Below are positions 1 through 37,227 of a DNA stretch of 37,227 nucleotides, piece by piece. Numbering within the stretch: the stretch's first letter is position 1; each line of letters begins with the position of its first letter. The position numbers and the translations under genes were made by a program. The notes under the pieces are model-generated. The model saw nothing but the letters and a program-made list of their open reading frames with translations, made no database searches and was not told where the DNA came from. Source of the stretch: a virus. Location of the stretch: IMG/VR virus record IMGVR_UViG_3300029955_000077, one strand, 5' to 3'.

Positions 1-8062: not shown

Positions 8063-8136
8063 GCCTCCATCGGCAACTGGATAGTCAACATCGCTTCGAA
8101 CGATGATTAGTGTAAGATCGTACCTTACTGGGGGCA
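8063..8136 (+). tRNA. tRNA-Arg (anticodon UCG)
   Basis: Acceptor GCCTCCA/TGGGGGC, anticodon stem CATCG/CGATG with loop CTTCGAA, T-loop ATCGTAC (A at position 54), CCA encoded. Confidence 0.5.
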
Positions 8137-8144
8137 CCAAGTTT

Positions 8145-8372
8145 ATGAAGATTAATTTTCGAGGACAAATGGTCGAAGATAGGTCTGGTATAGACGAAGA
8201 TAAACAGTATCGTTGTACCGATTGTGGGAAGGTGACATTTGGTAAAGATTTATCTTTAGTTTCTTACCAAACTTCAATGGAAGTAAGGGGAGAACTTGTT
8301 CCTACAGGAGAAATGGTAATTAACACTCGTCTGTGTCCCGAAGATAGAGGACATGTAGTAGAAGAGATTTGA
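8145..8372 (+). CDS. zinc-ribbon protein (75 aa)
   Basis: ATG after the tRNA (the track ORF starts inside the tRNA). Motif CTDCGK...CPEDRGH. Confidence 0.45.
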   Translation: MKINFRGQMVEDRSGIDEDKQYRCTDCGKVTFGKDLSLVSYQTSMEVRGELVPTGEMVINTRLCPEDRGHVVEEI

Positions 8373-8376
8373 TTTT

Positions 8377-8460
8377 TGTGGAGTAAACCGTAATTGGCAG
8401 CGGGCTGCACTGTTAATGCAGTGTCGTAAGACTCTGGGGGTTCGAGACCCTCCTCCACAG
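8377..8460 (+). tRNA. type-II (long variable arm) tRNA with anticodon GUU. The body is Tyr-like but the anticodon is that of Asn.
   Basis: 84 nt. Acceptor TGTGGAG/CTCCACA, anticodon stem CTGCA/TGCAG with loop CTGTTAA, 14-nt variable arm with a GTC/GAC mini-stem, T-arm GGGGG-TTCGAGA-CCCTC, CCA encoded. Confidence 0.5.
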
Positions 8461-8469
8461 CCAAATTTT

Positions 8470-8559
8470 AGCGCTCCGGTAGAACAGGTGGGTCTTCAAC
8501 TCCCTTAGCTAGTTCATCGGTAAACACTCTTCGGGGTTGAAGCCGGGAGTAGCAGCGCT
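8470..8559 (+). ncRNA. long imperfect hairpin, possibly a structured RNA element
   Basis: AGCGCT...AGCGCT bracket an inner CTTCAAC(T)CCC / GGGGTTGAAG stem, followed by AAAAATTTTTA. Confidence 0.2.
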
Positions 8560-8681
8560 AAAAATTTTTATTGGGACGTAGGAAAACCGGCAACCCCACT
8601 GGGTTCTGACCCCAGCGACCAATTTGGTCACTGCATGTTCAAATCATGCCGTCCCAGCCAAAAATGATATTTAACGATTAT

Positions 8682-8753
8682 TCCTGCGTAGCTCAGGGGC
8701 AGAGCGAACGGCTGTTAACCGTTTGGTCGGTGGTTCGAATCCATCCGCAGGAG
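8682..8753 (+). tRNA. tRNA-Asn (anticodon GUU)
   Basis: Acceptor TCCTGCG/CGCAGGA, D-arm GCTC-AGGGGCA-GAGC, anticodon stem AACGG/CCGTT with loop CTGTTAA, T-arm GGTGG-TTCGAAT-CCATC, CCA encoded. Confidence 0.75.
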
Positions 8754-8834
8754 CCAAATTTGGGTCAGGAGGTCGGCGGTCTCGTACCCGATCTTCCCGT
8801 ATACTGTACGCCTTCGGGCTACAGGCAGATGACG

Positions 8835-8872
8835 GGTGTAGCTCAGTAGTAGAGCACCTGATCTAATTTACT
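8835..8872 (+). pseudogene. tRNA 5' fragment (acceptor and D-arm only)
   Basis: GGGTGTA-GCTC-AGTAGTA-GAGC resembles the 5' half of the following tRNA-like gene. No matching 3' half follows. Confidence 0.3.
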
Positions 8873-8960
8873 TTGAGCGAGTTACGTGGAAGGCAACTTT
8901 GTTCATGGAGGGCAACGACCAAAGCGACTCGCTCAATAAGTTTTGAAGTTTGAAGTCATG

Positions 8961-9031
8961 ATACACGTAGCTCAATTGGTAGAGCAGCGCCATTAACGGC
9001 GCTGATGTGGGTTCGATCCCCACCGTGAGGA
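8961..9031 (+). tRNA. tRNA-like gene or pseudo-tRNA with an atypical anticodon loop
   Basis: D-arm GCTC-AATTGGTA-GAGC, T-arm GTGGG-TTCGATC-CCCAC. The anticodon stem GCGCC/GGCGC encloses a 6-nt loop ATTAAC. The acceptor pairs weakly (ATACACG/CGTGAGG) and no CCA is encoded. Confidence 0.3.
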
Positions 9032-9111
9032 AGGCTTCTTGGGAGAAGATAGACACTTGATCAGTGGACCGTTTCGTGAAATCCTTCAATCCCACCGGTT
9101 TTAGAAAGTTT

Positions 9112-9184
9112 GCGTTGGTAGCTCAATTGGCGGAGCACTCGACTCTTAATCGATAGGCTGTGGGATCGTTGCCCACCCAGCGCA
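9112..9184 (+). tRNA. tRNA-Lys (anticodon CUU)
   Basis: Acceptor GCGTTGG/CCAGCGC, D-arm GCTC-AATTGGCG-GAGC, anticodon loop CTCTTAA, T-arm GTGGG-ATCGTTG-CCCAC, CCA encoded. Confidence 0.6.
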
Positions 9185-9228
9185 CCAAGATTTAGGAATT
9201 GATTATAAGCCAGTAAGCGTGTATTATT

Positions 9229-9381
9229 ATGATTGACCCAAATCATCTCTACACTTTGCATCAGACATACACAGGAACTGATTGTGCTTTGTGCGGGAAG
9301 CCAGCGACAGAGCATCCATTAGAGTATTGGATGATTAACGGTAAACAACAAGAATTAGTTAGAATTCATATTGGGGAATGA
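9229..9381 (+). CDS. small CxxC protein (50 aa)
   Basis: ATG ORF with CALCG. Its 3' end overlaps tRNA-Phe by 9 nt. Confidence 0.25.
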   Translation: MIDPNHLYTLHQTYTGTDCALCGKPATEHPLEYWMINGKQQELVRIHIGE

Positions 9382-9445
9382 GCTAGTAGGGTTATAGCGT
9401 TCCGCTGAAGACGGAAAGAATCCAGTTCAACTCTGGGATTCCCCA
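9373..9445 (+). tRNA. tRNA-Phe (anticodon GAA)
   Basis: Acceptor GGGGAAT/ATTCCCC, D-arm GCTA-GTAGGGTTA-TAGC, anticodon stem TTCCG/CGGAA with loop CTGAAGA, T-arm TCCAG-TTCAACT-CTGGG, CCA encoded. Confidence 0.7.
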
Positions 9446-9545
9446 CCAAATTTAAAAAGGAGAAGTAAAATGAACTACATGAATTTAAAACAGGAGGTAC
9501 AAAATATGCATACTCATTAAGATACTGCAAAGGAGCGGTAGAACT

Positions 9546-10361
9546 ATGCGCCCAGACATGGCCAAACTCCTCACTGAAGCTGAGAGGTACGGTTCAAAAA
9601 ACCGATCTCAGAAGTGGGGTAAGCGGTTCAAATATAACCCTGATTCGGACTACGATGATCAACCATATCGTGCTTCGATGTCCCGACATCGGCAAGATGA
9701 CTGCGGGAAAAACCTTAGCGATGTACTCAACCCATTAAAGGGTTATCTCCACAAAAGCGTGGGACGCCATTGGGATGATGTCTACAGTGAAATTTGTCAA
9801 AACCTTGATCGTCGTAGTGTAACTGGATTACATGTATTCACTCATCTTTGGCAATTCGTAGCCAAAAATACTGTGATGTGCATTGACGGAAAGGTACGAG
9901 AATGGGCCGGTGGTGGCGGCTATTTGACTGAGCCCTATAATTATTATATCCACCCATATACCGGGATTTTGTGCGACAGTGGGTACAGCGGATGGCGCGA
10001 ATGGCGGCGCAGCAATCGCACCAGGAAAGAAAAGCCCGTCACCGAGATTCGACTTTCGGACATCGGGCGTTACGAGAAGTTCGACGGCATCTGGTACTAC
10101 TGCGAGAACTACGCTATCAAGCACGAGGGCAAGACGCTGATTCGTCCGGGCTATTTCCGGGTCAATGACGCCATCAAGATCGATGGCGAAGTCAACGAGG
10201 AAGGCGAGCCCTTGGTTTTTTACTTAATCAAATGGACTGAGCACATCAGCACGAAACGCCAGCTTAACCGGAAAGAACTGAAAAAAGCAGGATTGAAAAA
10301 TGACCCTCCGAATCCTAAAGCTTTCAGCAGACGGGAACGAAAGGCTTTGGAGAGAAAGTAA
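9546..10361 (+). CDS. hypothetical protein (271 aa) with a compositionally mosaic C-terminal half
   Basis: Long ORF. The segment at roughly 9960-10215 is markedly more GC-rich than the N-terminal half. Confidence 0.6.
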   Translation: MRPDMAKLLTEAERYGSKNRSQKWGKRFKYNPDSDYDDQPYRASMSRHRQDDCGKNLSDVLNPLKGYLHKSVGRHWDDVYSEICQNLDRRSVTGLHVFTHLWQFVAKNTVMCIDGKVREWAGGGGYLTEPYNYYIHPYTGILCDSGYSGWREWRRSNRTRKEKPVTEIRLSDIGRYEKFDGIWYYCENYAIKHEGKTLIRPGYFRVNDAIKIDGEVNEEGEPLVFYLIKWTEHISTKRQLNRKELKKAGLKNDPPNPKAFSRRERKALERK

Positions 10362-10430
10362 GTATTAGGGGGTATGAGCAGAATGCAAAATGTTTTAGGC
10401 TTTTAGACTCCTTAGAAAGGAAGGTAAATT

Positions 10431-10976
10431 ATGGCAGACACTTTAATTCTTGACCAAAACTGGCAACCACAGTCTTTTTGTAACTGGCAGAACGCTGTGA
10501 AATTGATATATGAAGGGCGTGCTCAAGTTATCAAAGAAGACGAGGGTGGGCGCATTTTACGGTCTCCTTCTCTGGAATGGAAGATGCCAAGGGTTATTGT
10601 TGTCAAAAACGCTTGGGTTCGTAGGAAGCGTTTGTCCGTTCCTTTCTCCAGACGCAACATCGCGGTTAGGGATAATAGCGGGTGTCAGTACTGCGGTAGG
10701 GTATTGAAGACTCAGGAATATACTCTTGACCACGTAATGCCTCGTTCTCAAGGTGGTGTATCTTCATGGACCAATTTGGTGCTCGCCTGTGTGCGCTGCA
10801 ACAAGCGTAAGGCCGGTCAGACACCTAAGGAAGCTGGCATGCACTTACTTAAGCAGCCCGTGGAGCCGAAGAAGGACGATCCGAAGTACAACTTCAAGCT
10901 TCACATTAACAAGCTACGGCCAGAATGGAAAGAGTGGGAAACCTGGCTATATTGGAATGTGGAACTAGAAGCGTAG
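10431..10976 (+). CDS. HNH endonuclease (McrA-like)
   Basis: GGAAGG Shine-Dalgarno site. Motif CQYCG...LDHVMPRSQGG...NLVLACVRCNKRK. Confidence 0.8.
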   Translation: MADTLILDQNWQPQSFCNWQNAVKLIYEGRAQVIKEDEGGRILRSPSLEWKMPRVIVVKNAWVRRKRLSVPFSRRNIAVRDNSGCQYCGRVLKTQEYTLDHVMPRSQGGVSSWTNLVLACVRCNKRKAGQTPKEAGMHLLKQPVEPKKDDPKYNFKLHINKLRPEWKEWETWLYWNVELEA

Positions 10977-11074
10977 AAGCTTTGACACGATCCTTTACGT
11001 GTCACATCTGGTCCCGGATGTGCTGACCCAGCTTAAAGGGTAGGGACTACCAATTTATGAACGGAAGTTGAGCC

Positions 11075-11148
11075 ATCCTCGTACCGGCCTCGTTTCCTAA
11101 ACGAGTAACCGTAAAGGAGCAATGTGGGTTCGAGTCCCACCGAGGATA
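11075..11148 (+). tRNA. tRNA-like element with a CCU anticodon-like hairpin and no canonical D-arm
   Basis: 74 nt. Perfect acceptor ATCCTCG/CGAGGAT, T-arm GTGGG-TTCGAGT-CCCAC, CCA encoded. A CTCGT-TTCCTAA-ACGAG hairpin sits where the D-arm should be, followed by an 18-nt extra segment. Confidence 0.3.
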
Positions 11149-11158
11149 CCAGGTTTTT

Positions 11159-11333
11159 ATGTACATCAAATGCAGCATATTCGATGTGGATTTGGATCAT
11201 GTATTTGATGAGCTGCTTTTGCAGTTGACAGAAATAACACTTCCTGATACACTGGAACTTGATGATCGAAAGATAGATAATCAAGAAGATTATAAACTAC
11301 GAGAGTATTTATTGAAGGCTACAAAATAAGCAT
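11159..11333 (+). CDS. possible small acidic protein (58 aa)
   Basis: ATG ORF whose stop lies inside the start of the dispersed repeat. The Shine-Dalgarno site is weak. Confidence 0.2.
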
Positions 11334-11547
11334 TGAAGGTCTTGCGAAAACCAAGCTGGCTAAATCAATGCTGGATGTTGCATTCGGGAAATAAGAATTA
11401 AGAATTCTCGACGCCTTGGGATACATGGAGTCGTTAAACGACTGCGGACAGTGTGTAAGTCTGGCGAAAGCCAGCAGCGCTGGTTGAAACAGTTAAGGGC
11501 GGCGTTAGCCGCCTAGAATCTCCCGCCTTTAGGCGTGGGAGTATCAA
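11314..11547 (+). repeat. dispersed structured repeat, copy 1 (234 bp)
   Basis: About 85-90% identical to 36408-36620, with two small insertions. It contains conserved hairpins GTCG-TTAAA-CGAC and GGCGGC-loop-GCCGCC. Confidence 0.8.
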
Positions 11548-11631
11548 TATGATGGTAATTCTTAACAACACGCTCACCACGCTTCACCTCAGACCTAAAC
11601 GCTAAATTTCCGCGTTCAAAAATCTCTAAAT

Positions 11632-11703
11632 GCCTCTATCGTCCAACTGGAAGGGCACCGGCCTTCTAAGCCGTGGATCCGGGTTCAAGTCCTGGTGGAG
11701 GTA
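11632..11703 (+). tRNA. tRNA-Arg (anticodon UCU)
   Basis: Acceptor GCCTCTA/TGGAGGT, D-arm GTCC-AACTGGAA-GGGC, anticodon loop CTTCTAA, T-arm CCGGG-TTCAAGT-CCTGG, CCA encoded. Confidence 0.65.
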
Positions 11704-11717
11704 CCAAAAATTTTAAT

Positions 11718-11790
11718 GCCCCCGTAGCTCAGTTGGTAGAGCCACCGCCTTTTAAGCGGAGGGTCGCTGGATCGTTCCCGGCCGGGGGTA
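11718..11790 (+). tRNA. tRNA-Lys (anticodon UUU), copy 1
   Basis: Acceptor GCCCCCG/CGGGGGT, D-arm GCTC-AGTTGGTA-GAGC, anticodon loop CTTTTAA, T-arm GCTGG-ATCGTTC-CCGGC, CCA encoded. Confidence 0.65.
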
Positions 11791-11799
11791 CCAAACTTT

Positions 11800-11872
11800 G
11801 GGTGTATCGTCTAATGGCTAAGACCCCGATCTTTTAAATCGGCCGATTTCGGTTCGAGTCCGAATGCACCCA
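11800..11872 (+). tRNA. tRNA-Lys (anticodon UUU), copy 2
   Basis: Acceptor GGGTGTA/TGCACCC, D-arm GTCT-AATGGCTA-AGAC, anticodon stem CCGAT/ATCGG with loop CTTTTAA, T-arm TTCGG-TTCGAGT-CCGAA, CCA encoded. Confidence 0.7.
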
Positions 11873-11961
11873 CCAAATATTCTACTTGACAAATTCCCTT
11901 AAAACCTCTTAAAGTAAAAATAGGTAACCGAAACCTCGTCAGACCAACCGGAGATGTTTTA

Positions 11962-12315
11962 ATGCCCAAATACGATTACTACAAGGTGCTCGAATCGCTC
12001 GAACAGGAATTGCGCGTACTTCCAGCCGAGGTTCAGGCGCTCGCTTACGAGTTCAAAGAATTGATTGTCAAACACTACGCGGCGCTGACTCCGCAGTACA
12101 AAAAGAAGTTATCAATCCGTTTTCCGTTCAAAGCGGGCAAGAGTCGCTTTGGTGGTGACAACATCAACGTTAAGTACACCATCGAAGTATGTTCGAGAAC
12201 CGAGCCCTGTCTCGATCAACCTCTTAAGATCCAGACTCTTAAGATTTATGTTAAGAGTCGCTTCGTTGAGAAGGATCAGTGGGAACCAATCAACTTGCCT
12301 TGGGATAAGGCGTGA
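11962..12315 (+). CDS. hypothetical protein (117 aa)
   Basis: ATG ORF downstream of the tRNA island. Confidence 0.5.
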   Translation: MPKYDYYKVLESLEQELRVLPAEVQALAYEFKELIVKHYAALTPQYKKKLSIRFPFKAGKSRFGGDNINVKYTIEVCSRTEPCLDQPLKIQTLKIYVKSRFVEKDQWEPINLPWDKA

Positions 12316-12449
12316 AGTGCGGAACCACAGTATTAGTACAGCACCAAAATACGACACTATCATAGAACCTTTCCTTCCCCTGAAAATAATTATCGATAAT
12401 CTATTGATTTTTTTCTCTACGTAGTGCATCATATGCAGTATTAAGAATT

Positions 12450-12463
12450 TGCGCAACTGCGCT
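12450..12463. promoter_or_regulatory. palindrome TGCGCA-AC-TGCGC upstream of the permease, a candidate operator
   Basis: Perfect 5-bp inverted repeat lying 10-24 nt before the permease start. Confidence 0.25.
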
Positions 12464-12473
12464 ACAAAGGCTA

Positions 12474-13790
12474 ATGATGAAAAAAGAAATGACCCTTTTG
12501 GGTCTAGTCGCCGCTACGTATTTTATGGTAAGCGGAGGCCCGTACGGTCTAGAAGACCTAATTGCTCAAACTGGTTACGGATGGGGAATACTCATTCTTT
12601 GCTTAGTGCCCTTCCTGTGGGCACTGCCAACCGCTATGATGGTTGGTGAACTCGCCTCTGCGATACCGAATCGCGGGGGTTTTTATATTTGGGTGCAACG
12701 TGCCCTTGGAAAATTTTGGGGATTCCAGGAAGCTTGGCTTTCATTAGCGGCTTCCATATTTGATATGGGAATCTACCCGCTACTTTTTATTTCTTACCTG
12801 GGTGTATTGGCTCCAAGTTTCACCGCAGGGTGGCACGGCTCGCTTATAGCAACGGCTCTAATCGCTGTTTGCGTATTGTGGAACCTTCGGGGTGCCAAAG
12901 CTGTAGGAAACGGCTCTGTGGCGTTAGGAGCCCTTATGGTGAGCCCTTTTGTGATTATCACCCTAGCAGCTCTCCGACACGCCCATCTGACCCATGTTAC
13001 GGGTCATCCTCACGCCGTCAGTCTTATGGGCGGTATTATGGTCGCTATGTGGAACTTCATGGGTTGGGATAACGCCAGCACCATAGCCACAGAAGTCAAA
13101 AAACCTCAACGAACCTACCCCATCGCCATGATGGTGACTATGCTGTTGATTGTTGGAAGCTATATTCTCCCCGTAGCAGCGTCTTGGTATCTGGGAGTAC
13201 CCCTGTCTGCCTGGTCAACAGGGAGTTGGGCGACTATTGGTGAAATCATCGCGGGTTCTTGGGTACGAGACGCCATTGTACTGGGTGGAATGATCAGTGC
13301 AGCGGGGATGTTGAACTCCCTCATGATGAGCTATTCTCGTATTCCCCCAGCGCTGGCTGAAGATCATTATCTGCCTCGCATATTCACAAAAATAAATGCA
13401 GTGTCAGTTCCCATGATAGCTTTATTTGCCTTGGCGACAGTTTGGGCAACAGCGTTCGGTTTGAATTTTGACCGTCTGGTGATGCTGGATATTTTACTTT
13501 ATGGAACGAGTCTTATTCTGGAGTTTATCGCTTTAGTGGTATTGCGTTGGAAAGAACCAGATTTGCCTCGACCTTTTCGTGTGCCTGGGGGAAAATTGGG
13601 CGCTATCTTGGTAGGAGTTTGCCCAACGATACTTCTCTTCGCGGCCGGTATTTTTGGGGATCATAACGGACTATTGCTAGGCTTAGGCATGATTCTATCC
13701 GGGGTGGGTGCTTGGTGTGGAATTCATGGATTTCGTGCCGCTAAATATGAAAAAATCGCTCCCACTTTCTCAACTACCACGATCCCCTAA
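12474..13790 (+). CDS. APC-family amino-acid/polyamine permease (about 12 transmembrane segments)
   Basis: Hydrophobic throughout. The GGPYGLE and GELASAIPNRGGFYIWVQRALG motifs are typical of APC transporters. AAAGG Shine-Dalgarno site. Confidence 0.75.
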   Translation: MMKKEMTLLGLVAATYFMVSGGPYGLEDLIAQTGYGWGILILCLVPFLWALPTAMMVGELASAIPNRGGFYIWVQRALGKFWGFQEAWLSLAASIFDMGIYPLLFISYLGVLAPSFTAGWHGSLIATALIAVCVLWNLRGAKAVGNGSVALGALMVSPFVIITLAALRHAHLTHVTGHPHAVSLMGGIMVAMWNFMGWDNASTIATEVKKPQRTYPIAMMVTMLLIVGSYILPVAASWYLGVPLSAWSTGSWATIGEIIAGSWVRDAIVLGGMISAAGMLNSLMMSYSRIPPALAEDHYLPRIFTKINAVSVPMIALFALATVWATAFGLNFDRLVMLDILLYGTSLILEFIALVVLRWKEPDLPRPFRVPGGKLGAILVGVCPTILLFAAGIFGDHNGLLLGLGMILSGVGAWCGIHGFRAAKYEKIAPTFSTTTIP

Positions 13791-13804
13791 TAGAGGTGTT
13801 TTTT

Positions 13805-14110
13805 ATGGGATCTAATTTTTCACTCGCGGTTATTGTTAACAATCTAACCACTATTTTCGGTATTCTAGCAGGATTGCCAGTTCTAGTAATTGCATCCTGT
13901 CAAACTGCCGGAGTTGTTTTGGATTCAACTTTAACGCATGTACTTGCACTCGTTGGAGCAATCGGTTTAATTGGTCTTGGTGTTGTAGCTAAAGCATTTA
14001 ATGTCCACTCTACTGTGGCGCAGACACAAGCTTCGACAGCTGTAGTCACAAATAATCCACAAGCCCCTGAAATGGTTGCTGCGGCAAACAAACAAGCAGG
14101 AGGTAAATAG
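13805..14110 (+). CDS. small membrane protein (2 transmembrane segments)
   Basis: AGAGG Shine-Dalgarno site 8 nt before the ATG. Hydrophobic N-terminal half. Confidence 0.5.
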   Translation: MGSNFSLAVIVNNLTTIFGILAGLPVLVIASCQTAGVVLDSTLTHVLALVGAIGLIGLGVVAKAFNVHSTVAQTQASTAVVTNNPQAPEMVAAANKQAGGK

Positions 14111-14164
14111 CAACTTTTTTGCTGCTTGGGTGTTATAATAGTGTTAAAGAGTAAGGAGACAATT

Positions 14165-14632
14165 ATGCGTAAATCATTGTTTTGGCTGTTTTCAACCTTC
14201 CTATTTTTCACTCTCCCTGTGTATGCTCAGCATTCCACTGGCGGTTCTCATGGTGGCGGTGGGACTCATGGTGGCTCACAGCATGGCGGTAATGTGCATG
14301 CAGGGGGTGCTGTACACCAAGGAGTGCAACAACGCTCTGCTCATTCTAGGATTTCCCGCGGGCATTTCCATAACGGAAGATTTGATCATGGTTACTTCGC
14401 GGGTCATTGGGGAGCTGGCAATCCCTTTTTCTGGGGTGAATGCCGTTGGTGGGGTCCACGATTCGGCATAGGTAGCTGGTTCTGGTACAATGATGCCTAC
14501 TTTGTGATTTTGGAGCCTATTCCATCCGACTGGTACGATGATGAAGTGTATGTAGATGAATACGATGGCGGATATGTTCTAGTAAATCCAATGTACCCCG
14601 GAGTACATTTCGGTGTTAGAGTAAGATTATAA
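14165..14632 (+). CDS. secreted His/Gly-rich protein (signal peptide plus GxHGG repeats and a Trp-rich C-terminus)
   Basis: AGGAG Shine-Dalgarno site 8 nt upstream. N-terminus MRKSLFWLFSTFLFFTLPVYA-Q looks like a signal peptide, followed by GGSHGGGGTHGGSQHGGNVHAGG. Confidence 0.6.
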   Translation: MRKSLFWLFSTFLFFTLPVYAQHSTGGSHGGGGTHGGSQHGGNVHAGGAVHQGVQQRSAHSRISRGHFHNGRFDHGYFAGHWGAGNPFFWGECRWWGPRFGIGSWFWYNDAYFVILEPIPSDWYDDEVYVDEYDGGYVLVNPMYPGVHFGVRVRL

Positions 14633-14664
14633 CTCTAATTTAACAAACTTTTGCGTATTTATTT

Positions 14665-14694
14665 GAGGGGCTATATCTTAGCCCCTTTATTTTA
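14665..14694 (+). terminator. rho-independent terminator
   Basis: AGGGGC-loop-GCCCCT followed by TTATTTTAT. Confidence 0.55.
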
Positions 14695-15047
14695 TGCTTA
14701 CTGAAGAAATTCGAGTTTTCAATTCCGATATTCAAACTTACTATTATCTTCACATTCGTAAAGATAGAGTACAGGCTTTTTATAGCCTTATAGCACAAGA
14801 ACGACACCCAGCACGGGTTTCCTCCATGCCTGGGTTAAGCTGGGCTGCTATCTCTGGTTTGGATGCTATTTTTGAACGCCGACCTTTAAAATTTCCCGTC
14901 TACGATATCTTACATTGGTTTTGTGATAACGCCCTTACTTACGCCCCACAATTTGATCCTCCACTTACCCAAGCGGAAATAGAACATGCTTTAGAGCGAT
15001 TCGCAACTCTATATCCCCCTGATGTTTTAACTGAGAATAGAGTATGA
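14694..15047 (+). CDS. hypothetical protein (117 aa)
   Basis: ATG ORF. Confidence 0.45.
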   Translation: MLTEEIRVFNSDIQTYYYLHIRKDRVQAFYSLIAQERHPARVSSMPGLSWAAISGLDAIFERRPLKFPVYDILHWFCDNALTYAPQFDPPLTQAEIEHALERFATLYPPDVLTENRV

Positions 15048-15553
15048 ACTATCAAAATAAACTTCAAAAAATACAAAAAGAGTTTGTGCTGGGAATAAAA
15101 GATAAATTCACCTGTATGACTAAATTTGAGCAAGTTTTATGGGAATACGGTCTTCTACCAAAACAAGAAGAGTTAGATAGGGAAATGTCTAATGAACATT
15201 TTTCTCGCTTGATACAAATGGCTATGGAACATACAGATACTCATTCAGATCGAGATCCTGAAAATAGTGAAGAATTGGATAATGAATACGCAGCGGCTTT
15301 TTATTCTGTAAGAGTTTGCCCAATTTGTCATATTACGCAATCCCGTCCATTAGTTGGTAGCGTGAGTGATTTAGCTCGAAAAATAACTGCATTAAACCCT
15401 CCTCGTTGTGAACGCTGCGCCATTGATTGGATGAAAAAACATCTAGAGAATTCCCCAAAAGGTGAAAATGTAGATTTGATAAAACCACTTAGCAAAGAAG
15501 AGAAAAAATTTTTTGATGAGTATGAGAAGGAAATGGAAGACTTTGAGGTTTAG
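15044..15553 (+). CDS. hypothetical protein with a C-terminal CxxC...CxxC zinc-binding motif
   Basis: ATGA overlap with the upstream gene. Motif CPICH...CERC. Confidence 0.5.
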   Translation: MNYQNKLQKIQKEFVLGIKDKFTCMTKFEQVLWEYGLLPKQEELDREMSNEHFSRLIQMAMEHTDTHSDRDPENSEELDNEYAAAFYSVRVCPICHITQSRPLVGSVSDLARKITALNPPRCERCAIDWMKKHLENSPKGENVDLIKPLSKEEKKFFDEYEKEMEDFEV

Positions 15554-15777
15554 TGGTATTATTATGGTATATGAATATGAATTTCACTGGATTCATGCAA
15601 GTCATTCCTAAGCCCACGCACTGGTGGCGGCGTCCACACCAAATACATTTTTCTTTGTGGCCAGCTTGGCTAGCTCAAGCATTATGCCCGCATAAAGTCA
15701 AAACTTATTTCACTGATGATCAATGGCGCTGTGATGATTGTTTCAAATTCAATTTCCATCAAAAGGAAGACAAATAA
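15553..15777 (+). CDS. hypothetical small Cys/His protein (74 aa)
   Basis: ORF whose stop overlaps the next start in a TAATG arrangement. Confidence 0.4.
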   Translation: MVLLWYMNMNFTGFMQVIPKPTHWWRRPHQIHFSLWPAWLAQALCPHKVKTYFTDDQWRCDDCFKFNFHQKEDK

Positions 15778-16871
15778 TGATTCACTCCCTTATTTCGGTT
15801 ACAGAATCTACATCAATAGAAAGACGAAAAAATAATGTTATAGGTGCAGTTTTTGGACAAGCCATTGGCGATGCTATAGGACATCCGGTGGAGTTTAAAA
15901 AAACTCATTATGTTGTAGACCTAGATATCCCCAATCAATTTACAGATGACACACAAATGTTTTGTGCTTTGGGTGAGGCGTTAATTGAAGGGAAACCCCA
16001 TGAAATGGAAGATGTATTCATGGATGTTCTTACTAAGAAGTTTGTTGAATGGCGTACAAATCCTTTAGGCGGTAATCATCGTGCTCCAGGGGGTACTTGT
16101 ATGGAAGGAGTTCGAAAATTAGGTGCAAAAGTTCCTTGGACAAAATCTGGAGCTCTAAATGGTAAAGGTAATGGAACGGCGATGCGTAGCGGTGTCGTAG
16201 GGGCGATGTACTGGAAGAATCCTAATTATGCTTTTCGTATAGGAGCTTTGCAAAGCGTCAACACCCACAATAATCTAGAAGCGATATTAGGCGGGGGAAC
16301 AGTTTCTTATCTTGTAGCAGCGGCTATTAATGGTATGAGGTTTTCTATCGCCATATCAAATGTTTTGATGCTCTGTTCTCAATTTCTTAATCCATCTGTT
16401 ATAGCTACTTATCCTCAAAATGTAGCATTCAATGATCTGCGTAAAGGTCAGAGTCCGTGGAAAACCGTAGCAAAATTCGGCTCCGCATTTGCGTTGGGTA
16501 TCTCAGATATACAGGTCGGTGAATTCGCTAAATTCAATGGAGATGATTTTTCTGTAGTGCCAGCGGTATCCGCCGCTATTTTTTACAATACTAGATTCGC
16601 AAATTCAGGTTATGAACAAACAGTGTTAAACGCCGCCAATTTTGGAGATGACGCGGATACTATAGCAGCTATTAGTGGGACTATCGCCGGAGCTAGACAC
16701 GGCGTGGATGGTATACCTACATCATGGGTAGAGAATATCGAACAAAGTGAGTACCTCAGGGATTTCTCAGACCGTTTATGGGAAGCCAGTCTTGCCGCAA
16801 ATGTAACTGTTGATAATGAAACTCCAGTTGACACGGATAGTCTACTGGATATGGATGAAATCGAATTTTAA
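15777..16871 (+). CDS. ADP-ribosylglycohydrolase (ARH/DraG family)
   Basis: AAGGAAGA Shine-Dalgarno site. Motifs GAVFGQAIGDAIGHPVEF, TDDTQM and GDDADTIAAISGTIAGARHG match the ARH-family hallmark motifs. Confidence 0.8.
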   Translation: MIHSLISVTESTSIERRKNNVIGAVFGQAIGDAIGHPVEFKKTHYVVDLDIPNQFTDDTQMFCALGEALIEGKPHEMEDVFMDVLTKKFVEWRTNPLGGNHRAPGGTCMEGVRKLGAKVPWTKSGALNGKGNGTAMRSGVVGAMYWKNPNYAFRIGALQSVNTHNNLEAILGGGTVSYLVAAAINGMRFSIAISNVLMLCSQFLNPSVIATYPQNVAFNDLRKGQSPWKTVAKFGSAFALGISDIQVGEFAKFNGDDFSVVPAVSAAIFYNTRFANSGYEQTVLNAANFGDDADTIAAISGTIAGARHGVDGIPTSWVENIEQSEYLRDFSDRLWEASLAANVTVDNETPVDTDSLLDMDEIEF

Positions 16872-16881
16872 GGAGATAATT

Positions 16882-17604
16882 ATGATCAGCCCACTTCCGG
16901 AAATGCTTGAAACTTTAGGGAAAATGCTAGCACCTGGGATGACAGGAAAATTTCTTGACAGCTTTGCCGCCAATCTCTGCAAACTTCACGATGTAAAGCC
17001 AGCTTTCTTGGGGTATAAACCCCCCAATTTTAGCGGCAAAGAAGGGTTCCCCAATACAATTTGTGTCTCCATAAATGATGAAGTAATTCATGGTATCCCA
17101 TCGGATAGGAAATTTGAGGAAGGAGATGTTATAAAACTTGATATGGGAATCGAGAAAGACGGGGAGTTTGACGATGGAGCGATTACCGTACTTTGTGGTA
17201 CAGTAGATGATGAAGGGCGCATACAAGGGTGCTCTGCGACCGCTAGGAAGCTTGTAGCAGCGACTAAGGAAGCTCTTGCCGCTGGGGTGCAGCAAGCCAA
17301 GGCAGGGAACACAACCCACGATATCGCCAAGGCTGTGGAGACGGTAGCTAAAAATCATGATCTTCATGTAGTTCATGGTTATGGAGGACACGGTATTGGA
17401 AATCAACTACACATGGAACCTCATATCCCGAATGAAGAAGATGGGTCAATCGCAAAAAAATTGGAGTCCGGAACCAGGGTAGCGATCGAACCCATGCTGG
17501 CTACAAATCATGGATTTACTTATGTAGCAGCTGATGGTTGGACGGTAAAGCTTCGTAACGGAGGACTGGCCGCTCATTTTGAGCAGACGGTAGAGATAAA
17601 ATAA
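16882..17604 (+). CDS. map: methionine aminopeptidase, type I
   Basis: AAGGAG site 8 nt before the ATG. Motifs FPNTICVSINDEVIHGIP, GDVIKLDMG, HGYGGHGIG, IEPML and a WT..T.DG...A.FE.T C-terminus match MetAP. Confidence 0.8.
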   Translation: MISPLPEMLETLGKMLAPGMTGKFLDSFAANLCKLHDVKPAFLGYKPPNFSGKEGFPNTICVSINDEVIHGIPSDRKFEEGDVIKLDMGIEKDGEFDDGAITVLCGTVDDEGRIQGCSATARKLVAATKEALAAGVQQAKAGNTTHDIAKAVETVAKNHDLHVVHGYGGHGIGNQLHMEPHIPNEEDGSIAKKLESGTRVAIEPMLATNHGFTYVAADGWTVKLRNGGLAAHFEQTVEIK

Positions 17605-17605
17605 G

Positions 17606-17818
17606 ATGCGTAGTTGTCAATTTGTGGGCTGTGAGAAGGATGCCAAGCACTGGTTTCCTCCTAGTGAGAGTAAGAGATGGGTAAAAGGAATGTGGGTATG
17701 TTCATCTTGTTACGACAAAATAGCCAGTCATTTTAAAGAGTGTTTTAATGGTATAGGTACTGATGGTCAAATAAGTAGAGTAAGAAAATACATTAACAAA
17801 TACGGACTGAGGCTTTGA
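17606..17818 (+). CDS. small Cys-rich protein (70 aa)
   Basis: ATG 2 nt after the MetAP stop. Motif CQFVGC...CSSC. Confidence 0.45.
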   Translation: MRSCQFVGCEKDAKHWFPPSESKRWVKGMWVCSSCYDKIASHFKECFNGIGTDGQISRVRKYINKYGLRL

Positions 17819-17857
17819 TGCTTACCTGCCCGCCAAGTAATAATACTGGATTTTTGG

Positions 17858-18112
17858 ATGAATAACGACGGTGAGAAGCCGCACAAGTGTGATTTCTGGG
17901 GCGAGTATTCCGTCATGGTCTGCAACGAACCAGCACCGTACAAGATGACCTACGTCGATGCTGATATCCAAGTCTGGAAAGCTGACTGGTACTGTAAGCA
18001 CCATTACGAAATCATGGCGGATGTCATTATGAAAGATCGCGACAACAACTCCCGCCAACGCCGTCGAATTGACAGGATGTTGGAGATTAACAATTGGTTT
18101 CAGCATGAATGA
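17858..18112 (+). CDS. hypothetical protein (84 aa)
   Basis: ATG ORF in a GC-rich patch. Confidence 0.45.
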   Translation: MNNDGEKPHKCDFWGEYSVMVCNEPAPYKMTYVDADIQVWKADWYCKHHYEIMADVIMKDRDNNSRQRRRIDRMLEINNWFQHE

Positions 18113-18143
18113 AATGACAAGTTAGTGGAAGAAGAAGGCGCAA

Positions 18144-18629
18144 ATGAAGAGAATTAGCGACGAGAGCGGCGAATCGGCGGGTTGGCGCAATTGGGGACGG
18201 TTGATGTTGTCGCTGATTCCCGCTGCGCTCGGCGGTGCAGCAGTGCTATGGATAATTGCTGGGTTAGGATGGATCGACTTAACCAAAGAGCTACGCATGG
18301 AACGGCGGACTATGCAAAGCGTTGGAATCAGTGTCCTCCCAAAAACACCAATTCAGCTACTTGCGCATGACGGAACATGCCTCAAGATTCAATCATCCTA
18401 CATGGATGGTGACCGTCTTCAATTTTATGCTTTCAACTCTTGCCGCCACTGGCTTTTCAACCCGGCTTTCTACTATCGCGTTAAGGCGCACGATGGCACG
18501 GTTGTGGACAGCCACGAGTGGGCTTTCGATGGGGACAGGGATTTAGGGCCACAGGAACGTAGAGAACAAGTCATTAATCTGGAAAATGATGACAGAGCAG
18601 AACAGGTGGAATTGTGGATGCGAAGGTAG
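18144..18629 (+). CDS. hypothetical membrane-anchored protein (161 aa)
   Basis: Predicted transmembrane segment LMLSLIPAALGGAAVLWIIAGLGWI. Confidence 0.5.
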   Translation: MKRISDESGESAGWRNWGRLMLSLIPAALGGAAVLWIIAGLGWIDLTKELRMERRTMQSVGISVLPKTPIQLLAHDGTCLKIQSSYMDGDRLQFYAFNSCRHWLFNPAFYYRVKAHDGTVVDSHEWAFDGDRDLGPQERREQVINLENDDRAEQVELWMRR

Positions 18630-18670
18630 CCACAAGGTAAATAATAGTAAAAAAAAATACACGCTCTATA

Positions 18671-19092
18671 TGAGTACGGATGGGAAATTGATGGATAAAC
18701 CAAAGCAAGTAACAGAACAAACTTTACGTGCCCAAGCTGCGGAACTTAGAAAATTTTTTATAAAATTGGATGCTTGGGAGAAAGGTCTTCGACAAAGAGA
18801 ACTTCTGTTGAAAAAACAAAAAAGCGAGCATACAGAGCGTAAAAGTGAAAAAGATCAAATGTCCTTTGATTTTGATGTTAGTAAAAAAGGTATACTCAAA
18901 ATGCAAAAAATGTTGGAACCCGGACATTTTAAAGAAGGGGATATGTATGACGGGCTGAAAGAAGAAATATTTAAAAGAGCAAAAGAAAAATACTATAGTC
19001 GCTCAAAACCACCCGTTGGTGATGAGATAGATTTTTTGGAGAAGTTGTTTGATTTAGAAGACCCTCGTAAAGACACAAAGACCCCTACGTAA
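18671..19092 (+). CDS. hypothetical Lys/Glu-rich coiled-coil protein
   Basis: In-frame ATG downstream of the previous gene's stop. The track ORF begins inside the previous gene. Confidence 0.45.
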
Positions 19093-19113
19093 GAAAACAG
19101 TTTTCCCCACGCC

Positions 19114-19148
19114 GGGATCCTGTGCGAAATTAGGATCACCCCCTTTTA
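19114..19148 (+). terminator. possible rho-independent terminator
   Basis: GGGATCC-loop-GGATCaCCC followed by CCTTTTAAT. Confidence 0.35.
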
Positions 19149-19333
19149 ATCTAATATAATTCTGAAACGTGCTCTCCCGTAGGGACAGATGTAAGTTTGG
19201 GTTATGGTTGGTAACTGAAGAAGGGTCATAGGCAAAATCTCCTCTGGACTCAGTATTTGATAAAGTGGGCAAATAAATTGCCCTTACTATCTAAAGGGGT
19301 GTATAGATAGAAAAATAAGGATAATTGATTATT

Positions 19334-20857
19334 ATGGCAAGCGAAAATGATGGTAATGTTGTACTCAAACGTATATTTGGAATGCTGGCTGACAAGGTTC
19401 GCATCTATCAAATTTTAGAAGAAACTGAAGTGCAACGAGACGAATTTGTTTACTGTCAAATTATGCATCAAATTGTTTTTGGTGAAAACGGTTTTACAAA
19501 AACATTAGGGCATGTTTGGGGTATGGTACATGACCCCCGTTTCCAGGAAATAGAAAATTTAATGATTGTAGATCGCCACGCTATTTTCGGTGGTGATGCT
19601 CGATTAGGTAAGCAATACATAAATGACGATGGAACTTTTACTTCTCCTATATCTGATCTGGAGAAGTATTCTGAGATTGTTGGTGAAGGAAGGAATTTTC
19701 ATAATGTTCTTACTCACCCCGATGAAAAATGTCCTCAACGGTTGTGGTTAGAACGAATTCATCGCGGCTTTACAAACATTAAACCTCACTCCACTCTTCA
19801 ATGTATTTGTGCTACCGGTAAAGAAAATCCCACTACATTTAAAGATATGCCCGATGAAATTATATGGGCATTGATTAAGCAAGAATGCCCCAATCGTGGG
19901 TTCAATGCTGACAAAACTCCCAATGCCTACGGTCAATTGATGTATGATCTTATTCGAGCGGATATTATCGGACTTATTCATGATTATGCGGAGACTCCTT
20001 TGATTGACAGTTATGTTTATTTAAGAGATAACGGCATTATTAAGTACACAGAAACAGAATCCGTAGCTTCAATAGACCCGTTTGGTTTAGAAAATCCCAG
20101 AGTTCTTCAAGAACTAGATATATTGGAACAGGCCCTTACTCACCGTGCTACTTTGCGAATGACGGCCTTAAAAATTCTCAAAAAAGCAGGGCTACAAAAT
20201 GAAATCCGTGAGGCTGATTTAACGGATATAGAACGGGATGAATTGTTATGTTTAATATACAGTCATGATTACCCTGATGTTGAAAATACAGATAGTACGA
20301 TGTACAGAGCTGCAATAGATGCTTGGGAAAAACAAATTAAAGAAATTGTTAAAGACTATATTTTATCGGTAATTACAAAAGATTTGAAGGAACGTGAAAC
20401 CGTTCAATTGAATCAATTACAATTAGAGTCTAACGAAGCTGTAGATGGTCTGATGAAAGGAACAATTCAACCTATTAATTCTTACACCGAACCTACGGTA
20501 GAAATTCCTACTGAGCAAGAAGAATCGGAAGTTGTTAAATATGCTCGTATGCTGGAAGCTATTATGGGGAACGAGTTCAAATCCGAACTTTATCTTTTGT
20601 TGATTGAAGCAGAAAGACAAAAAAATACGGCTATTGTAGATTTGTTAACTCCAATATTTCTTACTCCAGATTACCCTTTAGATGAAAAGATTTTTTATAA
20701 TTTCATTGAAAGTATTAGAATAGGTAGTAGAAGTCTGCGAGCGGATCGTCTGGAGGCGATTCGAGGTACGAAGCAAACCGGAATGAACTTAGATCCTGCT
20801 AAGACTACGCAAATCGATGAAGAGTTTCACAGCAAGGATTCACCATTTAGAGGTTAA
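19334..20857 (+). CDS. hypothetical protein (about 507 aa)
   Basis: Long ORF with AAGGA upstream. No recognisable motifs. Confidence 0.6.
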   Translation: MASENDGNVVLKRIFGMLADKVRIYQILEETEVQRDEFVYCQIMHQIVFGENGFTKTLGHVWGMVHDPRFQEIENLMIVDRHAIFGGDARLGKQYINDDGTFTSPISDLEKYSEIVGEGRNFHNVLTHPDEKCPQRLWLERIHRGFTNIKPHSTLQCICATGKENPTTFKDMPDEIIWALIKQECPNRGFNADKTPNAYGQLMYDLIRADIIGLIHDYAETPLIDSYVYLRDNGIIKYTETESVASIDPFGLENPRVLQELDILEQALTHRATLRMTALKILKKAGLQNEIREADLTDIERDELLCLIYSHDYPDVENTDSTMYRAAIDAWEKQIKEIVKDYILSVITKDLKERETVQLNQLQLESNEAVDGLMKGTIQPINSYTEPTVEIPTEQEESEVVKYARMLEAIMGNEFKSELYLLLIEAERQKNTAIVDLLTPIFLTPDYPLDEKIFYNFIESIRIGSRSLRADRLEAIRGTKQTGMNLDPAKTTQIDEEFHSKDSPFRG

Positions 20858-20891
20858 ATGACTACAGACACCCTCTCTTAGAGGGCAATCT

Positions 20892-21233
20892 ATGGCAAAC
20901 TGTTTGCACCTGGAAGTGGATGACGGCTCTGGTTGCGGTGTGAATGTGACAGAGATTAAAGAACCAGCACCAAATGTCGGCAACATCGGTGGAATCGTCA
21001 AATTGATTAATGCGACGGTGAAAACTTATACCCAACTTGTAAGAGAAAATACAGACCCTAAAAACCCCTCACTCCCTCGCCTCCGTCTTATTGGAGGTCA
21101 GTTCGTCCGTATCCCACACAAAAATATCTATAATGATTTGATCGGCCCTTCATATATTGCAGCCAGGGCCTTGGGGTATAGGGGTGGAATCGGCCGCTGG
21201 GCTGACTTGGTTCGAGAAAATATTTCTCTTTAG
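20892..21233 (+). CDS. hypothetical protein (113 aa)
   Basis: ATG ORF. Confidence 0.45.
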   Translation: MANCLHLEVDDGSGCGVNVTEIKEPAPNVGNIGGIVKLINATVKTYTQLVRENTDPKNPSLPRLRLIGGQFVRIPHKNIYNDLIGPSYIAARALGYRGGIGRWADLVRENISL

Positions 21234-21370
21234 CCGAATCCAGTCAACACCCACTAATTCACATGCCACCTTGTAGGGCCCCGTACATACGACCTAAGCA
21301 CAAGTTTACTCTGAGCATCAAAACTTTCCCGGTTATAAGTTGTTGATTTTAAATACTTTAAAAATATCCA

Positions 21371-21396
21371 TTTTCAGTGTTTCCGATGTATACTAG
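21371..21396 (+). promoter_or_regulatory. ttttcagtgtttccgaTGTATACTAggg promoter motif
   Basis: Near-identical to the sequence at 24347-24370 and related to 4244-4260. Confidence 0.5.
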
Positions 21397-21409
21397 GGAT
21401 GGAGGCGAT

Positions 21410-22315
21410 ATGACAAAGAAAAGTAGCTCTGATGTGGCGGCTGATTTGAAAAGTGCAATGGGTTCCGCTGCCGATGCAAAGACTATTCTCGATACACCAG
21501 ATAAGAAAACCGCCAGCCGTTCCACATGGAAGGGTTATATTTCCGCTTTTGGCGTTATGCTGATTCCCGCCGCAACCCTGAAAGCCACTGATGTTGATGC
21601 TATCGAAACCCACATGTACCATAGCGCTGCTTGTCCGAATCGTTTGGTGCAGAAATACACCTGCTCTTGCTGCGACACCGAAGTCCCCAACGCTCGTACA
21701 AACGCCCTTAAGGGTGTAGAAGTGGGGGACAAAGTCATTACTCTCACTCAAGCGGAATTAGACGCTCAGAAGCCCACTAGTGACAAAATTCTCAAAGTCA
21801 CCGAGTTTGTTCCCGCTGATGCGATTGATGTTACCTACTACGAATCCAGCGAATACATCGCCGCTGATAAGGGTGGGGAAAAAGCCTTCGCCACATTCCA
21901 GCAAGCCTTGGCGCAAACGGGGCGTATCGCTATCGGCACCTTCGTAAGCCGCGGTCACCAATACACTGTTGCACTTCGCCCCAAGGGTCAGTATGGTATC
22001 GTCATGTCTTATTTGTTCGCGGAATATGAAGTTCGCAACTGCGGCAAGTGGACGCCTGTTGTTGTCAATCCGGCAGAAGTTGATTTGGTCAAGCAGCTTA
22101 TGACTGAAACCGAACTGGCAAAAGAAGTATTCACCCCCGCCGCCTATGACCCCTATCTCTCTGGCGTGCGCAAGATGATTGCTGCTAAGGCAAATGGTAC
22201 GGAAGTTTGCACCCCGGCTGCGGACGAAGTTCCCAAGGCTACGGATGATTTGTTGGCGGCGTTGAAAGCTACCCTGGAGCAGCAAAAGGCAAAGGCTGCA
22301 AAGGCTGGTGTATAA
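21410..22315 (+). CDS. ku: Ku-like DNA end-binding protein
   Basis: GGAGG site 4 nt before the ATG. WKGYISAFGVMLIPAATLKAT, EFVPADAIDVTYYESSEYIAAD and QQALAQTGRIAIGTFVSRGHQYTVALR parallel the conserved blocks of bacterial Ku. Lys/Ala-rich C-terminal tail. Confidence 0.8.
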   Translation: MTKKSSSDVAADLKSAMGSAADAKTILDTPDKKTASRSTWKGYISAFGVMLIPAATLKATDVDAIETHMYHSAACPNRLVQKYTCSCCDTEVPNARTNALKGVEVGDKVITLTQAELDAQKPTSDKILKVTEFVPADAIDVTYYESSEYIAADKGGEKAFATFQQALAQTGRIAIGTFVSRGHQYTVALRPKGQYGIVMSYLFAEYEVRNCGKWTPVVVNPAEVDLVKQLMTETELAKEVFTPAAYDPYLSGVRKMIAAKANGTEVCTPAADEVPKATDDLLAALKATLEQQKAKAAKAGV

Positions 22316-22337
22316 GGCTGCAAAGGCTGGTGTATAA
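22294..22337 (+). repeat. 22-bp perfect tandem duplication (ggctgcaaaggctggtgtataa x2) across the Ku stop codon
   Basis: Seen directly in the sequence. Confidence 0.8.
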
Positions 22338-22433
22338 ATGGATCAGGTCAATACCCCAACCCCAACGCCTAAAGGCGGATTTAGTATGCCGCATACCCAT
22401 GCGACTCGTTAAGAAAGGCACCAAGGAGAAACT

Positions 22434-23108
22434 ATGACAATCTACTATAAACTCACGACGCAAGAAGGAAAGACTCGTAATGAAACTCAATGGGGAGAGA
22501 ATGTAACTCATGAGGCTACGGGAGACATTAAACAAGACTTGTGCTCCAATGCATGGATACATGCGTACACTCATCCCCTACTCGCTGTGCTTATGAACCC
22601 GGTTCATGCAGATATAGAGAATCCCATCCTTTGGGAAGGAAAGGGAGAAGGGGAGGCAAAATTCGAACCCCTTAAATGCGGGTTCAGGAAATTCACTACC
22701 CTAAAAAAAATCCCATTACCAGAAGTAACTGATGTTCAAAAGGTAGCCTTTGGTATTCTCTGTGCTAAAGAAGTTTACAAAGACTCAAGTTGGAATCAGT
22801 GGGCAGATAAATGGTTAAGCGGGGAAGATCGCACTAAATCTTCTGCTAATGCTGCTGCTGATGCTGCTGCTTATGCTGCTGCTGCTGCTGATGTTGTTGC
22901 TTATTATGCTGCTAATGCTGCTGATGCTTATGCTGCTTCTGATGCTGCTTCTTCTGCTGCTAGGGCTGCTGCTAATGCTGCTTATGCTGCTGCTAATGCT
23001 GCTGATGCTTATGCTGCTTCTGATGCTGCTTCTTCTGCTGCTTCTAAAGCTACGGGCAAAGAATTAGATTTTGTTTCGATTGCCCTTAAAGCCATGGAGG
23101 GGAAATGA
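22434..23108 (+). CDS. hypothetical protein with a C-terminal Ala-rich imperfect repeat region
   Basis: AAGGAG Shine-Dalgarno site. GCT-rich imperfect tandem repeats at 22840-23050 encode the motif AANAADAYAASDAASSAA. Confidence 0.6.
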   Translation: MTIYYKLTTQEGKTRNETQWGENVTHEATGDIKQDLCSNAWIHAYTHPLLAVLMNPVHADIENPILWEGKGEGEAKFEPLKCGFRKFTTLKKIPLPEVTDVQKVAFGILCAKEVYKDSSWNQWADKWLSGEDRTKSSANAAADAAAYAAAAADVVAYYAANAADAYAASDAASSAARAAANAAYAAANAADAYAASDAASSAASKATGKELDFVSIALKAMEGK

Positions 23109-23138
23109 TGAGTAAACAGGGTACGGGTTGGAGGGTCT

Positions 23139-23420
23139 ATGCCACATAAAACGAGTCTCGCTTCCTCCCCCGCCCTAAATGACGGGGCATCCGCTCGACA
23201 GAATCAGGTGAAAAAACAGTGGGGAGAGATTTACCGACTTGTTGCTGTGCGCGAGATGTTGATTAAGCCTATGCTGACTAGCAAGGATCATCAGCTACGA
23301 GAAGAGGAGTACCAAATCGTAGATTTGATTCTGGGGATCAATAGGAAAATTGGCGCTTTGGGAGTATTTAATCCCGCCGCACTCACATCTGAAATGGCGA
23401 AGCAGGAACTTGGGCAATGA
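23139..23420 (+). CDS. hypothetical protein (93 aa)
   Basis: ATG ORF. Confidence 0.4.
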   Translation: MPHKTSLASSPALNDGASARQNQVKKQWGEIYRLVAVREMLIKPMLTSKDHQLREEEYQIVDLILGINRKIGALGVFNPAALTSEMAKQELGQ

Positions 23421-23770
23421 AGATCACTAGATCACTCACTAAAGCACAACAGCAAGTGTTATTCAATATATCGATAGGATTTCCTTTCTGTGAATATCTA
23501 ACACCGGAAAGAACGAGCAGGTTTTTTCGTACTTTGGGAGAGAATATTCCGGCTCGATTGAATTACATTATTACCCTTGACACGGCTGGTAAACGAGTTT
23601 CATATAAGACATTTTTAGCTTTATTCAAGAGAAACCTTATTGCTCCCAGTAAGTACAAAGAAAGTCCATCCCCACAGGATGGCATCACCCAATTTTATTT
23701 AACGGAATTGGGGAGGCAGGAAGTTAACCGAAAAGTGAATTTCAAAATCCCTATTAGGAGAACCGAGTAA
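23417..23770 (+). CDS. hypothetical protein (117 aa)
   Basis: ATGA overlap with the upstream gene. Confidence 0.45.
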   Translation: MKITRSLTKAQQQVLFNISIGFPFCEYLTPERTSRFFRTLGENIPARLNYIITLDTAGKRVSYKTFLALFKRNLIAPSKYKESPSPQDGITQFYLTELGRQEVNRKVNFKIPIRRTE

Positions 23771-23922
23771 TGCCCCAACAATGGGAGAGATTACCCCCAG
23801 ATGAAGAAGCAGGAACCCCTGCTTTGTTTCCCCCAGAATCAGACCTTTGCAGAGAATGTGACGGCACCGGAGTGCTGTATGGACAGCTCTGTAAAAAATG
23901 TGGCGGCAAAGGGGAAATTTAG
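23770..23922 (+). CDS. small zinc-finger protein with a DnaJ-like CxxCxGxG motif (50 aa)
   Basis: TAATG overlap with the previous stop. Motifs CRECDGTG and CKKCGGKG. Confidence 0.4.
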   Translation: MPQQWERLPPDEEAGTPALFPPESDLCRECDGTGVLYGQLCKKCGGKGEI

Positions 23923-23954
23923 CCAAAACCCGTGTTTTGGATGTATACTAAGGT

Positions 23955-24326
23955 ATGAGCCCATCTCAGGAACGAGTCTATTTGGACGCTGAGCGAGAAG
24001 AAGGCATCGCTGAACTTCGTAACGACCCCGCGTACAATTTTGCGGAGCCAGAGTGCATAGTTCCCTCAAAATATCATCAATACTTCGTTGACTACGGGCG
24101 CTGCTTGTATGACAAGCTCCCGCTTCGCCAAGAAATGCACGCGTTCAATCACTACAAAAAATTTCACTGGCACAAGTACCCTCGATACCTTGCGTACCAG
24201 GGCGGTACTTGGCATGAAGTTTCTATAGGTGCTTATTTGGCTGCGAAGTTTGGTCATTTAATTCCCGTCGCTATCGTCCACGATCCTAAAAAACCGAAAA
24301 ATAAACGTGCAAAGGCTGTAAAATAA
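23955..24326 (+). CDS. hypothetical protein (123 aa)
   Basis: Preceded by TGTATACTAAGGT, which looks like a promoter plus Shine-Dalgarno site. Confidence 0.55.
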   Translation: MSPSQERVYLDAEREEGIAELRNDPAYNFAEPECIVPSKYHQYFVDYGRCLYDKLPLRQEMHAFNHYKKFHWHKYPRYLAYQGGTWHEVSIGAYLAAKFGHLIPVAIVHDPKKPKNKRAKAVK

Positions 24327-24375
24327 AAGGGTTAGAAAATATCCATTTTCAGTGTTTCCGATGTATACTAGGGAT

Positions 24376-24576
24376 ATGGCAAAGAAAAAAAAGAAAAAAA
24401 GTAGCTCTGACATGGCGGCTGATTTGAAAAGCGCATTGCAGTCGTTAAACAAGATGATTGGCTATGCAAAATACGTCGAAGAAATGGATTGGTGGTATTT
24501 CAGGGAAGAAGTGCAACCGGGTTGGAAAAATGATTTAGCGGAAGCCGAAGCTATTGCGGCAAAGTTACACACTTAA
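24376..24576 (+). CDS. hypothetical small protein whose N-terminus duplicates the Ku N-terminus
   Basis: A copy of the 21371-21396 promoter lies upstream. The first ~20 codons (KKKKKKSSSDMAADLKSAL) parallel Ku's TKKSSSDVAADLKSAM. Confidence 0.5.
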   Translation: MAKKKKKKSSSDMAADLKSALQSLNKMIGYAKYVEEMDWWYFREEVQPGWKNDLAEAEAIAAKLHT

Positions 24577-24583
24577 GGATTCT

Positions 24584-24787
24584 ATGATGACAGACACATT
24601 TACATTTTGTAACCCGGCAGCACGTACAGAGTGGCGCAATGATCACGGGGTGGAGAAATGTGGTGTGGAGTTTGCCTTCACAGAGACAGATGAAGTCTTT
24701 CATGGATTTCCTTTGTTCTACCTGCACATGGAGCGTATCTCCCCGACCAATAAAGCGCTCTTGACAAGGGCGGCAGCAAATGAGTAA
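24584..24787 (+). CDS. hypothetical protein (67 aa)
   Basis: AAGGA site 7 nt before ATG 24584, which follows the upstream stop. Confidence 0.45.
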   Translation: MMTDTFTFCNPAARTEWRNDHGVEKCGVEFAFTETDEVFHGFPLFYLHMERISPTNKALLTRAAANE

Positions 24788-25019
24788 TTTATTTGTTATA
24801 GGGGAAGATGAAAAGCCACAATGCTCCGCTTGCTACAAATTCTTTGAACCGGTGGGGGAATATTTTGAACGGTGTAAAAGCCGAACAAAATTTTCCCCTG
24901 ATTTTCCGAAGTTCGCTGAATCAGATCCTTTTGCATTTTGTTCCGAGAGGTGTGAACAGGCGACAATCGATCAAATGCGAATAACTCGAATTGAGGATGT
25001 CAAACAGTCCGATTTCTAA
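24780..25019 (+). CDS. Cys-rich small protein (79 aa)
   Basis: ATGA overlap. Motif CSAC...C...C.ERC. Confidence 0.45.
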   Translation: MSNLFVIGEDEKPQCSACYKFFEPVGEYFERCKSRTKFSPDFPKFAESDPFAFCSERCEQATIDQMRITRIEDVKQSDF

Positions 25020-25061
25020 AAAATTATCAATCTACCAAGGTCCTTAAAAGAGGTATCCCTT

Positions 25062-25229
25062 ATGTACGATGAAGATGAAGATTTGGATCGTGTAGACCAC
25101 GATTCAGATGATGAAGAAGAATTCGTTGAAGATGATGAAGACGAACTACAGGAACTGGATGTAGACGAACGCGGGCATGTTCGACCACGCCGCCGAAAGT
25201 CCGAAGATCGGGAAGAAGAGGATGTGTGA
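25062..25229 (+). CDS. highly acidic small protein (55 aa, Asp/Glu >45%)
   Basis: AGAGG Shine-Dalgarno site. Sequence MYDEDEDLDRVDHDSDDEEEFVEDDEDELQELDVDE... Confidence 0.5.
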   Translation: MYDEDEDLDRVDHDSDDEEEFVEDDEDELQELDVDERGHVRPRRRKSEDREEEDV

Positions 25230-25528
25230 AAATTTTATTTGTCTTCGCACTGCTGGCATTTTCAGGATTATCAATCTGGAGAATAAAAAACTCAGTTGTT
25301 AGTTATCCGCATACGGGGGCTGCTCATACGGGGGCTGCTCATACGGGGGCTGCTCATACGGGGGCTGCTCTAATTGCACCCCCGAGTTTACCACCATGTC
25401 TAGGCAATTGTGAGTTTTGGGGAGATTTTTCAGCTATTCCGACCCCAGAAATTCGTTCCTCTCCGCTATTTGATTCCATCTGCGTAACAGGAAATCCCTG
25501 CAATCAGCGAAAATTGAACTTTATATAA
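25226..25528 (+). CDS. exported or membrane protein with a 4x PHTGAA repeat
   Basis: GTG start overlapping the upstream stop. Hydrophobic N-terminus MKILFVFALLAFSGLSIW. 15-bp tandem repeats at 25311-25370. Confidence 0.45.
   Translation: MKILFVFALLAFSGLSIWRIKNSVVSYPHTGAAHTGAAHTGAAHTGAALIAPPSLPPCLGNCEFWGDFSAIPTPEIRSSPLFDSICVTGNPCNQRKLNFI
25311..25370 (+). repeat. perfect 15-bp tandem repeat x4 (atacgggggctgctc)
   Basis: Seen directly. It keeps the reading frame and encodes HTGAA. Confidence 0.85.
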
Positions 25529-25723
25529 ACCCAAAAATGTGGTATTATATTGAGTATCAGGATTCAAATGATAAAATTATGGAAGCGGTTTCGAAAATGG
25601 TATCGATGGAAGTTATTCGGTATTATAGAATGTGTAAAGCCAACAGGCACCACCAGCTTGCTAGCAAAAATCTCTAGCGGTATTCATCCAACCTTCAGCA
25701 GAACATACATCAGGAGGTACTAG

Positions 25724-26017
25724 ATGCCAGCAGAAAGTAAGTCTCATTGTGATAAGAAGAAGGTGTGGAGCATCGGTGAAGAATCAGAGCTGTTCGCGGC
25801 TCGTTCTGAGAAAGAGGTACGGGAGTTTTATGTTGAACTAGTCGGGCAAGATGATGCAGCAGAAGCGTTTGAAAGTGACTTCACAGAACGAGATTTGGCA
25901 GAGGAGTGGGAGTTTGATTTTGACGGCGTGAGAAAGACAATGACGCTGGCAGAACTGTTGCGCGATATTCACGCGCATACTGCCATGCCAAATCAGGTTA
26001 GCACGTCTTACAACTAA
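25724..26017 (+). CDS. hypothetical acidic protein (97 aa)
   Basis: Strong AGGAGG Shine-Dalgarno site. Confidence 0.55.
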   Translation: MPAESKSHCDKKKVWSIGEESELFAARSEKEVREFYVELVGQDDAAEAFESDFTERDLAEEWEFDFDGVRKTMTLAELLRDIHAHTAMPNQVSTSYN

Positions 26018-26026
26018 GGGGTAAAT

Positions 26027-26434
26027 ATGAGTCATAAAAATGATCCAGATTATCATGATATAAAAGCTAAAATTCTACTTGAAACCGCAACCCATCTCAA
26101 AACTCTAGTTAAAAACAACTCCAAAGGCAATTTATGTCACGGTGATCAACCAGGTCTCCTAGAAGCCGCCGCAGAGCTGCGTAGGATGGCTTCTAATGCA
26201 CGCCGAGCCCATAAGAAGGTACAAGATGACCGCCGACAGAAGTCGCGCAAGGAAAGCCTGGATAAAAGAGAAAATACGTTGAGCAAGTATCGCAATAAAG
26301 AAGCGGTTGCTTTGGATATCGACACGACAGTATTTGGTGATATTCTCCCGTCTTGTGACGAAGAAGAAAGCTCGCGGGATATAAGAACGTTAAAGCGCCT
26401 TTGGAACAACATCCCAAGACTCAATAGAAATTAG
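26027..26434 (+). CDS. hypothetical basic protein (135 aa)
   Basis: ATG ORF. Confidence 0.5.
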   Translation: MSHKNDPDYHDIKAKILLETATHLKTLVKNNSKGNLCHGDQPGLLEAAAELRRMASNARRAHKKVQDDRRQKSRKESLDKRENTLSKYRNKEAVALDIDTTVFGDILPSCDEEESSRDIRTLKRLWNNIPRLNRN

Positions 26435-26512
26435 GGGGCATAAGCAGCTTGTTTCTGCTACAAGCGACCCATGGCAGCCGCCGCAAATTCAAAAAAAGGA
26501 TGACGACAATCA

Positions 26513-26815
26513 ATGAGATTTTCTTATGACGAAGACGCAGATGTGATGTATATCCGCTTCTCAGAGTCGTCCTCTACCACATCATACTTAGAGAATGACA
26601 ATGGAGACATCCTCCGCTTCGACGAAGCAACTGAGAAACTTGTAGGCGTTACTATCCCTTGGTTCAAGGAAAGAATTCTTAAGGGAGACATTTTAGATAT
26701 TCCAGAAATCGAGGCAATTCCATTTGGTTCGGACATGAGAAAGTTGATAAACTCTAGAACGGTACGATCAAAAAATTCGGCCCTACTAAAGCCGGAGAAT
26801 GAGATTGATTTATGA
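26513..26815 (+). CDS. DUF2283-like small protein
   Basis: N-terminal MRFSYDEDADVMYIRF matches the DUF2283 signature. Confidence 0.5.
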   Translation: MRFSYDEDADVMYIRFSESSSTTSYLENDNGDILRFDEATEKLVGVTIPWFKERILKGDILDIPEIEAIPFGSDMRKLINSRTVRSKNSALLKPENEIDL

Positions 26816-27009
26816 CATTTGAAATCGATCCACCGGAACCATGCCCTGATTGCGGCAGCACACACCATCGCAGCTGCACAATGAGTGGTGTTGGCCCTGA
26901 ATTAGACATAATTCTTGACCCAGATCCTAAATGTGAGTTTTGTCACGGAACAGGGCGGATTTACGCCCTGATCAATGTGCGGTGTTCTTGCACCTATGGA
27001 AATGAATGA
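26812..27009 (+). CDS. zinc-ribbon protein (65 aa)
   Basis: ATGA overlap. Motifs CPDCG and CEFCHGTG. Confidence 0.45.
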   Translation: MTFEIDPPEPCPDCGSTHHRSCTMSGVGPELDIILDPDPKCEFCHGTGRIYALINVRCSCTYGNE

Positions 27010-27096
27010 ATTCGCCGCGCAAAGCAATTCTAGACCCCCTTTTTATACCCATCATCAATACCTGTGGCGCTGCTTTGAAAGGCAGTATTACAGCTT

Positions 27097-27912
27097 ATGT
27101 CCAACTACTACAACGAATACGAACCGCATGCAGCCGCTTGGTTGCGAAATTTAATCAGCGCGGGTCTGTTGCCAAAAGGGGATGTTGATGAACGAAGCAT
27201 TACAGATGTTACAACTAGCGACCTCGCAGGATACACCCAATGTCACTTCTTCGCCGGGATCGGCGGATGGTCCGTCGCCCTCCAGATCGCAGGAGTGCCA
27301 GACGACTACCCAATCTGGACAGGGAGCTGCCCCTGTCAACCCTTCAGCGCCGCACCTGGAGAACGAAAAGGTACTGCCGATAAACGTCACCTCTGGCCTG
27401 TCTGGTCAGGGCTCATCCGCGAGTGTCGCCCTGCAATTTGCTTTGGAGAACAAGTTGAGGCAGCTATTAGGTACGGATGGCTCGATATTGTATCGGCAGA
27501 CTTGGAAGATCAAGGCTACGCCGTCGGGGCGGCGATACTTGGCGCTTGTAGCGTCGGCGCTCCCCACAAGCGACAACGGCTATATTGGGTGGCCGACTCC
27601 CAACGCGTCCCAGCACAATTACTACGAGAACCCGGACGGATGGTTAGCGAGACAGGAACAGCGGAAAAAGGACGGCAAGCAGACGTTCGCGATCAACTTG
27701 GGAATAGCGGCGAAGTTCACTTCTGGGACAGCCCTGAGTGGCTCGCCTGTAGAGACGGGCGACAAAGACCATGTGAACCCGGAGTTAGCCCGCTGGCTAA
27801 TGGGATTCCCAACCGGGTGGACAAATTACGCGCCTACGGGAACTCGATCTGCCCTCCGCTCGCCTCGAAATTCATTCAAGCGGTCCTTGAAGCGAAAGAA
27901 GAAATCCAATGA
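27097..27912 (+). CDS. DNA (cytosine-5)-methyltransferase
   Basis: Motif I FFAGIGGW, motif IV PCQPFS and motif X AYGNSI. The gene lies in a GC-rich patch. Confidence 0.8.
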   Translation: MSNYYNEYEPHAAAWLRNLISAGLLPKGDVDERSITDVTTSDLAGYTQCHFFAGIGGWSVALQIAGVPDDYPIWTGSCPCQPFSAAPGERKGTADKRHLWPVWSGLIRECRPAICFGEQVEAAIRYGWLDIVSADLEDQGYAVGAAILGACSVGAPHKRQRLYWVADSQRVPAQLLREPGRMVSETGTAEKGRQADVRDQLGNSGEVHFWDSPEWLACRDGRQRPCEPGVSPLANGIPNRVDKLRAYGNSICPPLASKFIQAVLEAKEEIQ

Positions 27913-28364
27913 CGACACCGCTTAACCGATCAGTCAATTGCCGTGTATGCGGTGTGCTCATTCCAAAACCACGCTCATCCAACAGGAAGTATTGCAGCGA
28001 TGCACACGCCCAGAAAGGGTTCCGCCTAGACCATCCCGACCATGAAAAGGAAAGGTACCAGAAGGACAAACAGGGATGCAGGGCACGTCATTTGATTCGT
28101 AAGTATAAAGGGTTCACCCAAGCCGACTATGACAAAATGCTTGCCGAACAAAACGGGGCGTGCAAGATATGCGAATGCAGGCAGGAGAAGTGCCTTGACA
28201 TTGACCACGACCACAAGACTGGACGAGTTCGTGGCCTGCTTTGTCACAACTGCAATTTGATGCTAGGAAACGCCCACGACGATCCAGAAACACTCGCCAA
28301 GGCGATTAAATACTTGGCAAGTCGCGGCGGCATCGTGAAGGCAATTATTGACGAGGTGCGGTAA
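27909..28364 (+). CDS. recombination endonuclease VII family protein
   Basis: CKICE...LDIDHDHKTGRVRGLLCHNCNLMLG matches the Endo VII signature. ATGA overlap with the methyltransferase. Confidence 0.8.
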   Translation: MTTPLNRSVNCRVCGVLIPKPRSSNRKYCSDAHAQKGFRLDHPDHEKERYQKDKQGCRARHLIRKYKGFTQADYDKMLAEQNGACKICECRQEKCLDIDHDHKTGRVRGLLCHNCNLMLGNAHDDPETLAKAIKYLASRGGIVKAIIDEVR

Positions 28365-28378
28365 TCAAAGGATAAAAA

Positions 28379-28738
28379 ATGATGATCCGAGAATGGAAGC
28401 AAACCAAGGCCGAACGCCTGATGATCCTCTTCGAGTCCGCCGGTCCCTCAGGGCTTACGCTGAACGACCTCGTTGAGTTGTTTGATGGCACAAAGCGCAA
28501 CGGCATCTACCCGCTCATCCACAAGCTCATCCAAAGAGGGTGGGCTGAAGAGGCGGGCAAAGTCACTAACGCCGCTCGTGTGGCTTGTCCTACGTGCGGG
28601 AAATATCCGAATGCGAATCCCCTCGTCATCGCATGGCGGCTCACCGAGGCTGGTCGCATCGCCATAGCCCTCATTCAAACCAACTTGCCCCCAAGTCGCG
28701 GCGATGTTCGTGAAGTGCGTCTTATAGAAAAGCGTTAG
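28379..28738 (+). CDS. putative winged-helix DNA-binding protein with a CPTCG insert
   Basis: Weak similarity to MarR/winged-helix proteins. GC-rich. Confidence 0.4.
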   Translation: MMIREWKQTKAERLMILFESAGPSGLTLNDLVELFDGTKRNGIYPLIHKLIQRGWAEEAGKVTNAARVACPTCGKYPNANPLVIAWRLTEAGRIAIALIQTNLPPSRGDVREVRLIEKR

Positions 28739-28803
28739 CCCTGCGAGAGCAGCATTCAAAGCGAACGCTACGCAAGGCAGCACGCACTGGATGCTTAGCC
28801 GCT

Positions 28804-29055
28804 ATGTCAAGGAGTTGTTTCGTGTACCTACCCGGAGTTTGGCGTTCTGATGTTTTGGGGCATTTGCTAATCTTGAAAATTGATCCTGTCTCCGTTACAT
28901 GTATCGTCTGCATAGAAACCTGCTCCCGGCTGGAGTACAAAACAACAAAAAATTTTAAAGAAGCCGCTGAAAAATTTGTTAGTAAGCATGGCGCTCTGCA
29001 TCAAAGAATCTCCAATTCTATTGCAGATTTAGTCCCTCCTACTGCAATCACCTAA
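28804..29055 (+). CDS. hypothetical protein (83 aa)
   Basis: ATG ORF. Confidence 0.3.
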   Translation: MSRSCFVYLPGVWRSDVLGHLLILKIDPVSVTCIVCIETCSRLEYKTTKNFKEAAEKFVSKHGALHQRISNSIADLVPPTAIT

Positions 29056-29080
29056 TATAGACCCCTCTTGTGAGGGGTAT

Positions 29081-29386
29081 ATGTACTACGAGCGTTTAAT
29101 ATTTGCTACAGAAATAGAACGAGCAGGTACGAGACAACTTTTGTCTGATGCATTTCCCCTCTCCAAGTTGTGGTATGTACAAGATGAAATTGATTTTATT
29201 ATGGAATGGGAAGTAGACATCCCAAAAGATATCTTTTTTCAATATGTGGCTACTACCGCCGGTCCCGCTGCACTTCTTTTGCATTCTTGTTTCAATCTTT
29301 CCTTAGCCCTGCATGATCCACCTCTTTGGATAATTCACGAATTACGAAAGTTATGCTATCAACTCCCCGCCAGTGGTATTAAGTAG
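29081..29386 (+). CDS. hypothetical protein (101 aa)
   Basis: ATG ORF. Confidence 0.4.
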   Translation: MYYERLIFATEIERAGTRQLLSDAFPLSKLWYVQDEIDFIMEWEVDIPKDIFFQYVATTAGPAALLLHSCFNLSLALHDPPLWIIHELRKLCYQLPASGIK

Positions 29387-29387
29387 T

Positions 29388-31361
29388 ATGGAAGAAGTAC
29401 AAAATTTATGCCCTTTGGTGACGCAATACGCCACAAGTGACATCTATAATGTTATTGAACGTCCTTTCTCCGCTCTGGATGAAGCTACGCTAGAACGTTT
29501 GTATCTTATACGCCGTTGGCCAATTGATGTAGAAAAAAACCCCATACCTTTCAAACGACCTTCTACAGTACGTAATTTTTTATGGGATGTACTGAAAGAA
29601 CAACTTACTGACGAACCTTTCATAATCAGGGAATTCCAAAAACAAGCCATCCATCACCTGGCACGTATGCCCAGGTTTATTTTAGGGGATGCGGTGGGTC
29701 TTGGAAAAACGCCAGATGTTTTAGTTGCATTTGCTTCGTTGAAAGCTAAAAATCCAAGTATCAAAATGGTGGTCATTACGACTAAGACGACTACCTTTCA
29801 ATGGTTTGATGAATGCCATAAATATACTACTCTCAGACCCAAGGTGATGACAGATACGTATCGAGGATTAAATTCATCGGAAGCTCGATATCAGCAAATG
29901 ATTCATTTTTTTGAAGGGGATGAGCATGATATTCTTATCGCTAAATATGATTCTCTCAAAGGGCAGCGTAAGAAATTGGAGAACGGTAAAAAAGAGAAAG
30001 TATCAGAAGAAATTCTAACTTTTAAAGAGATATTCAAAAAGCACAGGGAAAACACAATTCTTACCCTAGATGAATCTCATCGCTTTAAATCTACCGGCAC
30101 TCAGACTAGACAATTGATTGTAAATATTTGCCGGTACCCAGAACGAGTATGGGCTCTTACCGCAACTGTAATCAAAAATAACCTTGATGAGTTTTATGCG
30201 ATTGCTACGGCTATAGGAATTAAACCTTTGGGCACAGTAGCAGAATTTCGTTCAGAATATTGTATTTGGCGAGAGCAGATTGTAAATCGCCAAGGATTTA
30301 AAAAAAGATTTATTGTAGGGTATCAGAATGTGGCGTTTTTTAAAGAGCAACTTCGACCGTTTTTCTTCGGTAGGTCACAACGGCAAGTCAATGAGCCTTT
30401 ACCGATTCTCTCTACAGTAATTCATCCGGTAGATTTGAATGCCAAGCAAGCAAAAATACTTATTGGTCTACCTCAAGGGAAGATAGAGTTACCGCCTATT
30501 CTGTTTAAAGTAGCTGGGGAATGCTTCTCCAAAGATAGGGATTATGAAAATGAAATGACCCAACTTAGTGTACAGCAATTGGTAGCTAACCATTGGGCCC
30601 TGCTGGATCGTAATACTGAAAGTACATTTCATACATTATCTCTATCACCAAAAGAAGAGATGCTTTTGGATATGTTAGATGGAGAATATAGGGGGGAGAA
30701 GGTAATCGTTTTTACCAAATACCGCTCTTGGATTGATCGTTTAGAATGGCTTACTAAAAATGGTCATTTTACAAAACGTAAATTTTTACGAATCACAGGC
30801 AATGAAAATGAAACTCAGCGTAACGATAATAAACGTTTATTTCAATCTCCAGATTCAGAACATGATTTGATAGTGATGTCATCCGCTGGCGTAGAAGGGG
30901 TTAATCTTCAACAAGCGGCCCACATGATACTTTTAGATGTTCCTTGGTCTTGGGGAGATTTGATACAACTCGTGGGCAGAATGGTACGAATGGCATCCCC
31001 ACATTCGGCCTGTACATTGCATATTATGGCGGCAAGAGGTACAATCGATGAATACACTATAGAAGTCCTCAAAGGTAAAAAGGGAGTTTTCGAGGCAATT
31101 CTGGGGGATAGTCACTCCGCAGGTATTTTGGATTCCGGTGGAAATTTCGATATTGATTCCGGAATGGAGCAAAGCGGTACTGAAGTAGAATTTAAGGCCT
31201 TACTTCGGGCCCACTGTAAGAAAGTTGGTCTAAAGTCCTTTCTTAAGGGTGATCTGGTGAAACATGCTCAAGATGATGTAGAATATAGGATGTCGTTTGA
31301 ACGCGAACCTAAAAAACTAAAATATAATTTTGATGAGGATTGTTCATGGTTGACGGATTAG
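29388..31361 (+). CDS. SNF2-family DNA helicase/ATPase
   Basis: Motif I LGDAVGLGKT, motif II LDESHRFK, TATVIKNNLDEFY, and C-terminal helicase motifs SSAGVEGVNLQ...QLVGRMVRM. Confidence 0.8.
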   Translation: MEEVQNLCPLVTQYATSDIYNVIERPFSALDEATLERLYLIRRWPIDVEKNPIPFKRPSTVRNFLWDVLKEQLTDEPFIIREFQKQAIHHLARMPRFILGDAVGLGKTPDVLVAFASLKAKNPSIKMVVITTKTTTFQWFDECHKYTTLRPKVMTDTYRGLNSSEARYQQMIHFFEGDEHDILIAKYDSLKGQRKKLENGKKEKVSEEILTFKEIFKKHRENTILTLDESHRFKSTGTQTRQLIVNICRYPERVWALTATVIKNNLDEFYAIATAIGIKPLGTVAEFRSEYCIWREQIVNRQGFKKRFIVGYQNVAFFKEQLRPFFFGRSQRQVNEPLPILSTVIHPVDLNAKQAKILIGLPQGKIELPPILFKVAGECFSKDRDYENEMTQLSVQQLVANHWALLDRNTESTFHTLSLSPKEEMLLDMLDGEYRGEKVIVFTKYRSWIDRLEWLTKNGHFTKRKFLRITGNENETQRNDNKRLFQSPDSEHDLIVMSSAGVEGVNLQQAAHMILLDVPWSWGDLIQLVGRMVRMASPHSACTLHIMAARGTIDEYTIEVLKGKKGVFEAILGDSHSAGILDSGGNFDIDSGMEQSGTEVEFKALLRAHCKKVGLKSFLKGDLVKHAQDDVEYRMSFEREPKKLKYNFDEDCSWLTD

Positions 31362-31699
31362 TGCTATTTTCTCTTTTAGGGTTATCTGTAGTGGCGATCA
31401 TATATACCAGTGTTTCTTTTTATATGAAAGGGTATTTCGCTGGTATGACGAAAGAAGCCAAAGGTTGGCTTGCTGCTTTAGCTGAAGTTACTCCCCCCAA
31501 TTGGCAATCCTTACCGGTTAGCATGGTGGATGGAGAGAAAAACGGTCTTTCTAAAGAGCAAATTGAAGACGCTAATAAAATGTATGTAGCCGCATTCAAA
31601 ATAGCCTTGGACGCTATTCGTGATGAGGTTATAATAAATAGAATTACTGAAGTCCAAAAAGATATTGAAAAAAAGACCCTGTTAAAATCGGATGTGTGA
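31346..31699 (+). CDS. membrane protein (N-terminal transmembrane segment)
   Basis: Hydrophobic N-terminus. It overlaps the end of the helicase gene. Confidence 0.45.
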   Translation: MVDGLVLFSLLGLSVVAIIYTSVSFYMKGYFAGMTKEAKGWLAALAEVTPPNWQSLPVSMVDGEKNGLSKEQIEDANKMYVAAFKIALDAIRDEVIINRITEVQKDIEKKTLLKSDV

Positions 31700-31700
31700 T

Positions 31701-32000
31701 ATGGGTGATTACGAAACTTTTGTTGAGTACTGCTCTAGACCAAACCCCGTGTATCCTAAAGGTACGAATGGAAAATATATGTGCCCCGTATGCTCTTATT
31801 TCACCTTAGACTCGCCAGGTGTATATAACATCTGCCCTGTTTGTTTTTGGGAAGATGATGGTACTACGGGAGCACATTGTTTTTCCCCCAACGGTACTTC
31901 TCTTGAAGGGGCCAAAGAAAACTTCAAACAATTTGGTGCATGTGAACACGAGGTATTAAAACATGTTCGCCGTCCGCGACCAGAGGAGATGGATCAATGA
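31701..32000 (+). CDS. Cys-rich CPCC-domain protein
   Basis: CPVCSYFTLDSPGVYNICPVCFWEDDG matches the Cys_rich_CPCC family signature. An in-frame ATG at 31692 is an alternative start. Confidence 0.55.
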   Translation: MGDYETFVEYCSRPNPVYPKGTNGKYMCPVCSYFTLDSPGVYNICPVCFWEDDGTTGAHCFSPNGTSLEGAKENFKQFGACEHEVLKHVRRPRPEEMDQ

Positions 32001-32293
32001 GTATCAGTTGGGGTATAATAACACAGGATGTAGACACAGTCACAGGCATTAAGTGTGATAATTGTGAAAGAGAAATTCCTAAAGTTTGGACCGATGGCAT
32101 TCAGGAAGAAGCTCAAGGTAAAAATATGCTTCATGTTTTTTTGAGCGGTGGATATGGGGAATATATCGACGGTGATAGCCACATTCATTTATGTGGCGAT
32201 TGTGCAAAAAAGCTTCGGGAAGCTTTCCCGCTTTTTTCCAAAGTACTAGACGCCACTTTCACCGGCGGACCAGACTGGCGCAACTACAGGTAG
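31997..32293 (+). CDS. zinc-ribbon protein (98 aa)
   Basis: ATGA overlap. Motifs CDNCE and CGDC. Confidence 0.45.
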   Translation: MSISWGIITQDVDTVTGIKCDNCEREIPKVWTDGIQEEAQGKNMLHVFLSGGYGEYIDGDSHIHLCGDCAKKLREAFPLFSKVLDATFTGGPDWRNYR

Positions 32294-32351
32294 TTTGGGA
32301 AGTTCGTAAACGAATACCTCTTCTTGGAATCAATTAGGGTATTAAAATAAT

Positions 32352-32705
32352 ATGGCTTCCGTAAACAAACTCGCTTTGGTAAAGTTAACCTTGAAATCCA
32401 CAATTCTGGGATTGACGCAGTTAGAAAAACTGTGTGTGTTAACAGATTTATATGCCCCTCAGAAAAACCATCCCCGATGGTCGGGGCAATTCGGTGAATC
32501 TAACAAAATCTTAGAGCAAGGTGTTTATGACAGTATGATAACTTTTCGCCGTGTAGCCGATTTATGGGTGAAGTGGCAGGGTCTTTTACAAAATCCCAAC
32601 TCACCAGATCCCCCGGATATGAGAGAAGAAAGAAAATTAGTCAGAGACTGGATAATGGCAACCTTAGATCCTAAACTTGTTGAAGAGATAACGGATAAGC
32701 AATGA
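32352..32705 (+). CDS. hypothetical protein (117 aa)
   Basis: ATG ORF. Confidence 0.45.
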   Translation: MASVNKLALVKLTLKSTILGLTQLEKLCVLTDLYAPQKNHPRWSGQFGESNKILEQGVYDSMITFRRVADLWVKWQGLLQNPNSPDPPDMREERKLVRDWIMATLDPKLVEEITDKQ

Positions 32706-33580
32706 GCGAAGGAATCTCTGGAGTAATGGATGCTTTAAAAGCAGAATCATTGTTAAAAGATTCGCAACTATTTGTCCAAATAGAGAAATTGTGCGCTGAT
32801 CTGCAATACAATACTCAAGATAAACAGTTTGCCTTTGATGATTACTTCAAAATTTTAGTCAATGATATTGATGCCGTTCCCAGGTTACAGCTTGAAAATG
32901 ATGTAGCTCCTGGCACTGAGACTATTTACACCATACAACTTACAACTTCTACAGAACAAATTGTGGATGAGTGTGATCGTATTTCCCGCCGTCTGAATCA
33001 GTTTGAGGGTAAACTCAAGGAAGCGGAACGCAAGATTAATAATGTGAAAGCGGAATTTGTGGCCTGGTATATGTTAGCAGGTGGAACTCTGTTGAGTGAC
33101 TTGAAAGTAAAATTCCCTATGACAGAACTTAGGAAACTGGGGGAAGCGGAATTTTCTAGGCATATGGGCGGATTAGATGTTGCGGTAATTCATTTAATCG
33201 AAGCAATTAAAATTGAAACAACCAAAGTGACTCAGCATAAAGCGGTACAAAAAGAAAAGTACAATCTAGGTAAAGACCAAGCTAACGCTGCTTGGACGAG
33301 CACTTTACCAGCATTTGGAAACACTATGTCCTGGGATAAATCAGATCAGCTTAGTGCAGCTCAAGAACCAGATGATGATATTCCTCCAGTGATCAATTCC
33401 GTGCCTGTGATTGGTGACCAATTCCGTGTATTAGGACTATCTGACATCAAAGGCACATTCTCTGACATCAAAGGCACATTCATTAAAAAGGGGACTCCCC
33501 AACCTATCACACTCGTGACGGATGATTCCAATACTATGAACAAACGTAAATTAATTACGGAAGATGATGAGGTATTATGA
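32702..33580 (+). CDS. hypothetical coiled-coil protein with a 21-bp internal duplication (SDIKGTF x2)
   Basis: ATGA overlap. Tandem copies of ctgacatcaaaggcacattct at 33441-33482. Confidence 0.55.
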   Translation: MSEGISGVMDALKAESLLKDSQLFVQIEKLCADLQYNTQDKQFAFDDYFKILVNDIDAVPRLQLENDVAPGTETIYTIQLTTSTEQIVDECDRISRRLNQFEGKLKEAERKINNVKAEFVAWYMLAGGTLLSDLKVKFPMTELRKLGEAEFSRHMGGLDVAVIHLIEAIKIETTKVTQHKAVQKEKYNLGKDQANAAWTSTLPAFGNTMSWDKSDQLSAAQEPDDDIPPVINSVPVIGDQFRVLGLSDIKGTFSDIKGTFIKKGTPQPITLVTDDSNTMNKRKLITEDDEVL

Positions 33581-34218
33581 TGGAGTACGTAACTATAGAT
33601 ACTAAAAGACTTTTTGGTTTAGAAATAGCGGCAGGTCATTATGTAGACTGGACTATTTTTATGCAGGTACTGCCGCCCTCAGTTTCTAATATTTATCACC
33701 GAAGCCCGATGATATTTGATAGAGCCAAAGGGTCAAGTAAAAATCATCAAGCATGGGTAGGTGGGTATAAAAACCATGTAACGGAGTGTATGAATATCGC
33801 CTGTCAACAATATCGATGGATGAACCAAGTTAGATTTTTACCTTTTACTTTAGAAGAAGCCCTAGTTGTTTTGTTCCTGCATGACATTGAGAAACCCTTT
33901 AAACATCAAGGACGATTATATCGCTGTAAAGTCCATAATGGTTTTTGCAATTGTGTTCAAGAAGAAAACATAGAAGCCACTAAAGAAAATAGGAATAAAT
34001 TTAGAAAAGATTTGATTGAAGATTATGGCATTTCACTTACAGACGCTCAATGGAATGCACTTGAATATATTGAAGGTGTACCAGATTCCGTTTATACTCC
34101 CAATGAGCGCACTATGGGAGAACTGGCCGCTTTTTGTCATACATGTGATATTTTAAGCGCTAGGTTGTGGTGGGATAGAGGGTTAGGTGTACCTCTCGGA
34201 TCAAATCGTTGGGAATGA
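33577..34218 (+). CDS. HD-domain phosphohydrolase-like protein
   Basis: H...LFLHDIEKP resembles the H...HD motif. ATGA overlap. Confidence 0.5.
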   Translation: MMEYVTIDTKRLFGLEIAAGHYVDWTIFMQVLPPSVSNIYHRSPMIFDRAKGSSKNHQAWVGGYKNHVTECMNIACQQYRWMNQVRFLPFTLEEALVVLFLHDIEKPFKHQGRLYRCKVHNGFCNCVQEENIEATKENRNKFRKDLIEDYGISLTDAQWNALEYIEGVPDSVYTPNERTMGELAAFCHTCDILSARLWWDRGLGVPLGSNRWE

Positions 34219-34230
34219 GTATTACCCTGT

Positions 34231-34443
34231 ATGAACAAAATTATTGTAAATGCCGCTAAATACTTGGTTAAATCTAGAGGGTTCTACATTGAACCCAACG
34301 ATACTCCCCTGGTATCTTTGATTCATCAAGATACTTTTGCGGCTTTGAATTGTTTGGCGAATGTAGCTACCGATACAAATCCAGATTTGGTCAACACCAA
34401 ACACACAAGCGACTGGCTGCATACTGTGCTCCCCAATGCCTGA
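34231..34443 (+). CDS. hypothetical protein (70 aa)
   Basis: ATG ORF. Confidence 0.35.
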   Translation: MNKIIVNAAKYLVKSRGFYIEPNDTPLVSLIHQDTFAALNCLANVATDTNPDLVNTKHTSDWLHTVLPNA

Positions 34444-34912
34444 TTGTGAAATCAAAATAGATAAAGACTACGAAGGTCCGTCTGTCCTGGAGCTAGTAGA
34501 TTCCTTGGATGGAATTCAGGACCCCATTAAAATCAGTTGGTCAAATAGCAAAAATGAAGTAGCTCTACTCCATAAATATCCCCAAAAAAAATTTATTTTA
34601 TATGTAAACGATTTTTCTACTCGTGACCGAACAGTAGCAACTTTAGGTTTATCTCTAAATTTAGAACCAGTTACTCTAGCTCGTACCAAAGAAGTGATTA
34701 TTGATATGAAAACCTATGACTGGAGAAATTTTTGTAGAGAGCAAATTAATGGTGTTGCACCTAAGTGGCTTTTATTGAAACTGGCGGCAGATTCTTTACG
34801 AAAAGGCAATTCTCCGGCTTTAGCGGACATTATAGAACCTCTCTTATTGCGAGGTGTGAATATCGCAGATGCAGATGTTTTACTTAGATTGAAATCTAAA
34901 GTATGGAGATAA
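34436..34912 (+). CDS. hypothetical protein (158 aa)
   Basis: ATG ORF overlapping the previous gene. Confidence 0.45.
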   Translation: MPDCEIKIDKDYEGPSVLELVDSLDGIQDPIKISWSNSKNEVALLHKYPQKKFILYVNDFSTRDRTVATLGLSLNLEPVTLARTKEVIIDMKTYDWRNFCREQINGVAPKWLLLKLAADSLRKGNSPALADIIEPLLLRGVNIADADVLLRLKSKVWR

Positions 34913-34913
34913 T

Positions 34914-35198
34914 ATGGATGAAGATGATTTTTTAGGGGATCCAGATTTTCCTCGTAAACTACTGGATAAAAAAATGTACACTAGAATTAATCTCTCCACT
35001 GGAGAATTTGAATTGCTGCGCTGGGAGCCTATGATCACAGAAAATGGTGAACTCATTCCAGAAAGTGTTATGCTGTTTGTAGATGAAAATCCACCCCTTA
35101 TGATGGAACGAGAGGCAGCGGAGCATTACATCGAAGCTCAAAATTTCATAGCGATTGTGAATGTGGGGCAACAGCATAAACACAAAACGGTGCATTAA
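34914..35198 (+). CDS. hypothetical protein (94 aa)
   Basis: ATG 2 nt after the upstream stop. Confidence 0.45.
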   Translation: MDEDDFLGDPDFPRKLLDKKMYTRINLSTGEFELLRWEPMITENGELIPESVMLFVDENPPLMMEREAAEHYIEAQNFIAIVNVGQQHKHKTVH

Positions 35199-35201
35199 GA
35201 G

Positions 35202-35501
35202 ATGAAAAATATATCCAGAAAGAATCCAAGGAAAACACTGAATTTGATTAACTGGATACGTAGTTGGAATTGGTACGGTATTTTAGGGGTCTGGAAATGG
35301 TGGTGGTGTATGGGTTTGATATCCATTCCTTTTGCTGTATTGAAAATCCTTATCGATGAAAAATATTTTGGATATGATAGCAACATTTCCATGATGATAT
35401 TTATTGTAGCGGTGATTATCGCAAATTTTGCGATTCAAGGCTTGCCTCCCGATGGCATAAACGCTCCCTTAGAAAAGAAAGTTGTAAAAAATATAAAATA
35501 A
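35202..35501 (+). CDS. membrane protein (2 transmembrane segments)
   Basis: Trp-rich hydrophobic segments. Confidence 0.45.
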   Translation: MKNISRKNPRKTLNLINWIRSWNWYGILGVWKWWWCMGLISIPFAVLKILIDEKYFGYDSNISMMIFIVAVIIANFAIQGLPPDGINAPLEKKVVKNIK

Positions 35502-35547
35502 TGGTATTATAGAATAGAAAAAATGATGATGATTAGGAGAAAATGTA

Positions 35548-36150
35548 GTGGATTTTTTTACGGCCGACTGGCACCTTGGACATAACAATATTATAAAATA
35601 TTGCGATCGCCCTTTCAAAAATACAGATGAGATGGATTCAGTGCTCATTAATAATGTAAACGAAGTAGCAAAACCTGATGACAGGGTATACAATTTAGGC
35701 GATGTGGGGATGTTTAGGGATACTGACAGACTTCGAGCCTATAGACAACGAATTGTGTGTAAAAATGTATTTGTAATACTGGGGAACCATGATCAGCGAA
35801 ACAAGAAAGACATCGCTCGTTATTTCACCGTTCTTCCAGCAGAATATGAGTACACATCAGATGATGGATATAGGATTATTTTAAACCATTATGCAATGCG
35901 GGTATGGAGTTCGTCACATCATGGCGTAGTGCATCTCTACGGGCACTCGCACGGCACATTACCGCCTATTCCAGGCATGGCAGCATACGATGTGGGGGTA
36001 GACCCCCGAAATTATCGCCCTGACTCCCTGGATCAAGTGAAAGCTGAAATGAAGAGACTTTGTCCAGAAGGCAAGACACTGGTAGGAGACCATCATGGAC
36101 TCGACAAAATACGAGACACAATCAGAAACAAAATATCGACAGCTCTGTAA
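35548..36150 (+). CDS. calcineurin-like metallophosphoesterase
   Basis: GTG start with AGGAGA 8 nt upstream. Motifs DWHLGH, GDVG, GNHD, GHSH. TGgTATTATAGAAT lies upstream at 35501-35514. Confidence 0.7.
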   Translation: MDFFTADWHLGHNNIIKYCDRPFKNTDEMDSVLINNVNEVAKPDDRVYNLGDVGMFRDTDRLRAYRQRIVCKNVFVILGNHDQRNKKDIARYFTVLPAEYEYTSDDGYRIILNHYAMRVWSSSHHGVVHLYGHSHGTLPPIPGMAAYDVGVDPRNYRPDSLDQVKAEMKRLCPEGKTLVGDHHGLDKIRDTIRNKISTAL

Positions 36151-36189
36151 AGCTTACCAAAAAGCGGCGTAAAGCCCCTGCCTTCAGGC

Positions 36190-36270
36190 ATGGGATAGAT
36201 TCGAACCCCCACACCGGTCTAGGGAGCGGATTAACAGTCCGCAGCTCTCACCAATGAGCAGCCGTCACCA
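36190..36270 (-). pseudogene. minus-strand tRNA-like fragment (D-arm plus GUU anticodon arm)
   Basis: The reverse complement reads GCTC-ATTGGTGA-GAGC followed by GCGGA-CTGTTAA-TCCGC. The T-arm (GGGGG-TTCGAATC-TATCCC) does not pair and there is no matching acceptor 3' strand. Confidence 0.25.
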
Positions 36271-36281
36271 CAAAGAGGGTC

Positions 36282-36321
36282 GAGTGAGGAGAGCGCTCTC
36301 CAAAGCTTTATTTCTCACTCG
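36282..36321. repeat. 8-bp inverted repeat CGAGTGAG...CTCACTCG enclosing the palindrome GGAGAGCGCTCTCC
   Basis: Seen directly in the sequence. Confidence 0.6.
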
Positions 36322-36362
36322 GCCCGACTACCTAAGCCGTGATCTTGCCGTTGCTTTTGTTC

Positions 36363-36392
36363 TTGACAGTATATCGCAGGTTGTGGTATATT
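36363..36392 (+). promoter_or_regulatory. sigma70-like promoter TTGACA-18-TATATT (with TGg extended -10)
   Basis: Consensus -35. It lies immediately upstream of repeat copy 2. Confidence 0.55.
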
Positions 36393-36407
36393 TCTTGTAT
36401 GGCACTC

Positions 36408-36620
36408 GAAGGCTACAAAATAAGCATTGAAGGTCTTGCGAAAACCAAGCTGGCTAAATCAATGCTGCATTCGGGAATTCTCGTCGCCTCGGGATACGTG
36501 GAGTCGTTAAACGACTGCGGACAGTGTGTAAGTCTGGCGAAAGCTAGCAACGCTGGTTGAAACAGTTAAGGGCGGCTTTGCCGCCTAGAATCCCTCGCCT
36601 TTAGGCGTGGGGAGTATCAA
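36408..36620 (+). repeat. dispersed structured repeat, copy 2 (213 bp)
   Basis: Homologous to 11314-11547. The hairpin stems are conserved while the loops differ (GGCGGC-ttt-GCCGCC here versus a gtta loop in copy 1). Confidence 0.8.
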
Positions 36621-36666
36621 GCTATGAAAACTGGGCATTTGGAGTTTCTATTTCGGTGAGACGACT

Positions 36667-36846
36667 ATGCATCATTTTTTGATTAATTTGTTGTGGATAA
36701 CTCTATTGGCCTTTCCATTTGGCGTTATTAGTTCAATTTGGTGTCATTTAATCGGATTCGTACCTCCAAAAGGATGGCGTTTCTTTGTTTATGATATACC
36801 ATCGTTTGTGTTCGGAATAATTCTCGGATTTTATTTTTTCAAATAA
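36667..36846 (+). CDS. small hydrophobic membrane protein (59 aa)
   Basis: ATG ORF encoding MHHFLINLLWITLLAFPFGVISSIWCHLIGFV..., which predicts two transmembrane segments. Confidence 0.35.
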   Translation: MHHFLINLLWITLLAFPFGVISSIWCHLIGFVPPKGWRFFVYDIPSFVFGIILGFYFFK

Positions 36847-37227
36847 TACTTGACTTTTGGTATTCTATATGAGACAATGTTTTTAGGTTAAGCCTGCGGA
36901 ATAACGCTATTCGCCCTGGATGGAGAAACAACCCGATGGGCAAAGGGTGTGAATAACCCACTTGCATAGTGCCGCAGCCCCCACTTACGCCCCTGTATTC
37001 ACCGGGGATGAAAGACGCAGGGGGTAACAATTTTAGGTTTACTGGTCGCATAAGGATCGACAAAAACCGCAGGGCTAGACTCCTTGTGGCACAAATCGGT
37101 CGCTCGTCTAGGAGAAACCGGTTCCTAAGAATCGGCGATCAGTTTTTAAAGAAGTGACGGCGCAGGAATAATGGCGCGGAATCGTGGTCGTAAGCAGCCG
37201 AAGGAGTGTCCTGGCAGCGAATGGATA

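Follow-up and report, generated by a model that had tools for sequence, protein, structure and literature searches.

The window, by which we mean the whole analysed stretch of 37,227 nucleotides, carries a long-armed tRNA-Asn(GUU), here called AsnII, which is probably a functional, Asn-accepting tRNA derived from a phage tRNA-Tyr. The textbook class-II tRNAs of bacteria are only those for Leu, Ser, Tyr and Sec. The window itself reads like part of a large phage. The + strand holds almost all of its ORFs. Among the gene products that could be recognised are endonuclease VII and an HNH endonuclease, a SNF2 helicase, Ku, a DNA methyltransferase, a phosphoesterase, an amino-acid permease, an ADP-ribosylglycohydrolase, an RlaP nucleotidyltransferase of the RNA-repair pathway, and a protein in which a major-vault-protein shoulder domain was identified. 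By ARAGORN, the tRNA array extends from 7017 to 11875, and many of its genes are for Arg, Lys, Asn, Gln, His and Trp. The RlaP gene and a PNKP-like gene adjoin the array, and a 271-aa ORF lies inside it at 9546-10361; diverged phage contigs were reached through homologues of this ORF. Many ENA and JGI metagenomes contain near-identical contigs, up to 133 kb long, and these carried an identical set of 15 ARAGORN tRNA calls. Megablast of the array DNA gave no match in INPHARED, from which a close relative of the window was absent, and an exact 25-mer from the tRNA at 8377-8463 matched nothing in IMG/VR. A search for related loci with the 271-aa protein and RlaP returned one weak, tRNA-free locus (L001) and otherwise nothing. 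The tRNA features of the window that are discussed here are as follows.

8377..8463, + strand: AsnII, long-armed tRNA-Asn(GUU), 84 nt plus encoded CCA; called tRNA-Asn(gtt) by ARAGORN, and found by Infernal with Rfam
8377..8383, + strand: AsnII acceptor 5' strand UGUGGAG, paired with CUCCACA at 8453-8459, 7/7 Watson-Crick
8384..8387, + strand: AsnII acceptor-D connector UAAA, 4 nt, from the MFE fold
8388..8403, + strand: AsnII D arm, stem CCGU/GCGG and loop AAUUGGCA, register backed by family covariation
8405..8421, + strand: AsnII anticodon arm CUGCA-CUGUUAA-UGCAG, by ARAGORN and Infernal
8422..8435, + strand: AsnII variable arm U-GUC-GUAA-GAC-UCU, 14 nt, with a 3-bp stem, a GNRA loop and three unpaired 3' nt
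8436..8452, + strand: AsnII T arm GGGGG-UUCGAGA-CCCUC
8460..8463, + strand: AsnII discriminator G73 at 8460, then CCA at 8461-8463
8572..8660, + strand: GlnII, long-armed tRNA-Gln(CUG), 86 nt plus CCA; ARAGORN; Rfam 42.4 bits
8682..8756, + strand: canonical class-I tRNA-Asn(GUU), 72 nt plus CCA; Rfam 65.7 bits
36194..36259, - strand: degenerate tRNA-Asn-like remnant, Rfam tRNA 24.4 bits (below gathering), model positions 10-63 only

The initial annotation had described an 84-nt tRNA at 8377-8460 with a perfect acceptor, an encoded CCA, a variable arm of 14 nt with a mini-helix and an anticodon loop CUGUUAA, and all of these features were recovered. The first acceptor pair is U1-A72 (U8377 with A8459), and G2-C71 is also present. 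The anticodon loop lies at 8410-8416, with GUU at 8412-8414 and A37 at 8415. An alternative anticodon by way of covariance-model alignment was considered and rejected, as Infernal, like ARAGORN, placed GUU at positions 34-36; realignment to another anticodon such as GUA was not seen. Infernal gave AsnII 31.8 bits against Rfam RF00005 at 8380-8457 (E = 0.006 in the whole window and 1.2e-4 in a local search), which exceeds the gathering score of 29 and, with the ARAGORN call, places the element among tRNAs. The canonical connector between the acceptor and D stems is 2 nt long, and the low Rfam score can be traced to the 4-nt UAAA connector, which throws the model's acceptor stem out of register. 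The D loop AAUUGGCA has 8 nt without an extra base at 20a, and G26 lies between the D arm and the anticodon arm. The D-stem register covaries in the Tyr/Asn family, where the stem appears as CGGU/GCCG, CCGU/GCGG, ACGU/GCGU and CAGU/GCUG. The standard class-II register would give a D stem of only 3 bp, an alternative against which the covariation favoured the shifted 4-bp stem. The variable region has the class-II architecture of at least 10 nt folded into a stem-loop, with two of the three arm pairs covarying, and not the short 4-5-nt loop of class-I tRNA-Asn. An allo-tRNA or Sec-like fold, with acceptor and T helices of 8/4 or 9/3, is disallowed by the sequence, which gives 7/5.

By homology, the body of AsnII is tyrosine-like, as had been proposed. 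In a blastn search of 50,697 phage genomes, the best matches were tRNA-Tyr(GTA) genes, annotated as such in Streptomyces phages and in a crAss-like phage, with 74-80% identity over 82-91% of the length and a best E value of 2e-7. Examples of this phage-type tRNA-Tyr(GUA) occur in the Streptomyces phages BillNye, Forrest and Ankus and in the crAss-like Kolpuevirus, and the pattern of a Tyr-type D arm with a Tyr anticodon loop was found at no fewer than 120 IMG/VR loci. The alignment showed that the connector, D arm, variable arm and T arm were held in common. The odd 4-nt connector, 'UAAN', is a family trait of these at least 120 phage tRNA-Tyr loci. The D stem CCGU/GCGG, the D loop AAUUGGYA, the variable arm of 13-14 nt with its 3-bp stem, and the T arm GGGGG-UUCRAGU-CCCUC are likewise shared; the T-arm stems of AsnII are those of Streptomyces-phage tRNA-Tyr, and the loop is nearly so. 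Within a set of 1062 unique phage tRNAs drawn from 161 sources, AsnII had its nearest non-orthologous neighbours in tRNA-Tyr, with up to 79% identity, whereas class-I tRNA-Asn reached at most 65%. The geometry of the variable arm, with 3 bp and three unpaired nt, fits phage tRNA-Tyr (3 bp, 2-3 unpaired nt) and is unlike that of phage tRNA-Ser in the same data, where arms have 4-8 bp and a single unpaired nt in 39/53. The class-II shape of AsnII could thus be attributed to its descent from a phage tRNA-Tyr gene.

The amino-acid identity of AsnII has departed from that of its relatives. A difference from tRNA-Tyr of only one nucleotide, as initially suggested, does not describe it, because three identity positions have changed jointly: A36 to U, A73 to G, and G1-C72 to U1-A72. 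All Tyr identity determinants have been replaced except G34 and U35. According to a review (PMC9976931), the anticodon and G73 make up Asn identity, which has been moved successfully into tRNA-Lys; A73 and U35 specify Tyr, along with G1-C72 in Bacteria; G73 acts against TyrRS and LeuRS as an antideterminant; and GatCAB requires U1-A72 and rejects U20a. Compared with bacterial tRNA-Tyr, AsnII lacks the GUA anticodon, A73 and G1-C72, and shares the homology of the body. With class-I tRNA-Asn(GUU) it shares GUU in a CUGUUAA loop, G73, U1-A72 and the missing base at 20a, the first three being features used by AsnRS, non-discriminating AspRS and GatCAB; it differs from class-I tRNA-Asn in its variable arm and in its Tyr-type D arm and connector.

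This pattern held across the family that shares the D-arm motif. Among 65 unique Tyr(GUA) genes with the motif, A73 was present in 63 and G73 in none. All seven Asn(GUU) genes of the family carry G73, or 6/7 as ARAGORN parses them, the G73 of one gene being masked by an 8-bp parse; counted conservatively with 6/7, the difference was highly significant (Fisher p=4.5e-8). The first pair is U1-A72 in 7/7 Tyr-bodied long-armed Asn tRNAs, and G1-C72 in 52/65 of the family's Tyr genes. Over all long Asn tRNAs, ARAGORN gave G73 in 15/16, and in 16/16 once the mis-parsed sixteenth was corrected, as against A73 in 76/78 long Tyr tRNAs; phage class-I Asn tRNAs have G73 in 45/48. Judged from U36, G73 and U1-A72, which all have the Asn values, the identity switch in AsnII is complete. 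With the Asn set present and the Tyr determinants A73 and G1-C72 lost, the earlier proposal of a missense or recoding tRNA is not supported.

Judged from its substitution pattern, AsnII is under selection as a cloverleaf. Seven diverged orthologues, on viral contigs of 105-463 kb, kept GUU, G73 and U1-A72 while their stems varied compensatorily, which speaks against a tRNA-Tyr with a stray anticodon mutation, the other possibility raised before; the identity switch is old and has been conserved. In an alignment of eight AsnII orthologues, 96.3% of the cells were paired and 15/24 pairs had two-sided compensatory changes. None of 500 shuffles reached this level, and slid controls were only 39-51% paired. 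Compensatory pairs occurred in the acceptor (6/7), the anticodon stem (4/5) and the variable arm (2/3), and the anticodon loop C32-U33-GUU-A37-A38 was invariant in 7/7 Tyr-bodied orthologues. The pattern of a Tyr-type D arm with an Asn loop was found at eight loci in IMG/VR, six of which hold a true long-armed Asn tRNA (L024, L025, L026, L029, L030 and L031, with L026 a duplicate of L025). In GTDB genome contigs, the same pattern gave 19 matches where about 17 were estimated by chance from the pattern length and the collection size; two of these were real (L158 and L167), both on MAG contigs with clustered tRNA genes. Since the GTDB scan was near chance and left two real matches, the Tyr-bodied Asn form is essentially phage- or array-specific. 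A class-I Asn tRNA was present in every fetched stretch that had a Tyr-bodied AsnII and more than one tRNA, which comprised six non-redundant arrays.

The neighbourhood of AsnII contains further tRNA genes and remnants. The normal 72-nt tRNA-Asn(GUU) described 220 bp downstream was confirmed. GlnII, the gene between the two Asn tRNAs, was absent from the initial annotation. Its anticodon lies at 8606-8608 and its variable arm is C-GACCA-AUU-UGGUC-ACU. The acceptor has U1-A72, G2-C71, G3-C70 and G73, the acceptor signature of E. coli tRNA-Gln. Across six GlnII orthologues, 92.6% of the cells were paired and 16/25 pairs were compensatory; the D stem is conserved but unusually weak, with only G10-C25 and G11-C24. 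Blastn of GlnII against phage genomes gave no informative match, and a class-II ancestor of GlnII was not detectable. As for the third GUU arm noted on the minus strand, it does exist, but it belongs to a degenerate remnant without an acceptor stem. This element retains a D arm, an anticodon arm GCGGA-CUGUUAA-UCCGC and a variable region of about 15 nt; its T stem is mismatched, and ARAGORN did not call it. Two further pieces, at 8834-8870 and 8961-9031, are tRNA-like and clearly degenerate.

Long variable arms on tRNAs for other amino acids were found in related phages and beyond. L008, whose array protein is 75% identical, has a long Asn and a long Gln tRNA as in the window, plus a long Lys(CUU). 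Long Gln, Met and Trp tRNAs occur in L009 (53%); L010 (47%) has a long Gln, a long Arg(ACG) and a long Asn of different build; and L014, a T4-like relative, has a long Val and a long Thr. Long-armed class-I tRNAs were absent from L012, L013 and L015 (the P0016, P0026 and P0036 contigs). As L008, L009, L010 and L014 carry them, long-armed tRNAs other than Leu, Ser and Tyr are a trait of the window's phage group and no isolated case. In a sample of 118 phage tRNA loci picked solely by tRNA-Tyr, and independently of Asn, 33 had at least one such tRNA; the long-armed counts were 7/47 for Asn, 6/29 for Trp, 8/62 for Met, 5/64 for Arg and 4/55 for Lys. In the tRNA arrays of large phages, extra-armed tRNAs for class-I amino acids are common, and as a rule their discriminator is the one proper to the anticodon's amino acid, with G73 in 6/6 Gln and 7/8 Trp, and A73 in 9/9 Lys and 9/9 Met. 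A 642-kb uncultured phage has three long Lys genes. Cultured phages also provide examples, which were annotated without comment: Asn (86 nt) and Trp (87 nt) in Erwinia phage Hena1, Asn (84 nt) in Brevundimonas phage Kikimora, and Trp (86 nt) in Caulobacter phage CcrColossus. No paper on long-armed tRNAs of class-I isotypes in phages came up in our literature search.

This architecture has arisen more than once. The long tRNA-Asn of Hena1, whose first pair is G1-C72, follows E. coli tRNA-Asn through the D and anticodon arms with 91.7% identity, up to the point where a hairpin, GAGC-GAAA-GCUC, has been inserted. It is therefore a product of hairpin insertion, and AsnII of the remoulding of a tRNA-Tyr. 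The long tRNAs of Hena1, Kikimora and CcrColossus resemble AsnII in having an arm of 3-4 bp, a GNRA loop, a tail of 2-3 nt and the cognate discriminator, but they are of independent origin and none has the Tyr-type D arm. For several long-armed forms, Hena1 Asn, Kikimora Asn, GlnII and Trp among them, no second tRNA of the anticodon was present in the fetched array stretch, and such a form must work as that tRNA if the phage is to gain from it.

These observations lead to the following proposal. By comparison, a duplicate of the widespread phage-type tRNA-Tyr(GUA) was remoulded at precisely the amino-acid identity positions, to U36, G73 and U1-A72, while the Tyr-type D arm, the 4-nt connector, the T arm and the short variable arm were retained. 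The product would be charged by host AsnRS, or by a non-discriminating AspRS followed by GatCAB. We infer Asn charging because the identity set of anticodon and G73 is portable and the U1-A72 pair that GatCAB requires is present. TyrRS would be blocked by G73, U36 and U1-A72, and AsnII would probably be a poor substrate for SerRS through its 3-bp arm, three unpaired 3' nt and U1-A72. On the ribosome it would act as an ordinary class-II tRNA, with AAY read as Asn. The variable arm faces class-II synthetases such as AsnRS, and we assumed that AsnRS tolerates the extra arm. Further points call for caution with the Asn reading: G73 combined with a long arm is also found among the Ser identity elements of bacteria, a 4-nt connector between the acceptor and D stems departs from the canonical form, and a class-I tRNA-Asn alongside AsnII would equally suit a non-translational specialist.

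The proposal is weakest where the role of the extra arm is concerned. The arm might have been retained, and elsewhere gained by hairpin insertion into a host-like tRNA-Asn, because it changes the shape of the tRNA. The altered shape could spare AsnII from host defence nucleases or toxins that target tRNAs, and the canonical tRNA-Asn 220 bp downstream would be the other half of a bet-hedged pair. The convergent gain of the arm elsewhere, the class-I twin and the flanking RNA-repair-type genes all suggest an arm engaged in tRNA conflict. Phage tRNAs that resist host tRNA nucleases have been documented (PMC11464382; PMC10264068). AsnII resembles the nuclease-resistant T5 tRNA-Lys (against PARIS) and mycobacteriophage tRNAs in that it duplicates a host function, differs structurally and sits in an array. 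However, in the known nuclease-resistant phage tRNAs it is point changes within the anticodon stem-loop that make the difference; no added arm has been reported as an escape feature, and the case of AsnII is a guess. Evasion of host tRNA-targeting defence is the guess that we favour, held with well under even confidence. In the main alternative, the arm would be a neutral relic, carried along by descent in the lineage of the window.

More broadly, large phages might keep a parallel, class-II-shaped repertoire for Asn, Gln, Trp, Lys, Arg, Met and other amino acids in which the arm is functional, although we regard this as doubtful. Such a repertoire may have at least two origins, the remoulding of tRNA-Tyr and the insertion of a hairpin into the variable loop. 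The arm would then hide the tRNAs from host immune effectors that cleave or modify tRNAs, or would mark them as 'self' for a phage-encoded tRNase, a repair enzyme or an enzyme that uses aminoacyl-tRNA.

Readings in which AsnII does not serve as an Asn tRNA in translation were also weighed. It could be a non-ribosomal specialist, either an Asn- or Asp-charged donor or scaffold for a phage enzyme, or a nuclease decoy or sponge, with the arm as a handle that keeps it apart from the translational pool. The normal tRNA-Asn beside the Tyr-bodied form in the six arrays is consistent with this, and aminoacyl-tRNA has a precedent for non-translational use in Mu Mom, which employs Gly-tRNA-Gly (PMC13219725). 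We nonetheless consider such a role unlikely: the invariant anticodon loop of the seven orthologues, the T loop and the stem lengths suit the ribosome, elsewhere the long-armed form is the only tRNA of its anticodon in the fetched array stretch, and a candidate partner enzyme was not identified within the window.

It is quite improbable that AsnII is a missense tRNA in which the class-II body dominates, so that SerRS or TyrRS charges it and Ser or Tyr is placed at AAY. The Tyr-like body and variable arm, with G34 and U35 present, agree with charging by TyrRS, but G73 is an antideterminant for this enzyme, and the Tyr determinants were lost in 7/7 orthologues. For Ser, G73 and the long arm count among the determinants, and the anticodon is not read by SerRS (PMC7609411; PMC9976931); a few other phage long-armed Asn tRNAs (L133 and L145) have Ser/Leu-like D arms. 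However, in bacterial tRNA-Ser the pairs G1-C72 and G2-C71 are conserved, and recognition rests on the size and orientation of the arm (PMC9976931). AsnII has G2-C71 and lacks G1-C72, and in place of a long variable stem with about one unpaired nt before the T stem it has 3 bp and three unpaired nt, against the 4-8 bp and mostly one of phage tRNA-Ser. Moreover, the discriminator has come to agree with the anticodon, a change that a body-dominated tRNA would not need, and ambiguous decoding of AAY beside a normal tRNA-Asn would harm every phage protein.

That AsnII is a neutral or decaying duplicate, namely a tRNA-Tyr that recently mutated in its anticodon and is non-functional or being lost, would accord with its low Rfam score, its odd connector and the degenerate pieces at 8834-8870, 8961-9031 and 36194-36259, but it is very improbable, given the compensatory conservation across phages whose neighbour protein is 47-75% identical and across unrelated viral contigs of 105-463 kb, the fixation of three coordinated identity changes in every copy, and the occurrence of the same connector in at least 120 phage tRNA-Tyr loci.

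Long arms on unexpected tRNAs have been reported from other systems. The nematode nev-tRNAs have a long variable arm with an anticodon other than Leu, Ser or Tyr (PMC3333845), and bacterial allo-tRNAs combine class-II or Sec-like bodies with non-cognate anticodons (PMC5389517). In both, the identity of the body (Leu or Ser) persists, and both are candidates for a missense or suppressor function, whereas the discriminator of AsnII matches its anticodon; the allo-tRNAs differ further in their 8/4 or 9/3 helices.

Taken together, AsnII would represent a clean natural case of a full Tyr to Asn identity switch by three coordinated changes with the class-II shape kept. Long-armed tRNAs of class-I identity are frequent in large-phage arrays and occur also in cultivable phage-host systems. 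Three questions thereby become directly testable: whether AsnRS, GlnRS, TrpRS and GatCAB tolerate an extra arm, whether the arm, in the conflict of phage and host over tRNA, protects from nucleases that attack the anticodon or the variable loop, and whether the long-armed phage tRNAs could be used as orthogonal scaffolds for genetic-code engineering. If the reading of a parallel repertoire is true, the arm would be a new structural principle of counter-defence, and these tRNAs would be naturally orthogonal scaffolds.

Directly downstream of the long-armed tRNA-Asn(GUU), the array of the window carries a second long-armed tRNA gene, with a Gln anticodon. The two are separated by a spacer predicted to fold, and several degenerate or odd tRNA-like elements lie further along.

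Features of the window
1684-4164, phage-borne gene for an 826-aa protein
7655-8139, 11075-11148 and 11632-11706, Arg genes of the array
8464-8571, spacer of 108 nt between the two long-armed tRNA genes
8572-8660 (+), long-armed tRNA-Gln(CUG)
8834-8937, tRNA 5'-half look-alike (GGGUGUA-GCUC...GAGC-A-CCUGA) and hairpin
8961-9031, tRNA-like element, Rfam 44.5 bits
11075-11148, element with a CCU (Arg) anticodon loop, Rfam tRNA 36.6 bits, missed by ARAGORN
12474-13790, phage-borne gene for a full-length amino-acid permease

The acceptor end of the long-armed tRNA-Gln is Gln-like, with U1-A72, G2-C71, G3-C70 and G73. Its D stem is reduced to two Watson-Crick pairs in every orthologue except L025 (five of six); L025 is a locus on a large viral contig. 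No class-II ancestor of this tRNA was detectable. The spacer folds into a long hairpin closed by AGCGCU...AGCGCU (z=-2.7), a fold equalled by none of 200 shuffles, and its length is the same in the diverged phage relative L008. This spacer might serve in processing or represent a small RNA.

All six Arg anticodons are represented in the array (CCG, GCG, ACG, UCG, UCU and the odd CCU element), including GCG and ACG, whose co-occurrence is unusual in bacterial systems. The CCU element has a long variable region and lacks a D arm that can be recognised. In L008, a normal tRNA-Arg(CCU) is flanked by an HNH gene and tRNA-Arg(UCU), and the CCU element is placed alike in the window.

The tRNA-like element at 8961-9031 has a six-nucleotide anticodon loop (AUUAAC, or AUUUAC in L008). 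It lacks a CCA, and its acceptor stem is imperfect. Its array position is conserved among relatives (L008 1443-1513), and a related element occurs in L031, another large-contig locus. The nearby 5'-half look-alike has no matching 3' half; downstream of it lies a hairpin whose arms form a perfect 10-bp inverted repeat, TTGAGCGAGT...ACTCGCTCAA. This region is mosaic when the window, L008 and L031 are compared.

Non-standard acceptor-D connectors recur within the array. That of tRNA-Trp(CCA) (7017-7092) has three nucleotides, and the 3' end of this gene is GCC rather than GCCA. A tRNA-Tyr family with a non-canonical four-nucleotide UAAN connector is very widespread in phages (L016-L019 and L032-L151, IMG/VR). 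Its 4-bp D stem closes with a U.G pair, a register supported by covariation.

The 826-aa protein has major-vault-protein domains of two kinds, shoulder and repeat. In the array of the related phage L009, a HisRS-like fragment gene (tRNA-synt_His, 157 aa, 5449-5922) adjoins tRNA-His. The more distant relatives L012 (7689-7763) and L013 (12834-12904 and 12986-13060) carry CUA-anticodon, amber-reading tRNAs labelled 'Pyl' by ARAGORN, which may be suppressors.

Further long-armed tRNA-Asn(GUU) genes were found in other phages.

L133 2700-2785 (-)
L145 3750-3837
L088 19-105 (-)

In L133 and L145 the D arm is Ser/Leu-like (of the GCCGAGUGGUCGAAGGC type), the discriminator is G73 and the variable arm is longer. 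Ser mischarging is more plausible for these two than for the tRNA of the window.

Follow-up and report, generated by a model that had tools for sequence, protein, structure and literature searches.

What is the repeat that this phage genome carries twice, once within its tRNA island, and what does its secondary structure stand for? The window analysed here, the whole 37,227-nt stretch of IMG/VR record IMGVR_UViG_3300029955_000077, is phage-like, with genes all on one strand, 15 tRNAs, an HNH endonuclease, Ku, methylases and an SNF2 helicase. An earlier note on this DNA had proposed a two-copy repeat at 11314-11547 and 36408-36620 and read it as an unclassified element, either a small non-coding RNA or one with a cis-regulatory or replication-associated role. 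The repeat itself is confirmed by a repeat search and a MAFFT alignment, with both copies in direct orientation: their global alignment holds 204 matches, 8 mismatches and 23 gap columns (7 + 14 + 1 + 1), which corresponds to 96% identity over aligned bases and to 87% when gaps are counted. In the repeat search the copies appear as two collinear families, 11314-11376/36408-36470 at 98% and 11402-11506/36475-36579 at 94%, which MAFFT joins into a single repeat parted by a 21-nt gap. Folding of both copies beats that of dinucleotide shuffles (z = -3.5 and -2.7). The indels had been said to abolish any common reading frame, but the large one (7 + 14 = 21 nt) is in frame, both 1-nt indels fall 3′ of a shared TGA, and tblastn and the translations place the same tnpB-derived frame in both copies. 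In copy 1 this frame is broken by an in-frame TAA within the 21-nt segment; in copy 2 it is open throughout and forms a 53-codon tnpA′-′tnpB′ fusion ORF.

The origin of the repeat is revealed by its relatives. Its most conserved part, the 22-mer GTCGTTAAACGACTGCGGACAG, matches nine IMG/VR contigs, and in six of the nine a TnpB-like C-terminus (...CGYKNNNLSLSDREWTCPACG..H.RDGNASLNLKAEGIRILDALGYMESLNDCGQCVSL...) is encoded ahead of the repeat's 3′ ~150 nt. One relative, L003, carries a complete tnpB ORF of 396 aa (8959-10149, minus strand), whose product contains OrfB_IS605 (7.7e-21), Cas12f1-like_TNB (2.3e-17) and HTH_OrfB_IS605 domains and aligns over its full length with the ISDra2 TnpB structures 8H1J, 8BF8 and 8EXA (E = 2e-65). 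In a tblastn comparison of this protein with the window, the two repeat copies are the only matches, each in two pieces: residues 277-298 at 11326-11391 and 36420-36479, and residues 368-396 at 11398-11484 and 36477-36557. The repeat is therefore a tnpB remnant without codons 1-276 and without the zinc-ribbon/TNB region, its 3′ end being kept. The possibility, raised in the earlier note, that in related genomes the repeat belongs to a coding gene has thus essentially come true, but the part concerned is the 3′ end of tnpB and not, as envisaged there, a 5′ part.

Two near-identical full-length copies of the parent element whose flanks differ on both sides (L011 and L015) set its boundaries. The intact element is 1743 bp long, TTAC included, and is ordered as TTAC, left-end hairpin, promoter, tnpA, tnpB, right-end hairpin and TCAA. 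Similarity between L011 and L015 begins at TTAC followed by CGAGAAAGCGCCGTAAAG-CCCCTGCC-TTTA-GGCATGGGG, with AAAG immediately 5′ of the left-end hairpin. The promoter ahead of tnpA in L015 reads TTGACA-18-TATAGT, the intact tnpA encodes 133 aa (start ATGGCACTAGAAGGCTACAAATCG; Y1_Tnp, 1.1e-42), and the 3′ terminus of the element is ...CCCCG(AA/GA)TTTAT(T/C)CGTGGGG-AGTATCAA. The homologous 150 nt in L001, L003, L008 and L011 take in the final ~29 codons of tnpB and continue to TCAA, directly after which the flanks differ, and every family member diverges exactly after GTATCAA. Both window copies end in CCCGCC-TTTA-GGCGTGGG(G)-AGTATCAA, and their similarity to all relatives stops right after TCAA. 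The best chromosomal relatives of the TnpB belong to Acidobacteriota MAGs (59% and 52% identity; a fragment in L039 reaches 88%), which points to a host that is probably an acidobacterium in peat.

We therefore read both copies, with a probability of about 90%, as descending from one IS608-like IS200/IS605 element by internal deletion; they are non-autonomous and have kept its omega-RNA scaffold (Table 1). The junction between tnpA codon 7 and tnpB codon ~276 is common to the two, which derives both from one deletion derivative. An ancestral deletion created this junction, and a second took the zinc-ribbon (TNB) domain, codons ~299-367. The surviving last ~150 nt would correspond to the omega-RNA scaffold region of the RNA-guided nuclease TnpB in the intact element, and the final hairpin with TCAA to the right end that the TnpA transposase recognises on single-stranded DNA. 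TnpB guide RNAs are encoded exactly at the 3′ overlap with tnpB; position, homology to TnpB-linked copies and covariation are what suggest the omega-RNA label here. Of the original reading, the structured RNA module stands, but its class is a known one, the omega-RNA and right end of an IS605-type element, and a cis-regulatory or replication role is not supported.

Table 1. Features of the two repeat copies and their surroundings in the window.
Feature	Position	Strand	Basis
Copy 1: tnpA stub, codons 4-7 (GAAGGCTACAAA)	11314..11325	+	12/12 match to L011 IS 122-133
Copy 1: internal tnpB fragment, codons ~277-298, RuvC-II region (ISIEGLAKTKLAKSMLDVAFGK), ending in an in-frame TAA	11327..11391	+	tblastn with L003 TnpB, 82% over aa 277-298; blastn to IS 1321-1386, 88%
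Copy 1: tnpB 3′ end (codons ~368-396, TGA 11485-11487) and non-coding tail to TCAA; putative omega-RNA scaffold	11393..11547	+	tblastn, 86% over aa 368-396; blastn to IS 1588-1743
Copy 1: flank directly 3′ of TCAA; predicted guide position if an omega-RNA is made	11548..11567	+	family divergence point
Separate IS left-end fragment: TTAC (36154-36157), AAAG, hairpin CCCCTGCC-TTCA-GGCATGGG	36154..36194	+	90% to IS 1-42
tRNA-Asn(GTT)-like gene, long variable arm, T-loop truncated at the left-end fragment junction	36197..36268	-	Rfam tRNA, partial, 25 bits
Copy 2: tnpA promoter of the IS, TTGACA-18-TATATT	36363..36392	+	scan 11/12, TG-extended; homologous to intact-element promoter
Copy 2: tnpA start and codons 1-7 (ATGGCACTCGAAGGCTACAAA; MALEGYK); the reported repeat starts inside, at 36408	36399..36419	+	alignment to intact tnpA
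Copy 2: internal tnpB fragment, codons ~277-292, 21 nt shorter than in copy 1	36421..36466	+	blastn to IS 1321-1366, 91%; tblastn
Copy 2: tnpB 3′ end (TGA 36558-36560) and right end to TCAA; putative omega-RNA scaffold, right-end hairpin	36472..36620	+	covariance model; blastn, IS 1599-1743 = 36477-36620
Copy 2: flank directly 3′ of TCAA; putative guide of an orphan omega-RNA	36621..36640	+	L002 vs L007/window diverge here

The two copies differ in what they retain at their 5′ side. Copy 1, with a structured core at ~11420-11545 and a last hairpin (11519-11539) that is predicted to be the TnpA-binding right-end hairpin as well, is devoid of left end, promoter and start codon when the intact element is compared with the window by blastn. 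The promoter that had been assigned to it, TTGACA-17-TACACT at 11225-11253, is recovered by a consensus promoter scan, but the site sits within an unrelated ORF of 56 codons whose frame continues into the repeat; it is not copy 1's own. Deprived of a left end and of a promoter of its own, copy 1 is most likely an immobile fossil.

Copy 2 begins further left than the start given for it, and its unit takes in the ATG and a promoter. Positions 100-133 of the intact element, comprising the -10 element, the ATG and tnpA codons 1-7, match window positions 36386-36419 in blastn, and the ATG lies 6 nt past the -10 hexamer. The consensus promoter reported ahead of copy 2 is thus not only present but conserved, and because it is homologous to the promoter of intact elements it is the transposon's own tnpA promoter. 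Upstream of it the region is a patchwork, in which ~150 nt of foreign DNA, truncated tRNA included, part the body of copy 2 from the left-end fragment. In metagenome contig L046, which is without this fragment, the same tRNA is complete (ARAGORN and alignment), and the fragment is therefore probably the relic of another IS copy. As copy 1 has no left end and copy 2 is parted from the left-end hairpin, neither window copy appears clearly mobilisable.

Covariation supports the conserved structure at the 3′ end of the repeat. The alignment comprises 11 distinct versions of the 150-nt module, drawn from both window copies, mini-elements, full-length elements and L025, a relative whose TnpB is 59% identical. 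RNAalifold gives 40 consensus pairs in six helices, 17 of which pairs show compensatory changes on both sides, the covariation coming, in a set of only 11 distinct sequences, mostly from full-length elements and from the divergent L025, which supplies many of the changes. Across the alignment 98.8% of cells are paired and 0/500 column shuffles reach the observed covariation measures; in a control in which the partners were slid by 1-3 columns, pairing drops to 33-47%. The compensatory hairpin variation described in the earlier note is upheld by these results. The three hairpins named there are helices 2, 5 and 6 and occur in both copies, but helix 2 (GTCG-TTAAA-CGAC) shows no compensatory changes, is broken in L025 and may be a reflection of the ESLND coding sequence. 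The consensus has three further helices: helix 4 with a GNRA cap, the enclosing helix 3, and helix 1 (GATAC/GTATC), which closes the structure by joining the 3′ end to the 5′ part of the module. Helix 6 is at the same time the TnpA right-end hairpin; the left-end hairpin copies it closely, and a covariance model of the module picks up left-end hairpins as partial matches. In the window this model finds exactly two copies, 11399-11547 at 172 bits and 36472-36620 at 178 bits. Elsewhere it yields weak matches precisely at the 3′ ends of distant tnpB genes (L036, L020 and L021), as would be expected for an omega-RNA. A hairpin within tnpB codons 277-298 (AGCATTGA/TCAATGCT) was considered as a further part of the RNA and rejected: L011 shows one compensatory T-A to C-G change in it, but its pairing is lost in L025, which leaves the case too weak.

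The repeat belongs to no Rfam family, which answers a check named at the outset for this locus. At gathering thresholds tRNAs alone pass across the whole window; around the copies at E <= 10, copy 1 is overlapped only by RAGATH-9 (14.7 bits against a threshold of 75.2) and copy 2 by nothing. Classes suggested by the position of a structured sequence in a phage tRNA island, namely group I introns, GOLLD/ROOL, Y RNA and retron msr/msd, find no support in Rfam. A distant-mode BLAST with copy 1 and its flanks finds no similar DNA among the phages of INPHARED. As a separate observation, the GC-rich segment 36850-37227, which follows a promoter-like site and seemed structured on inspection, folds no better than its shuffles (z = -0.45) and has no Rfam match.

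Further copies in related phages, a search for which had also been suggested, do exist and carry the same junction. The 21-mer across the deletion junction, GGCTACAAAATAAGCATTGAA, recurs in the viral contigs L002 and L007 and in the metagenome contigs L042 and L044-L048. L002 and L007 are of the shorter copy 2 type, while L044/L045 are of the copy 1 type and keep the extra 21 nt; in all of these TTAC and the left end are intact, and they appear to be complete, PATE-like mini-elements. Other truncations of the parent also occur. In L039, a Terracidiphilus MAG, tnpB codon ~338 follows immediately on the left end and promoter, and in L010 the truncation falls at this tnpB point too; the two are best viewed as independent derivatives.

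The mini-element is found in 4-5 contexts, and its position relative to the rearrangements is precise. L007 matches the window at 99% identity from position 36370 rightwards as far as the window reaches and is unrelated to the left of this point, which places the breakpoint inside the promoter. L002 and L007 share 99.7% identity as far as the final base of the right end, and from there on the two are unrelated. The mini-element thus seems to mark mosaic junctions. The pattern of contexts (A-X, A-Y, B-X), together with the internal breakpoint at 36370, fits recombination as well as it fits transposition, and the junctions may have originated by homologous recombination between copies, by TnpA activity or by TnpB-induced breaks. 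As direct repeats, 96% identical and 25 kb apart, the two window copies are themselves substrates for homologous recombination. Left- and right-flank probes for empty sites or further contexts in IMG/VR return known loci only.

A guide RNA of this kind would need its protein. No tnpB is present in the 37-kb window, as judged by tblastn with two TnpBs and by Pfam on 15 ORFs that include all those of >=350 aa. Past the window end, as followed in the relative L023, a 408-aa ORF proves to be an N6/N4 DNA methylase and not tnpB, and the contigs of the two closest phages (58 kb and 76 kb) hold mini-element matches only and no tnpB of this family. Since neither the window nor these two contigs hold one, a source of TnpB in trans is hypothetical. 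A consensus scan finds no terminator-like site after either copy. Second targets in the window for the copy 1 guide (as a 16-mer) or the copy 2 guide are likewise absent beyond the guides themselves.

Copy 2 most likely remains a source of an orphan omega-RNA, which would be active only with TnpB in trans. The tnpA promoter would transcribe an RNA of ~220 nt plus flank, in which the full omega-RNA scaffold precedes a guide specified by the flank from 36621 on. Such an RNA would function only with a cognate TnpB, whose source could be a full-length element carried by the host (probably an acidobacterium) or by a co-infecting phage; otherwise it would be inert. TnpB is known to serve homing and retention of its element by cutting vacant sites. 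Loaded with the copy 2 RNA, it would cut TTAC-flanked copies of the flank, that is, genomes without the element at this site, and the implied target for the copy 2 guide is TTAC followed by GCTATGAAAACTGGGCATTT.

Does the phage use this RNA for itself? A domesticated orphan guide RNA, kept by the phage in order to redirect the TnpB of a host or competitor, for instance against rival phages without the element, or to act as a TnpB decoy by analogy with the RNA anti-CRISPRs of phages, would account for the strong tnpA promoter retained directly before the scaffold. It would also agree with the joining of upstream sequence to the tnpB 3′ end and omega-RNA in L039 (left end and promoter) and L010, with the occurrence of the mini-element in several phage contexts, and with a G-U to U-A change in helix 4 that preserves pairing between the window and L046 at the same locus. 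However, selfish PATE-like elements predict the same pattern, as an omega-RNA favours their retention, and gene conversion from full-length copies can account for helix-preserving changes. The guides have no other match in the window, a TnpB partner was not found, and the loss of promoter and left end from copy 1 resembles decay. We regard domestication as improbable. Hardly less so is the bolder proposition that a lineage of phages keeps an omega-RNA gene, promoter-driven and without its protein, as a weapon or decoy acting in trans, borrowing or titrating the TnpB of full-length elements in the host or in co-infecting phages. If it were true, rival genomes without the element at the site would be cleaved, in the manner of a guide-only gene drive, or TnpB would be titrated, and the exact-boundary rearrangements of L002 and L007 would be footprints of omega-RNA/TnpB-induced breaks.

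Far weaker is the case for a free-standing small RNA, cis-regulatory or replication element of unknown class that is unrelated to mobile DNA. Better folding than in shuffles, a promoter upstream and the lack of an Rfam match would all suit it, but all segments of the repeat are collinear with an intact tnpA-tnpB insertion sequence, the repeat stops at the transposon's TCAA cleavage site, and copies at the 3′ end of intact tnpB genes have the same conserved structure, all of which makes it very improbable. Weakest of all is a small protein gene, in which copy 2 would express its 53-aa fusion peptide (MALEGYKISIEGLAKTKLAKSMLHSGILVASGYVESLNDCGQCVSLAKASNAG) from a leaderless mRNA: the deletions of the copy 2 type are in frame (3/3), the ORF spans the tnpA ATG to the tnpB stop and the ATG follows the -10 hexamer by 6 nt, but copy 1 and the L044-type copies have an in-frame TAA, 5/6 in-frame substitutions between copies alter the amino acid, the peptide consists of pieces of three unrelated protein regions, and conservation continues for 60 nt past the stop to TCAA.

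A decayed, internally deleted IS608-like element with its omega-RNA scaffold kept can be compared with several described systems. PATEs (palindrome-associated transposable elements) are gene-less IS605 derivatives, related for example to ISGst1 and ISGst5 of Geobacillus stearothermophilus; they keep the transposon ends and in many cases an omega-RNA whose TnpB has to come in trans (Meers et al., bioRxiv 10.1101/2023.03.14.532601). The elements described here are likewise gene-less tnpA/tnpB derivatives, and L002, L007 and L044 are complete equivalents with TTAC, left end, promoter, omega-RNA and right end. The window copies differ from PATEs in being more decayed, in residing in phage genomes of peat metagenomes and not in a bacterial chromosome, and in retaining recognisable in-frame scraps of tnpA and tnpB.

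IS608 of Helicobacter pylori has a TTAC target, a TCAA right end and the left guide sequence (GL) AAAG (PMC3201880). The present family shares with it the insertion 3′ of TTAC, the AAAG 5′ of the left hairpin at ~18 nt from TTAC, a TCAA located a few nt past the right-end hairpin, imperfect hairpins with an unpaired T, and the order tnpA then tnpB. In contrast, the nucleotide sequences are unrelated, the foot of the right hairpin lies 8 nt from the cleavage site here and 10 nt in IS608, and the likely hosts are Acidobacteriota or their phages. The TnpB/omega-RNA (reRNA) system of ISDra2 resembles the repeat in that a scaffold of ~150 nt extends from within the 3′ end of tnpB as far as the right end, and the flank supplies the guide. 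The transposon-adjacent motif of ISDra2 is TTGAT, whereas the one predicted here is TTAC; the present omega-RNA is not alignable by Rfam models, and in the window the RNA module stands without a protein. TldR proteins, finally, are phage-encoded, nuclease-dead relatives of TnpB that act with guide RNAs (PMC10705468). The likeness lies in a phage-borne guide-RNA system of the TnpB family. In TldR loci, however, the protein gene and the guide RNA are neighbours, and it is a host promoter that the guide targets, whereas the window has no protein gene and its guide region matches its own flank only.

For the biology of this phage and of the transposon family, the analysis removes a false lead: the structured, promoter-driven RNA in the tRNA island that had seemed to be of "unknown class" is a decayed IS200/IS605 element with a TnpB guide scaffold. 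An IS608-like tnpA-tnpB family is thereby documented that circulates between Acidobacteriota and peat-soil phages, with an omega-RNA consensus that is absent from Rfam and a predicted TTAC motif. Its derivatives include natural minimal cassettes in which the omega-RNA is fused to the tnpA promoter, and the right end of the transposon is the exact rearrangement breakpoint between near-identical phage genomes. What remains of interest is that a phage may carry an active orphan guide RNA, and that a breakpoint falls at the transposon boundary.

The mini-element, a gene-less derivative of the IS608-like element, marks mosaic junctions. Two viral contigs that carry family matches, L002 and L007, share 5.7 kb at 99.7% identity; this similarity reaches the final base of the mini-element right end (TCAA), beyond which they are at once unrelated (junction at L002 10105 and at 6000 of the L007 reverse complement). 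The window and L007 have the right side alone in common, with the breakpoint at 36370, within the tnpA promoter.

At 36154-36268 of the window, a minus-strand tRNA-Asn(GTT)-like gene that has a long variable arm and is cut in the T-loop is joined directly to a solo IS left end with TTAC, AAAG and a hairpin. No other tRNA-like gene on that strand was seen in the window, all else lying on the plus strand. A complete version of the gene occupies 366-451 of the metagenome contig L046, which is without the left-end fragment. The tRNA island of the window (7017-11875) comprises 15 ARAGORN calls, among them four distinct isoacceptors for Arg, two tRNAs of unusual length at 87-89 nt (Asn-GTT and Gln-CTG) and a call at 8961-9031 with a 2-nt 'anticodon'; its near-duplicate tRNA pairs constitute repeat families D4 and D6. 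Just upstream of the island sit both the vault-domain ORF and the RlaP-family nucleotidyltransferase gene (see table). Phage-like genomes do not usually encode a vault-protein homologue, and the permease, ADP-ribosylglycohydrolase and Ku genes are auxiliary-looking.

Genes and repeated box of the window
Feature	Position	Details
826-aa ORF	1684-4164	Major Vault Protein shoulder (3.6e-26) and Vault_3 repeat domains
RlaP-family (RNA-repair-pathway) nucleotidyltransferase	4441-5274	gene next after the 826-aa ORF
HNH endonuclease gene	10431-10976	within the tRNA island
Amino-acid permease	12474-13790	AA_permease_2, 7.9e-46
ADP-ribosylglycohydrolase	15738-16871	4.2e-50
Ku homologue	21377-22315	2e-29
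~60-nt box (AAAATATCCATTTTCAGTGTTTCCGATGTATACTAGGGAT...)	21361-21422, 24336-24397	weaker at 23916-23977

The ~60-nt box, detected as repeat families D3 and D7, recurs ahead of the starts of paralogous genes, and 40 nt of it are found at 100% identity at L002 11917-11956, in a region of that contig that is otherwise unrelated. The box probably serves as a promoter or regulatory site specific to the phage. A repeat search also returned 17 overlapping copies of a coding repeat that is rich in GCT and has periods of 9 and 12 nt (22815-23073), which lies inside a 224-aa ORF (22434-23108) and gives an Ala-rich, low-complexity protein segment.

At the window end (36850-37227), a GC-rich stretch with few ORFs begins after a promoter-like site, TTGACT-17-GACAAT, and runs off the sequence. 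Inspection by eye had suggested structure there, but the stretch does not outperform shuffled controls in folding (z = -0.45), and Rfam gave no match to it. Its counterpart in L023, a relative extending past the window end, lies upstream of both a gene for a DNA methylase and a second cluster of tRNAs.

The viral contig L001 encodes, at 2464-3507, a second, unrelated TnpB of 347 aa with OrfB_IS605 and TNB domains, adjoining a truncated copy of the TnpB family of the IS608-like element. There are several TnpB lineages in these phages.

Follow-up and report, generated by a model that had tools for sequence, protein, structure and literature searches.

Among the described ADP-ribosylglycohydrolases of the ARH/DraG superfamily, the best sequence and fold matches of the phage enzyme considered here are Tri1 (PDB 6DRE) and Lmo0067 (PDB 8ZA7), which provide immunity to ART toxins. 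They share with it an all-helical fold, the GDAxG...E, TDDT, and DDADT motifs, and a similar size (profile E values of 1e-23 and 8e-20; Foldseek E values of ~2-3e-11 with TM scores of 0.68-0.69), but the phage ARH is only 21-22% identical to them, has no ART toxin gene next to it, and bears an acidic ΦE[VI]EF tail of its own. DraG and the human and Latimeria ARH3 proteins also resemble the phage ARH in fold and in having a binuclear metal site, but are 17-22% identical to it, and it occurs without their nitrogenase or PARP/HPF1 context; as judged from these comparisons, their substrate specificity cannot be transferred to it. About 5% of jumbo phages reportedly have ARG/ARH domains, for which a preference for macromolecular conjugates has been argued (PMC9503650). 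The ARHs of jumbo phages (Salmonella phages Munch and PHA46) and actinophages are likewise stand-alone phage genes belonging to PHROG 6572, but the best full-length GenBank phage match is only ~27% identical to the protein described here, and no close relative (>40% identity) was retrieved from among 50,697 deposited phage records.

The product of the neighboring gene is a type I methionine aminopeptidase (MetAP). Peptide deformylase (PDF), which acts immediately before MetAP, is carried by cyanophages (PMC3660681) and huge phages (PMC7162821); it belongs to a different enzyme family but follows the same logic, namely, a phage copy of a cotranslational N-terminal processing enzyme. Described phages hardly ever have MetAP, the enzyme that comes next: it goes unmentioned in the main text of the huge-phage survey (PMC7162821), we found no phage entry for it in BFVD, and we found only about 21 mostly dubious instances among the 50,697 GenBank phage records. 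An annotated type I methionyl aminopeptidase is present in a bona fide phage, the 98.7-kb Vibrio phage V6Aob (PV454620.1), but it is of full length (267 aa), shares 26% identity with the MetAP reported here, and falls outside its clade. On the host side, a point mutation in metAP arrests cos-type Streptococcus phages at a late step (PMC6761271). A host MetAP that is a proven host factor for some phages and a MetAP owned by a phage together suggest that excision of the N-terminal Met is a bottleneck or vulnerability in infection.

We analyzed a 37,227-nt stretch of viral DNA (IMG/VR record IMGVR_UViG_3300029955_000077; hereinafter, the window) for which an initial annotation, drawn from the sequence alone, had described an ARH/DraG-family hydrolase translationally coupled to a type I MetAP. 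Both ORFs lie on the plus strand exactly where they had been placed, with the ARH (364 aa) running from the ATG at 15777 to the TAA ending at 16871 and, after a 10-nt spacer, the MetAP (240 aa) from the ATG at 16882 to the TAA ending at 17604. Our preferred reading, to which we give a probability of about 60%, is that they are two independent auxiliary enzymes whose genes share a polycistronic message in a huge phage of the ~430-460 kb class from soil or peat.

The two genes do not stand apart as a special unit but are part of a series of plus-strand genes, each overlapping or closely following the one before, that spans 14694-17818. In the gap ahead of this gene chain is a terminator-like hairpin (14665..14687, plus strand; GAGGGGCT...AGCCCCTT followed by a T-run) that probably represents the end of the upstream transcription unit. 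It was the only sensibly placed site in a promoter and terminator consensus scan of the region, in which site counts were not above the shuffled expectation, and it precedes the whole chain. The first gene of the chain, up117 (14694..15047; 117 aa), has no Pfam or PHROG match and has homologues of 37-55% identity in the related loci L004, L007, L009, L012, L022, L098, and L100 and of 29-43% identity in L183 and L184. It overlaps by 4 nt with up169 (15044..15553), which codes for a Cys-rich, zinc-ribbon-like protein of 169 aa with an acidic C terminus (...EKEMEDFEV). Next is up74 (15577..15777), coding for a small Cys-containing protein, whose start is probably the ATG at 15577, as suggested by the N termini of its homologues, rather than the GTG at 15553 where the mechanical ORF begins. 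The stop codon of up74 overlaps the ARH start by 1 nt (TAATG), and the same gene is directly upstream of the ARH in L019, L020, L098, and L100. On the other side, a single nucleotide separates the MetAP stop codon from the start of dn70 (17606..17818), a Cys-rich 70-aa ORF that extends the chain and has weak homologues in L098 and L099 only.

A Shine-Dalgarno-like AAGGAAG (15763..15769, plus strand) is situated 7 nt ahead of the ARH start codon. The AAGGAG ribosome-binding site that had been noted for the MetAP gene is indeed found at 16870..16875 (plus strand), where its first two bases are also the end of the ARH stop codon (16869-16871), and it lies 6 nt ahead of the MetAP ATG. Within the ARH-MetAP gap, the consensus scan yielded no convincing promoter or terminator, and the 10-nt spacing, with a Shine-Dalgarno sequence overlapping the stop codon, has its like in the tight spacing at most junctions of the chain. 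This junction anatomy makes cotranscription and coupled translation of the two genes plausible: a ribosome terminating at the ARH stop codon would sit on the MetAP Shine-Dalgarno sequence and could reinitiate 10 nt downstream. The alternative starts at TTG 15738 and TTG 16810 were dropped, as the lengths and N termini of homologues fit the ATGs at 15777 and 16882, and the minus-strand ORFs within both genes (e.g., 16927-17406) were set aside as spurious, given the strong profile support for the plus-strand frames.

The wider setting differs from that first proposed, in which the pair lay within the tRNA-rich region. The tRNAs occupy 7017-11875, and the ARH begins 3.9 kb downstream of the last of them, beyond an amino-acid permease and five other ORFs; an Rfam scan of the whole window recovered tRNAs only. 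A Ku gene is found 4-4.5 kb downstream both here and in L004. The window yielded no PDF. A megablast search of 15000-18200 against GenBank phages gave no match, and the GC and GC3 of the ARH and MetAP genes are inside the range of the other window genes.

The affiliation of the first protein with the ARH/DraG superfamily was upheld by a search with the Pfam model ADP_ribosyl_GH (PF03747; E value of 3.7e-50; 171.6 bits against a cutoff of 26.2), which aligned over positions 1-286 of 287, and by its assignment to PHROG 6572. Its AlphaFold2 model (pLDDT of 91.5) is an all-α fold that Foldseek matches with a probability of 1.0 to Lmo0067, Tri1, MJ1187, DraG, and ARH3 and that gives TM scores of 0.61-0.71 to 8ZA7, 6DRE, 1T5J, 2WOC, and the ARH3 entries. 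The motifs read off initially are all present, namely, GDAIG (residues 31-35), TDDT (residues 56-59), and GDDADTIAAISGTIAG (residues 290-305). The first metal-binding motif, T56-D57-D58-T59 (15942..15953, plus strand), and the second, the DxDT motif D292-A-D294-T295 (16650..16661, plus strand), are invariant, together with T163 and H164, in 32 clade members of 41-66% identity. The former aligns with the same motif of the solved ARHs Tri1, MJ1187, and Lmo0067, and the latter aligns with GDDADS of Tri1 and GGDTDS of MJ1187. E39, the glutamate following GDAxG, is at least 90% conserved in the same alignment and aligns with the conserved Glu of GDAxGxxxE in Tri1, MJ1187, and Lmo0067; we take it to be the equivalent of E28 of DraG and E41 of ARH3. 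The TH motif of ARHs has been described previously (PMC9503650). With its metal-site and catalytic residues complete, the phage ARH looks catalytically competent. Its model is equally similar (TM scores of 0.6-0.7; 17-22% identity) to the arginine-specific (Tri1 and DraG), serine/PAR-specific (ARH3), and small-molecule (MJ1187) members of the superfamily, and it scores below the cutoffs of the equivalog models for both Tri1 (NF041672; 93 versus 490 bits) and DraG (TIGR02662; 78 versus 337 bits).

The MetAP is retrieved by the Pfam Peptidase_M24 model with an E value of 2.9e-32, and its placement in type I is borne out by TIGR00500 (204.2 bits against a cutoff of 171.35), the type II model TIGR00501 remaining below its cutoff (74.5 versus 222.65 bits). 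The five metal ligands D87, D98, H170, E203, and E234, which align with D97, D108, H171, E204, and E235 of the E. coli enzyme, are invariant across the clade, as are H70, H177, C61, and W220 (H79, H178, C70, and W221 of E. coli). The E. coli sequence in this alignment agrees with the literature numbering. The AlphaFold2 model (pLDDT of 95.5) shows the pita-bread fold and superimposes on E. coli MetAP structures with a TM score of 0.87 and an rmsd of 1.3-1.4 Å. On these grounds, the enzyme looks catalytically competent. In both proteins, then, the catalytic residues proved intact and the profiles matched, the points on which the initial annotation had staked its family assignments beforehand.

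Like the bacterial type Ia enzymes, E. coli Map and T. maritima TM1478, to which it is 28-35% identical, the phage MetAP keeps the five ligands, both catalytic histidines, and several pocket residues and has neither the type II insert nor the eukaryotic N-terminal extension. Unlike them, it starts 15-20 residues later, stops short of the last β-hairpin, and has two inserts specific to its clade, PPNFSGKEG and a stretch of ~9-10 aa after VLCGT. The TIGR00500 match accordingly spans profile positions 21-236 of 247, and the ~15-20 N-terminal and ~10-12 C-terminal residues that are missing are kept by all 73 of the nearest cellular MetAPs. At the C terminus, only 3-5 aa follow the last ligand motif (the E235 equivalent) in 117 of 120 clade members, whereas each of those 73 cellular proteins continues for at least 12 more residues, so that the trimmed form was not seen in any of the 73 nearest cellular genomes examined. 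From its profile and alignment, this "mini" MetAP is still a member of the type I family, with the canonical architecture incomplete, and the trimming may mean altered activity, partners, or specificity.

Both proteins have relatives on IMG/VR viral contigs of 231-456 kb and on metagenome contigs of up to 458 kb, each of the two occurring on contigs of up to 454-458 kb, in keeping with the phage-like character of the window; these contigs also carry rIIB, Ku, HNH, and tRNA arrays. IMG/VR locus searches with the single proteins gave one MetAP locus and next to nothing for the ARH, and alignment-based searches were needed. Identity among the ARH relatives falls from at least 40% (75 clusters) to 35% or less. 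The MetAP clade is 49-94% identical to the window protein, and the best retrieved cellular MetAP, in a search covering 185,579 species of bacteria and archaea with one genome apiece, reaches 44%. The alignments indicate that both proteins have been under long-term purifying selection in phage-specific clades.

Comparison of gene neighborhoods revealed a conserved block with the order up117-up169-up74-[slot]-MetAP-p510-Ku. MetAP is a fixed member of this block and the ARH an accessory gene in the variable slot just upstream of it. The ARH is directly upstream of MetAP in the window, L004, L019, L027, and L100, with overlaps of 26 nt in L004 and 1 nt in L100, and is separated from it by a 52-aa ORF in L098 and L099. 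In L009/L010, L012, L022, and L023, MetAP is instead 1.5-2.1 kb upstream of the ARH, and L001, L005, and L101 have an ARH with no MetAP nearby, the gene in L001 and L101 being beside clamp-loader genes and far from MetAP. Conversely, the MetAP block is found without an ARH in L007, where an HNH-like ORF fills the slot, and in L183 and L184, where the slot is occupied by a 77-84-aa zinc-ribbon ORF. Of the related loci, L100 encodes a 458-aa WGR-PARP, with candidate H-Y-E residues recognized by eye, 3.3 kb upstream of the ARH; L004 and L183 have a Tpt1/KptA within the block; and the ARH of L001 and L101 is near a NUDIX (weak Pfam match) and a Metallophos gene.

The ARH ends in an acidic C-terminal tail (residues 341-364; 16797..16868, plus strand) that appears disordered in the AlphaFold2 model (pLDDT of 48-69) and terminates in ...LLDMDEIEF-COOH. 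Its terminal motif, [DE][DE]ΦE[VI]EF, is specific to the clade: it is present in 48 of 75 close ARH relatives, with roughly 5 more near-variants recognized by eye, and in none of the 45 distant ARH homologues checked (35% identity or less). Among 2,912 ORFs of the related loci, 14 of the 16 proteins matching the motif are ARHs. We considered whether the tail tracks adjacency to MetAP and rejected this, as it is present in L001 and L101 with no MetAP nearby and absent from L009 with one close. The tail presumably resembles the C-terminal tips of bacterial SSB (DDDIPF) and T7 gp2.5 and the T4-type clamp-binding tails. Its conservation, disorder, and this resemblance are what suggest a docking peptide.

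In the preferred reading of two independent enzymes, the dinuclear center of the MetAP (D87, D98, H170, E203, and E234, with H70 and H177) would cleave the initiator Met from nascent or newly made proteins with a small second residue, and with a MetAP of its own the phage would itself be able to process N termini while proteins are made in massive amounts late in infection. The initial suggestion that the phage reinforces N-terminal processing is reasonable in light of phage PDFs and the dependence of some phages on host MetAP, but the further suggestion that it rewires translation goes beyond the evidence. As for the ARH, its two-metal site (T56-D57-D58-T59; D292, D294, and T295; E39; T163-H164) would hydrolyze the linkage at the ribose C1'', freeing ADP-ribose from a macromolecular conjugate, such a substrate being favored by the literature argument noted above and not by properties of this protein, while the tail ending in ΦE[VI]EF-COOH would dock the enzyme at its target or a partner. 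Its job is most likely the erasure of ADP-ribosylation harmful to phage replication or gene expression.

A narrower proposal, developed from the initial annotation, is that the ARH removes ADP-ribose placed on phage or host macromolecules by the ADP-ribosyltransferases of host defense, with DarT-like enzymes acting on DNA, CmdT-like enzymes acting on mRNA, and toxins acting on translation factors as the envisaged writers, and that MetAP is unrelated cargo. We consider this possible but doubtful. A patchy accessory gene in a variable slot is typical of counterdefense, an observation that fits the proposal and does not prove it. No ART, PARP, or Tpt1 Pfam match was obtained among the scanned window ORFs, and an eraser found with no such ADP-ribosyltransferase alongside it points to extrinsic marks (PMC9503650), although the window is 37 kb of a genome of roughly 450 kb and a phage-encoded writer may lie outside it. 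Phages do carry orphan antitoxin-like erasers against DarTG (PMC11825919, PMC13309987), but the known phage erasers of defensive ADP-ribosylation are macrodomain and NADAR proteins and not ARHs. Moreover, the ARH-like enzymes tested to date reverse nucleic-acid ADP-ribosylation at phosphate ends, reversal at the guanosine base having been found only with NADARs and that at the 2'-OH of RNA only with PARGs. No PADLOC-DB model was matched by the ARH, the MetAP, or eight other window proteins; this library covers defense systems and not phage counterdefense genes, so the null result for the ARH says little.

Another reading is that the ARH recycles or limits the marks of the phage's own ART-fold enzymes (WGR-PARP and Tpt1/KptA), e.g., on DNA or RNA phosphate ends in a neighborhood concerned, together with Ku, with nucleic-acid end handling. 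SCO5809, an ARH-like enzyme, undoes the ADP-ribosylation that a KptA-like enzyme places on RNA phosphate ends (PMC11833690), and the WGR-PARP of L100, the Tpt1/KptA of L004 and L183, and the downstream Ku of the window and L004 are placed as such a role might lead one to expect; the NUDIX or Metallophos products of L001 and L101 could process the released ADP-ribose. However, the window is without a PARP or Tpt1 homologue, tblastn searches of it with the L100 PARP and the L004 Tpt1 yielding no match; in 11 other huge-phage contigs with PARP homologues, neither an ARH nor a MetAP lies within 6 kb of these; and the block of L183 has Tpt1 but no ARH. Because of these patterns, the colocation of writers and ARH looks incidental, and we have downgraded this explanation to an unlikely one.

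A more specific scenario, which we offer as speculation with low odds, is that the ARH is an eraser tethered to the phage replication/repair machinery, where it would strip ADP-ribose from nucleic acids, the marks being either defensive ones of the DarT type or end caps, while the mini-MetAP, truncated at both ends, is a phage-adapted enzyme that frees the whole phage clade from relying on the host for removal of the N-terminal Met. Docking on that machinery is suggested by the resemblance of the tail and by the position of the ARH beside clamp-loader genes in two relatives. If true, this would be the first ARH-family nucleic-acid de-ADP-ribosylase used as phage counterdefense.

The possibility that the ARH and MetAP form a module acting on one target, e.g., the N terminus of an ADP-ribosylation-sensitive protein, appears very improbable, although it would account for translational coupling. 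The two genes are in direct contact or overlap in the window, L004, and L100, are no more than ~2 kb apart in 10 distinct contig types and in two orders, and, judged by matching sizes, appear to occur together on at least 5 further short contigs (2.4-6.3 kb). This repeated nearness in two orders could hint at a link, and we discount it as inherited synteny. Functional pairing is unsupported because MetAP persists without an ARH (L007, L183, and L184) and because order and distance vary, the genes being adjacent, 1.5-2 kb apart in the opposite order, or, as in L001 and L101, unlinked. Moreover, presence of the ARH tail is independent of adjacency, and tight spacing is the norm throughout the junctions of the chain. 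No biochemical connection of one reaction with the other is known to us, and we found no evidence of the enzymes acting together or on the same substrate. That they are decaying passengers of recent host capture with no phage role, as the ubiquity of both families in bacteria might suggest, we regard as negligible and reject on composition and clade depth, as each falls in a deep clade confined to phages in which the catalytic residues are invariant, and no retrieved cellular MetAP exceeds 44% identity. Both genes also have GC and GC3 matching the rest of the window, intact reading frames, and confident structure models.

Neither gene alters current concepts, and the value of the locus is as a well-defined target for biochemistry. 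In a clade of phages of roughly 450 kb, the MetAP gene belongs to the conserved core, and at 240 aa the enzyme offers a natural minimal MetAP for structure-function work. With the ARH, the small number of phage ARH genes gains a discrete clade that bears a tail, and the terminal peptide provides a concrete handle for a partner search. In L007, the up74 protein carries a fused remnant of this peptide, ...EVEF.

The two ORFs lie on the plus strand at 15777-16871 (ARH, an ADP-ribosylglycohydrolase of the ARH/DraG superfamily; 364 aa) and 16882-17604 (MetAP, a type I methionine aminopeptidase; 240 aa), exactly where the initial annotation had placed them, and every motif that it quoted was found in the sequence. 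Profile searches for both families recovered Pfam ADP_ribosyl_GH for the former (3.7e-50, with profile positions 1-286 of 287 and hence the whole profile covered) and Peptidase_M24 for the latter (2.9e-32).

The relatives of the ARH at identities of at least 40% form 75 clusters (90%-identity clustering), and the next ones are at 35% or less, indicating that they constitute a discrete clade. Alignment of 32 clade members (41-66% identity) revealed the motifs T56-D57-D58-T59, D292-x-D294-T295, and T163-H164 to be invariant and E39 to be nearly so; these residues align with their equivalents in the solved structures of Tri1, MJ1187, and Lmo0067, so that the catalytic residues are present. Together with a confident AlphaFold model (pLDDT 91.5), this pattern of conservation predicts a catalytically competent enzyme. 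The model is about equally similar to all characterized ARH subfamilies (TM 0.61-0.71, 17-22% identity), namely, the ART-toxin immunity proteins, MJ1187, DraG, and ARH3, and the protein scores far below both the Tri1 and DraG equivalog cutoffs; consequently, the substrate class is not readable from its sequence or fold.

Past the catalytic domain, the ARH bears a predicted disordered, acidic linker of variable length that ends in the motif [DE][DE]ΦE[VI]EF-COOH. In the window this tail is encoded by 16797-16868 (residues 341-364) and terminates in LLDMDEIEF. Of the 75 close relatives, 48 carry the motif and about five more have near-variants by eye; 45 distant ARHs and 120 MetAPs all lack it. 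A search of 2,912 ORFs from the related loci gave 16 matches, of which 14 are ARHs; one of the other two is a window ORF with no relation to them (26513-26815), and the second is a deletion remnant found in locus L007. The distribution of the motif points to a new, clade-specific feature. An aromatic residue at the end of a disordered, acidic tail is also the layout of docking peptides like the SSB tip. By this analogy, a lead worth noting is that the ARH tail might serve for docking in the manner of the SSB tip or of clamp-binding peptides.

The MetAP scores 204 bits against TIGR00500, the type I family, versus the NCBI curated cutoff of 171 bits, and comes nowhere near the type II cutoff. 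Its top 120 clusters are 49-94% identical to the window protein and nearly all 228-245 aa long, whereas in a set of 185,579 bacterial and archaeal species, with one genome for each, the best cellular match retrieved is only 44% identical, and cellular matches at about this level are scattered over unrelated phyla. These relationships suggest an old, phage-specific clade. The five metal ligands and the two catalytic histidines of the protein do not vary within the clade and align with D97, D108, H171, E204, E235, H79, and H178 of the Escherichia coli MetAP, on which the window model (pLDDT 95.5) superimposes at 1.4 Å. However, the first 15-20 residues of the canonical type I enzymes are missing, and 117 of 120 clade members end 3-5 residues past the last ligand motif, whereas all 73 of the nearest cellular MetAPs retain at least 12 more C-terminal residues, which form the final β-hairpin. 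The clade also shares two short inserts specific to it. Reference data contain very few phage MetAPs: PHROGs gave only a weak match, BFVD holds no phage MetAP entry but only two giant-virus M24 proteins, and about 21 of 50,697 GenBank phage records match, all at 38% identity or less. Many of these look like bacterial contamination; one clear phage case is the annotated full-length MetAP of V6Aob, a cultured Vibrio phage. The literature searched yielded no publication on a MetAP encoded by a phage.

At the junction of the two genes, an AAGGAG site (16870-16875) overlaps the ARH stop codon (16869-16871), with the MetAP ATG 6 nt further on, an arrangement suited to termination followed by reinitiation. 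This closeness is not peculiar to the pair. Of three conserved genes 5' of the ARH (up117, up169, and up74), the first two overlap by 4 nt and the last base of the up74 stop codon is the first of the ARH ATG (TAATG), while the ORF 3' of the MetAP begins 1 nt past its stop codon. A terminator-like hairpin (14665-14687) lies ahead of the entire gene chain. The proposed placement of the pair inside the tRNA-rich region did not hold, as the tRNA array (7017-11875) ends 3.9 kb upstream and the pair is merely near it.

Comparison with related IMG/VR and metagenome loci revealed a shared block, up117-up169-up74-[slot]-MetAP-...-p510-...-(rIIB)-Ku, in which the slot between up74 and MetAP is variable. 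It is occupied by the ARH in the window and in L004 (with a 26-nt overlap with MetAP), L019, L027, and L100 (1-nt overlap); by the ARH with an extra 52-aa ORF in L098/L099; by a zinc-ribbon ORF of 77-84 aa in L183 and L184; and by an HNH-like ORF in L007. Elsewhere, the MetAP lies 1.5-2.1 kb upstream of the ARH (L009/L010, L012, L022, and L023), or the ARH is found near clamp-loader, NUDIX (a weak match), or Metallophos genes (L001 and L101) or without a MetAP inside the 8-kb flank (L005). These arrangements mark the MetAP as a stable core gene and the ARH as a movable accessory gene. The adjacency is best explained as inherited synteny in a densely packed genome rather than as a sign of joint function. 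In L007 (1726-2420; MetAP 74% identical), the ARH is gone and the HNH-like ORF sits in the gap; the up74 homolog there terminates in FFSEVEF, as though it had been fused to the four final codons of the deleted ARH, a putative "fossil." Of all neighbors, p510 (19325-20857; 510 aa, matching no family) is the most widely conserved, with identities of 38-65% in L004, L007, L009, L012, L022, L098, L100, L183, and L184; in every case its position is downstream of the MetAP or ARH.

We therefore envisage the ARH and MetAP as two independent helper enzymes that would be translated in sequence off one message. By analogy, there is a good rationale for a phage MetAP because peptide deformylase, which acts in the preceding step, is known from huge phages (PMC7162821) and cyanophages (PMC3660681), and some Streptococcus phages are blocked at a late step by a point mutation in host metAP (PMC6761271). 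For the ARH, the evidence leans toward the suggestion of the initial annotation that it could erase ADP-ribose marks made by the host: it behaves as an accessory gene, and no writer gene was found among the window ORFs scanned. A survey of viral NAD/ADP-ribose systems argued that phage ARG domains prefer macromolecular conjugates (PMC9503650). Against an eraser of host marks, the known phage erasers of defensive ADP-ribosylation are macrodomain or NADAR proteins. Alternatively, the ARH might remove the marks of phage-encoded writers. In one relative, L100, a WGR-PARP gene (5361-6737; 458 aa, following a permease, with candidate H-Y-E residues by eye) precedes the ARH by 3.3 kb, two (L004 and L183) have the RNA 2'-phosphotransferase Tpt1/KptA within the block, and ADP-ribosylation of phosphate ends of nucleic acids is reversible by an ARH-like enzyme (PMC11833690). 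However, we rank this model lower because PARP homologs occur on 11 other huge-phage contigs with no ARH nearby. These homologs (L185-L195; 32-61% identity, on IMG/VR contigs of 22-548 kb, including four in the range of 389-548 kb) show that PARP-like writers recur in large-phage contigs, with no local linkage to an ARH in this set. A true two-enzyme ARH/MetAP module is unlikely, as are decaying host passengers; the composition of both genes shows no sign of recent capture.

The initial annotation stands as an observation, with both family assignments upheld, and its interpretation finds partial support. Both genes belong to known kinds: one codes for an ARH that a phage carries on its own, as a stand-alone protein, and the other for a phage version of an enzyme of translation-associated processing. 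Each offers biochemists one variant feature, the terminal peptide of the ARH and the trimming of the MetAP at both ends.

The relatives of the two proteins come from IMG/VR viral genomes of 231-456 kb and metagenome contigs of up to 454-458 kb, sampled from peat, bog, and forest soil, which bear rIIB, Ku, and HNH genes and aminoacyl-tRNA synthetase fragments, indicating that the window is a piece of a huge phage. All sizeable genes of the 37-kb window are on the plus strand, and no DNA-level similarity to GenBank phages was found for the stretch 15000-18200. Recognizable products are a major-vault-protein-like protein, an RlaP nucleotidyltransferase, an HNH endonuclease, an APC-family amino acid permease, Ku, a C5 DNA methylase fragment, endonuclease VII, and an SNF2 helicase; the other window ORFs scanned received no family assignment.

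The tRNA array comprises 15 genes detected by ARAGORN and one more (11075-11148) found by Rfam only. Its five Arg tRNAs supply all CGN anticodons and TCT, two tRNAs are unusually long (Asn, 87 nt; Gln, 89 nt), and the anticodon of the gene at 8961-9031 was not callable by ARAGORN. In relatives, Tpt1/KptA (PTS_2-RNA; L004 6089-6634, L183 5451-5972, and L188 2326-2856) precedes the MetAP/ARH block by 1.4-2 kb, and the window instead has the RNA-repair-associated RlaP (4441-5274); together they hint that RNA repair is a theme of the surroundings of the tRNA array. The permease (12474-13790; AA_permease_2, 7.9e-46) lies between the array and the ARH chain and is 70-74% identical in L098, L099, and L100, where it adjoins seryl- and Trp/Tyr-tRNA synthetase fragments; a transporter kept as a conserved huge-phage gene is unusual. 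The 168-aa ORF at 14126-14632, which matches no family, combines a hydrophobic segment at its N terminus with a repeat region rich in Gly and His (HSTGGSHGGGGTHGGSQHGGNVHAGG); the same position holds the PARP or other cargo in relatives. Also unusual in a phage is the 826-aa protein at 1684-4164, with a major-vault-protein shoulder domain (3.6e-26), a vault repeat (1.8e-08), and no PHROG match. The GC content reaches 0.52-0.54 in an island at 27000-29000 (window mean, 0.44), possibly a mobile insertion, where a partial match to a C5 cytosine methylase (27097-27912) is followed by the gene for endonuclease VII (27909-28364).

Follow-up and report, generated by a model that had tools for sequence, protein, structure and literature searches.

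The stretch of DNA analysed here (the window: 37,227 nucleotides of the virus record IMGVR_UViG_3300029955_000077) carries the same short motif in front of four genes, one of which encodes a Ku-like DNA-end-binding protein. This raises the question of what the motif is, and how it came to stand, together with the first codons of Ku, in front of a second and unrelated ORF. The reading that we favour, with a probability of about 65%, is that the four sites are copies of one promoter class shared by a family of uncultivated large phages, that this class would be read by a sigma-70-type polymerase to give mRNAs that are leaderless or have a 9-nt leader, and that the second copy arose by recombination.

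The motif TGTATACTA is present in exactly four exact copies in the 37,227-nt window (4251, 21387, 23942 and 24362), all on the plus (coding) strand and all in the same direction as their genes. Dinucleotide shuffles give an expected count of 0.22 and none of 100 shuffles reached four; the motif search across the whole window that the preliminary description had called for thus bears out a recurrence at four sites. Two of these copies belong to a single duplication, which leaves three independent ones. When one mismatch was allowed, 8 matches were found in the window against 6.8 expected, which is not above chance, so that the exact form of the motif alone is informative. The upstream extension 'ttttcagtg', which had been ascribed to all four sites, is found at 4244, 21371 and 24346 and is missing from the copy at 23935, which reads cccgtgttttggatgTATACTA. 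The features of the window referred to below are:

4190-4218, plus strand: intrinsic-terminator-like hairpin with an 11-bp stem and a T-rich tail, directly 5' of c4
4231-4258, plus strand: predicted promoter copy c4, with TAGCCA at 4231-4236, a 16-nt spacer and TATACT at 4253-4258
4266-4472, plus strand: 68-aa gene for a conserved protein, ATG 7 nt past the -10 box, predicted leaderless
21361-21400, plus strand: predicted promoter cassette c1 upstream of Ku, with an A-rich upstream part, TATCCA at 21365-21370, an 18-nt spacer, TATACT at 21389-21394 and the discriminator AGGGAT
21401-21409, plus strand: GGAGGCGAT, Shine-Dalgarno (SD) and spacer, in c1 and not in c2; the predicted +1 lies on its first G, giving a 9-nt leader
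21410-22315, plus strand: Ku-like DNA-end-binding protein of 301 aa, residues 1-19 (21410-21466) being the duplicated segment
23920-23949, plus strand: predicted promoter copy c3, with TAGCCA, an 18-nt spacer and TATACT at 23944-23949
23955-24326, plus strand: 123-aa gene for a conserved protein, ATG 5 nt past the -10 box, predicted leaderless
24336-24375, plus strand: predicted promoter cassette c2, identical to c1, with TATCCA at 24340-24345 and TATACT at 24364-24369
24376-24444, plus strand: Ku-derived 5' coding segment fused to an ORF, with its ATG at the predicted +1 and A-tracts at 24381-24400 (A3 G A8 G A7)
24376-24576, plus strand: full 66-aa ORF as it stands in the window
24412-24576, plus strand: 54-aa ORF from an internal ATG, the sole frame that every A-tract allele preserves

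The motif is the -10 part of a predicted sigma-70-like promoter. The consensus of the element consists of a -35-like box T[AG][GT][CA]C[AG], a spacer of usually 18 nt (16 nt in one copy) and the -10 hexamer TATACT, the spacer being constant in length and variable in sequence. All four window copies have TATACT, which is close to TATAAT and keeps the A at position 2 and the T at position 6; moreover, in one copy of contig L001 TATAAT replaces TATACT while the rest of the cassette is identical. The -35-like boxes of the window (TAGCCA or TATCCA, at 16 or 18 nt) match TTGACA at 3-4 of six positions, and the corresponding box in relatives (TGGACA, 18-nt spacer) does so at five of six, the box being thus conserved in position and off the consensus in sequence. 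The TG that usually precedes TATACT in cassettes of this class had suggested a 'TG-TATACT' promoter. In every copy it abuts the hexamer at -14/-13, one base off the canonical TGn (TG at -15/-14), which rules out a canonical extended -10. In essentially all copies the base 6-7 nt after the -10 box is a purine preceded by T, and this T/purine step is the likely start site. It coincides with the first G of GGAGGGAA in relatives, whose layout is likewise TATACT, 6 nt and GGAGGGAA, and with the A of ATG in five low-GC copies. For the window the predicted start lies 6-8 nt past the -10 box, on the A of ATG for three genes and on the first G of GGAGG for Ku.

Other elements were also considered. A hairpin inside the cassette gets no support from folding statistics, as the regions of c1, c2 and c3 fold no better than shuffled sequence (z -0.4 to +1.4). 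An ATATCC(N)GGATAT inverted repeat brackets the c2 promoter and was rejected as an operator, being missing or partial in c1, c3, c4 and L002; the same repeat recurs as ATATCCAT/ATGGATAT in one L001 copy. Among known RNAs, Rfam found only tRNAs in the window, and an alternative genetic code is unneeded since the ORFs are intact under table 11.

The cassette is most likely read by a sigma-70-type holoenzyme, probably that of the host and early in infection. As the element looks sigma-70-like, a reading by the RNA polymerase of the host is no less likely than a phage-specific one, and we do not retain the earlier designation of a 'phage-specific' class. It is unlikely, though worth weighing, that a phage-encoded sigma factor or phage RNA polymerase reads the cassette, which would then be phage-specific and possibly middle or late. 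TATACT is retained with its C in about 15 of 18 copies, over relatives of 42-59% GC, which suits a phage reader, and this strongly conserved C, unusual for sigma-70, could indicate a dedicated sigma factor. The -35-like box is moreover not TTGACA, the spacer is fixed at 18 nt, and near-consensus TTGACA-17/18-TATnnT sites elsewhere in the window (1684, 6685, 11225, 11886 and 36363) could be the true host-type promoters. However, no gene for a sigma factor or an RNA polymerase turned up in the window ORFs that were scanned, and the two-box geometry and the TATAAT variant agree with sigma-70. In addition, the class stands before rIIA and Ku, whose counterparts in T4 and Mu are early genes.

The element is conserved in related phages. 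It is found at orthologous intergenic positions and co-oriented with the downstream gene, 5' of Ku in five relatives (L006, L011, L012, L013 and L014) and 5' of rIIA in three (L006, L012 and L013). The Ku proteins of these relatives are 41-68% identical to that of the window, and the 18-nt spacer of their element differs in sequence. In relatives the rIIA-rIIB genes, which adjoin Ku, are flanked by two promoters of this class. A relaxed promoter pattern gave 19 matches on the coding strand against 2 on the other. As for close matches, c1 is identical over 40 of 40 nt to L001 11917-11956, two copies in IMGVR_UViG_3300031788_000008 are identical (40/40) and precede unrelated genes, and a cassette with 95% identity is found before unrelated genes in L002. 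Besides an element of ~250 nt, no other nucleotide similarity to the window was found in the ~20 of 75.8 kb sampled of IMGVR_UViG_3300031788_000008, nor in L002. In public collections, scans for the exact cassette matched four metagenome contigs and, in IMG/VR, a single further phage contig. There was no match in 185,579 reference genomes, hence no prophage or host clue, and megablast of 20800-25100 gave no match among deposited phages. The nearest cultured relative, by its helicase (52%) and a 507-aa protein (36%), is Tunturiibacter phage Tunturi_5, an Acidobacteriota jumbo phage (PMC11924767). Its GC content is 58%; it gave no Ku hit, and none of these promoters was present in the 50 kb examined.

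The position of the start codons suggested leaderless or near-leaderless mRNAs in the preliminary description, and this can be kept as a prediction, the strictly leaderless form for three of the four genes. The last T of TATACT is separated from the A of ATG by 7 nt (4266), 15 nt (Ku, 21410), 5 nt (23955) and 6 nt (24376), a geometry that predicts leaders of 0-9 nt. Ku keeps a 5'-terminal GGAGG and is thus not leaderless; its mRNA would begin with its own SD. In the low-GC lineage of the window the cassette ends at -1 against the coding sequence, and therefore the mRNAs of the 68-aa gene, the 123-aa gene and the 24376 ORF would be leaderless, beginning at or within one base of the AUG. Conserved N-termini fix these three starts, none of which has a usable SD. 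The three abutting ATGs are exceptions, since an SD at normal distance precedes most other genes of the window. The 68-aa gene has no other in-frame start available, and its homologue in L013 (15776-16027, 52% identical) is extended at the N-terminus and is preceded by a normal SD instead of the promoter. The homologue of the 123-aa protein (P0041, 53% identical) aligns at the N-terminus and has a normal SD leader and no promoter in L017; in the window an in-frame stop lies two codons 5' of the ATG at 23955.

The promoters could also be real while the abutting ATGs are translated from longer upstream transcripts, by way of close purine runs or translational coupling, or while the promoters mainly serve genes further downstream; we regard this as improbable, to much the same degree as a phage-encoded reader. 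The purine-rich runs AAGG, GAAGG and GGGA lie 1-3 nt 5' of the abutting ATGs and might serve read-through transcripts as SDs at very short distance, but such a spacing is far below the usual 5-9 nt. Neither c2 nor c3 was found to have a terminator on its 5' side, and the TAG of TAGCCA in c3 doubles as the stop codon of an upstream 50-aa zinc-ribbon ORF. By contrast, c4 lies behind a strong terminator, only 47 nt separate this hairpin from the ATG at 4266, and the promoter takes up the whole gap. The ATG of c2 opens a frame of just 9 to 16 codons in 4 of 10 alleles, and in L002 and before Ku an ATG near the start site opens merely a mini-ORF of 4-7 codons ahead of the SD-led gene. Against these cases, the ATG falls exactly at the conserved T/purine position in five independent cassettes, which is unlikely given a chance of ~6% per promoter (4-position window).

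The favoured reading also has to account for the second copy. A duplication of ~95 bp carrying the promoter and the first Ku codons had been reported from the window, and the alignment agrees with it. Positions 21361-21400 and 24336-24375 are identical (40/40), copy 1 then has the extra GGAGGCGAT, and the coding parts align with 89% identity over 45 nt. The 5' edge of the duplication is the cassette edge and similarity fades at ~21466 (Ser19 of Ku) and ~24444 (Ser23 of the ORF). There are 12 more A-rich bases in copy 2 than in copy 1, encoding KKKKKK instead of KK, as the earlier mention of an expanded poly-A/Lys tract had it. The source protein is Ku-like (Pfam PF02735, E=1.8e-29, 103.5 bits against a cutoff of 25, residues 52-221; PHROG 4873). 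The N-terminal peptide MAKKSAADVAADLK is kept in its orthologues, where the coding nucleotides differ synonymously, and this conservation gives the direction of copying, from Ku to the 66-aa ORF. The comparison therefore supports, indirectly, the view that the promoter and the N-terminal coding segment of Ku were copied onto an unrelated small ORF.

We propose the following route. Near-identical cassettes at several loci would offer a foothold for recombination, and an event begun in the Ku cassette would have placed this cassette, along with the ~19 codons that open the Ku gene, at a second site 3 kb further downstream. Copy 2 would then have lost its SD by a deletion of 9 nt between GAT repeats, slippage in the A-tract would have added four Lys codons, and a Val-to-Met change would have made the internal ATG, preserving the 54-aa product in all alleles. 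This ATG at 24412 corresponds to the GTG of Val9 in Ku.

The proposed shuffling of promoter and Ku N-terminus thus stands as far as the copying is concerned, whereas the 66-aa fusion is not a stable frame. Among 10 assemblies the A-tract alleles are (3,8,7) in six, (3,9,7) in three and (3,8,6) in one, and in 4 of the 10 the leaderless ATG is out of frame and the first 12 residues are lost by frameshift. These differences could in principle be homopolymer sequencing errors, against which stands the same A9 allele in three unrelated datasets. The variable tract length and the broken frames suggest that the fused Lys-rich N-terminus may be dispensable or switchable. Automatic callers missed the predicted leaderless starts and called the 54-aa form (P0002, on 8 contigs).

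It has also to be asked whether the duplicated peptide is a module with a function of its own, for instance a tag for interaction, localisation or packaging, grafted on a second protein to the same end, and not a by-product of recombination. This seems to us quite unlikely. The strong protein-level conservation of the peptide in Ku orthologues and its location outside the Ku core domain would fit a module, as would the retention of SSSD(V/M)AADLKSA(M/L) in the ORF, where two of the four nucleotide differences are synonymous and two conservative. However, in the loci examined the tag is present solely on Ku and the 24376 ORF, and the frameshifted alleles argue against a tag function. A search for homologues of the 66-aa ORF gave near-identical copies of this phage only and no ancestor of the ORF body, which also speaks against a grafted module. 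The sole substitutions seen in the 66-aa ORF are two Trp-to-Leu, so few that selection and recent origin are indistinguishable. An origin of the second copy as an artefact of assembly or chimera formation is refuted, even if L005, among the contigs that support it, is a chimera in which Nextera adapter sequence links fragments of the window, since copy 2 with unique flanks on both sides recurs in nine contigs from different projects (L005, L007-L010, L015 and L022-L024) and copy 1 was assembled again in L016.

A broader interpretation, which we put forward tentatively and consider rather doubtful, is that the 40-nt cassette is a self-contained promoter module, horizontally mobile and ending exactly at the transcription start. 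It would move between otherwise unrelated large phages of one environment, make downstream genes leaderless and sometimes carry along the first codons of the previous gene, giving chimeric orphan genes; the slippery A-tract would then decide whether the 66-aa form with the Ku tag or the 54-aa form without it is made. To our knowledge, this family of uncultivated phages from soil and peat, whose contigs reach 458 kb, has had no transcription signal assigned to it so far, and the consensus given here is a testable one for its promoters. The predicted set of leaderless genes bears on translation start in these phages and on gene calling. The second copy moreover offers a stepwise view of how a new chimeric ORF may arise from a repeated promoter, through cassette recombination, SD loss, homopolymer expansion and a new internal start.

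Among known systems, the Ku-like proteins of mycobacteriophages (PHROG 4873) share with the window Ku the beta-barrel core (PF02735) and a Lys-rich C-terminal tail. The best matches of the window Ku in deposited phages are those of Dallas and Klein, at 26-27% identity. Unlike these proteins, the clade of the window Ku has its own conserved N-terminal peptide, and in relatives its Ku gene lies next to rIIA-rIIB.

Leaderless mRNAs are known for phage lambda cI from PRM and for many genes of Actinobacteria and Deinococcus (Zheng et al. 2011, PMC3160421; Shell et al. 2015, PMC4633059). The window genes resemble them in having a -10 box 5-7 nt 5' of the ATG, no usable SD and a predicted start on the A of AUG, and differ from them in that the start sites are predictions and that SDs serve most genes of the phage. 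Early transcripts lacking a leader were not detected by dRNA-seq in the jumbo phage phiKZ (PMC8244752), so leaderlessness is no general jumbo-phage trait.

The closest known parallel to the window cassettes is provided by the PeSLs (promoter-early stem-loops), regulatory cassettes described in T4-type phages (Arbiol et al. 2010, PMC2839356; Comeau et al. 2014, PMC4122927). Both are short, repeated and near-identical sigma-70-like promoters with an A/T-rich upstream part, are placed before small orphan genes in a variable, non-structural region, and are common to related phages. The PeSLs are points of homologous exchange between otherwise unrelated sequences, as the window cassettes may be. 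One copy, c4, also has an adjacent terminator hairpin. Around the window cassettes, possible rearrangement boundaries lie where the duplication starts, at the junction in L017 that is orthologous to that of c3 and lacks it, where an SD replaces c4 in L013, and 5' of the window Ku, where rIIA-rIIB is missing. Differences are that a significant stem-loop is missing from three of the four window copies, that PeSLs end in an SD before the start codon whereas the window cassettes end at -1 and abut the ATG, and that the -35 and -10 boxes of the window depart from the E. coli consensus. Repeated early promoters driving modular shuffling are already documented in T4-type phages, and there is nothing unexpected in principle in finding them here. 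Copy 2 is an ordinary but clean case of such promoter-mediated gene shuffling, in which the exchange would have entered coding sequence and given a chimeric ORF.

The motif TGTATACTA occurs in exact form four times in the window (4251, 21387, 23942 and 24362), always on the + strand, the carrier of essentially all window genes. Dinucleotide-preserving shuffles gave a mean of 0.22 copies and at least four in 0 of 100 cases, so the motif scan proposed in the preliminary description places the exact form above chance; a one-mismatch search of the window returned a count at chance level. The sequence at each of the four sites listed there was confirmed on re-reading, with the upstream part 'ttttcagtg' present at 4244, 21371 and 24346 but missing from the copy at 23935. 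Two of the four copies belong to one duplication, which leaves three independent ones. The interpretation first given to them was largely right, yet had to be corrected on five points.

Two-box elements in the window, from the alignment of the copies
4231-4258, + strand: c4, before the 68-aa gene (4266); TAGCCA, 16 nt, TATACT
21365-21394, + strand: c1, before Ku (21410); TATCCA, 18 nt, TATACT
23920-23949, + strand: c3, before the 123-aa gene (23955); TAGCCA, 18 nt, TATACT
24340-24369, + strand: c2, before the 66-aa ORF (24376); TATCCA, 18 nt, TATACT

The two-box element was also found upstream of the Ku orthologue in contigs L006, L011, L012, L013 and L014, of rIIA in L006, L012 and L013, and of a few other genes. 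These relatives carry TGGACA, TGGACG, TAGCCG, TAACCA or TAGCTA in the -35 position and TATACT (TATATT in two copies) as the -10, separated by 18 nt of quite different sequence, and across their loci a relaxed two-box pattern matched 19 times on the coding strand against 2 on the other. Since the two boxes are fixed, the spacer is constant in length and free in sequence, and the upstream positions are orthologous, the element can be taken on comparative grounds as a promoter signature. Such a pattern is not what marks an RNA element or a recombination site. The TG of the motif abuts the TATACT hexamer directly; it is therefore not in the canonical TGn extended -10 register. A dedicated sigma factor would be compatible with the conserved C of TATACT and with the off-consensus -35; no gene for one was seen in the window. 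The label 'phage-specific' for this promoter class is unproven.

The reported duplication of the Ku promoter and N-terminus was borne out. Positions 21361-21400 before Ku (copy 1) and 24336-24375 before the ORF at 24376 (copy 2) are identical (40/40). Copy 1 carries nine additional bases, GGAGGCGAT, after this block, and the coding starts align as ATGACAAAGAAAAGTAGCTCTGATGTGGCGGCTGATTTGAAAAGTGCAATG against ATGGCAAAG(+12 A-rich nt)AAAAGTAGCTCTGACATGGCGGCTGATTTGAAAAGCGCATTG, with 89% identity over 45 nt; the resemblance is lost at about 21466 (Ser19 of Ku) and 24444 (Ser23 of the ORF). An assembly artefact is excluded by the recurrence of both copies elsewhere: copy 2, flanked on both sides by unique sequence, recurs in nine further contigs of several projects (L005, L007-L010, L015, L022-L024), and copy 1 with Ku was found in L016. 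The supporting contigs are 98.5-100% identical to the window and none but L005 is chimeric. In L005 (Ga0209905_1014951), a public metagenome contig of 1,048 nt, six fragments of the window are joined by Nextera transposase adapter (CTGTCTCTTATACACATCT).

Nearly all Ku orthologues start with MAKKSAADVAADLK, and because the codons for it vary synonymously from contig to contig, this N-terminal peptide, located outside the Ku core domain, can be regarded as an old and selected part of this Ku clade. In the loci examined it was found on no other protein except the ORF at 24376, for which no homologues were obtained beyond near-identical copies. Ancient in Ku and otherwise confined to a homologue-less ORF, the segment was copied from Ku to the ORF. 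At residue 2, copy 2 retains the ancestral Ala (GCA), and the window Ku now has Thr (ACA). The ancestral layout, as relatives show, is -10, 6 nt, GGAGG; in copy 2, deletion of GGAGGCGAT between GAT repeats placed the ATG on the predicted start site. The duplication shares its 5' edge with the cassette as found in other contexts, which fits an exchange that may have been initiated through the homology of two cassettes already in place and have terminated illegitimately within Ku. Chimeric ORFs from partial duplication are well known. The window offers a clean example of how a chimeric orphan gene forms in an uncultivated family of large phages, for which a testable promoter consensus is also gained.

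The 66-aa fusion frame described earlier is not stable. The tract of copy 2 reads ATGGC-A3-G-A8-G-A7-GTAGC, and comparison of its A-run lengths across ten assemblies found the frame broken in four.

A-run alleles of copy 2
(3,8,7), 6 assemblies: in frame, 66-aa ORF
(3,9,7), 3 assemblies: out of frame, start-site ATG opens 9 codons
(3,8,6), 1 assembly: out of frame, start-site ATG opens 16 codons

Run length is the sole difference between L010 and the window in 1.8 kb, and the sole indel between L007 and the window in 2.7 kb. Homopolymer sequencing error may account for such differences, yet three datasets unrelated to one another share the A9 allele. The ninth codon, GTG (Val) in Ku, is ATG in copy 2 and opens a 54-aa ORF (24412-24576), intact in all A-tract alleles and the form reported by gene callers (P0002). 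Other variation in the ORF consists of two Trp-to-Leu changes in L015 and nothing else. As some alleles break the frame while the 54-aa ORF persists, the fused Lys-rich N-terminus would be either dispensable or switchable.

The 40-nt cassette recurs with 100% identity at 11917-11956 of L001, on IMGVR_UViG_3300031788_000008 (75.8 kb), a contig that two samples also yielded, as L003 and L004. Another L001 cassette, 247 nt upstream, is identical except for its -10 (TATAAT), which supports the -10 assignment. Downstream of the cassettes in L001 and in L002, where the -35 position reads TAGCCA, lie genes that are unrelated to the window genes. In the ~20 of 75.8 kb of the L001 contig that were sampled, nothing else resembles the window at nucleotide level beyond a ~250-nt element (96% identity), and protein similarity is weak. 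Such identity between genomes that have otherwise diverged speaks for a recent exchange or gene conversion of the cassette; promoter constraint alone cannot account for it, since other relatives vary freely in spacer sequence.

A repeat of ~220-240 nt, adjoining tRNA genes, lies at 11312-11552, 36406-36624 and L001 9891-10109 (86-96% identity among copies), its second copy following a near-consensus promoter, TTGACA-18-TATATT (36363-36392). The predicted consensus fold is multi-hairpin (-73.9 kcal/mol, 65 pairs), and one of its hairpins, with a GAAA loop, carries one compensatory G-C to U-A change. An Rfam search gave no match even at E<=1, and the repeat could be a structured RNA of unknown type or a small mobile element.

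Nearly all copies of the two-box element have a purine preceded by T at the sixth or seventh position past the -10, and T/purine is the usual transcription start-site step. In the higher-GC relatives the predicted start purine is the first G of GGAGGGAA and the ATG follows 3-9 nt further on, giving predicted leaders of ~12-17 nt with the SD at their beginning; longer ones are predicted for Ku in L012/L013 (~50 nt, with a hairpin) and for rIIA (~20 nt). Contrary to the first interpretation, the window Ku (TATACT-agggat-GGAGGcgatATG) retains an SD, in a predicted 9-nt leader, and its mRNA would not be leaderless. Three window genes have the ATG at the predicted start position: agaaggtATG (4266), aaggtATG (23955) and agggatATG (24376). 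L001 contributes tgggtATG and agggatGTATG, and L002 aggaatATG, which opens a 7-codon mini-ORF before an SD-led gene. A normally spaced SD precedes most of the other genes in the window, so the abutting ATGs are exceptions.

There is good support for the start codons of the 68-aa and 123-aa genes. A 52%-identical homologue of the 68-aa protein is encoded in L013 (with a longer N-terminus and SD); conservation sets in at residue 4, and the window gene has no alternative in-frame start. The 123-aa protein aligns N-terminally with a 53%-identical homologue and its gene has an in-frame stop two codons upstream of the ATG; the L017 homologue has an SD leader without the promoter. Moreover, the strong terminator hairpin at 4190-4218 and the ATG are just 47 nt apart, and c4 is confined to this gap. 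Given the start geometry, these supported start codons and the squeezed position of c4, leaderless or nearly leaderless mRNAs are the most economical prediction at the abutting ATGs. Phage mRNAs without leaders are known; the textbook example is lambda cI. In the jumbo phage phiKZ, dRNA-seq detected none among the early transcripts (PMC8244752).

The window has 44% GC, coding on one strand and many small ORFs without known families.

Principal features of the window
1684-4164: 826-aa major-vault-protein-like protein, shoulder and repeat domains (PF11978, 3.6e-26; PF17795), unusual for a phage
7017-11875: array of 15 tRNA genes
21410-22315: Ku protein (PF02735, 103.5 bits, residues 52-221; PHROG 4873)

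The tRNA array includes four different tRNA-Arg, three tRNA-Lys and an unassigned call with a two-base anticodon (8961-9031), with partly repeated ~200-nt units around the tRNA-Arg genes. Host-like metabolic genes lie at 12474-17604 (amino-acid permease, ADP-ribosylglycohydrolase, M24 methionine-aminopeptidase-like protein). An RlaP-family nucleotidyltransferase, HNH endonuclease, C5 methylase, endonuclease VII and SNF2 helicase are also encoded. Within the endonuclease VII gene (27909-28364), 151 nt (27948-28098) are absent in L007, otherwise 99.9% identical. A 100-aa ORF contains ~3.5 copies of a perfect 15-nt tandem repeat, CATACGGGGGCTGCT (25310-25384), a region that varies between strains, L015 being without 25305-25404. 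The 224-aa ORF just downstream of Ku has an alanine-rich stretch (22807-23076) with 9/12-nt periodicity (AAADAAAYAAAAADVVAYYAANAADAYAASDAASSA...) and, as its sole match, a weak one to a PHROG tail fibre.

Uncultivated contigs of up to 458 kb carry Ku homologues that are 41-68% identical, in most cases directly behind rIIA-rIIB. In L006 (4333-10001), L012 and L013, rIIA and rIIB lie between a homologue of the 113-aa ORF and Ku, with a promoter of this class before each of rIIA and Ku; in the window (20892-21410) and L014 the pair is absent from this interval, as would fit a deletion from promoter to promoter. Among cultured phages, the nearest is Tunturiibacter phage Tunturi_5, matched through proteins other than Ku (helicase 52%, 507-aa protein 36%), a 309-kb phage (PMC11924767) of 58% GC; the motif was absent from the 50 kb of it examined.

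The closest described system is the PeSL of T4-type phages. Two reports present PeSLs as repeated early promoters, strong and sigma-70-like, that combine an A/T-rich upstream part with a stem-loop, are concentrated before orphan genes in hyperplastic regions and mediate modular shuffling (PMC2839356; PMC4122927). The window cassettes resemble PeSLs, as portrayed there, in promoter repeat, location and apparent recombination role; unlike them, three of the four window copies show no significant stem-loop, and the cassettes end at -1 whereas PeSLs end in the SD. Because of these two differences, the window cassettes are described here as probably working like PeSLs while standing outside the PeSL family.

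Follow-up and report, generated by a model that had tools for sequence, protein, structure and literature searches.

The locus lies in a stretch of viral DNA of 37,227 nt, called the window here. It contains a gene for Ku, the ring-shaped protein that takes hold of DNA at broken ends. The gene, its start signal and the parts of its product are as follows.

21410-22315, plus strand: Ku gene, 301 codons and TAA (profile, structure and gene-call evidence)
21401-21405, plus strand: Shine-Dalgarno sequence GGAGG, 4 nt 5' of the ATG (read from the sequence)
21410-21523, plus strand: N-terminal extension, residues 1-38, with a basic start, the helix motif SDVAADLKSA and TPDKK
21524-22114, plus strand: Ku core (beta-barrel and bridge), residues 39-235 (Pfam, PDB profile alignment, Foldseek)
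21611-21673, plus strand: His/Cys cluster H68, H71, C75, C85 and C88 in the core (alignment)
22115-22279, plus strand: minimal C-terminal region, residues 236-290, with FTPAAYDPY and DDLLAALKATL (TIGR02772 match to 259/259)
22280-22312, plus strand: basic Lys/Ala tail QQKAKAAKAGV, residues 291-301, the extended C-terminus (translation)

The gene starts with the ATG at 21410 and ends with the TAA at 22313-22315, and its translation gives a product of 301 aa. The same length was obtained from independent gene calls on other contigs, the exact protein is held in 75 blocks of public assemblies, and the GGAGG is kept in the closer relatives. The first-pass annotation had read this gene as a Ku homolog from three core peptide blocks. 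All three are found in the translation, and the reading is borne out by three profile libraries, a PDB sequence search and a fold search. The Pfam Ku domain on which it had been made to depend (PF02735) is detected at residues 52-221 with an E-value of 1.8e-29 (103.5 bits, cutoff 25), and PHROG 4873, annotated as 'Ku-like DNA end binding', matches with an E-value of 1.3e-28. The NCBIfam equivalog TIGR02772 (Ku_bact) exceeds its cutoff by a small margin (159 bits against 150) and is aligned over its whole length (profile 1-259/259, residues 37-289).

The structural comparisons agree with the profiles. The PDB profile search aligns the protein to Ku of B. subtilis and M. tuberculosis, and the latter alignment reaches residue 286. 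The AF2 model is of moderate confidence (pLDDT 71), with the N-terminal extension at low confidence. Its best Foldseek matches are 9vnq, 9ig8, 9i91 and 8v53, with a probability of 1.0; the TM-scores, normalised by target length, do not exceed 0.64, a modest value of the kind to be expected when a protein with an extended arm is modelled as a monomer. The predicted fold is closest to the solved Ku structures of B. subtilis and M. tuberculosis, and sequence identity to cellular Ku is only ~25-30%. The product is confirmed as a genuine full-length bacterial-type Ku.

The window Ku falls in a distinct subfamily of about 40-50 clusters (clustered at 50% identity), in which the N-terminal extension is 30-75 residues long and consists of a basic start and a short helix motif. 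Such an extension is absent from cellular Ku and from mycobacteriophage Ku. The AF2 model places a helix at residues 6-16, at low pLDDT, and P30 is invariant in 20 aligned clade members. The possibility that KKS..DVAADLK is a targeting peptide common to many phage proteins is not supported, since in a six-frame translation of 310 kb the motif is confined to Ku homologues and a single 66-aa ORF of the window. We infer that the extension is probably a short tethered helix, serving as a protein-recruitment or regulatory arm. A search of 50,697 deposited phage genomes found Ku in 88 records, nearly all of them Mycobacterium phages and almost only from two groups. The N-extended subfamily, which belongs to uncultivated large phages of soil and peat, is separate from this mycobacteriophage Ku and is quite diverse.

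In the core, H71, C75, C85 and C88 are invariant within the clade, and the H..H...C..C pattern is also present in B. subtilis and M. tuberculosis Ku. The region has a weak match to the DksA/TraR zinc finger, and the cluster is possibly a metal-binding knuckle. The minimal C-terminus that follows the core is implicated in LigD recruitment in bacterial Ku (PMC9638933, PMC12658125). A Lys/Ala-rich tail had been singled out in the first-pass annotation; it is present, with four Lys in 11 residues, but it is short, and it is an ordinary short form of the bacterial Ku extended C-terminus rather than a special feature. In bacterial Ku this part spans 1-155 residues, which puts the window tail at the short end (PMC9638933). 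The clade conserves KAKAAKAGK, with other members ending in ...KAAKAGK.

Selection on the gene was estimated from L004 and L009, the only pair of relatives that is not saturated. The dN/dS ratio of this pair is 0.14 over the whole gene; by region it is 0.09 (core), 0.22 (N-terminal extension), 0.30 (minimal C-terminus) and 0.10 (tail). All regions of Ku are thus under purifying selection in this pair, and the core is the most constrained of them. For the tail, the pairs that could be computed gave 0 (window and L008), 0.10 (L004 and L009) and 0.28 (L004 and L010).

The stop codon of the gene lies in a tandem duplication.

22294-22315, plus strand: duplication copy 1, the last 19 coding nt and the functional stop TAA
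22316-22337, plus strand: duplication copy 2, untranslated and in the +1 frame relative to copy 1

The first copy, GGCTGCAAAGGCTGGTGTATAA at 22294-22315, is repeated at 22316-22337, and both copies, read by eye, end in TAA. TRF reports the repeat at 22292-22337 with a period of 22, 2.1 copies, 100% matches and a score of 92. By chance, a perfect 22-bp tandem duplicate is expected ~37227 x 4^-22 times, or ~2e-9, per window. The duplication is identical in all ten contigs of the lineage (the window and nine other samples), which include strain variants that differ in gene content downstream, and it leaves the Ku protein unchanged. It was probably tolerated because a stop codon comes with it. The Ku tail is itself encoded by a 9-bp periodic repeat (GCAAAGGCT x4, TRF), and slippage is active in this genome, since a 15-bp repeat at 25310 varies from two to four copies depending on the strain.

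Three other accounts of the duplication were ruled out: an assembly artefact, by its presence in ten independent contigs; an RNA structure or terminator, as folding gave no significant structure (z = +0.83) and the plus strand has no terminator-like site; and a strain-indel breakpoint, as the deletion breakpoint of L038 and L039 lies ~70 nt farther downstream. A functional role, as a programmed +1 frameshift adding YKAAKAGV to the tail or as a regulatory element for the downstream gene, is very improbable. Copy 2 is exactly in the +1 frame and would give a second Lys/Ala unit followed by a stop, and the copy number is constant at two in the ten contigs, as against the copy-variable tandem repeat of the same genome. 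Repeats of two copies are, however, inherently more stable than arrays of many, the duplication is accompanied neither by a slippery or shift-prone motif nor by a stimulatory RNA fold, and nothing comparable is found in any of more than 25 other clade members compared. Given its presence throughout the lineage, its absence elsewhere, the unchanged protein and the lack of an RNA fold, the duplication is most likely a fixed, selectively neutral scar of replication slippage. The perfect 22-bp duplication that re-creates the stop codon, as first described, was thus recovered by TRF, by eye and in every contig of the lineage. Slippage is a reasonable origin for it in view of the periodic tail repeat, whereas the view that the event is recent does not agree with its fixation in the lineage. 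The duplication itself is probably of no biological importance; it is an example of a frame-breaking duplication that survives only through its own stop codon.

Further features lie on both sides of the gene.

19325-21233, plus strand: two conserved neighbours 5' of Ku, a 510-aa ORF (19325-20857) and a 113-aa ORF (20892-21233)
21361-21400, plus strand: promoter-like cassette 5' of Ku, with TATACT at 21389-21394; its 40 nt are repeated at 24336-24375
24336-24576, plus strand: second cassette copy, in which the promoter-like cassette and ~20 initial Ku-like codons are joined to a 66-aa ORF that is otherwise unrelated (MAKKKKKKSSSDMAADLKSAL...)

A TATACT or TATAAT box is found 6-20 nt 5' of the Ku start in all clade members, and the cassette may act as a promoter with a sigma-70-like -10 box. 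Relatives have an intrinsic terminator hairpin 3' of the Ku stop codon, and the Ku gene appears to be a separate transcription unit. The 510-aa and 113-aa ORFs are syntenic with Ku across the phage group. Family searches gave no match for either, and the sole match of the 510-aa ORF in an isolated phage is in the Tunturiibacter jumbo phage Tunturi_5. The second cassette is probably the 5' stump of a former second copy of Ku, or a shuffled regulatory cassette; the strain variants L038-L041 have a gene call of 66 aa at the matching position. The 3' flank of Ku in the window lineage shows no synteny with any other lineage.

The window has 15 tRNAs, HNH endonucleases and an endonuclease VII, with every gene on one strand, and an Rfam scan of it found nothing but the tRNAs. 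It has no similarity at the DNA level to deposited phages. It is syntenic with contigs of 458-463 kb that bear rIIA and rIIB (PHROG E-values of 4e-100 and 3e-67) and with IMG/VR contigs of 463 kb, and its relatives are soil and peat phages of 440-465 kb. The gene context, together with the relatives on IMG/VR and on the 458-463-kb rIIA/rIIB contigs, supports the assignment of the window Ku to an uncultivated large soil phage. A cellular origin was rejected, as a scan of 185,579 GTDB species genomes, limited to two clade-specific motif patterns, found no close relative. There are hints that the host of the phage group belongs to the Acidobacteriota. These are not relied on for the window lineage, because its GC content is 44%, against 55-65% in most relatives. 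The same 463-kb genome has seemingly different coordinates in two collections; circular permutation was set aside as an explanation, since a storage artefact is possible.

In seven distinct sister lineages, a small ATP-dependent DNA ligase (~260-295 aa) is encoded 2.4-8.6 kb 3' of Ku on the same strand. Most of the lineages sampled have such a ligase near Ku. The ligase matches PF01068 and has the motifs EKxNGxR, DAEYV, EGFVxKD and KFKFWK, so that motif I reads KxNG and not KxDG. In the PDB profile search its best match has an E-value of 3e-14, and the ligase domain of M. tuberculosis LigD (1vs0) is matched at 3e-11. Because the ATP-dependent ligase domain is its sole family match, the small ligase would appear to be without the polymerase and phosphoesterase domains of LigD. 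On one of the contigs a second, larger ligase (at least 447 aa) is encoded as well, so the small enzyme cannot simply be the replicative ligase. The proximity of Ku and the small ligase (2-9 kb, in genomes with conserved gene order) is no more than suggestive of a partnership.

The window itself, which extends 21 kb upstream and 15 kb downstream of Ku, has no ligase. The LigD partner that the first-pass annotation had proposed to look for was likewise not found there: neither the 37-kb window nor the 10 kb flanking Ku on the other lineage contigs contains a ligase, a primase-polymerase or a LigD phosphoesterase. When ORFs of 30 aa or more from the window and the lineage contigs were screened for a ligase remnant by a sensitive HMM search (E <=1), none was found. 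The only phosphoesterase, at 35548-36150, was considered as a LigD partner and rejected, as it has a weak, sub-threshold calcineurin-like match (24.5 bits against 27) and is not a LigD PE domain. The earlier suggestion that the phage Ku recruits a host LigD can be amended, as in related phages the likely partner is a phage-encoded ligase, rather than or besides host LigD.

On balance, we consider it probable that the window protein is a functional Ku of a phage, which shields DNA ends and holds them together for ligation, and that the duplication at its stop codon is a neutral scar. The protein would form a homodimeric ring that threads onto dsDNA ends. During infection it would load on phage DNA wherever an end is free, be it a genome terminus after injection or a break left by a host nuclease, shield such ends from exonucleases, and bridge them for sealing by an ATP-dependent ligase. 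In the sister lineages this would most likely be the small phage-encoded ligase, while in the window lineage the ligase may come from another part of the phage genome or from the host (LigD or LigA). Against end joining stand the absence of any ligase or LigD component from the window and the lineage flanks, the small ligase without a POL domain, and the non-syntenic region 3' of Ku in the window lineage.

More tentatively, the N-extended Ku and the small ligase may form a self-contained phage end-joining module. The POL domain is one known Ku contact point in LigD. In such a module, the N-terminal helix ([VI]A[DE]LS.[KQ]L) could recruit the ligase or another phage partner and so replace the contact between Ku and the polymerase domain of LigD, and the ligase of the window lineage would lie elsewhere in its genome. 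If Ku and the small ligase cooperate, this would be, to our knowledge, the first phage-autonomous end-joining system. The survival of very large linear genomes in the face of host nucleases such as restriction enzymes, CRISPR and RecBCD would then be explained, and it would offer a compact Ku-plus-ligase pair for genome engineering.

The missing ligase also bears on a different reading, in which Ku only caps linear phage DNA against helicase-nucleases of the RecBCD/AddAB type, and no ligation follows. The model for this is Mu Gam, which is likewise phage-encoded, a member of the Ku superfamily and a binder of DNA ends. Mu Gam blocks RecBCD and can promote joining by the E. coli ligase, which is not LigD (PMC1378119; PMC12407980, refs 31-33). 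Phage end-binding proteins that block RecBCD are widespread (PMC1378119, PMC12407980), and the putative promoter of Ku and the adjacency of rIIA/rIIB in relatives would fit an early gene. However, Mu Gam keeps only the dimerisation and DNA-binding regions (PMC1378119), whereas the window Ku (301 aa) matches Ku models and retains the ligase-recruiting C-terminal region, so that the full bacterial Ku architecture is kept under purifying selection. A Pfam scan of the window Ku at E <=10 returned Ku and a weak Rap1a match only, with no match to the Gam family; the protein is not core-only and does not belong with Mu Gam. With seven sister lineages keeping a dedicated small ligase close behind Ku, protection alone is possible but rather doubtful, and protection followed by joining is preferred.

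The linkage to a phage ligase likewise argues for productive joining over interference with host NHEJ, in which the phage Ku would be a decoy that sequesters LigD, or would form inactive mixed dimers with host Ku, and so stop error-prone repair of phage ends. A recent report describes host NHEJ as acting against mycobacteriophages (PMC12848934), and the clade-specific extension could bring a new activity. Since no residues or domains indicate lost DNA binding, and the core is the most constrained part of the protein, we regard interference as highly unlikely.

Bacterial-type Ku encoded by phages has been studied in mycobacteriophages, where Omega gp206 and Corndog gp87 belong to the same PHROG 4873. 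Both are described as working with host LigD (Pitcher 2006, as cited in PMC12848934 and PMC4351075), and the circularisation of genomes with very short cohesive ends, through recruitment of host LigD after injection, is the sole experimentally established role of such a Ku (Pitcher 2006, via PMC12848934). Conventional NHEJ is also enriched in Acidobacteria (PMC7719229), the hinted host phylum of the phage group, although the host of the 44%-GC lineage is uncertain. Close kinship of the window Ku to either protein was not found: over 79% of the query, it shares 26-27% identity with Ku of the Omega type from phages Dallas and Klein, and Corndog-type Ku gave no match at E <=1. The mycobacteriophage proteins have no N-terminal extension and come from siphoviruses of 70-113 kb that depend on host LigD. 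The N-extended clade belongs to much larger phages and, unlike the mycobacteriophages, its members include relatives that encode a small ligase near Ku. This makes circularisation of the Corndog/Omega type an unlikely role for the window Ku; while the studied phages borrow host LigD, the N-extended clade may carry an end-joining kit of its own.

Compared with the Ku of bacterial NHEJ (TIGR02772/PF02735; M. tuberculosis Rv0937c, B. subtilis YkoV; PDB 8v53, 9i91, 9vnq), the window Ku has the same core, minimal C-terminus, basic tail and H..H...C..C pattern. It differs in its ~38-residue N-terminal extension, in a tail of only ~10 residues, and in being encoded by a phage. The sister lineages resemble two-component NHEJ (Ku and LigD) in that they, too, pair Ku with an ATP-dependent ligase that has all the nucleotidyltransferase motifs. 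In contrast to LigD, the phage ligase is minimal, with 260-295 aa and KxNG as its motif I.

The window encodes a complete and constrained bacterial-type Ku, whose gene has the following parts:

21410-22315 (+): Ku ORF, 301 aa, ATG at 21410 to TAA at 22313-22315, with GGAGG 4 nt 5' of the start
Ku residues 39-235: Ku core
21611-21673, Ku residues 68-88: His/Cys cluster (H71, C75, C85 and C88 invariant in aligned clade members, H68 conserved)
Ku residues 236-290: conserved "minimal" C-terminus
Ku residues 291-301: basic "extended" C-terminus, QQKAKAAKAGV
22294-22315 and 22316-22337 (+): 22-bp tandem duplication, the last 22 nt of the Ku gene including the stop

The first-pass annotation had recognised a phage-encoded Ku from three peptide blocks, all of which are found in the translation of 21410-22315. 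A Pfam search bears out this identification (PF02735, E 1.8e-29), as does PHROG 4873, "Ku-like DNA end binding" (E 1.3e-28). The NCBIfam bacterial Ku equivalog TIGR02772 scores 159 bits (cutoff 150 bits) with its entire profile covered. A profile of the clade, the N-extended phage Ku subfamily to which the window protein belongs, retrieves the solved Ku chains of B. subtilis and M. tuberculosis at E ~1e-33, and the alignments extend through the conserved C-terminal helix DLLAxL. The best fold matches of an AlphaFold2 model (pLDDT 71) are the same bacterial structures, followed by eukaryotic Ku70/80. Every sequence and fold test for a bacterial-type Ku is passed by this protein.

The layout is that of canonical bacterial Ku (PMC9638933), and the Lys/Ala-rich tail singled out by the annotation, although present, is therefore ordinary; it lies at the short end of the 1-155 residues of bacterial extended C-termini (PMC9638933). 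Purifying selection acts on the gene: one unsaturated pair of relatives, L004-L009, gives a dN/dS of 0.14 over the whole gene, with values of 0.09 (core), 0.22 (N-terminal extension), 0.30 (minimal C-terminus) and 0.10 (tail). Ku of both B. subtilis and M. tuberculosis shows the H..H...C..C pattern of the His/Cys cluster as well, and the region has a weak DksA/TraR zinc-finger-like match (E 1.3e-4). Judged from sequence, this part of the core may form a metal-binding knuckle, of which the structural papers searched make no mention.

The 22-bp duplication across the stop codon, previously read as a recent slippage event, consists of two adjacent exact copies (TRF: period 22, 100% matches, score 92); the calculated chance expectation of such a perfect copy in 37 kb is ~2e-9. 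It is base-for-base the same in all ten retrieved contigs of the window lineage (the window and nine from other metagenome samples), which include SNP-differing contigs and strain variants with different genes 3' of Ku. The duplication is therefore real, and an assembly artefact is ruled out. It is missing from over 25 other members of the clade, whose genes end ...KAAKAGK-TAA, and from the closest relative recovered (L008, 77% identity). The tail is a good substrate for slippage, since its coding sequence repeats with a 9-bp period (GCAAAGGCT x4). Slippage is also demonstrably active in this phage, because a 15-bp tandem repeat (CATACGGGGGCTGCT, 25310-25370, inside a 100-aa ORF) has 2, 2, 3, 4 and 4 copies in five strains. 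The window contains two further perfect tandem duplications, one of 15 bp and one of 21 bp. At the end of Ku the duplication is harmless because copy 1 keeps the stop; at any position within a gene, a 22-bp duplication would break the frame. A functional role is highly improbable: copy 2, in the +1 frame, would encode YKAAKAGV-stop, but nothing supports frameshifting into it, and there is no significant RNA fold in the region. We conclude that the duplication is most likely a neutral scar older than the diversification of the sampled strains; slippage is a reasonable origin for it, but it is not recent.

The genomic context of Ku is that of a phage. Every sizeable ORF of the window lies on a single strand, and the gene content includes two HNH endonucleases, endonuclease VII, a DNA methyltransferase and a SNF2 helicase, most ORFs having no family. 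An 826-aa protein (1684-4164, +) carries a Major Vault Protein shoulder (PF11978, E 3.6e-26) and a vault repeat (PF17795), which is unusual for a phage; it has no PHROG or NCBIfam match. The tRNA genes form one array:

7017-11875: tRNA array, 15 tRNAs by ARAGORN and 14 by Rfam

Five of its genes are tRNA-Arg, each with its own anticodon: four are grouped at 7655-8139, and tRNA-Arg(tct) is at 11632. There are also three tRNA-Lys and, at 8961-9031, one tRNA-like gene whose anticodon loop is aberrant. HNH endonuclease genes are scattered through the array. A non-coding repeat of ~225-300 bp (91-98% identity), without an Rfam match, occurs at 11314-11539 and 25 kb away at 36408-36611, one copy adjoining the array.

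The genes 5' of Ku (M24 peptidase, ADP-ribosylglycohydrolase, a 510-aa and a 113-aa ORF) share synteny with two contigs, one of 458 kb and one of 463 kb, the latter an IMG/VR viral genome. In the 458-kb contig, rIIA and rIIB (PHROG E 4e-100 and 3e-67) directly precede Ku, and the rIIB-Ku order is repeated in a more distant clade member. Gene content, synteny and this adjacency all support the phage origin claimed by the annotation. Public assemblies contain the exact window protein in 75 blocks, the contigs reaching up to 50-200 kb. A motif-based scan of 185,579 GTDB species genomes gave no close relatives, and deposited phages show no DNA similarity to the window.

Among isolated phages, homologues of the 510-aa neighbour and of the small ligase (see below) occur only in Tunturi_5, a 309-kb Tunturiibacter jumbo phage, in which no Ku was found. 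Since its host is an acidobacterium (PMC11924767) and the nearest named cellular homologues of the window's amino-acid permease are in Candidatus Angelobacter (Acidobacteriota), Acidobacteriota are suggested as hosts of the phage group. This is not extended to the window lineage because its GC content of 44% departs from the 55-65% of most relatives sharing the gene order (window against L003-L048); two sister lineages are also low (L052, 44.5%; L049, 48%). The contrast could reflect a host shift inside the group.

The Ku proteins of the clade have an N-terminal extension that is absent from cellular and mycobacteriophage Ku. It opens with a basic segment (MAKxKK), followed by a predicted short helix whose motif is [VI]A[DE]LS/K.[KQ]L (SDVAADLKSA in the window) and by a low-complexity linker ending TPxKK..SR[ST] directly ahead of the first strand of the core. 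Searching 1.84 billion cluster representatives in full with HMMER gave 10,132 Ku proteins. Some 40-50 of the top-scoring clusters, mostly above ~185 bits and including a few truncated sequences, have profile alignments that begin inside the extension or at its start, in 38 cases at position 1-8; below ~185 bits, canonical Ku starting at its own residue 2-5 becomes the prevailing type. This concentration marks the N-extended proteins as a distinct and diverse subfamily.

In seven distinct lineages of this subfamily, a gene for a small ATP-dependent DNA ligase (260-295 aa) is located 3' of Ku and shares its strand:

L049, 13329-14114: small ligase, 2.4 kb from Ku
L004, 14025-14825: small ligase, 3.1 kb from Ku
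L052, 12637-13440: small ligase, 3.6 kb from Ku
L019, ~9970-10788: small ligase, 5.0 kb from Ku
L048, 13165-14016: small ligase, 6.7 kb from Ku
L005, 18763-19584: small ligase, 7.8 kb from Ku
L006, 19425-20246: small ligase, 8.6 kb from Ku

By synteny, L009 would be an eighth, with its ligase ~12.6 kb from Ku. Ku identity to the window protein falls from 64% (L004) to ~35% or less across the seven. The ligase family matches PF01068 and has motifs I (EKxNGxR, with KxNG in place of the usual KxDG), III (DAEYV), IV (EGFVxKD) and V (KFKFWK); in profile searches the family reaches solved DNA ligases with E-values as low as 3e-14 and the ligase domain of M. tuberculosis LigD with 3e-11. It is not simply the replicative enzyme, since L049 encodes a second, distinct ligase (at least 447 aa) with an extra weak ligase OB-fold match. 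Speculatively, the N-terminal helix may recruit this domain-poor ligase. RNA ligases (PF09414) occur near the small ligase in relatives (L004:16772-17455, L045:6022-7041) and an RNA-repair-type RlaP-family nucleotidyltransferase in the window (4441-5274), which suggests a combined nucleic-acid repair block in the phage group.

From 21 kb upstream to 15 kb downstream of Ku, the window and the lineage's other contigs contain no ligase, primase-polymerase or LigD phosphoesterase; the annotation had proposed looking for a LigD partner. The window lineage has replacement sequence throughout the region 3' of Ku, with no match in any other lineage. Its ligase, if any, must be located elsewhere. Immediately 3' of Ku is a hypervariable gene (22434-23108, +) for a 224-aa protein with long Ala-rich repeats (AAxAAxDA units; DNA periods 9, 12 and 81 bp). 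It is 209 aa in strain variants L037 and L042, while L038 and L039 lack ~1 kb at 22.4-23.4 kb, including this gene and most of the next 93-aa ORF.

A promoter-like box (TATACT/TATAAT) is conserved 6-20 nt before the Ku start, and relatives have terminator hairpins after the stop; Ku would be made as an independent, probably early, transcript. The promoter-like cassette and the first ~20 Ku-like codons recur 3 kb downstream (24336-24576) with 84-89% identity, joined to an unrelated ORF of 66 aa (MAKKKKKKSSSDMAADLKSAL...) whose ATG, 6 nt past TATACT, looks leaderless. A truncated remnant of a second Ku copy is one possible origin; alternatively, this may be a mobile cassette of regulatory sequence driving gene shuffling in the variable region. 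A third, weaker copy of the promoter-like part alone (23916-23977) lies ahead of a 123-aa ORF at 23955.

The Ku protein would thread onto free phage DNA ends and keep exonucleases off them, a role known from Mu Gam (PMC1378119, PMC12407980); it would also bridge the ends, which a phage ligase or one from the host would then seal. Protection without joining, the role for which Gam is the precedent, is the less likely reading though a serious one; joining is favoured because the ligase-recruiting minimal C-terminus is retained. Circularisation of cos ends through a host LigD, in the manner of Corndog, is unlikely, and a decoy role against host NHEJ very improbable.

The identity of the protein comes as no surprise, and the duplication is trivial. 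The protein belongs to a subfamily of phage Ku that is set apart by an extra N-terminal arm and is accompanied, in relatives, by a dedicated minimal ligase; the window shows the Ku half only. A phage-autonomous end-joining module is possible and testable, and would be new. Ku is not discussed in the jumbo-phage reviews PMC7824862 and PMC13282480. Among 50,697 phage records, bacterial-type Ku occurs in 88, nearly confined to the Omega and Corndog groups of Mycobacterium phages. The window Ku is not a member of that lineage, being only 26-27% identical to its proteins, nor is it a Gam. The proposed bridging of ends for a ligase nevertheless parallels both systems: Corndog and Omega Ku work with LigD, according to the account of Pitcher 2006 in PMC12848934, and Mu Gam works with E. 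coli ligase, as relayed in PMC12407980 (its ref 33).

Follow-up and report, generated by a model that had tools for sequence, protein, structure and literature searches.

An extremely acidic small-protein family of very large phages and its neighbour gene with an in-frame repeat polymorphism

Introduction

Acidic proteins of mobile elements that neutralise DNA-targeting defences are exemplified by Ocr (T7 gp0.3) and ArdA, which, at about 116 and 165 amino acids, respectively, form folded dimers whose acidic side chains are arrayed like the phosphates of B-DNA. A flexible version of nucleic-acid mimicry has been described for Gp44, a host-takeover protein of phage SPO1, in which the middle domain (residues 56-122) is a disordered mimic of single-stranded DNA with 57% Asp/Glu that binds and inhibits RNA polymerase (PMC8208478). 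In addition, gp5.9 of phage T7, an inhibitor of RecBCD and MukBEF, is a DNA mimic with a pI of about 4.0, of which residues 1-49 have been modelled (PMC9836394, PMC7617805).

Here we analyse a locus in a 37,227-nucleotide stretch of viral DNA (IMG/VR record IMGVR_UViG_3300029955_000077), the whole of which is referred to below as the window. An earlier note, made from the sequence alone, had singled out an extremely acidic 55-residue protein as a candidate DNA mimic of the Ocr/ArdA type, followed by an exported protein whose four perfect 15-bp coding repeats might be prone to slippage and phase variation. We compare both genes, termed ORF1 and ORF2, with the systems above and with their relatives in metagenomes and viral genomes, and weigh what the two products might do.

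Results

Two overlapping genes

ORF1 and ORF2 are both real genes, and their features are collected in Table 1. ORF1 opens with ATG, and its 55-residue product, MYDEDEDLDRVDHDSDDEEEFVEDDEDELQELDVDERGHVRPRRRKSEDREEEDV, matches the sequence quoted in the earlier note. The Asp/Glu content, which had been put at more than 45%, is actually 29 of 55 residues (52.7%), with a net charge of -21 and a pI of 4.05. The richest 36-residue stretch of the protein, its N-terminal arm, holds 23 Asp/Glu. The window has 460 stop-to-stop ORFs of at least 40 aa, and the runner-up among them reaches 14, which places the acidity of ORF1 far outside the local background.

Each gene has a GAGG upstream of its start, at 25050-25053 within the Shine-Dalgarno-like sequence of ORF1 and at 25218-25221 ahead of ORF2. 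The GTG start of ORF2 lies, as had been read earlier, inside the TGA stop of ORF1 (GTGA, 25226). Start/stop overlaps are frequent across the genome. Because such junctions are common, the overlap between ORF1 and ORF2 is, on its own, weak evidence.

Table 1. Features of the ORF1-ORF2 locus, in window coordinates
Feature	Coordinates	Strand	Basis
Shine-Dalgarno-like AAAGAGGT, ORF1 ATG 8 nt downstream	25047..25054	+	Direct reading
ORF1, 55-aa polyanion, predicted disordered; short and divergent within its huge-phage family, which is unannotated	25062..25229	+	ORF call, composition, profile search, AlphaFold2
Invariant family core ELDVDERGHVRPRRR, residues 31-45 of ORF1	25152..25196	+	Alignments, AlphaFold2 model
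ORF2, 100 aa: signal-like N-terminus, repeat/Pro-rich linker, Cys-loop C-terminus	25226..25528	+	ORF call, positional homologues, BLASTP, HMM
Predicted signal peptide or signal anchor of ORF2, residues 1-26	25226..25303	+	Layout common to homologues; AlphaFold2 helix
Four perfect 15-bp units CATACGGGGGCTGCT, encoding (HTGAA)4; in-frame VNTR in the ORF2 linker	25310..25369	+	Tandem Repeats Finder; copy number in relatives
Conserved C-terminal motif of ORF2, CVTGNPCNQRKLNFI-COOH	25481..25525	+	Homologue comparison

ORF1 belongs to a family built around an invariant motif

The exact ORF1 protein is indexed in 150 metagenome-collection blocks, from which 22 contigs were read, ten of them syntenic with the window (L001-L010). 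A single-sequence search found two 64-aa relatives sharing with ORF1 only its composition and the identical stretch ELDVDERGHVRPRRR, and a third lineage (L013) came from a motif scan. The profile of these first relatives retrieved 99 clusters of 54-82 aa, all with 40-53% Asp/Glu and, judged by this search, ORF1 is one member of a family that comprises about 100 clusters and carries no annotation. Within that family ORF1 has the length, an Asp/Glu content above the 40% floor and, at residues 31-46, the pattern ELDVD[DE]RGHVRPRR[RK]. One further contig (L014), a window-type copy riddled with errors, was set aside. ORF1 had also been considered as a chance ORF, a candidate that was rejected.

In a 101-sequence alignment the consensus core, EETLEELDVD(D/E)RGHVRPRRR, is nearly invariant: E31, L32 and G38 (window numbering) are conserved in 100% of sequences, and D35, H39, R41 and P42 in at least 97%. 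The codons of this motif differ synonymously between lineages, and the constraint therefore acts on the protein rather than on DNA or RNA. An N-terminal M(S/A)RFLEDE and a C-terminal (I/L)(D/E)PEY-COOH recur in most members, and about 74-82% of the family have P-E-Y at the C-terminus; the window protein ends EEEDV, without the usual tail. The acidic arms are conserved mainly in composition, a few hydrophobic positions excepted (conserved in the family are F2, L3, LL, YL and TLEEL), and the best-conserved element of the family is basic (RGHVRPRRR) and not acidic.

Pfam gave no match at E<=0.1 for the window protein and 47 family members, and this includes the Ocr (PF08684) and ArdA (PF07275) profiles. 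Likewise, the acidic protein had no match in PHROGs, PADLOC or NCBIfam, a profile search of PDB sequences with the family found none at E<=10, and tblastn of one family member against phages found none. The first acidic alignment retrieved nothing from IMG/VR. Most of the family escaped a motif scan that demanded Glu at the sixth core position, and the relaxed pattern yielded three viral contigs.

A predicted disordered polyanion compared with known mimics

In the AlphaFold2 monomer model of ORF1, made from a 4-sequence alignment, the chain is coil with a mean pLDDT of 69 and a pTM of 0.24. Its sole secondary structure is a beta-bridge between V34 and V40 around R37-G38, and pLDDT reaches about 88 over the conserved motif only. 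Foldseek found no match to this model in the PDB at E<=0.001. ORF1 is thus predicted to be intrinsically disordered.

The assignment to the Ocr/ArdA type did not survive this comparison. Beyond the lack of any Pfam, PHROG, PADLOC or NCBIfam HMM match or PDB sequence match, these proteins are two to three times as large as ORF1, the model of ORF1 shows no fold, and its most conserved part is the basic RGHVRPRRR rather than a patterned acidic surface. A rigid folded dimer with a B-DNA-like array of carboxylates is not what the model (a monomer from four aligned sequences) contains. What ORF1 has in common with Ocr and ArdA is that it is an acidic protein of a mobile element; by profile searches and model alike, it is not a member of either family.

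A closer likeness is found in SPO1 Gp44. In both polypeptides, a separate basic or DNA-binding element is joined on the same chain to a disordered region in which Asp/Glu exceeds 50% (57% in the Gp44 middle domain, 52.7% in ORF1, where the disorder is predicted). However, Gp44 comprises 237 aa and has an N-terminal DNA-binding domain that is folded, whereas ORF1 has 55 aa and only a 9-residue Arg-rich motif, and the two have no sequence similarity. T7 gp5.9 resembles ORF1 in being very small and acidic, and a gene of the Ku/Gam end-binding type lies near ORF1 in the window. Since gp5.9, with some 50 residues and a pI of 4.0, is a DNA mimic, a protein of the size of ORF1 can be one too. In contrast to ORF1, gp5.9 is a parallel coiled-coil dimer without an invariant basic motif, and ORF1 has no predicted helix and no PHROG match. 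Mimicry of DNA or RNA by ORF1 is possible in a looser sense, that of a flexible polyanion.

ORF2 and its positional homologues

The signal-like N-terminus attributed to ORF2 in the earlier note is supported by both composition and model. An n-region (MK) is followed by a 16-residue h-region, ILFVFALLAFSGLSIW, and then by RIKNSVVS; the Kyte-Doolittle maximum over 17 residues is 2.14, and AlphaFold2 places a helix at residues 2-25, with the rest of the chain below a pLDDT of 50 and devoid of a folded domain. A possible signal peptidase I site is VVS|YP, at which we infer that ORF2 may be cleaved.

A small protein of the same layout lies 0-27 nt downstream of the acidic gene in 9 of the 11 lineages sampled; outside the window lineage the distance is 7-27 nt, often with a Shine-Dalgarno sequence overlapping the stop; the counterparts of ORF2 are in L011/L012, L013, L017/L018, L019, L020/L021, L022 (where the gene is uncalled), L023 and L024. 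Beside the acidic gene of L015/L016 and of L025 there is no counterpart and, as two lineages keep the acidic gene on its own, the two proteins need not cooperate. The N-termini of the ORF2 family carry one or two positive charges and a hydrophobic stretch of 16-17 aa in eight of nine homologues (23 in L012). This stretch is followed by a conserved [RK]-[IV]-x-x-[AS], by V/I/Y and a Tyr, and then by a proline-rich segment, and most homologues end in C-x4-5-C-x-Q-R-x-[VL]-x-F-I-COOH (also seen as CxxG[DN]PCxQRxLxFI). All nine homologues have a small-x-small site (SNA|V, GGA|V, GEA|V and VVS|Y are examples), and the conserved R/K straight after the h-region is unusual in cleaved Sec signals. Taken together, these sites and the n/h/c layout are consistent with a Sec signal that would be either a cleaved peptide or a membrane anchor.

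Sequence similarity within this family is slight. BLASTP aligned the C-terminus of ORF2 with L020 (E=3e-5) and its N-terminus with L017 (E=0.003). An initial HMM of six sequences reached only E=0.11; after three more positional homologues were added, an HMM built without the window protein found ORF2 as its unique top match among the 460 window ORFs (E=0.001, the next at E=1). Gene callers missed ORF2 in 8 of the 10 sister contigs as well as in L022. Direct sequence searches with ORF2 returned near-identical alleles only, and exhaustive HMMER against 1.84 billion representatives returned its own cluster and one spurious match to an HTGAL repeat in a 1196-aa protein. An exact look-up of the 100-aa protein gave no record, because alleles vary in copy number, and neither tblastn against plasmids nor IMG/VR scans with ORF2 peptides gave a match.

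ORF2 and its homologues gave no PHROG or Pfam match, whether to spanins, holins or T4 Sp, RI and Imm or to any other family, and no meaningful match in NCBIfam or PADLOC (best E 0.059), and the scan of neighbouring ORFs recognised neither an endolysin nor a holin. A lipoprotein or spanin identity for ORF2 was rejected, there being no lipobox. With about 65-100 aa, an N-terminal signal or anchor, a variable, extended Pro-rich segment and cysteines suited to a disulfide outside the cytoplasm, the ORF2 family is reminiscent of the small periplasmic T4 proteins Spackle and RI, which bear signals, and of Pro-rich envelope spacers such as the TonB or ZipA linkers, but there is no sequence or HMM similarity to these, and the ORF2 model has no folded domain. 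By the searches made here, the ORF1 and ORF2 families are both unannotated in every library searched.

The 15-bp array is an in-frame length polymorphism

In classical contingency loci, repeat units shift the reading frame or alter promoter spacing and so switch genes on and off. The array in ORF2 cannot shift the frame. Tandem Repeats Finder reports it at 25310..25370 with a period of 15, 4.1 copies, 100% matches and a score of 122, which agrees with the four perfect coding repeats of the earlier note. It encodes (HTGAA)x4 after Pro28 of ORF2; the units open the linker, straight after the conserved Tyr, at a place where other lineages have unrelated sequence of variable length. Cleavage of the signal at VVS|YP would leave the repeat as the N-terminal tail of mature ORF2.

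The copy number differs between close relatives. In shared segments the ten sister contigs match the window at 98.4-100% identity; they carry two copies (L001, L004, L010), three (L003, L005-L008), four (L009, as in the window) or nine (L002); database alleles (P0001-P0007) add five and eight. Variant units, HTGTA and one HPGTA, stand on the 5' side of the array, a pattern typical of stepwise slippage or unequal exchange. The suspicion that the array is prone to slippage was therefore justified as to its instability, with 2, 3, 4, 5, 8 or 9 copies in relatives of more than 99% identity. Phase variation, the second half of that suggestion, fails: a unit of 15 bp is five codons, so the frame is always kept, and ORF2 is intact in every allele seen. 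The array is an in-frame coding VNTR, a polymorphism of spacer length and not an on/off switch. In this it resembles the coding VNTRs of bacterial and phage surface proteins, which are also perfect short repeats with a unit that is a multiple of three and with copies that vary between near-identical genomes.

Genomic setting and phage origin

Among ORFs of at least 90 aa that are not nested in a longer plus-strand ORF, nearly all in the window are on the plus strand. The window carries 15 tRNA genes (7017-11875), and an Rfam scan found tRNAs only. Other genes encode an RlaP-type nucleotidyltransferase, an ADP-ribosylglycohydrolase, Ku, an orphan C5 methylase, endonuclease VII and an SNF2 helicase, the last with 52% identity to that of Tunturiibacter phage Tunturi_5 (308 kb). 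In Tunturi_5, the closest isolate by helicase, no acidic-family member lies within 42 kb of the helicase, and only the unrelated acidic gp93 is found there. Megablast of 8-12 kb around the locus gave no DNA-level match in GenBank phages or PLSDB plasmids.

Members of the acidic family occur on three IMG/VR viral contigs of 84, 170 and 332 kb and on metagenome contigs of 436-465 kb, and two scans with the back-translated motif found it absent from 185,579 GTDB species genomes of bacteria and archaea (one genome per species). Given the tRNAs, the Tunturi_5-like helicase, the relatives on large contigs and the lack of GTDB matches, the window is a fragment of a very large phage. By the same searches, the acidic family is restricted to giant phages. 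Since the Tunturi_5 record lists soil as its source, a soil or peat origin of the phage is suggested by analogy.

Directly upstream of the two genes lies a strain-variable cassette, in which sister strains carry NUDIX+NAMPT, UvrD, PP2C, Ro60 or a TnpB element. Genes of counter-defence type abound in the neighbourhood (Ku, the orphan C5 methylase and the ADP-ribosylglycohydrolase), a setting that fits a counter-defence reading of ORF1 weakly. Promoter-like and terminator-like matches in 23000-27200 are no commoner than in shuffled sequence.

Discussion

Our working interpretation, which is drawn by analogy and which we put forward tentatively as possible rather than probable, is that ORF1 would be a flexible competitor of DNA or RNA, docked via its conserved motif and acting in host takeover or counter-defence, with ORF2 as a coupled envelope protein. 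The locus itself is a conserved two-gene module in a clade of very large phages, probably of soil or peat. Gene 1 encodes a polyanion, predicted to be disordered, of roughly 55-70 aa with a net charge of about -21 to -25, in which few short elements appear to be fixed by selection, chiefly EETLEELDVD(D/E)RGHVRPRRR. The hairpin/arginine motif would dock this product on one specific host or phage target, and the flexible acidic arms would then occupy or repel the nucleic-acid-binding surface of that target, in a manner perhaps closer to the disordered middle domain of SPO1 Gp44 than to a rigid mimic of the Ocr/ArdA type. The analysis itself shows the two genes, how they are conserved and paired, the disorder predicted for ORF1 and the variable copy number, whereas the target, the mimicry, the export or cleavage of ORF2 and a functional link between the two proteins are all elements that we infer.

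For its part, gene 2 may be translationally coupled to gene 1 via the GTGA overlap and would encode a small Sec-targeted protein with a signal peptide that is cleaved or kept as an N-terminal anchor. With its proline-rich spacer, C-terminal Cys-x-Cys loop and hydrophobic carboxy-terminus, the product would most likely be active in the envelope or periplasm. In the window lineage the spacer has gained the 15-bp repeat, and slippage or unequal recombination may expand and contract the array, each unit altering the spacer by 5 residues while the frame is never broken.

The features that suggest a flexible mimic can also be read without mimicry. The product of gene 1 might be a disordered adaptor made of short linear motifs (N-terminal FLEDE, central TLEELDVDDRGHVRPRRR and C-terminal (I/L)(D/E)PEY-COOH) that sequesters a specific protein, an explanation we think doubtful. 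In its favour, the hydrophobic and aromatic positions conserved within the acidic arms fit linear binding motifs as well as they fit mimicry, the P-E-Y C-terminus is shared by most members, and high pLDDT is confined to the motif. In one variant of this idea, an acidic tail with a terminal aromatic residue would imitate the C-terminal tip of SSB (DDDIPF) and hijack SSB-interacting enzymes. The C-terminal tail of the family presumably resembles that tip, but the window protein, with its EEEDV end, has no PEY tip.

Alternatively, the two genes might form a single envelope unit, for example in superinfection exclusion or lysis timing, in which gene 2 would be the periplasmic or membrane effector, similar to T4 Spackle or RI in size and layout, and gene 1 its cytoplasmic regulator or chaperone. 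The genes have stayed adjacent in 9 of 11 lineages while the sequence of gene 2 has changed almost past recognition, which points in this direction, as do the tight spacing of the genes (coupled, or at most about 27 nt apart) and the signal-like N-terminus and Cys loop of gene 2, which would suit an oxidising compartment. Yet local synteny is conserved more widely, and the genes may have stayed adjacent simply by descent; gene 2 is absent from two lineages; and no PHROG or Pfam match links the proteins to Sp, RI, Imm, holins or spanins. Moreover, if the C-terminus of gene 2 is exported, just 2-11 of its residues would be cytoplasmic, and it is difficult to see how these could directly touch an acidic protein in the cytoplasm. 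We consider a common envelope function unlikely.

It is very unlikely that gene 1 encodes a structural or packaged acidic protein, such as a prohead-core protein, an internal peptide precursor comparable to the acidic internal peptides of T4, or a protein that serves basic DNA-binding proteins as counter-ion or chaperone. Its product is indeed very small and very acidic, and its L-x-E motifs (TLEEL) are, we assume, similar to prohead protease sites of the T4 type, but the neighbours of gene 1 are tRNA, RNA-repair, methylase and helicase genes along with many small ORFs, the scan of window ORFs recognised neither head nor tail genes, and PHROGs gave no structural match.

Finally, that the 15-bp array is a DNA-level element inside the ORF (iterons, which were rejected, or binding sites of a regulator or origin), or that ORF2 is not a gene, is scarcely credible: the units are identical in DNA, with a G5 tract, and ORF2 is often uncalled, but eight other lineages have the homologous protein in place without the repeat, the frame, start and C-terminal motif of ORF2 are conserved, copy number is unconstrained between 2 and 9, a 15-bp spacing is not helically phased, and promoter and terminator matches do not exceed those of shuffled sequence.

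Returning to the docked, flexible competitor, a broader proposal would be that the RGHVRPRRR proteins constitute a new class of effector, confined to giant phages and used in anti-defence or host takeover, in which a fully disordered polyanion anchored by an invariant Arg-rich beta-hairpin blocks a host nucleic-acid-binding machine. An exported ORF2 would serve as the envelope arm, its reach tuned in the window lineage by the hypervariable 5-residue repeat. As a whole, we judge this extension improbable.

What is new here is an acidic family of ~100 clusters with an invariant motif, its restriction to giant phages, a conserved partner that is predicted to be exported, and a VNTR of 2-9 copies. 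Giant phages each carry hundreds of unannotated small genes, and the present analysis defines two gene families that lack database annotation and are often overlooked by gene callers. For the acidic family, the 20-residue invariant motif in a disordered polyanion provides a precise and testable handle and, should the idea of a flexible nucleic-acid mimic prove true, it would widen the concept of DNA mimicry beyond rigid folds and add a compact inhibitor. For its neighbour, the VNTR is a natural allelic series of 2-9 units in which the effect of spacer length could be followed in a small, predicted exported phage protein, and it doubles as a strain marker in the phage population.

Gene neighborhood of the acidic gene

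In most of the other lineages, the slot directly upstream of the acidic gene is occupied by a conserved Cys-containing protein of 170-177 aa with the pattern …TQCAYCGRVIR.CY…FVIGTC.F…, and in the window this slot is filled by a Cys-rich ORF of 79 aa (24780-25019). On the downstream side, a 135-aa window protein (26027-26434) and a gene of L015 (6208-6495), a contig from a lineage without ORF2 in which that gene lies directly 3' of the acidic gene, have a common N-terminal block, DPD[YF]HDI[KR]AKILLE…AAELRRMASNARRAHKK. The shared block shows that the backbone is conserved here, and that the 97-aa gene at 25724-26017, like ORF2, is an insertion or deletion in it.

Further variation is found among the sister strains. 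Unrelated genes of 160 or 245 aa take the place of the C5 methylase in some of them (L002, L005, L007 and L009 compared), and the endonuclease VII gene downstream of the methylase encodes 134-151 aa across these strains and is missing from L006. Upstream, the genes at ~15000-22430 differ between strains that are >99% identical (the window versus L001, L003, L004 and L006). The window, L002 and L005 carry an ADP-ribosylglycohydrolase, an M24 peptidase and Ku in this region, whereas its counterpart holds PP2C, UvrD and NUDIX+NAMPT in L001, an IS605 TnpB element together with genes in reversed orientation in L003, and Ro60, a Dam methylase and NUDIX in L004. The pattern resembles a hotspot of accessory or counter-defence genes.

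The 224-aa protein contains a long periodic repeat, with periods of 9, 12 and 81 bp, and measures 212, 224 or 236 aa across the sister contigs. This repeat is another coding VNTR in the genome, the second beside that of ORF2.

Coordinates of features in the window and in contigs of other lineages (L012, L015, L017 and L024)
Feature	Location	Strand	Basis or remark
Major Vault Protein-domain protein, 826 aa	window 1684-4164	+	PF11978 MVP_shoulder, E=3.6e-26; PF17795 Vault_3, E=1.8e-8
Array of 15 tRNA genes	window 7017-11875	+	ARAGORN
Amino-acid permease, 438 aa	window 12474-13790	+	PF13520, E=8e-46
224-aa protein, Ala/Asp/Ser-rich repeat	window 22434-23108	+	repeats at 22839-23051
C5 methylase gene	window 27097-27912		within variable stretch 27097-28364
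Cys-containing protein, 170-177 aa	L012 2749-3261; L015 5449-5961; L017 5457-5969; L024 3433-3966

Other gene content of the window

A vault-protein homologue is unusual in a phage genome. The sister strain L004 has a second eukaryote-like RNP component, a Ro60/TROVE gene (2780-4264). Within the tRNA array, ARAGORN placed four tRNA-Arg isoacceptors in succession, found three tRNA-Lys and two tRNA-Asn genes, and marked an odd anticodon loop in one tRNA (8961-9031); Rfam gave a further tRNA-like match at 11075-11148. Around the permease, AT skew is negative, in contrast to the remainder of the window.

Acidic proteins and the family C-terminus

Directly downstream of its homologous SNF2 helicase, the Tunturiibacter phage isolate Tunturi_5 encodes a small, extremely acidic protein, gp93 (22059-22361), whose most acidic stretch of 30 residues contains 25 D/E. 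The RGHVRPRRR motif is missing from gp93, which is therefore a different acidic protein near the same helicase. The acidic family usually ends in …DEE(I/L)(D/E)PEY-COOH, an ending missing from the window protein. The C-terminal tip of SSB, DDDIPF-COOH, recruits many DNA-metabolism enzymes, and we take the family ending to be similar to this tip, as a candidate lead.
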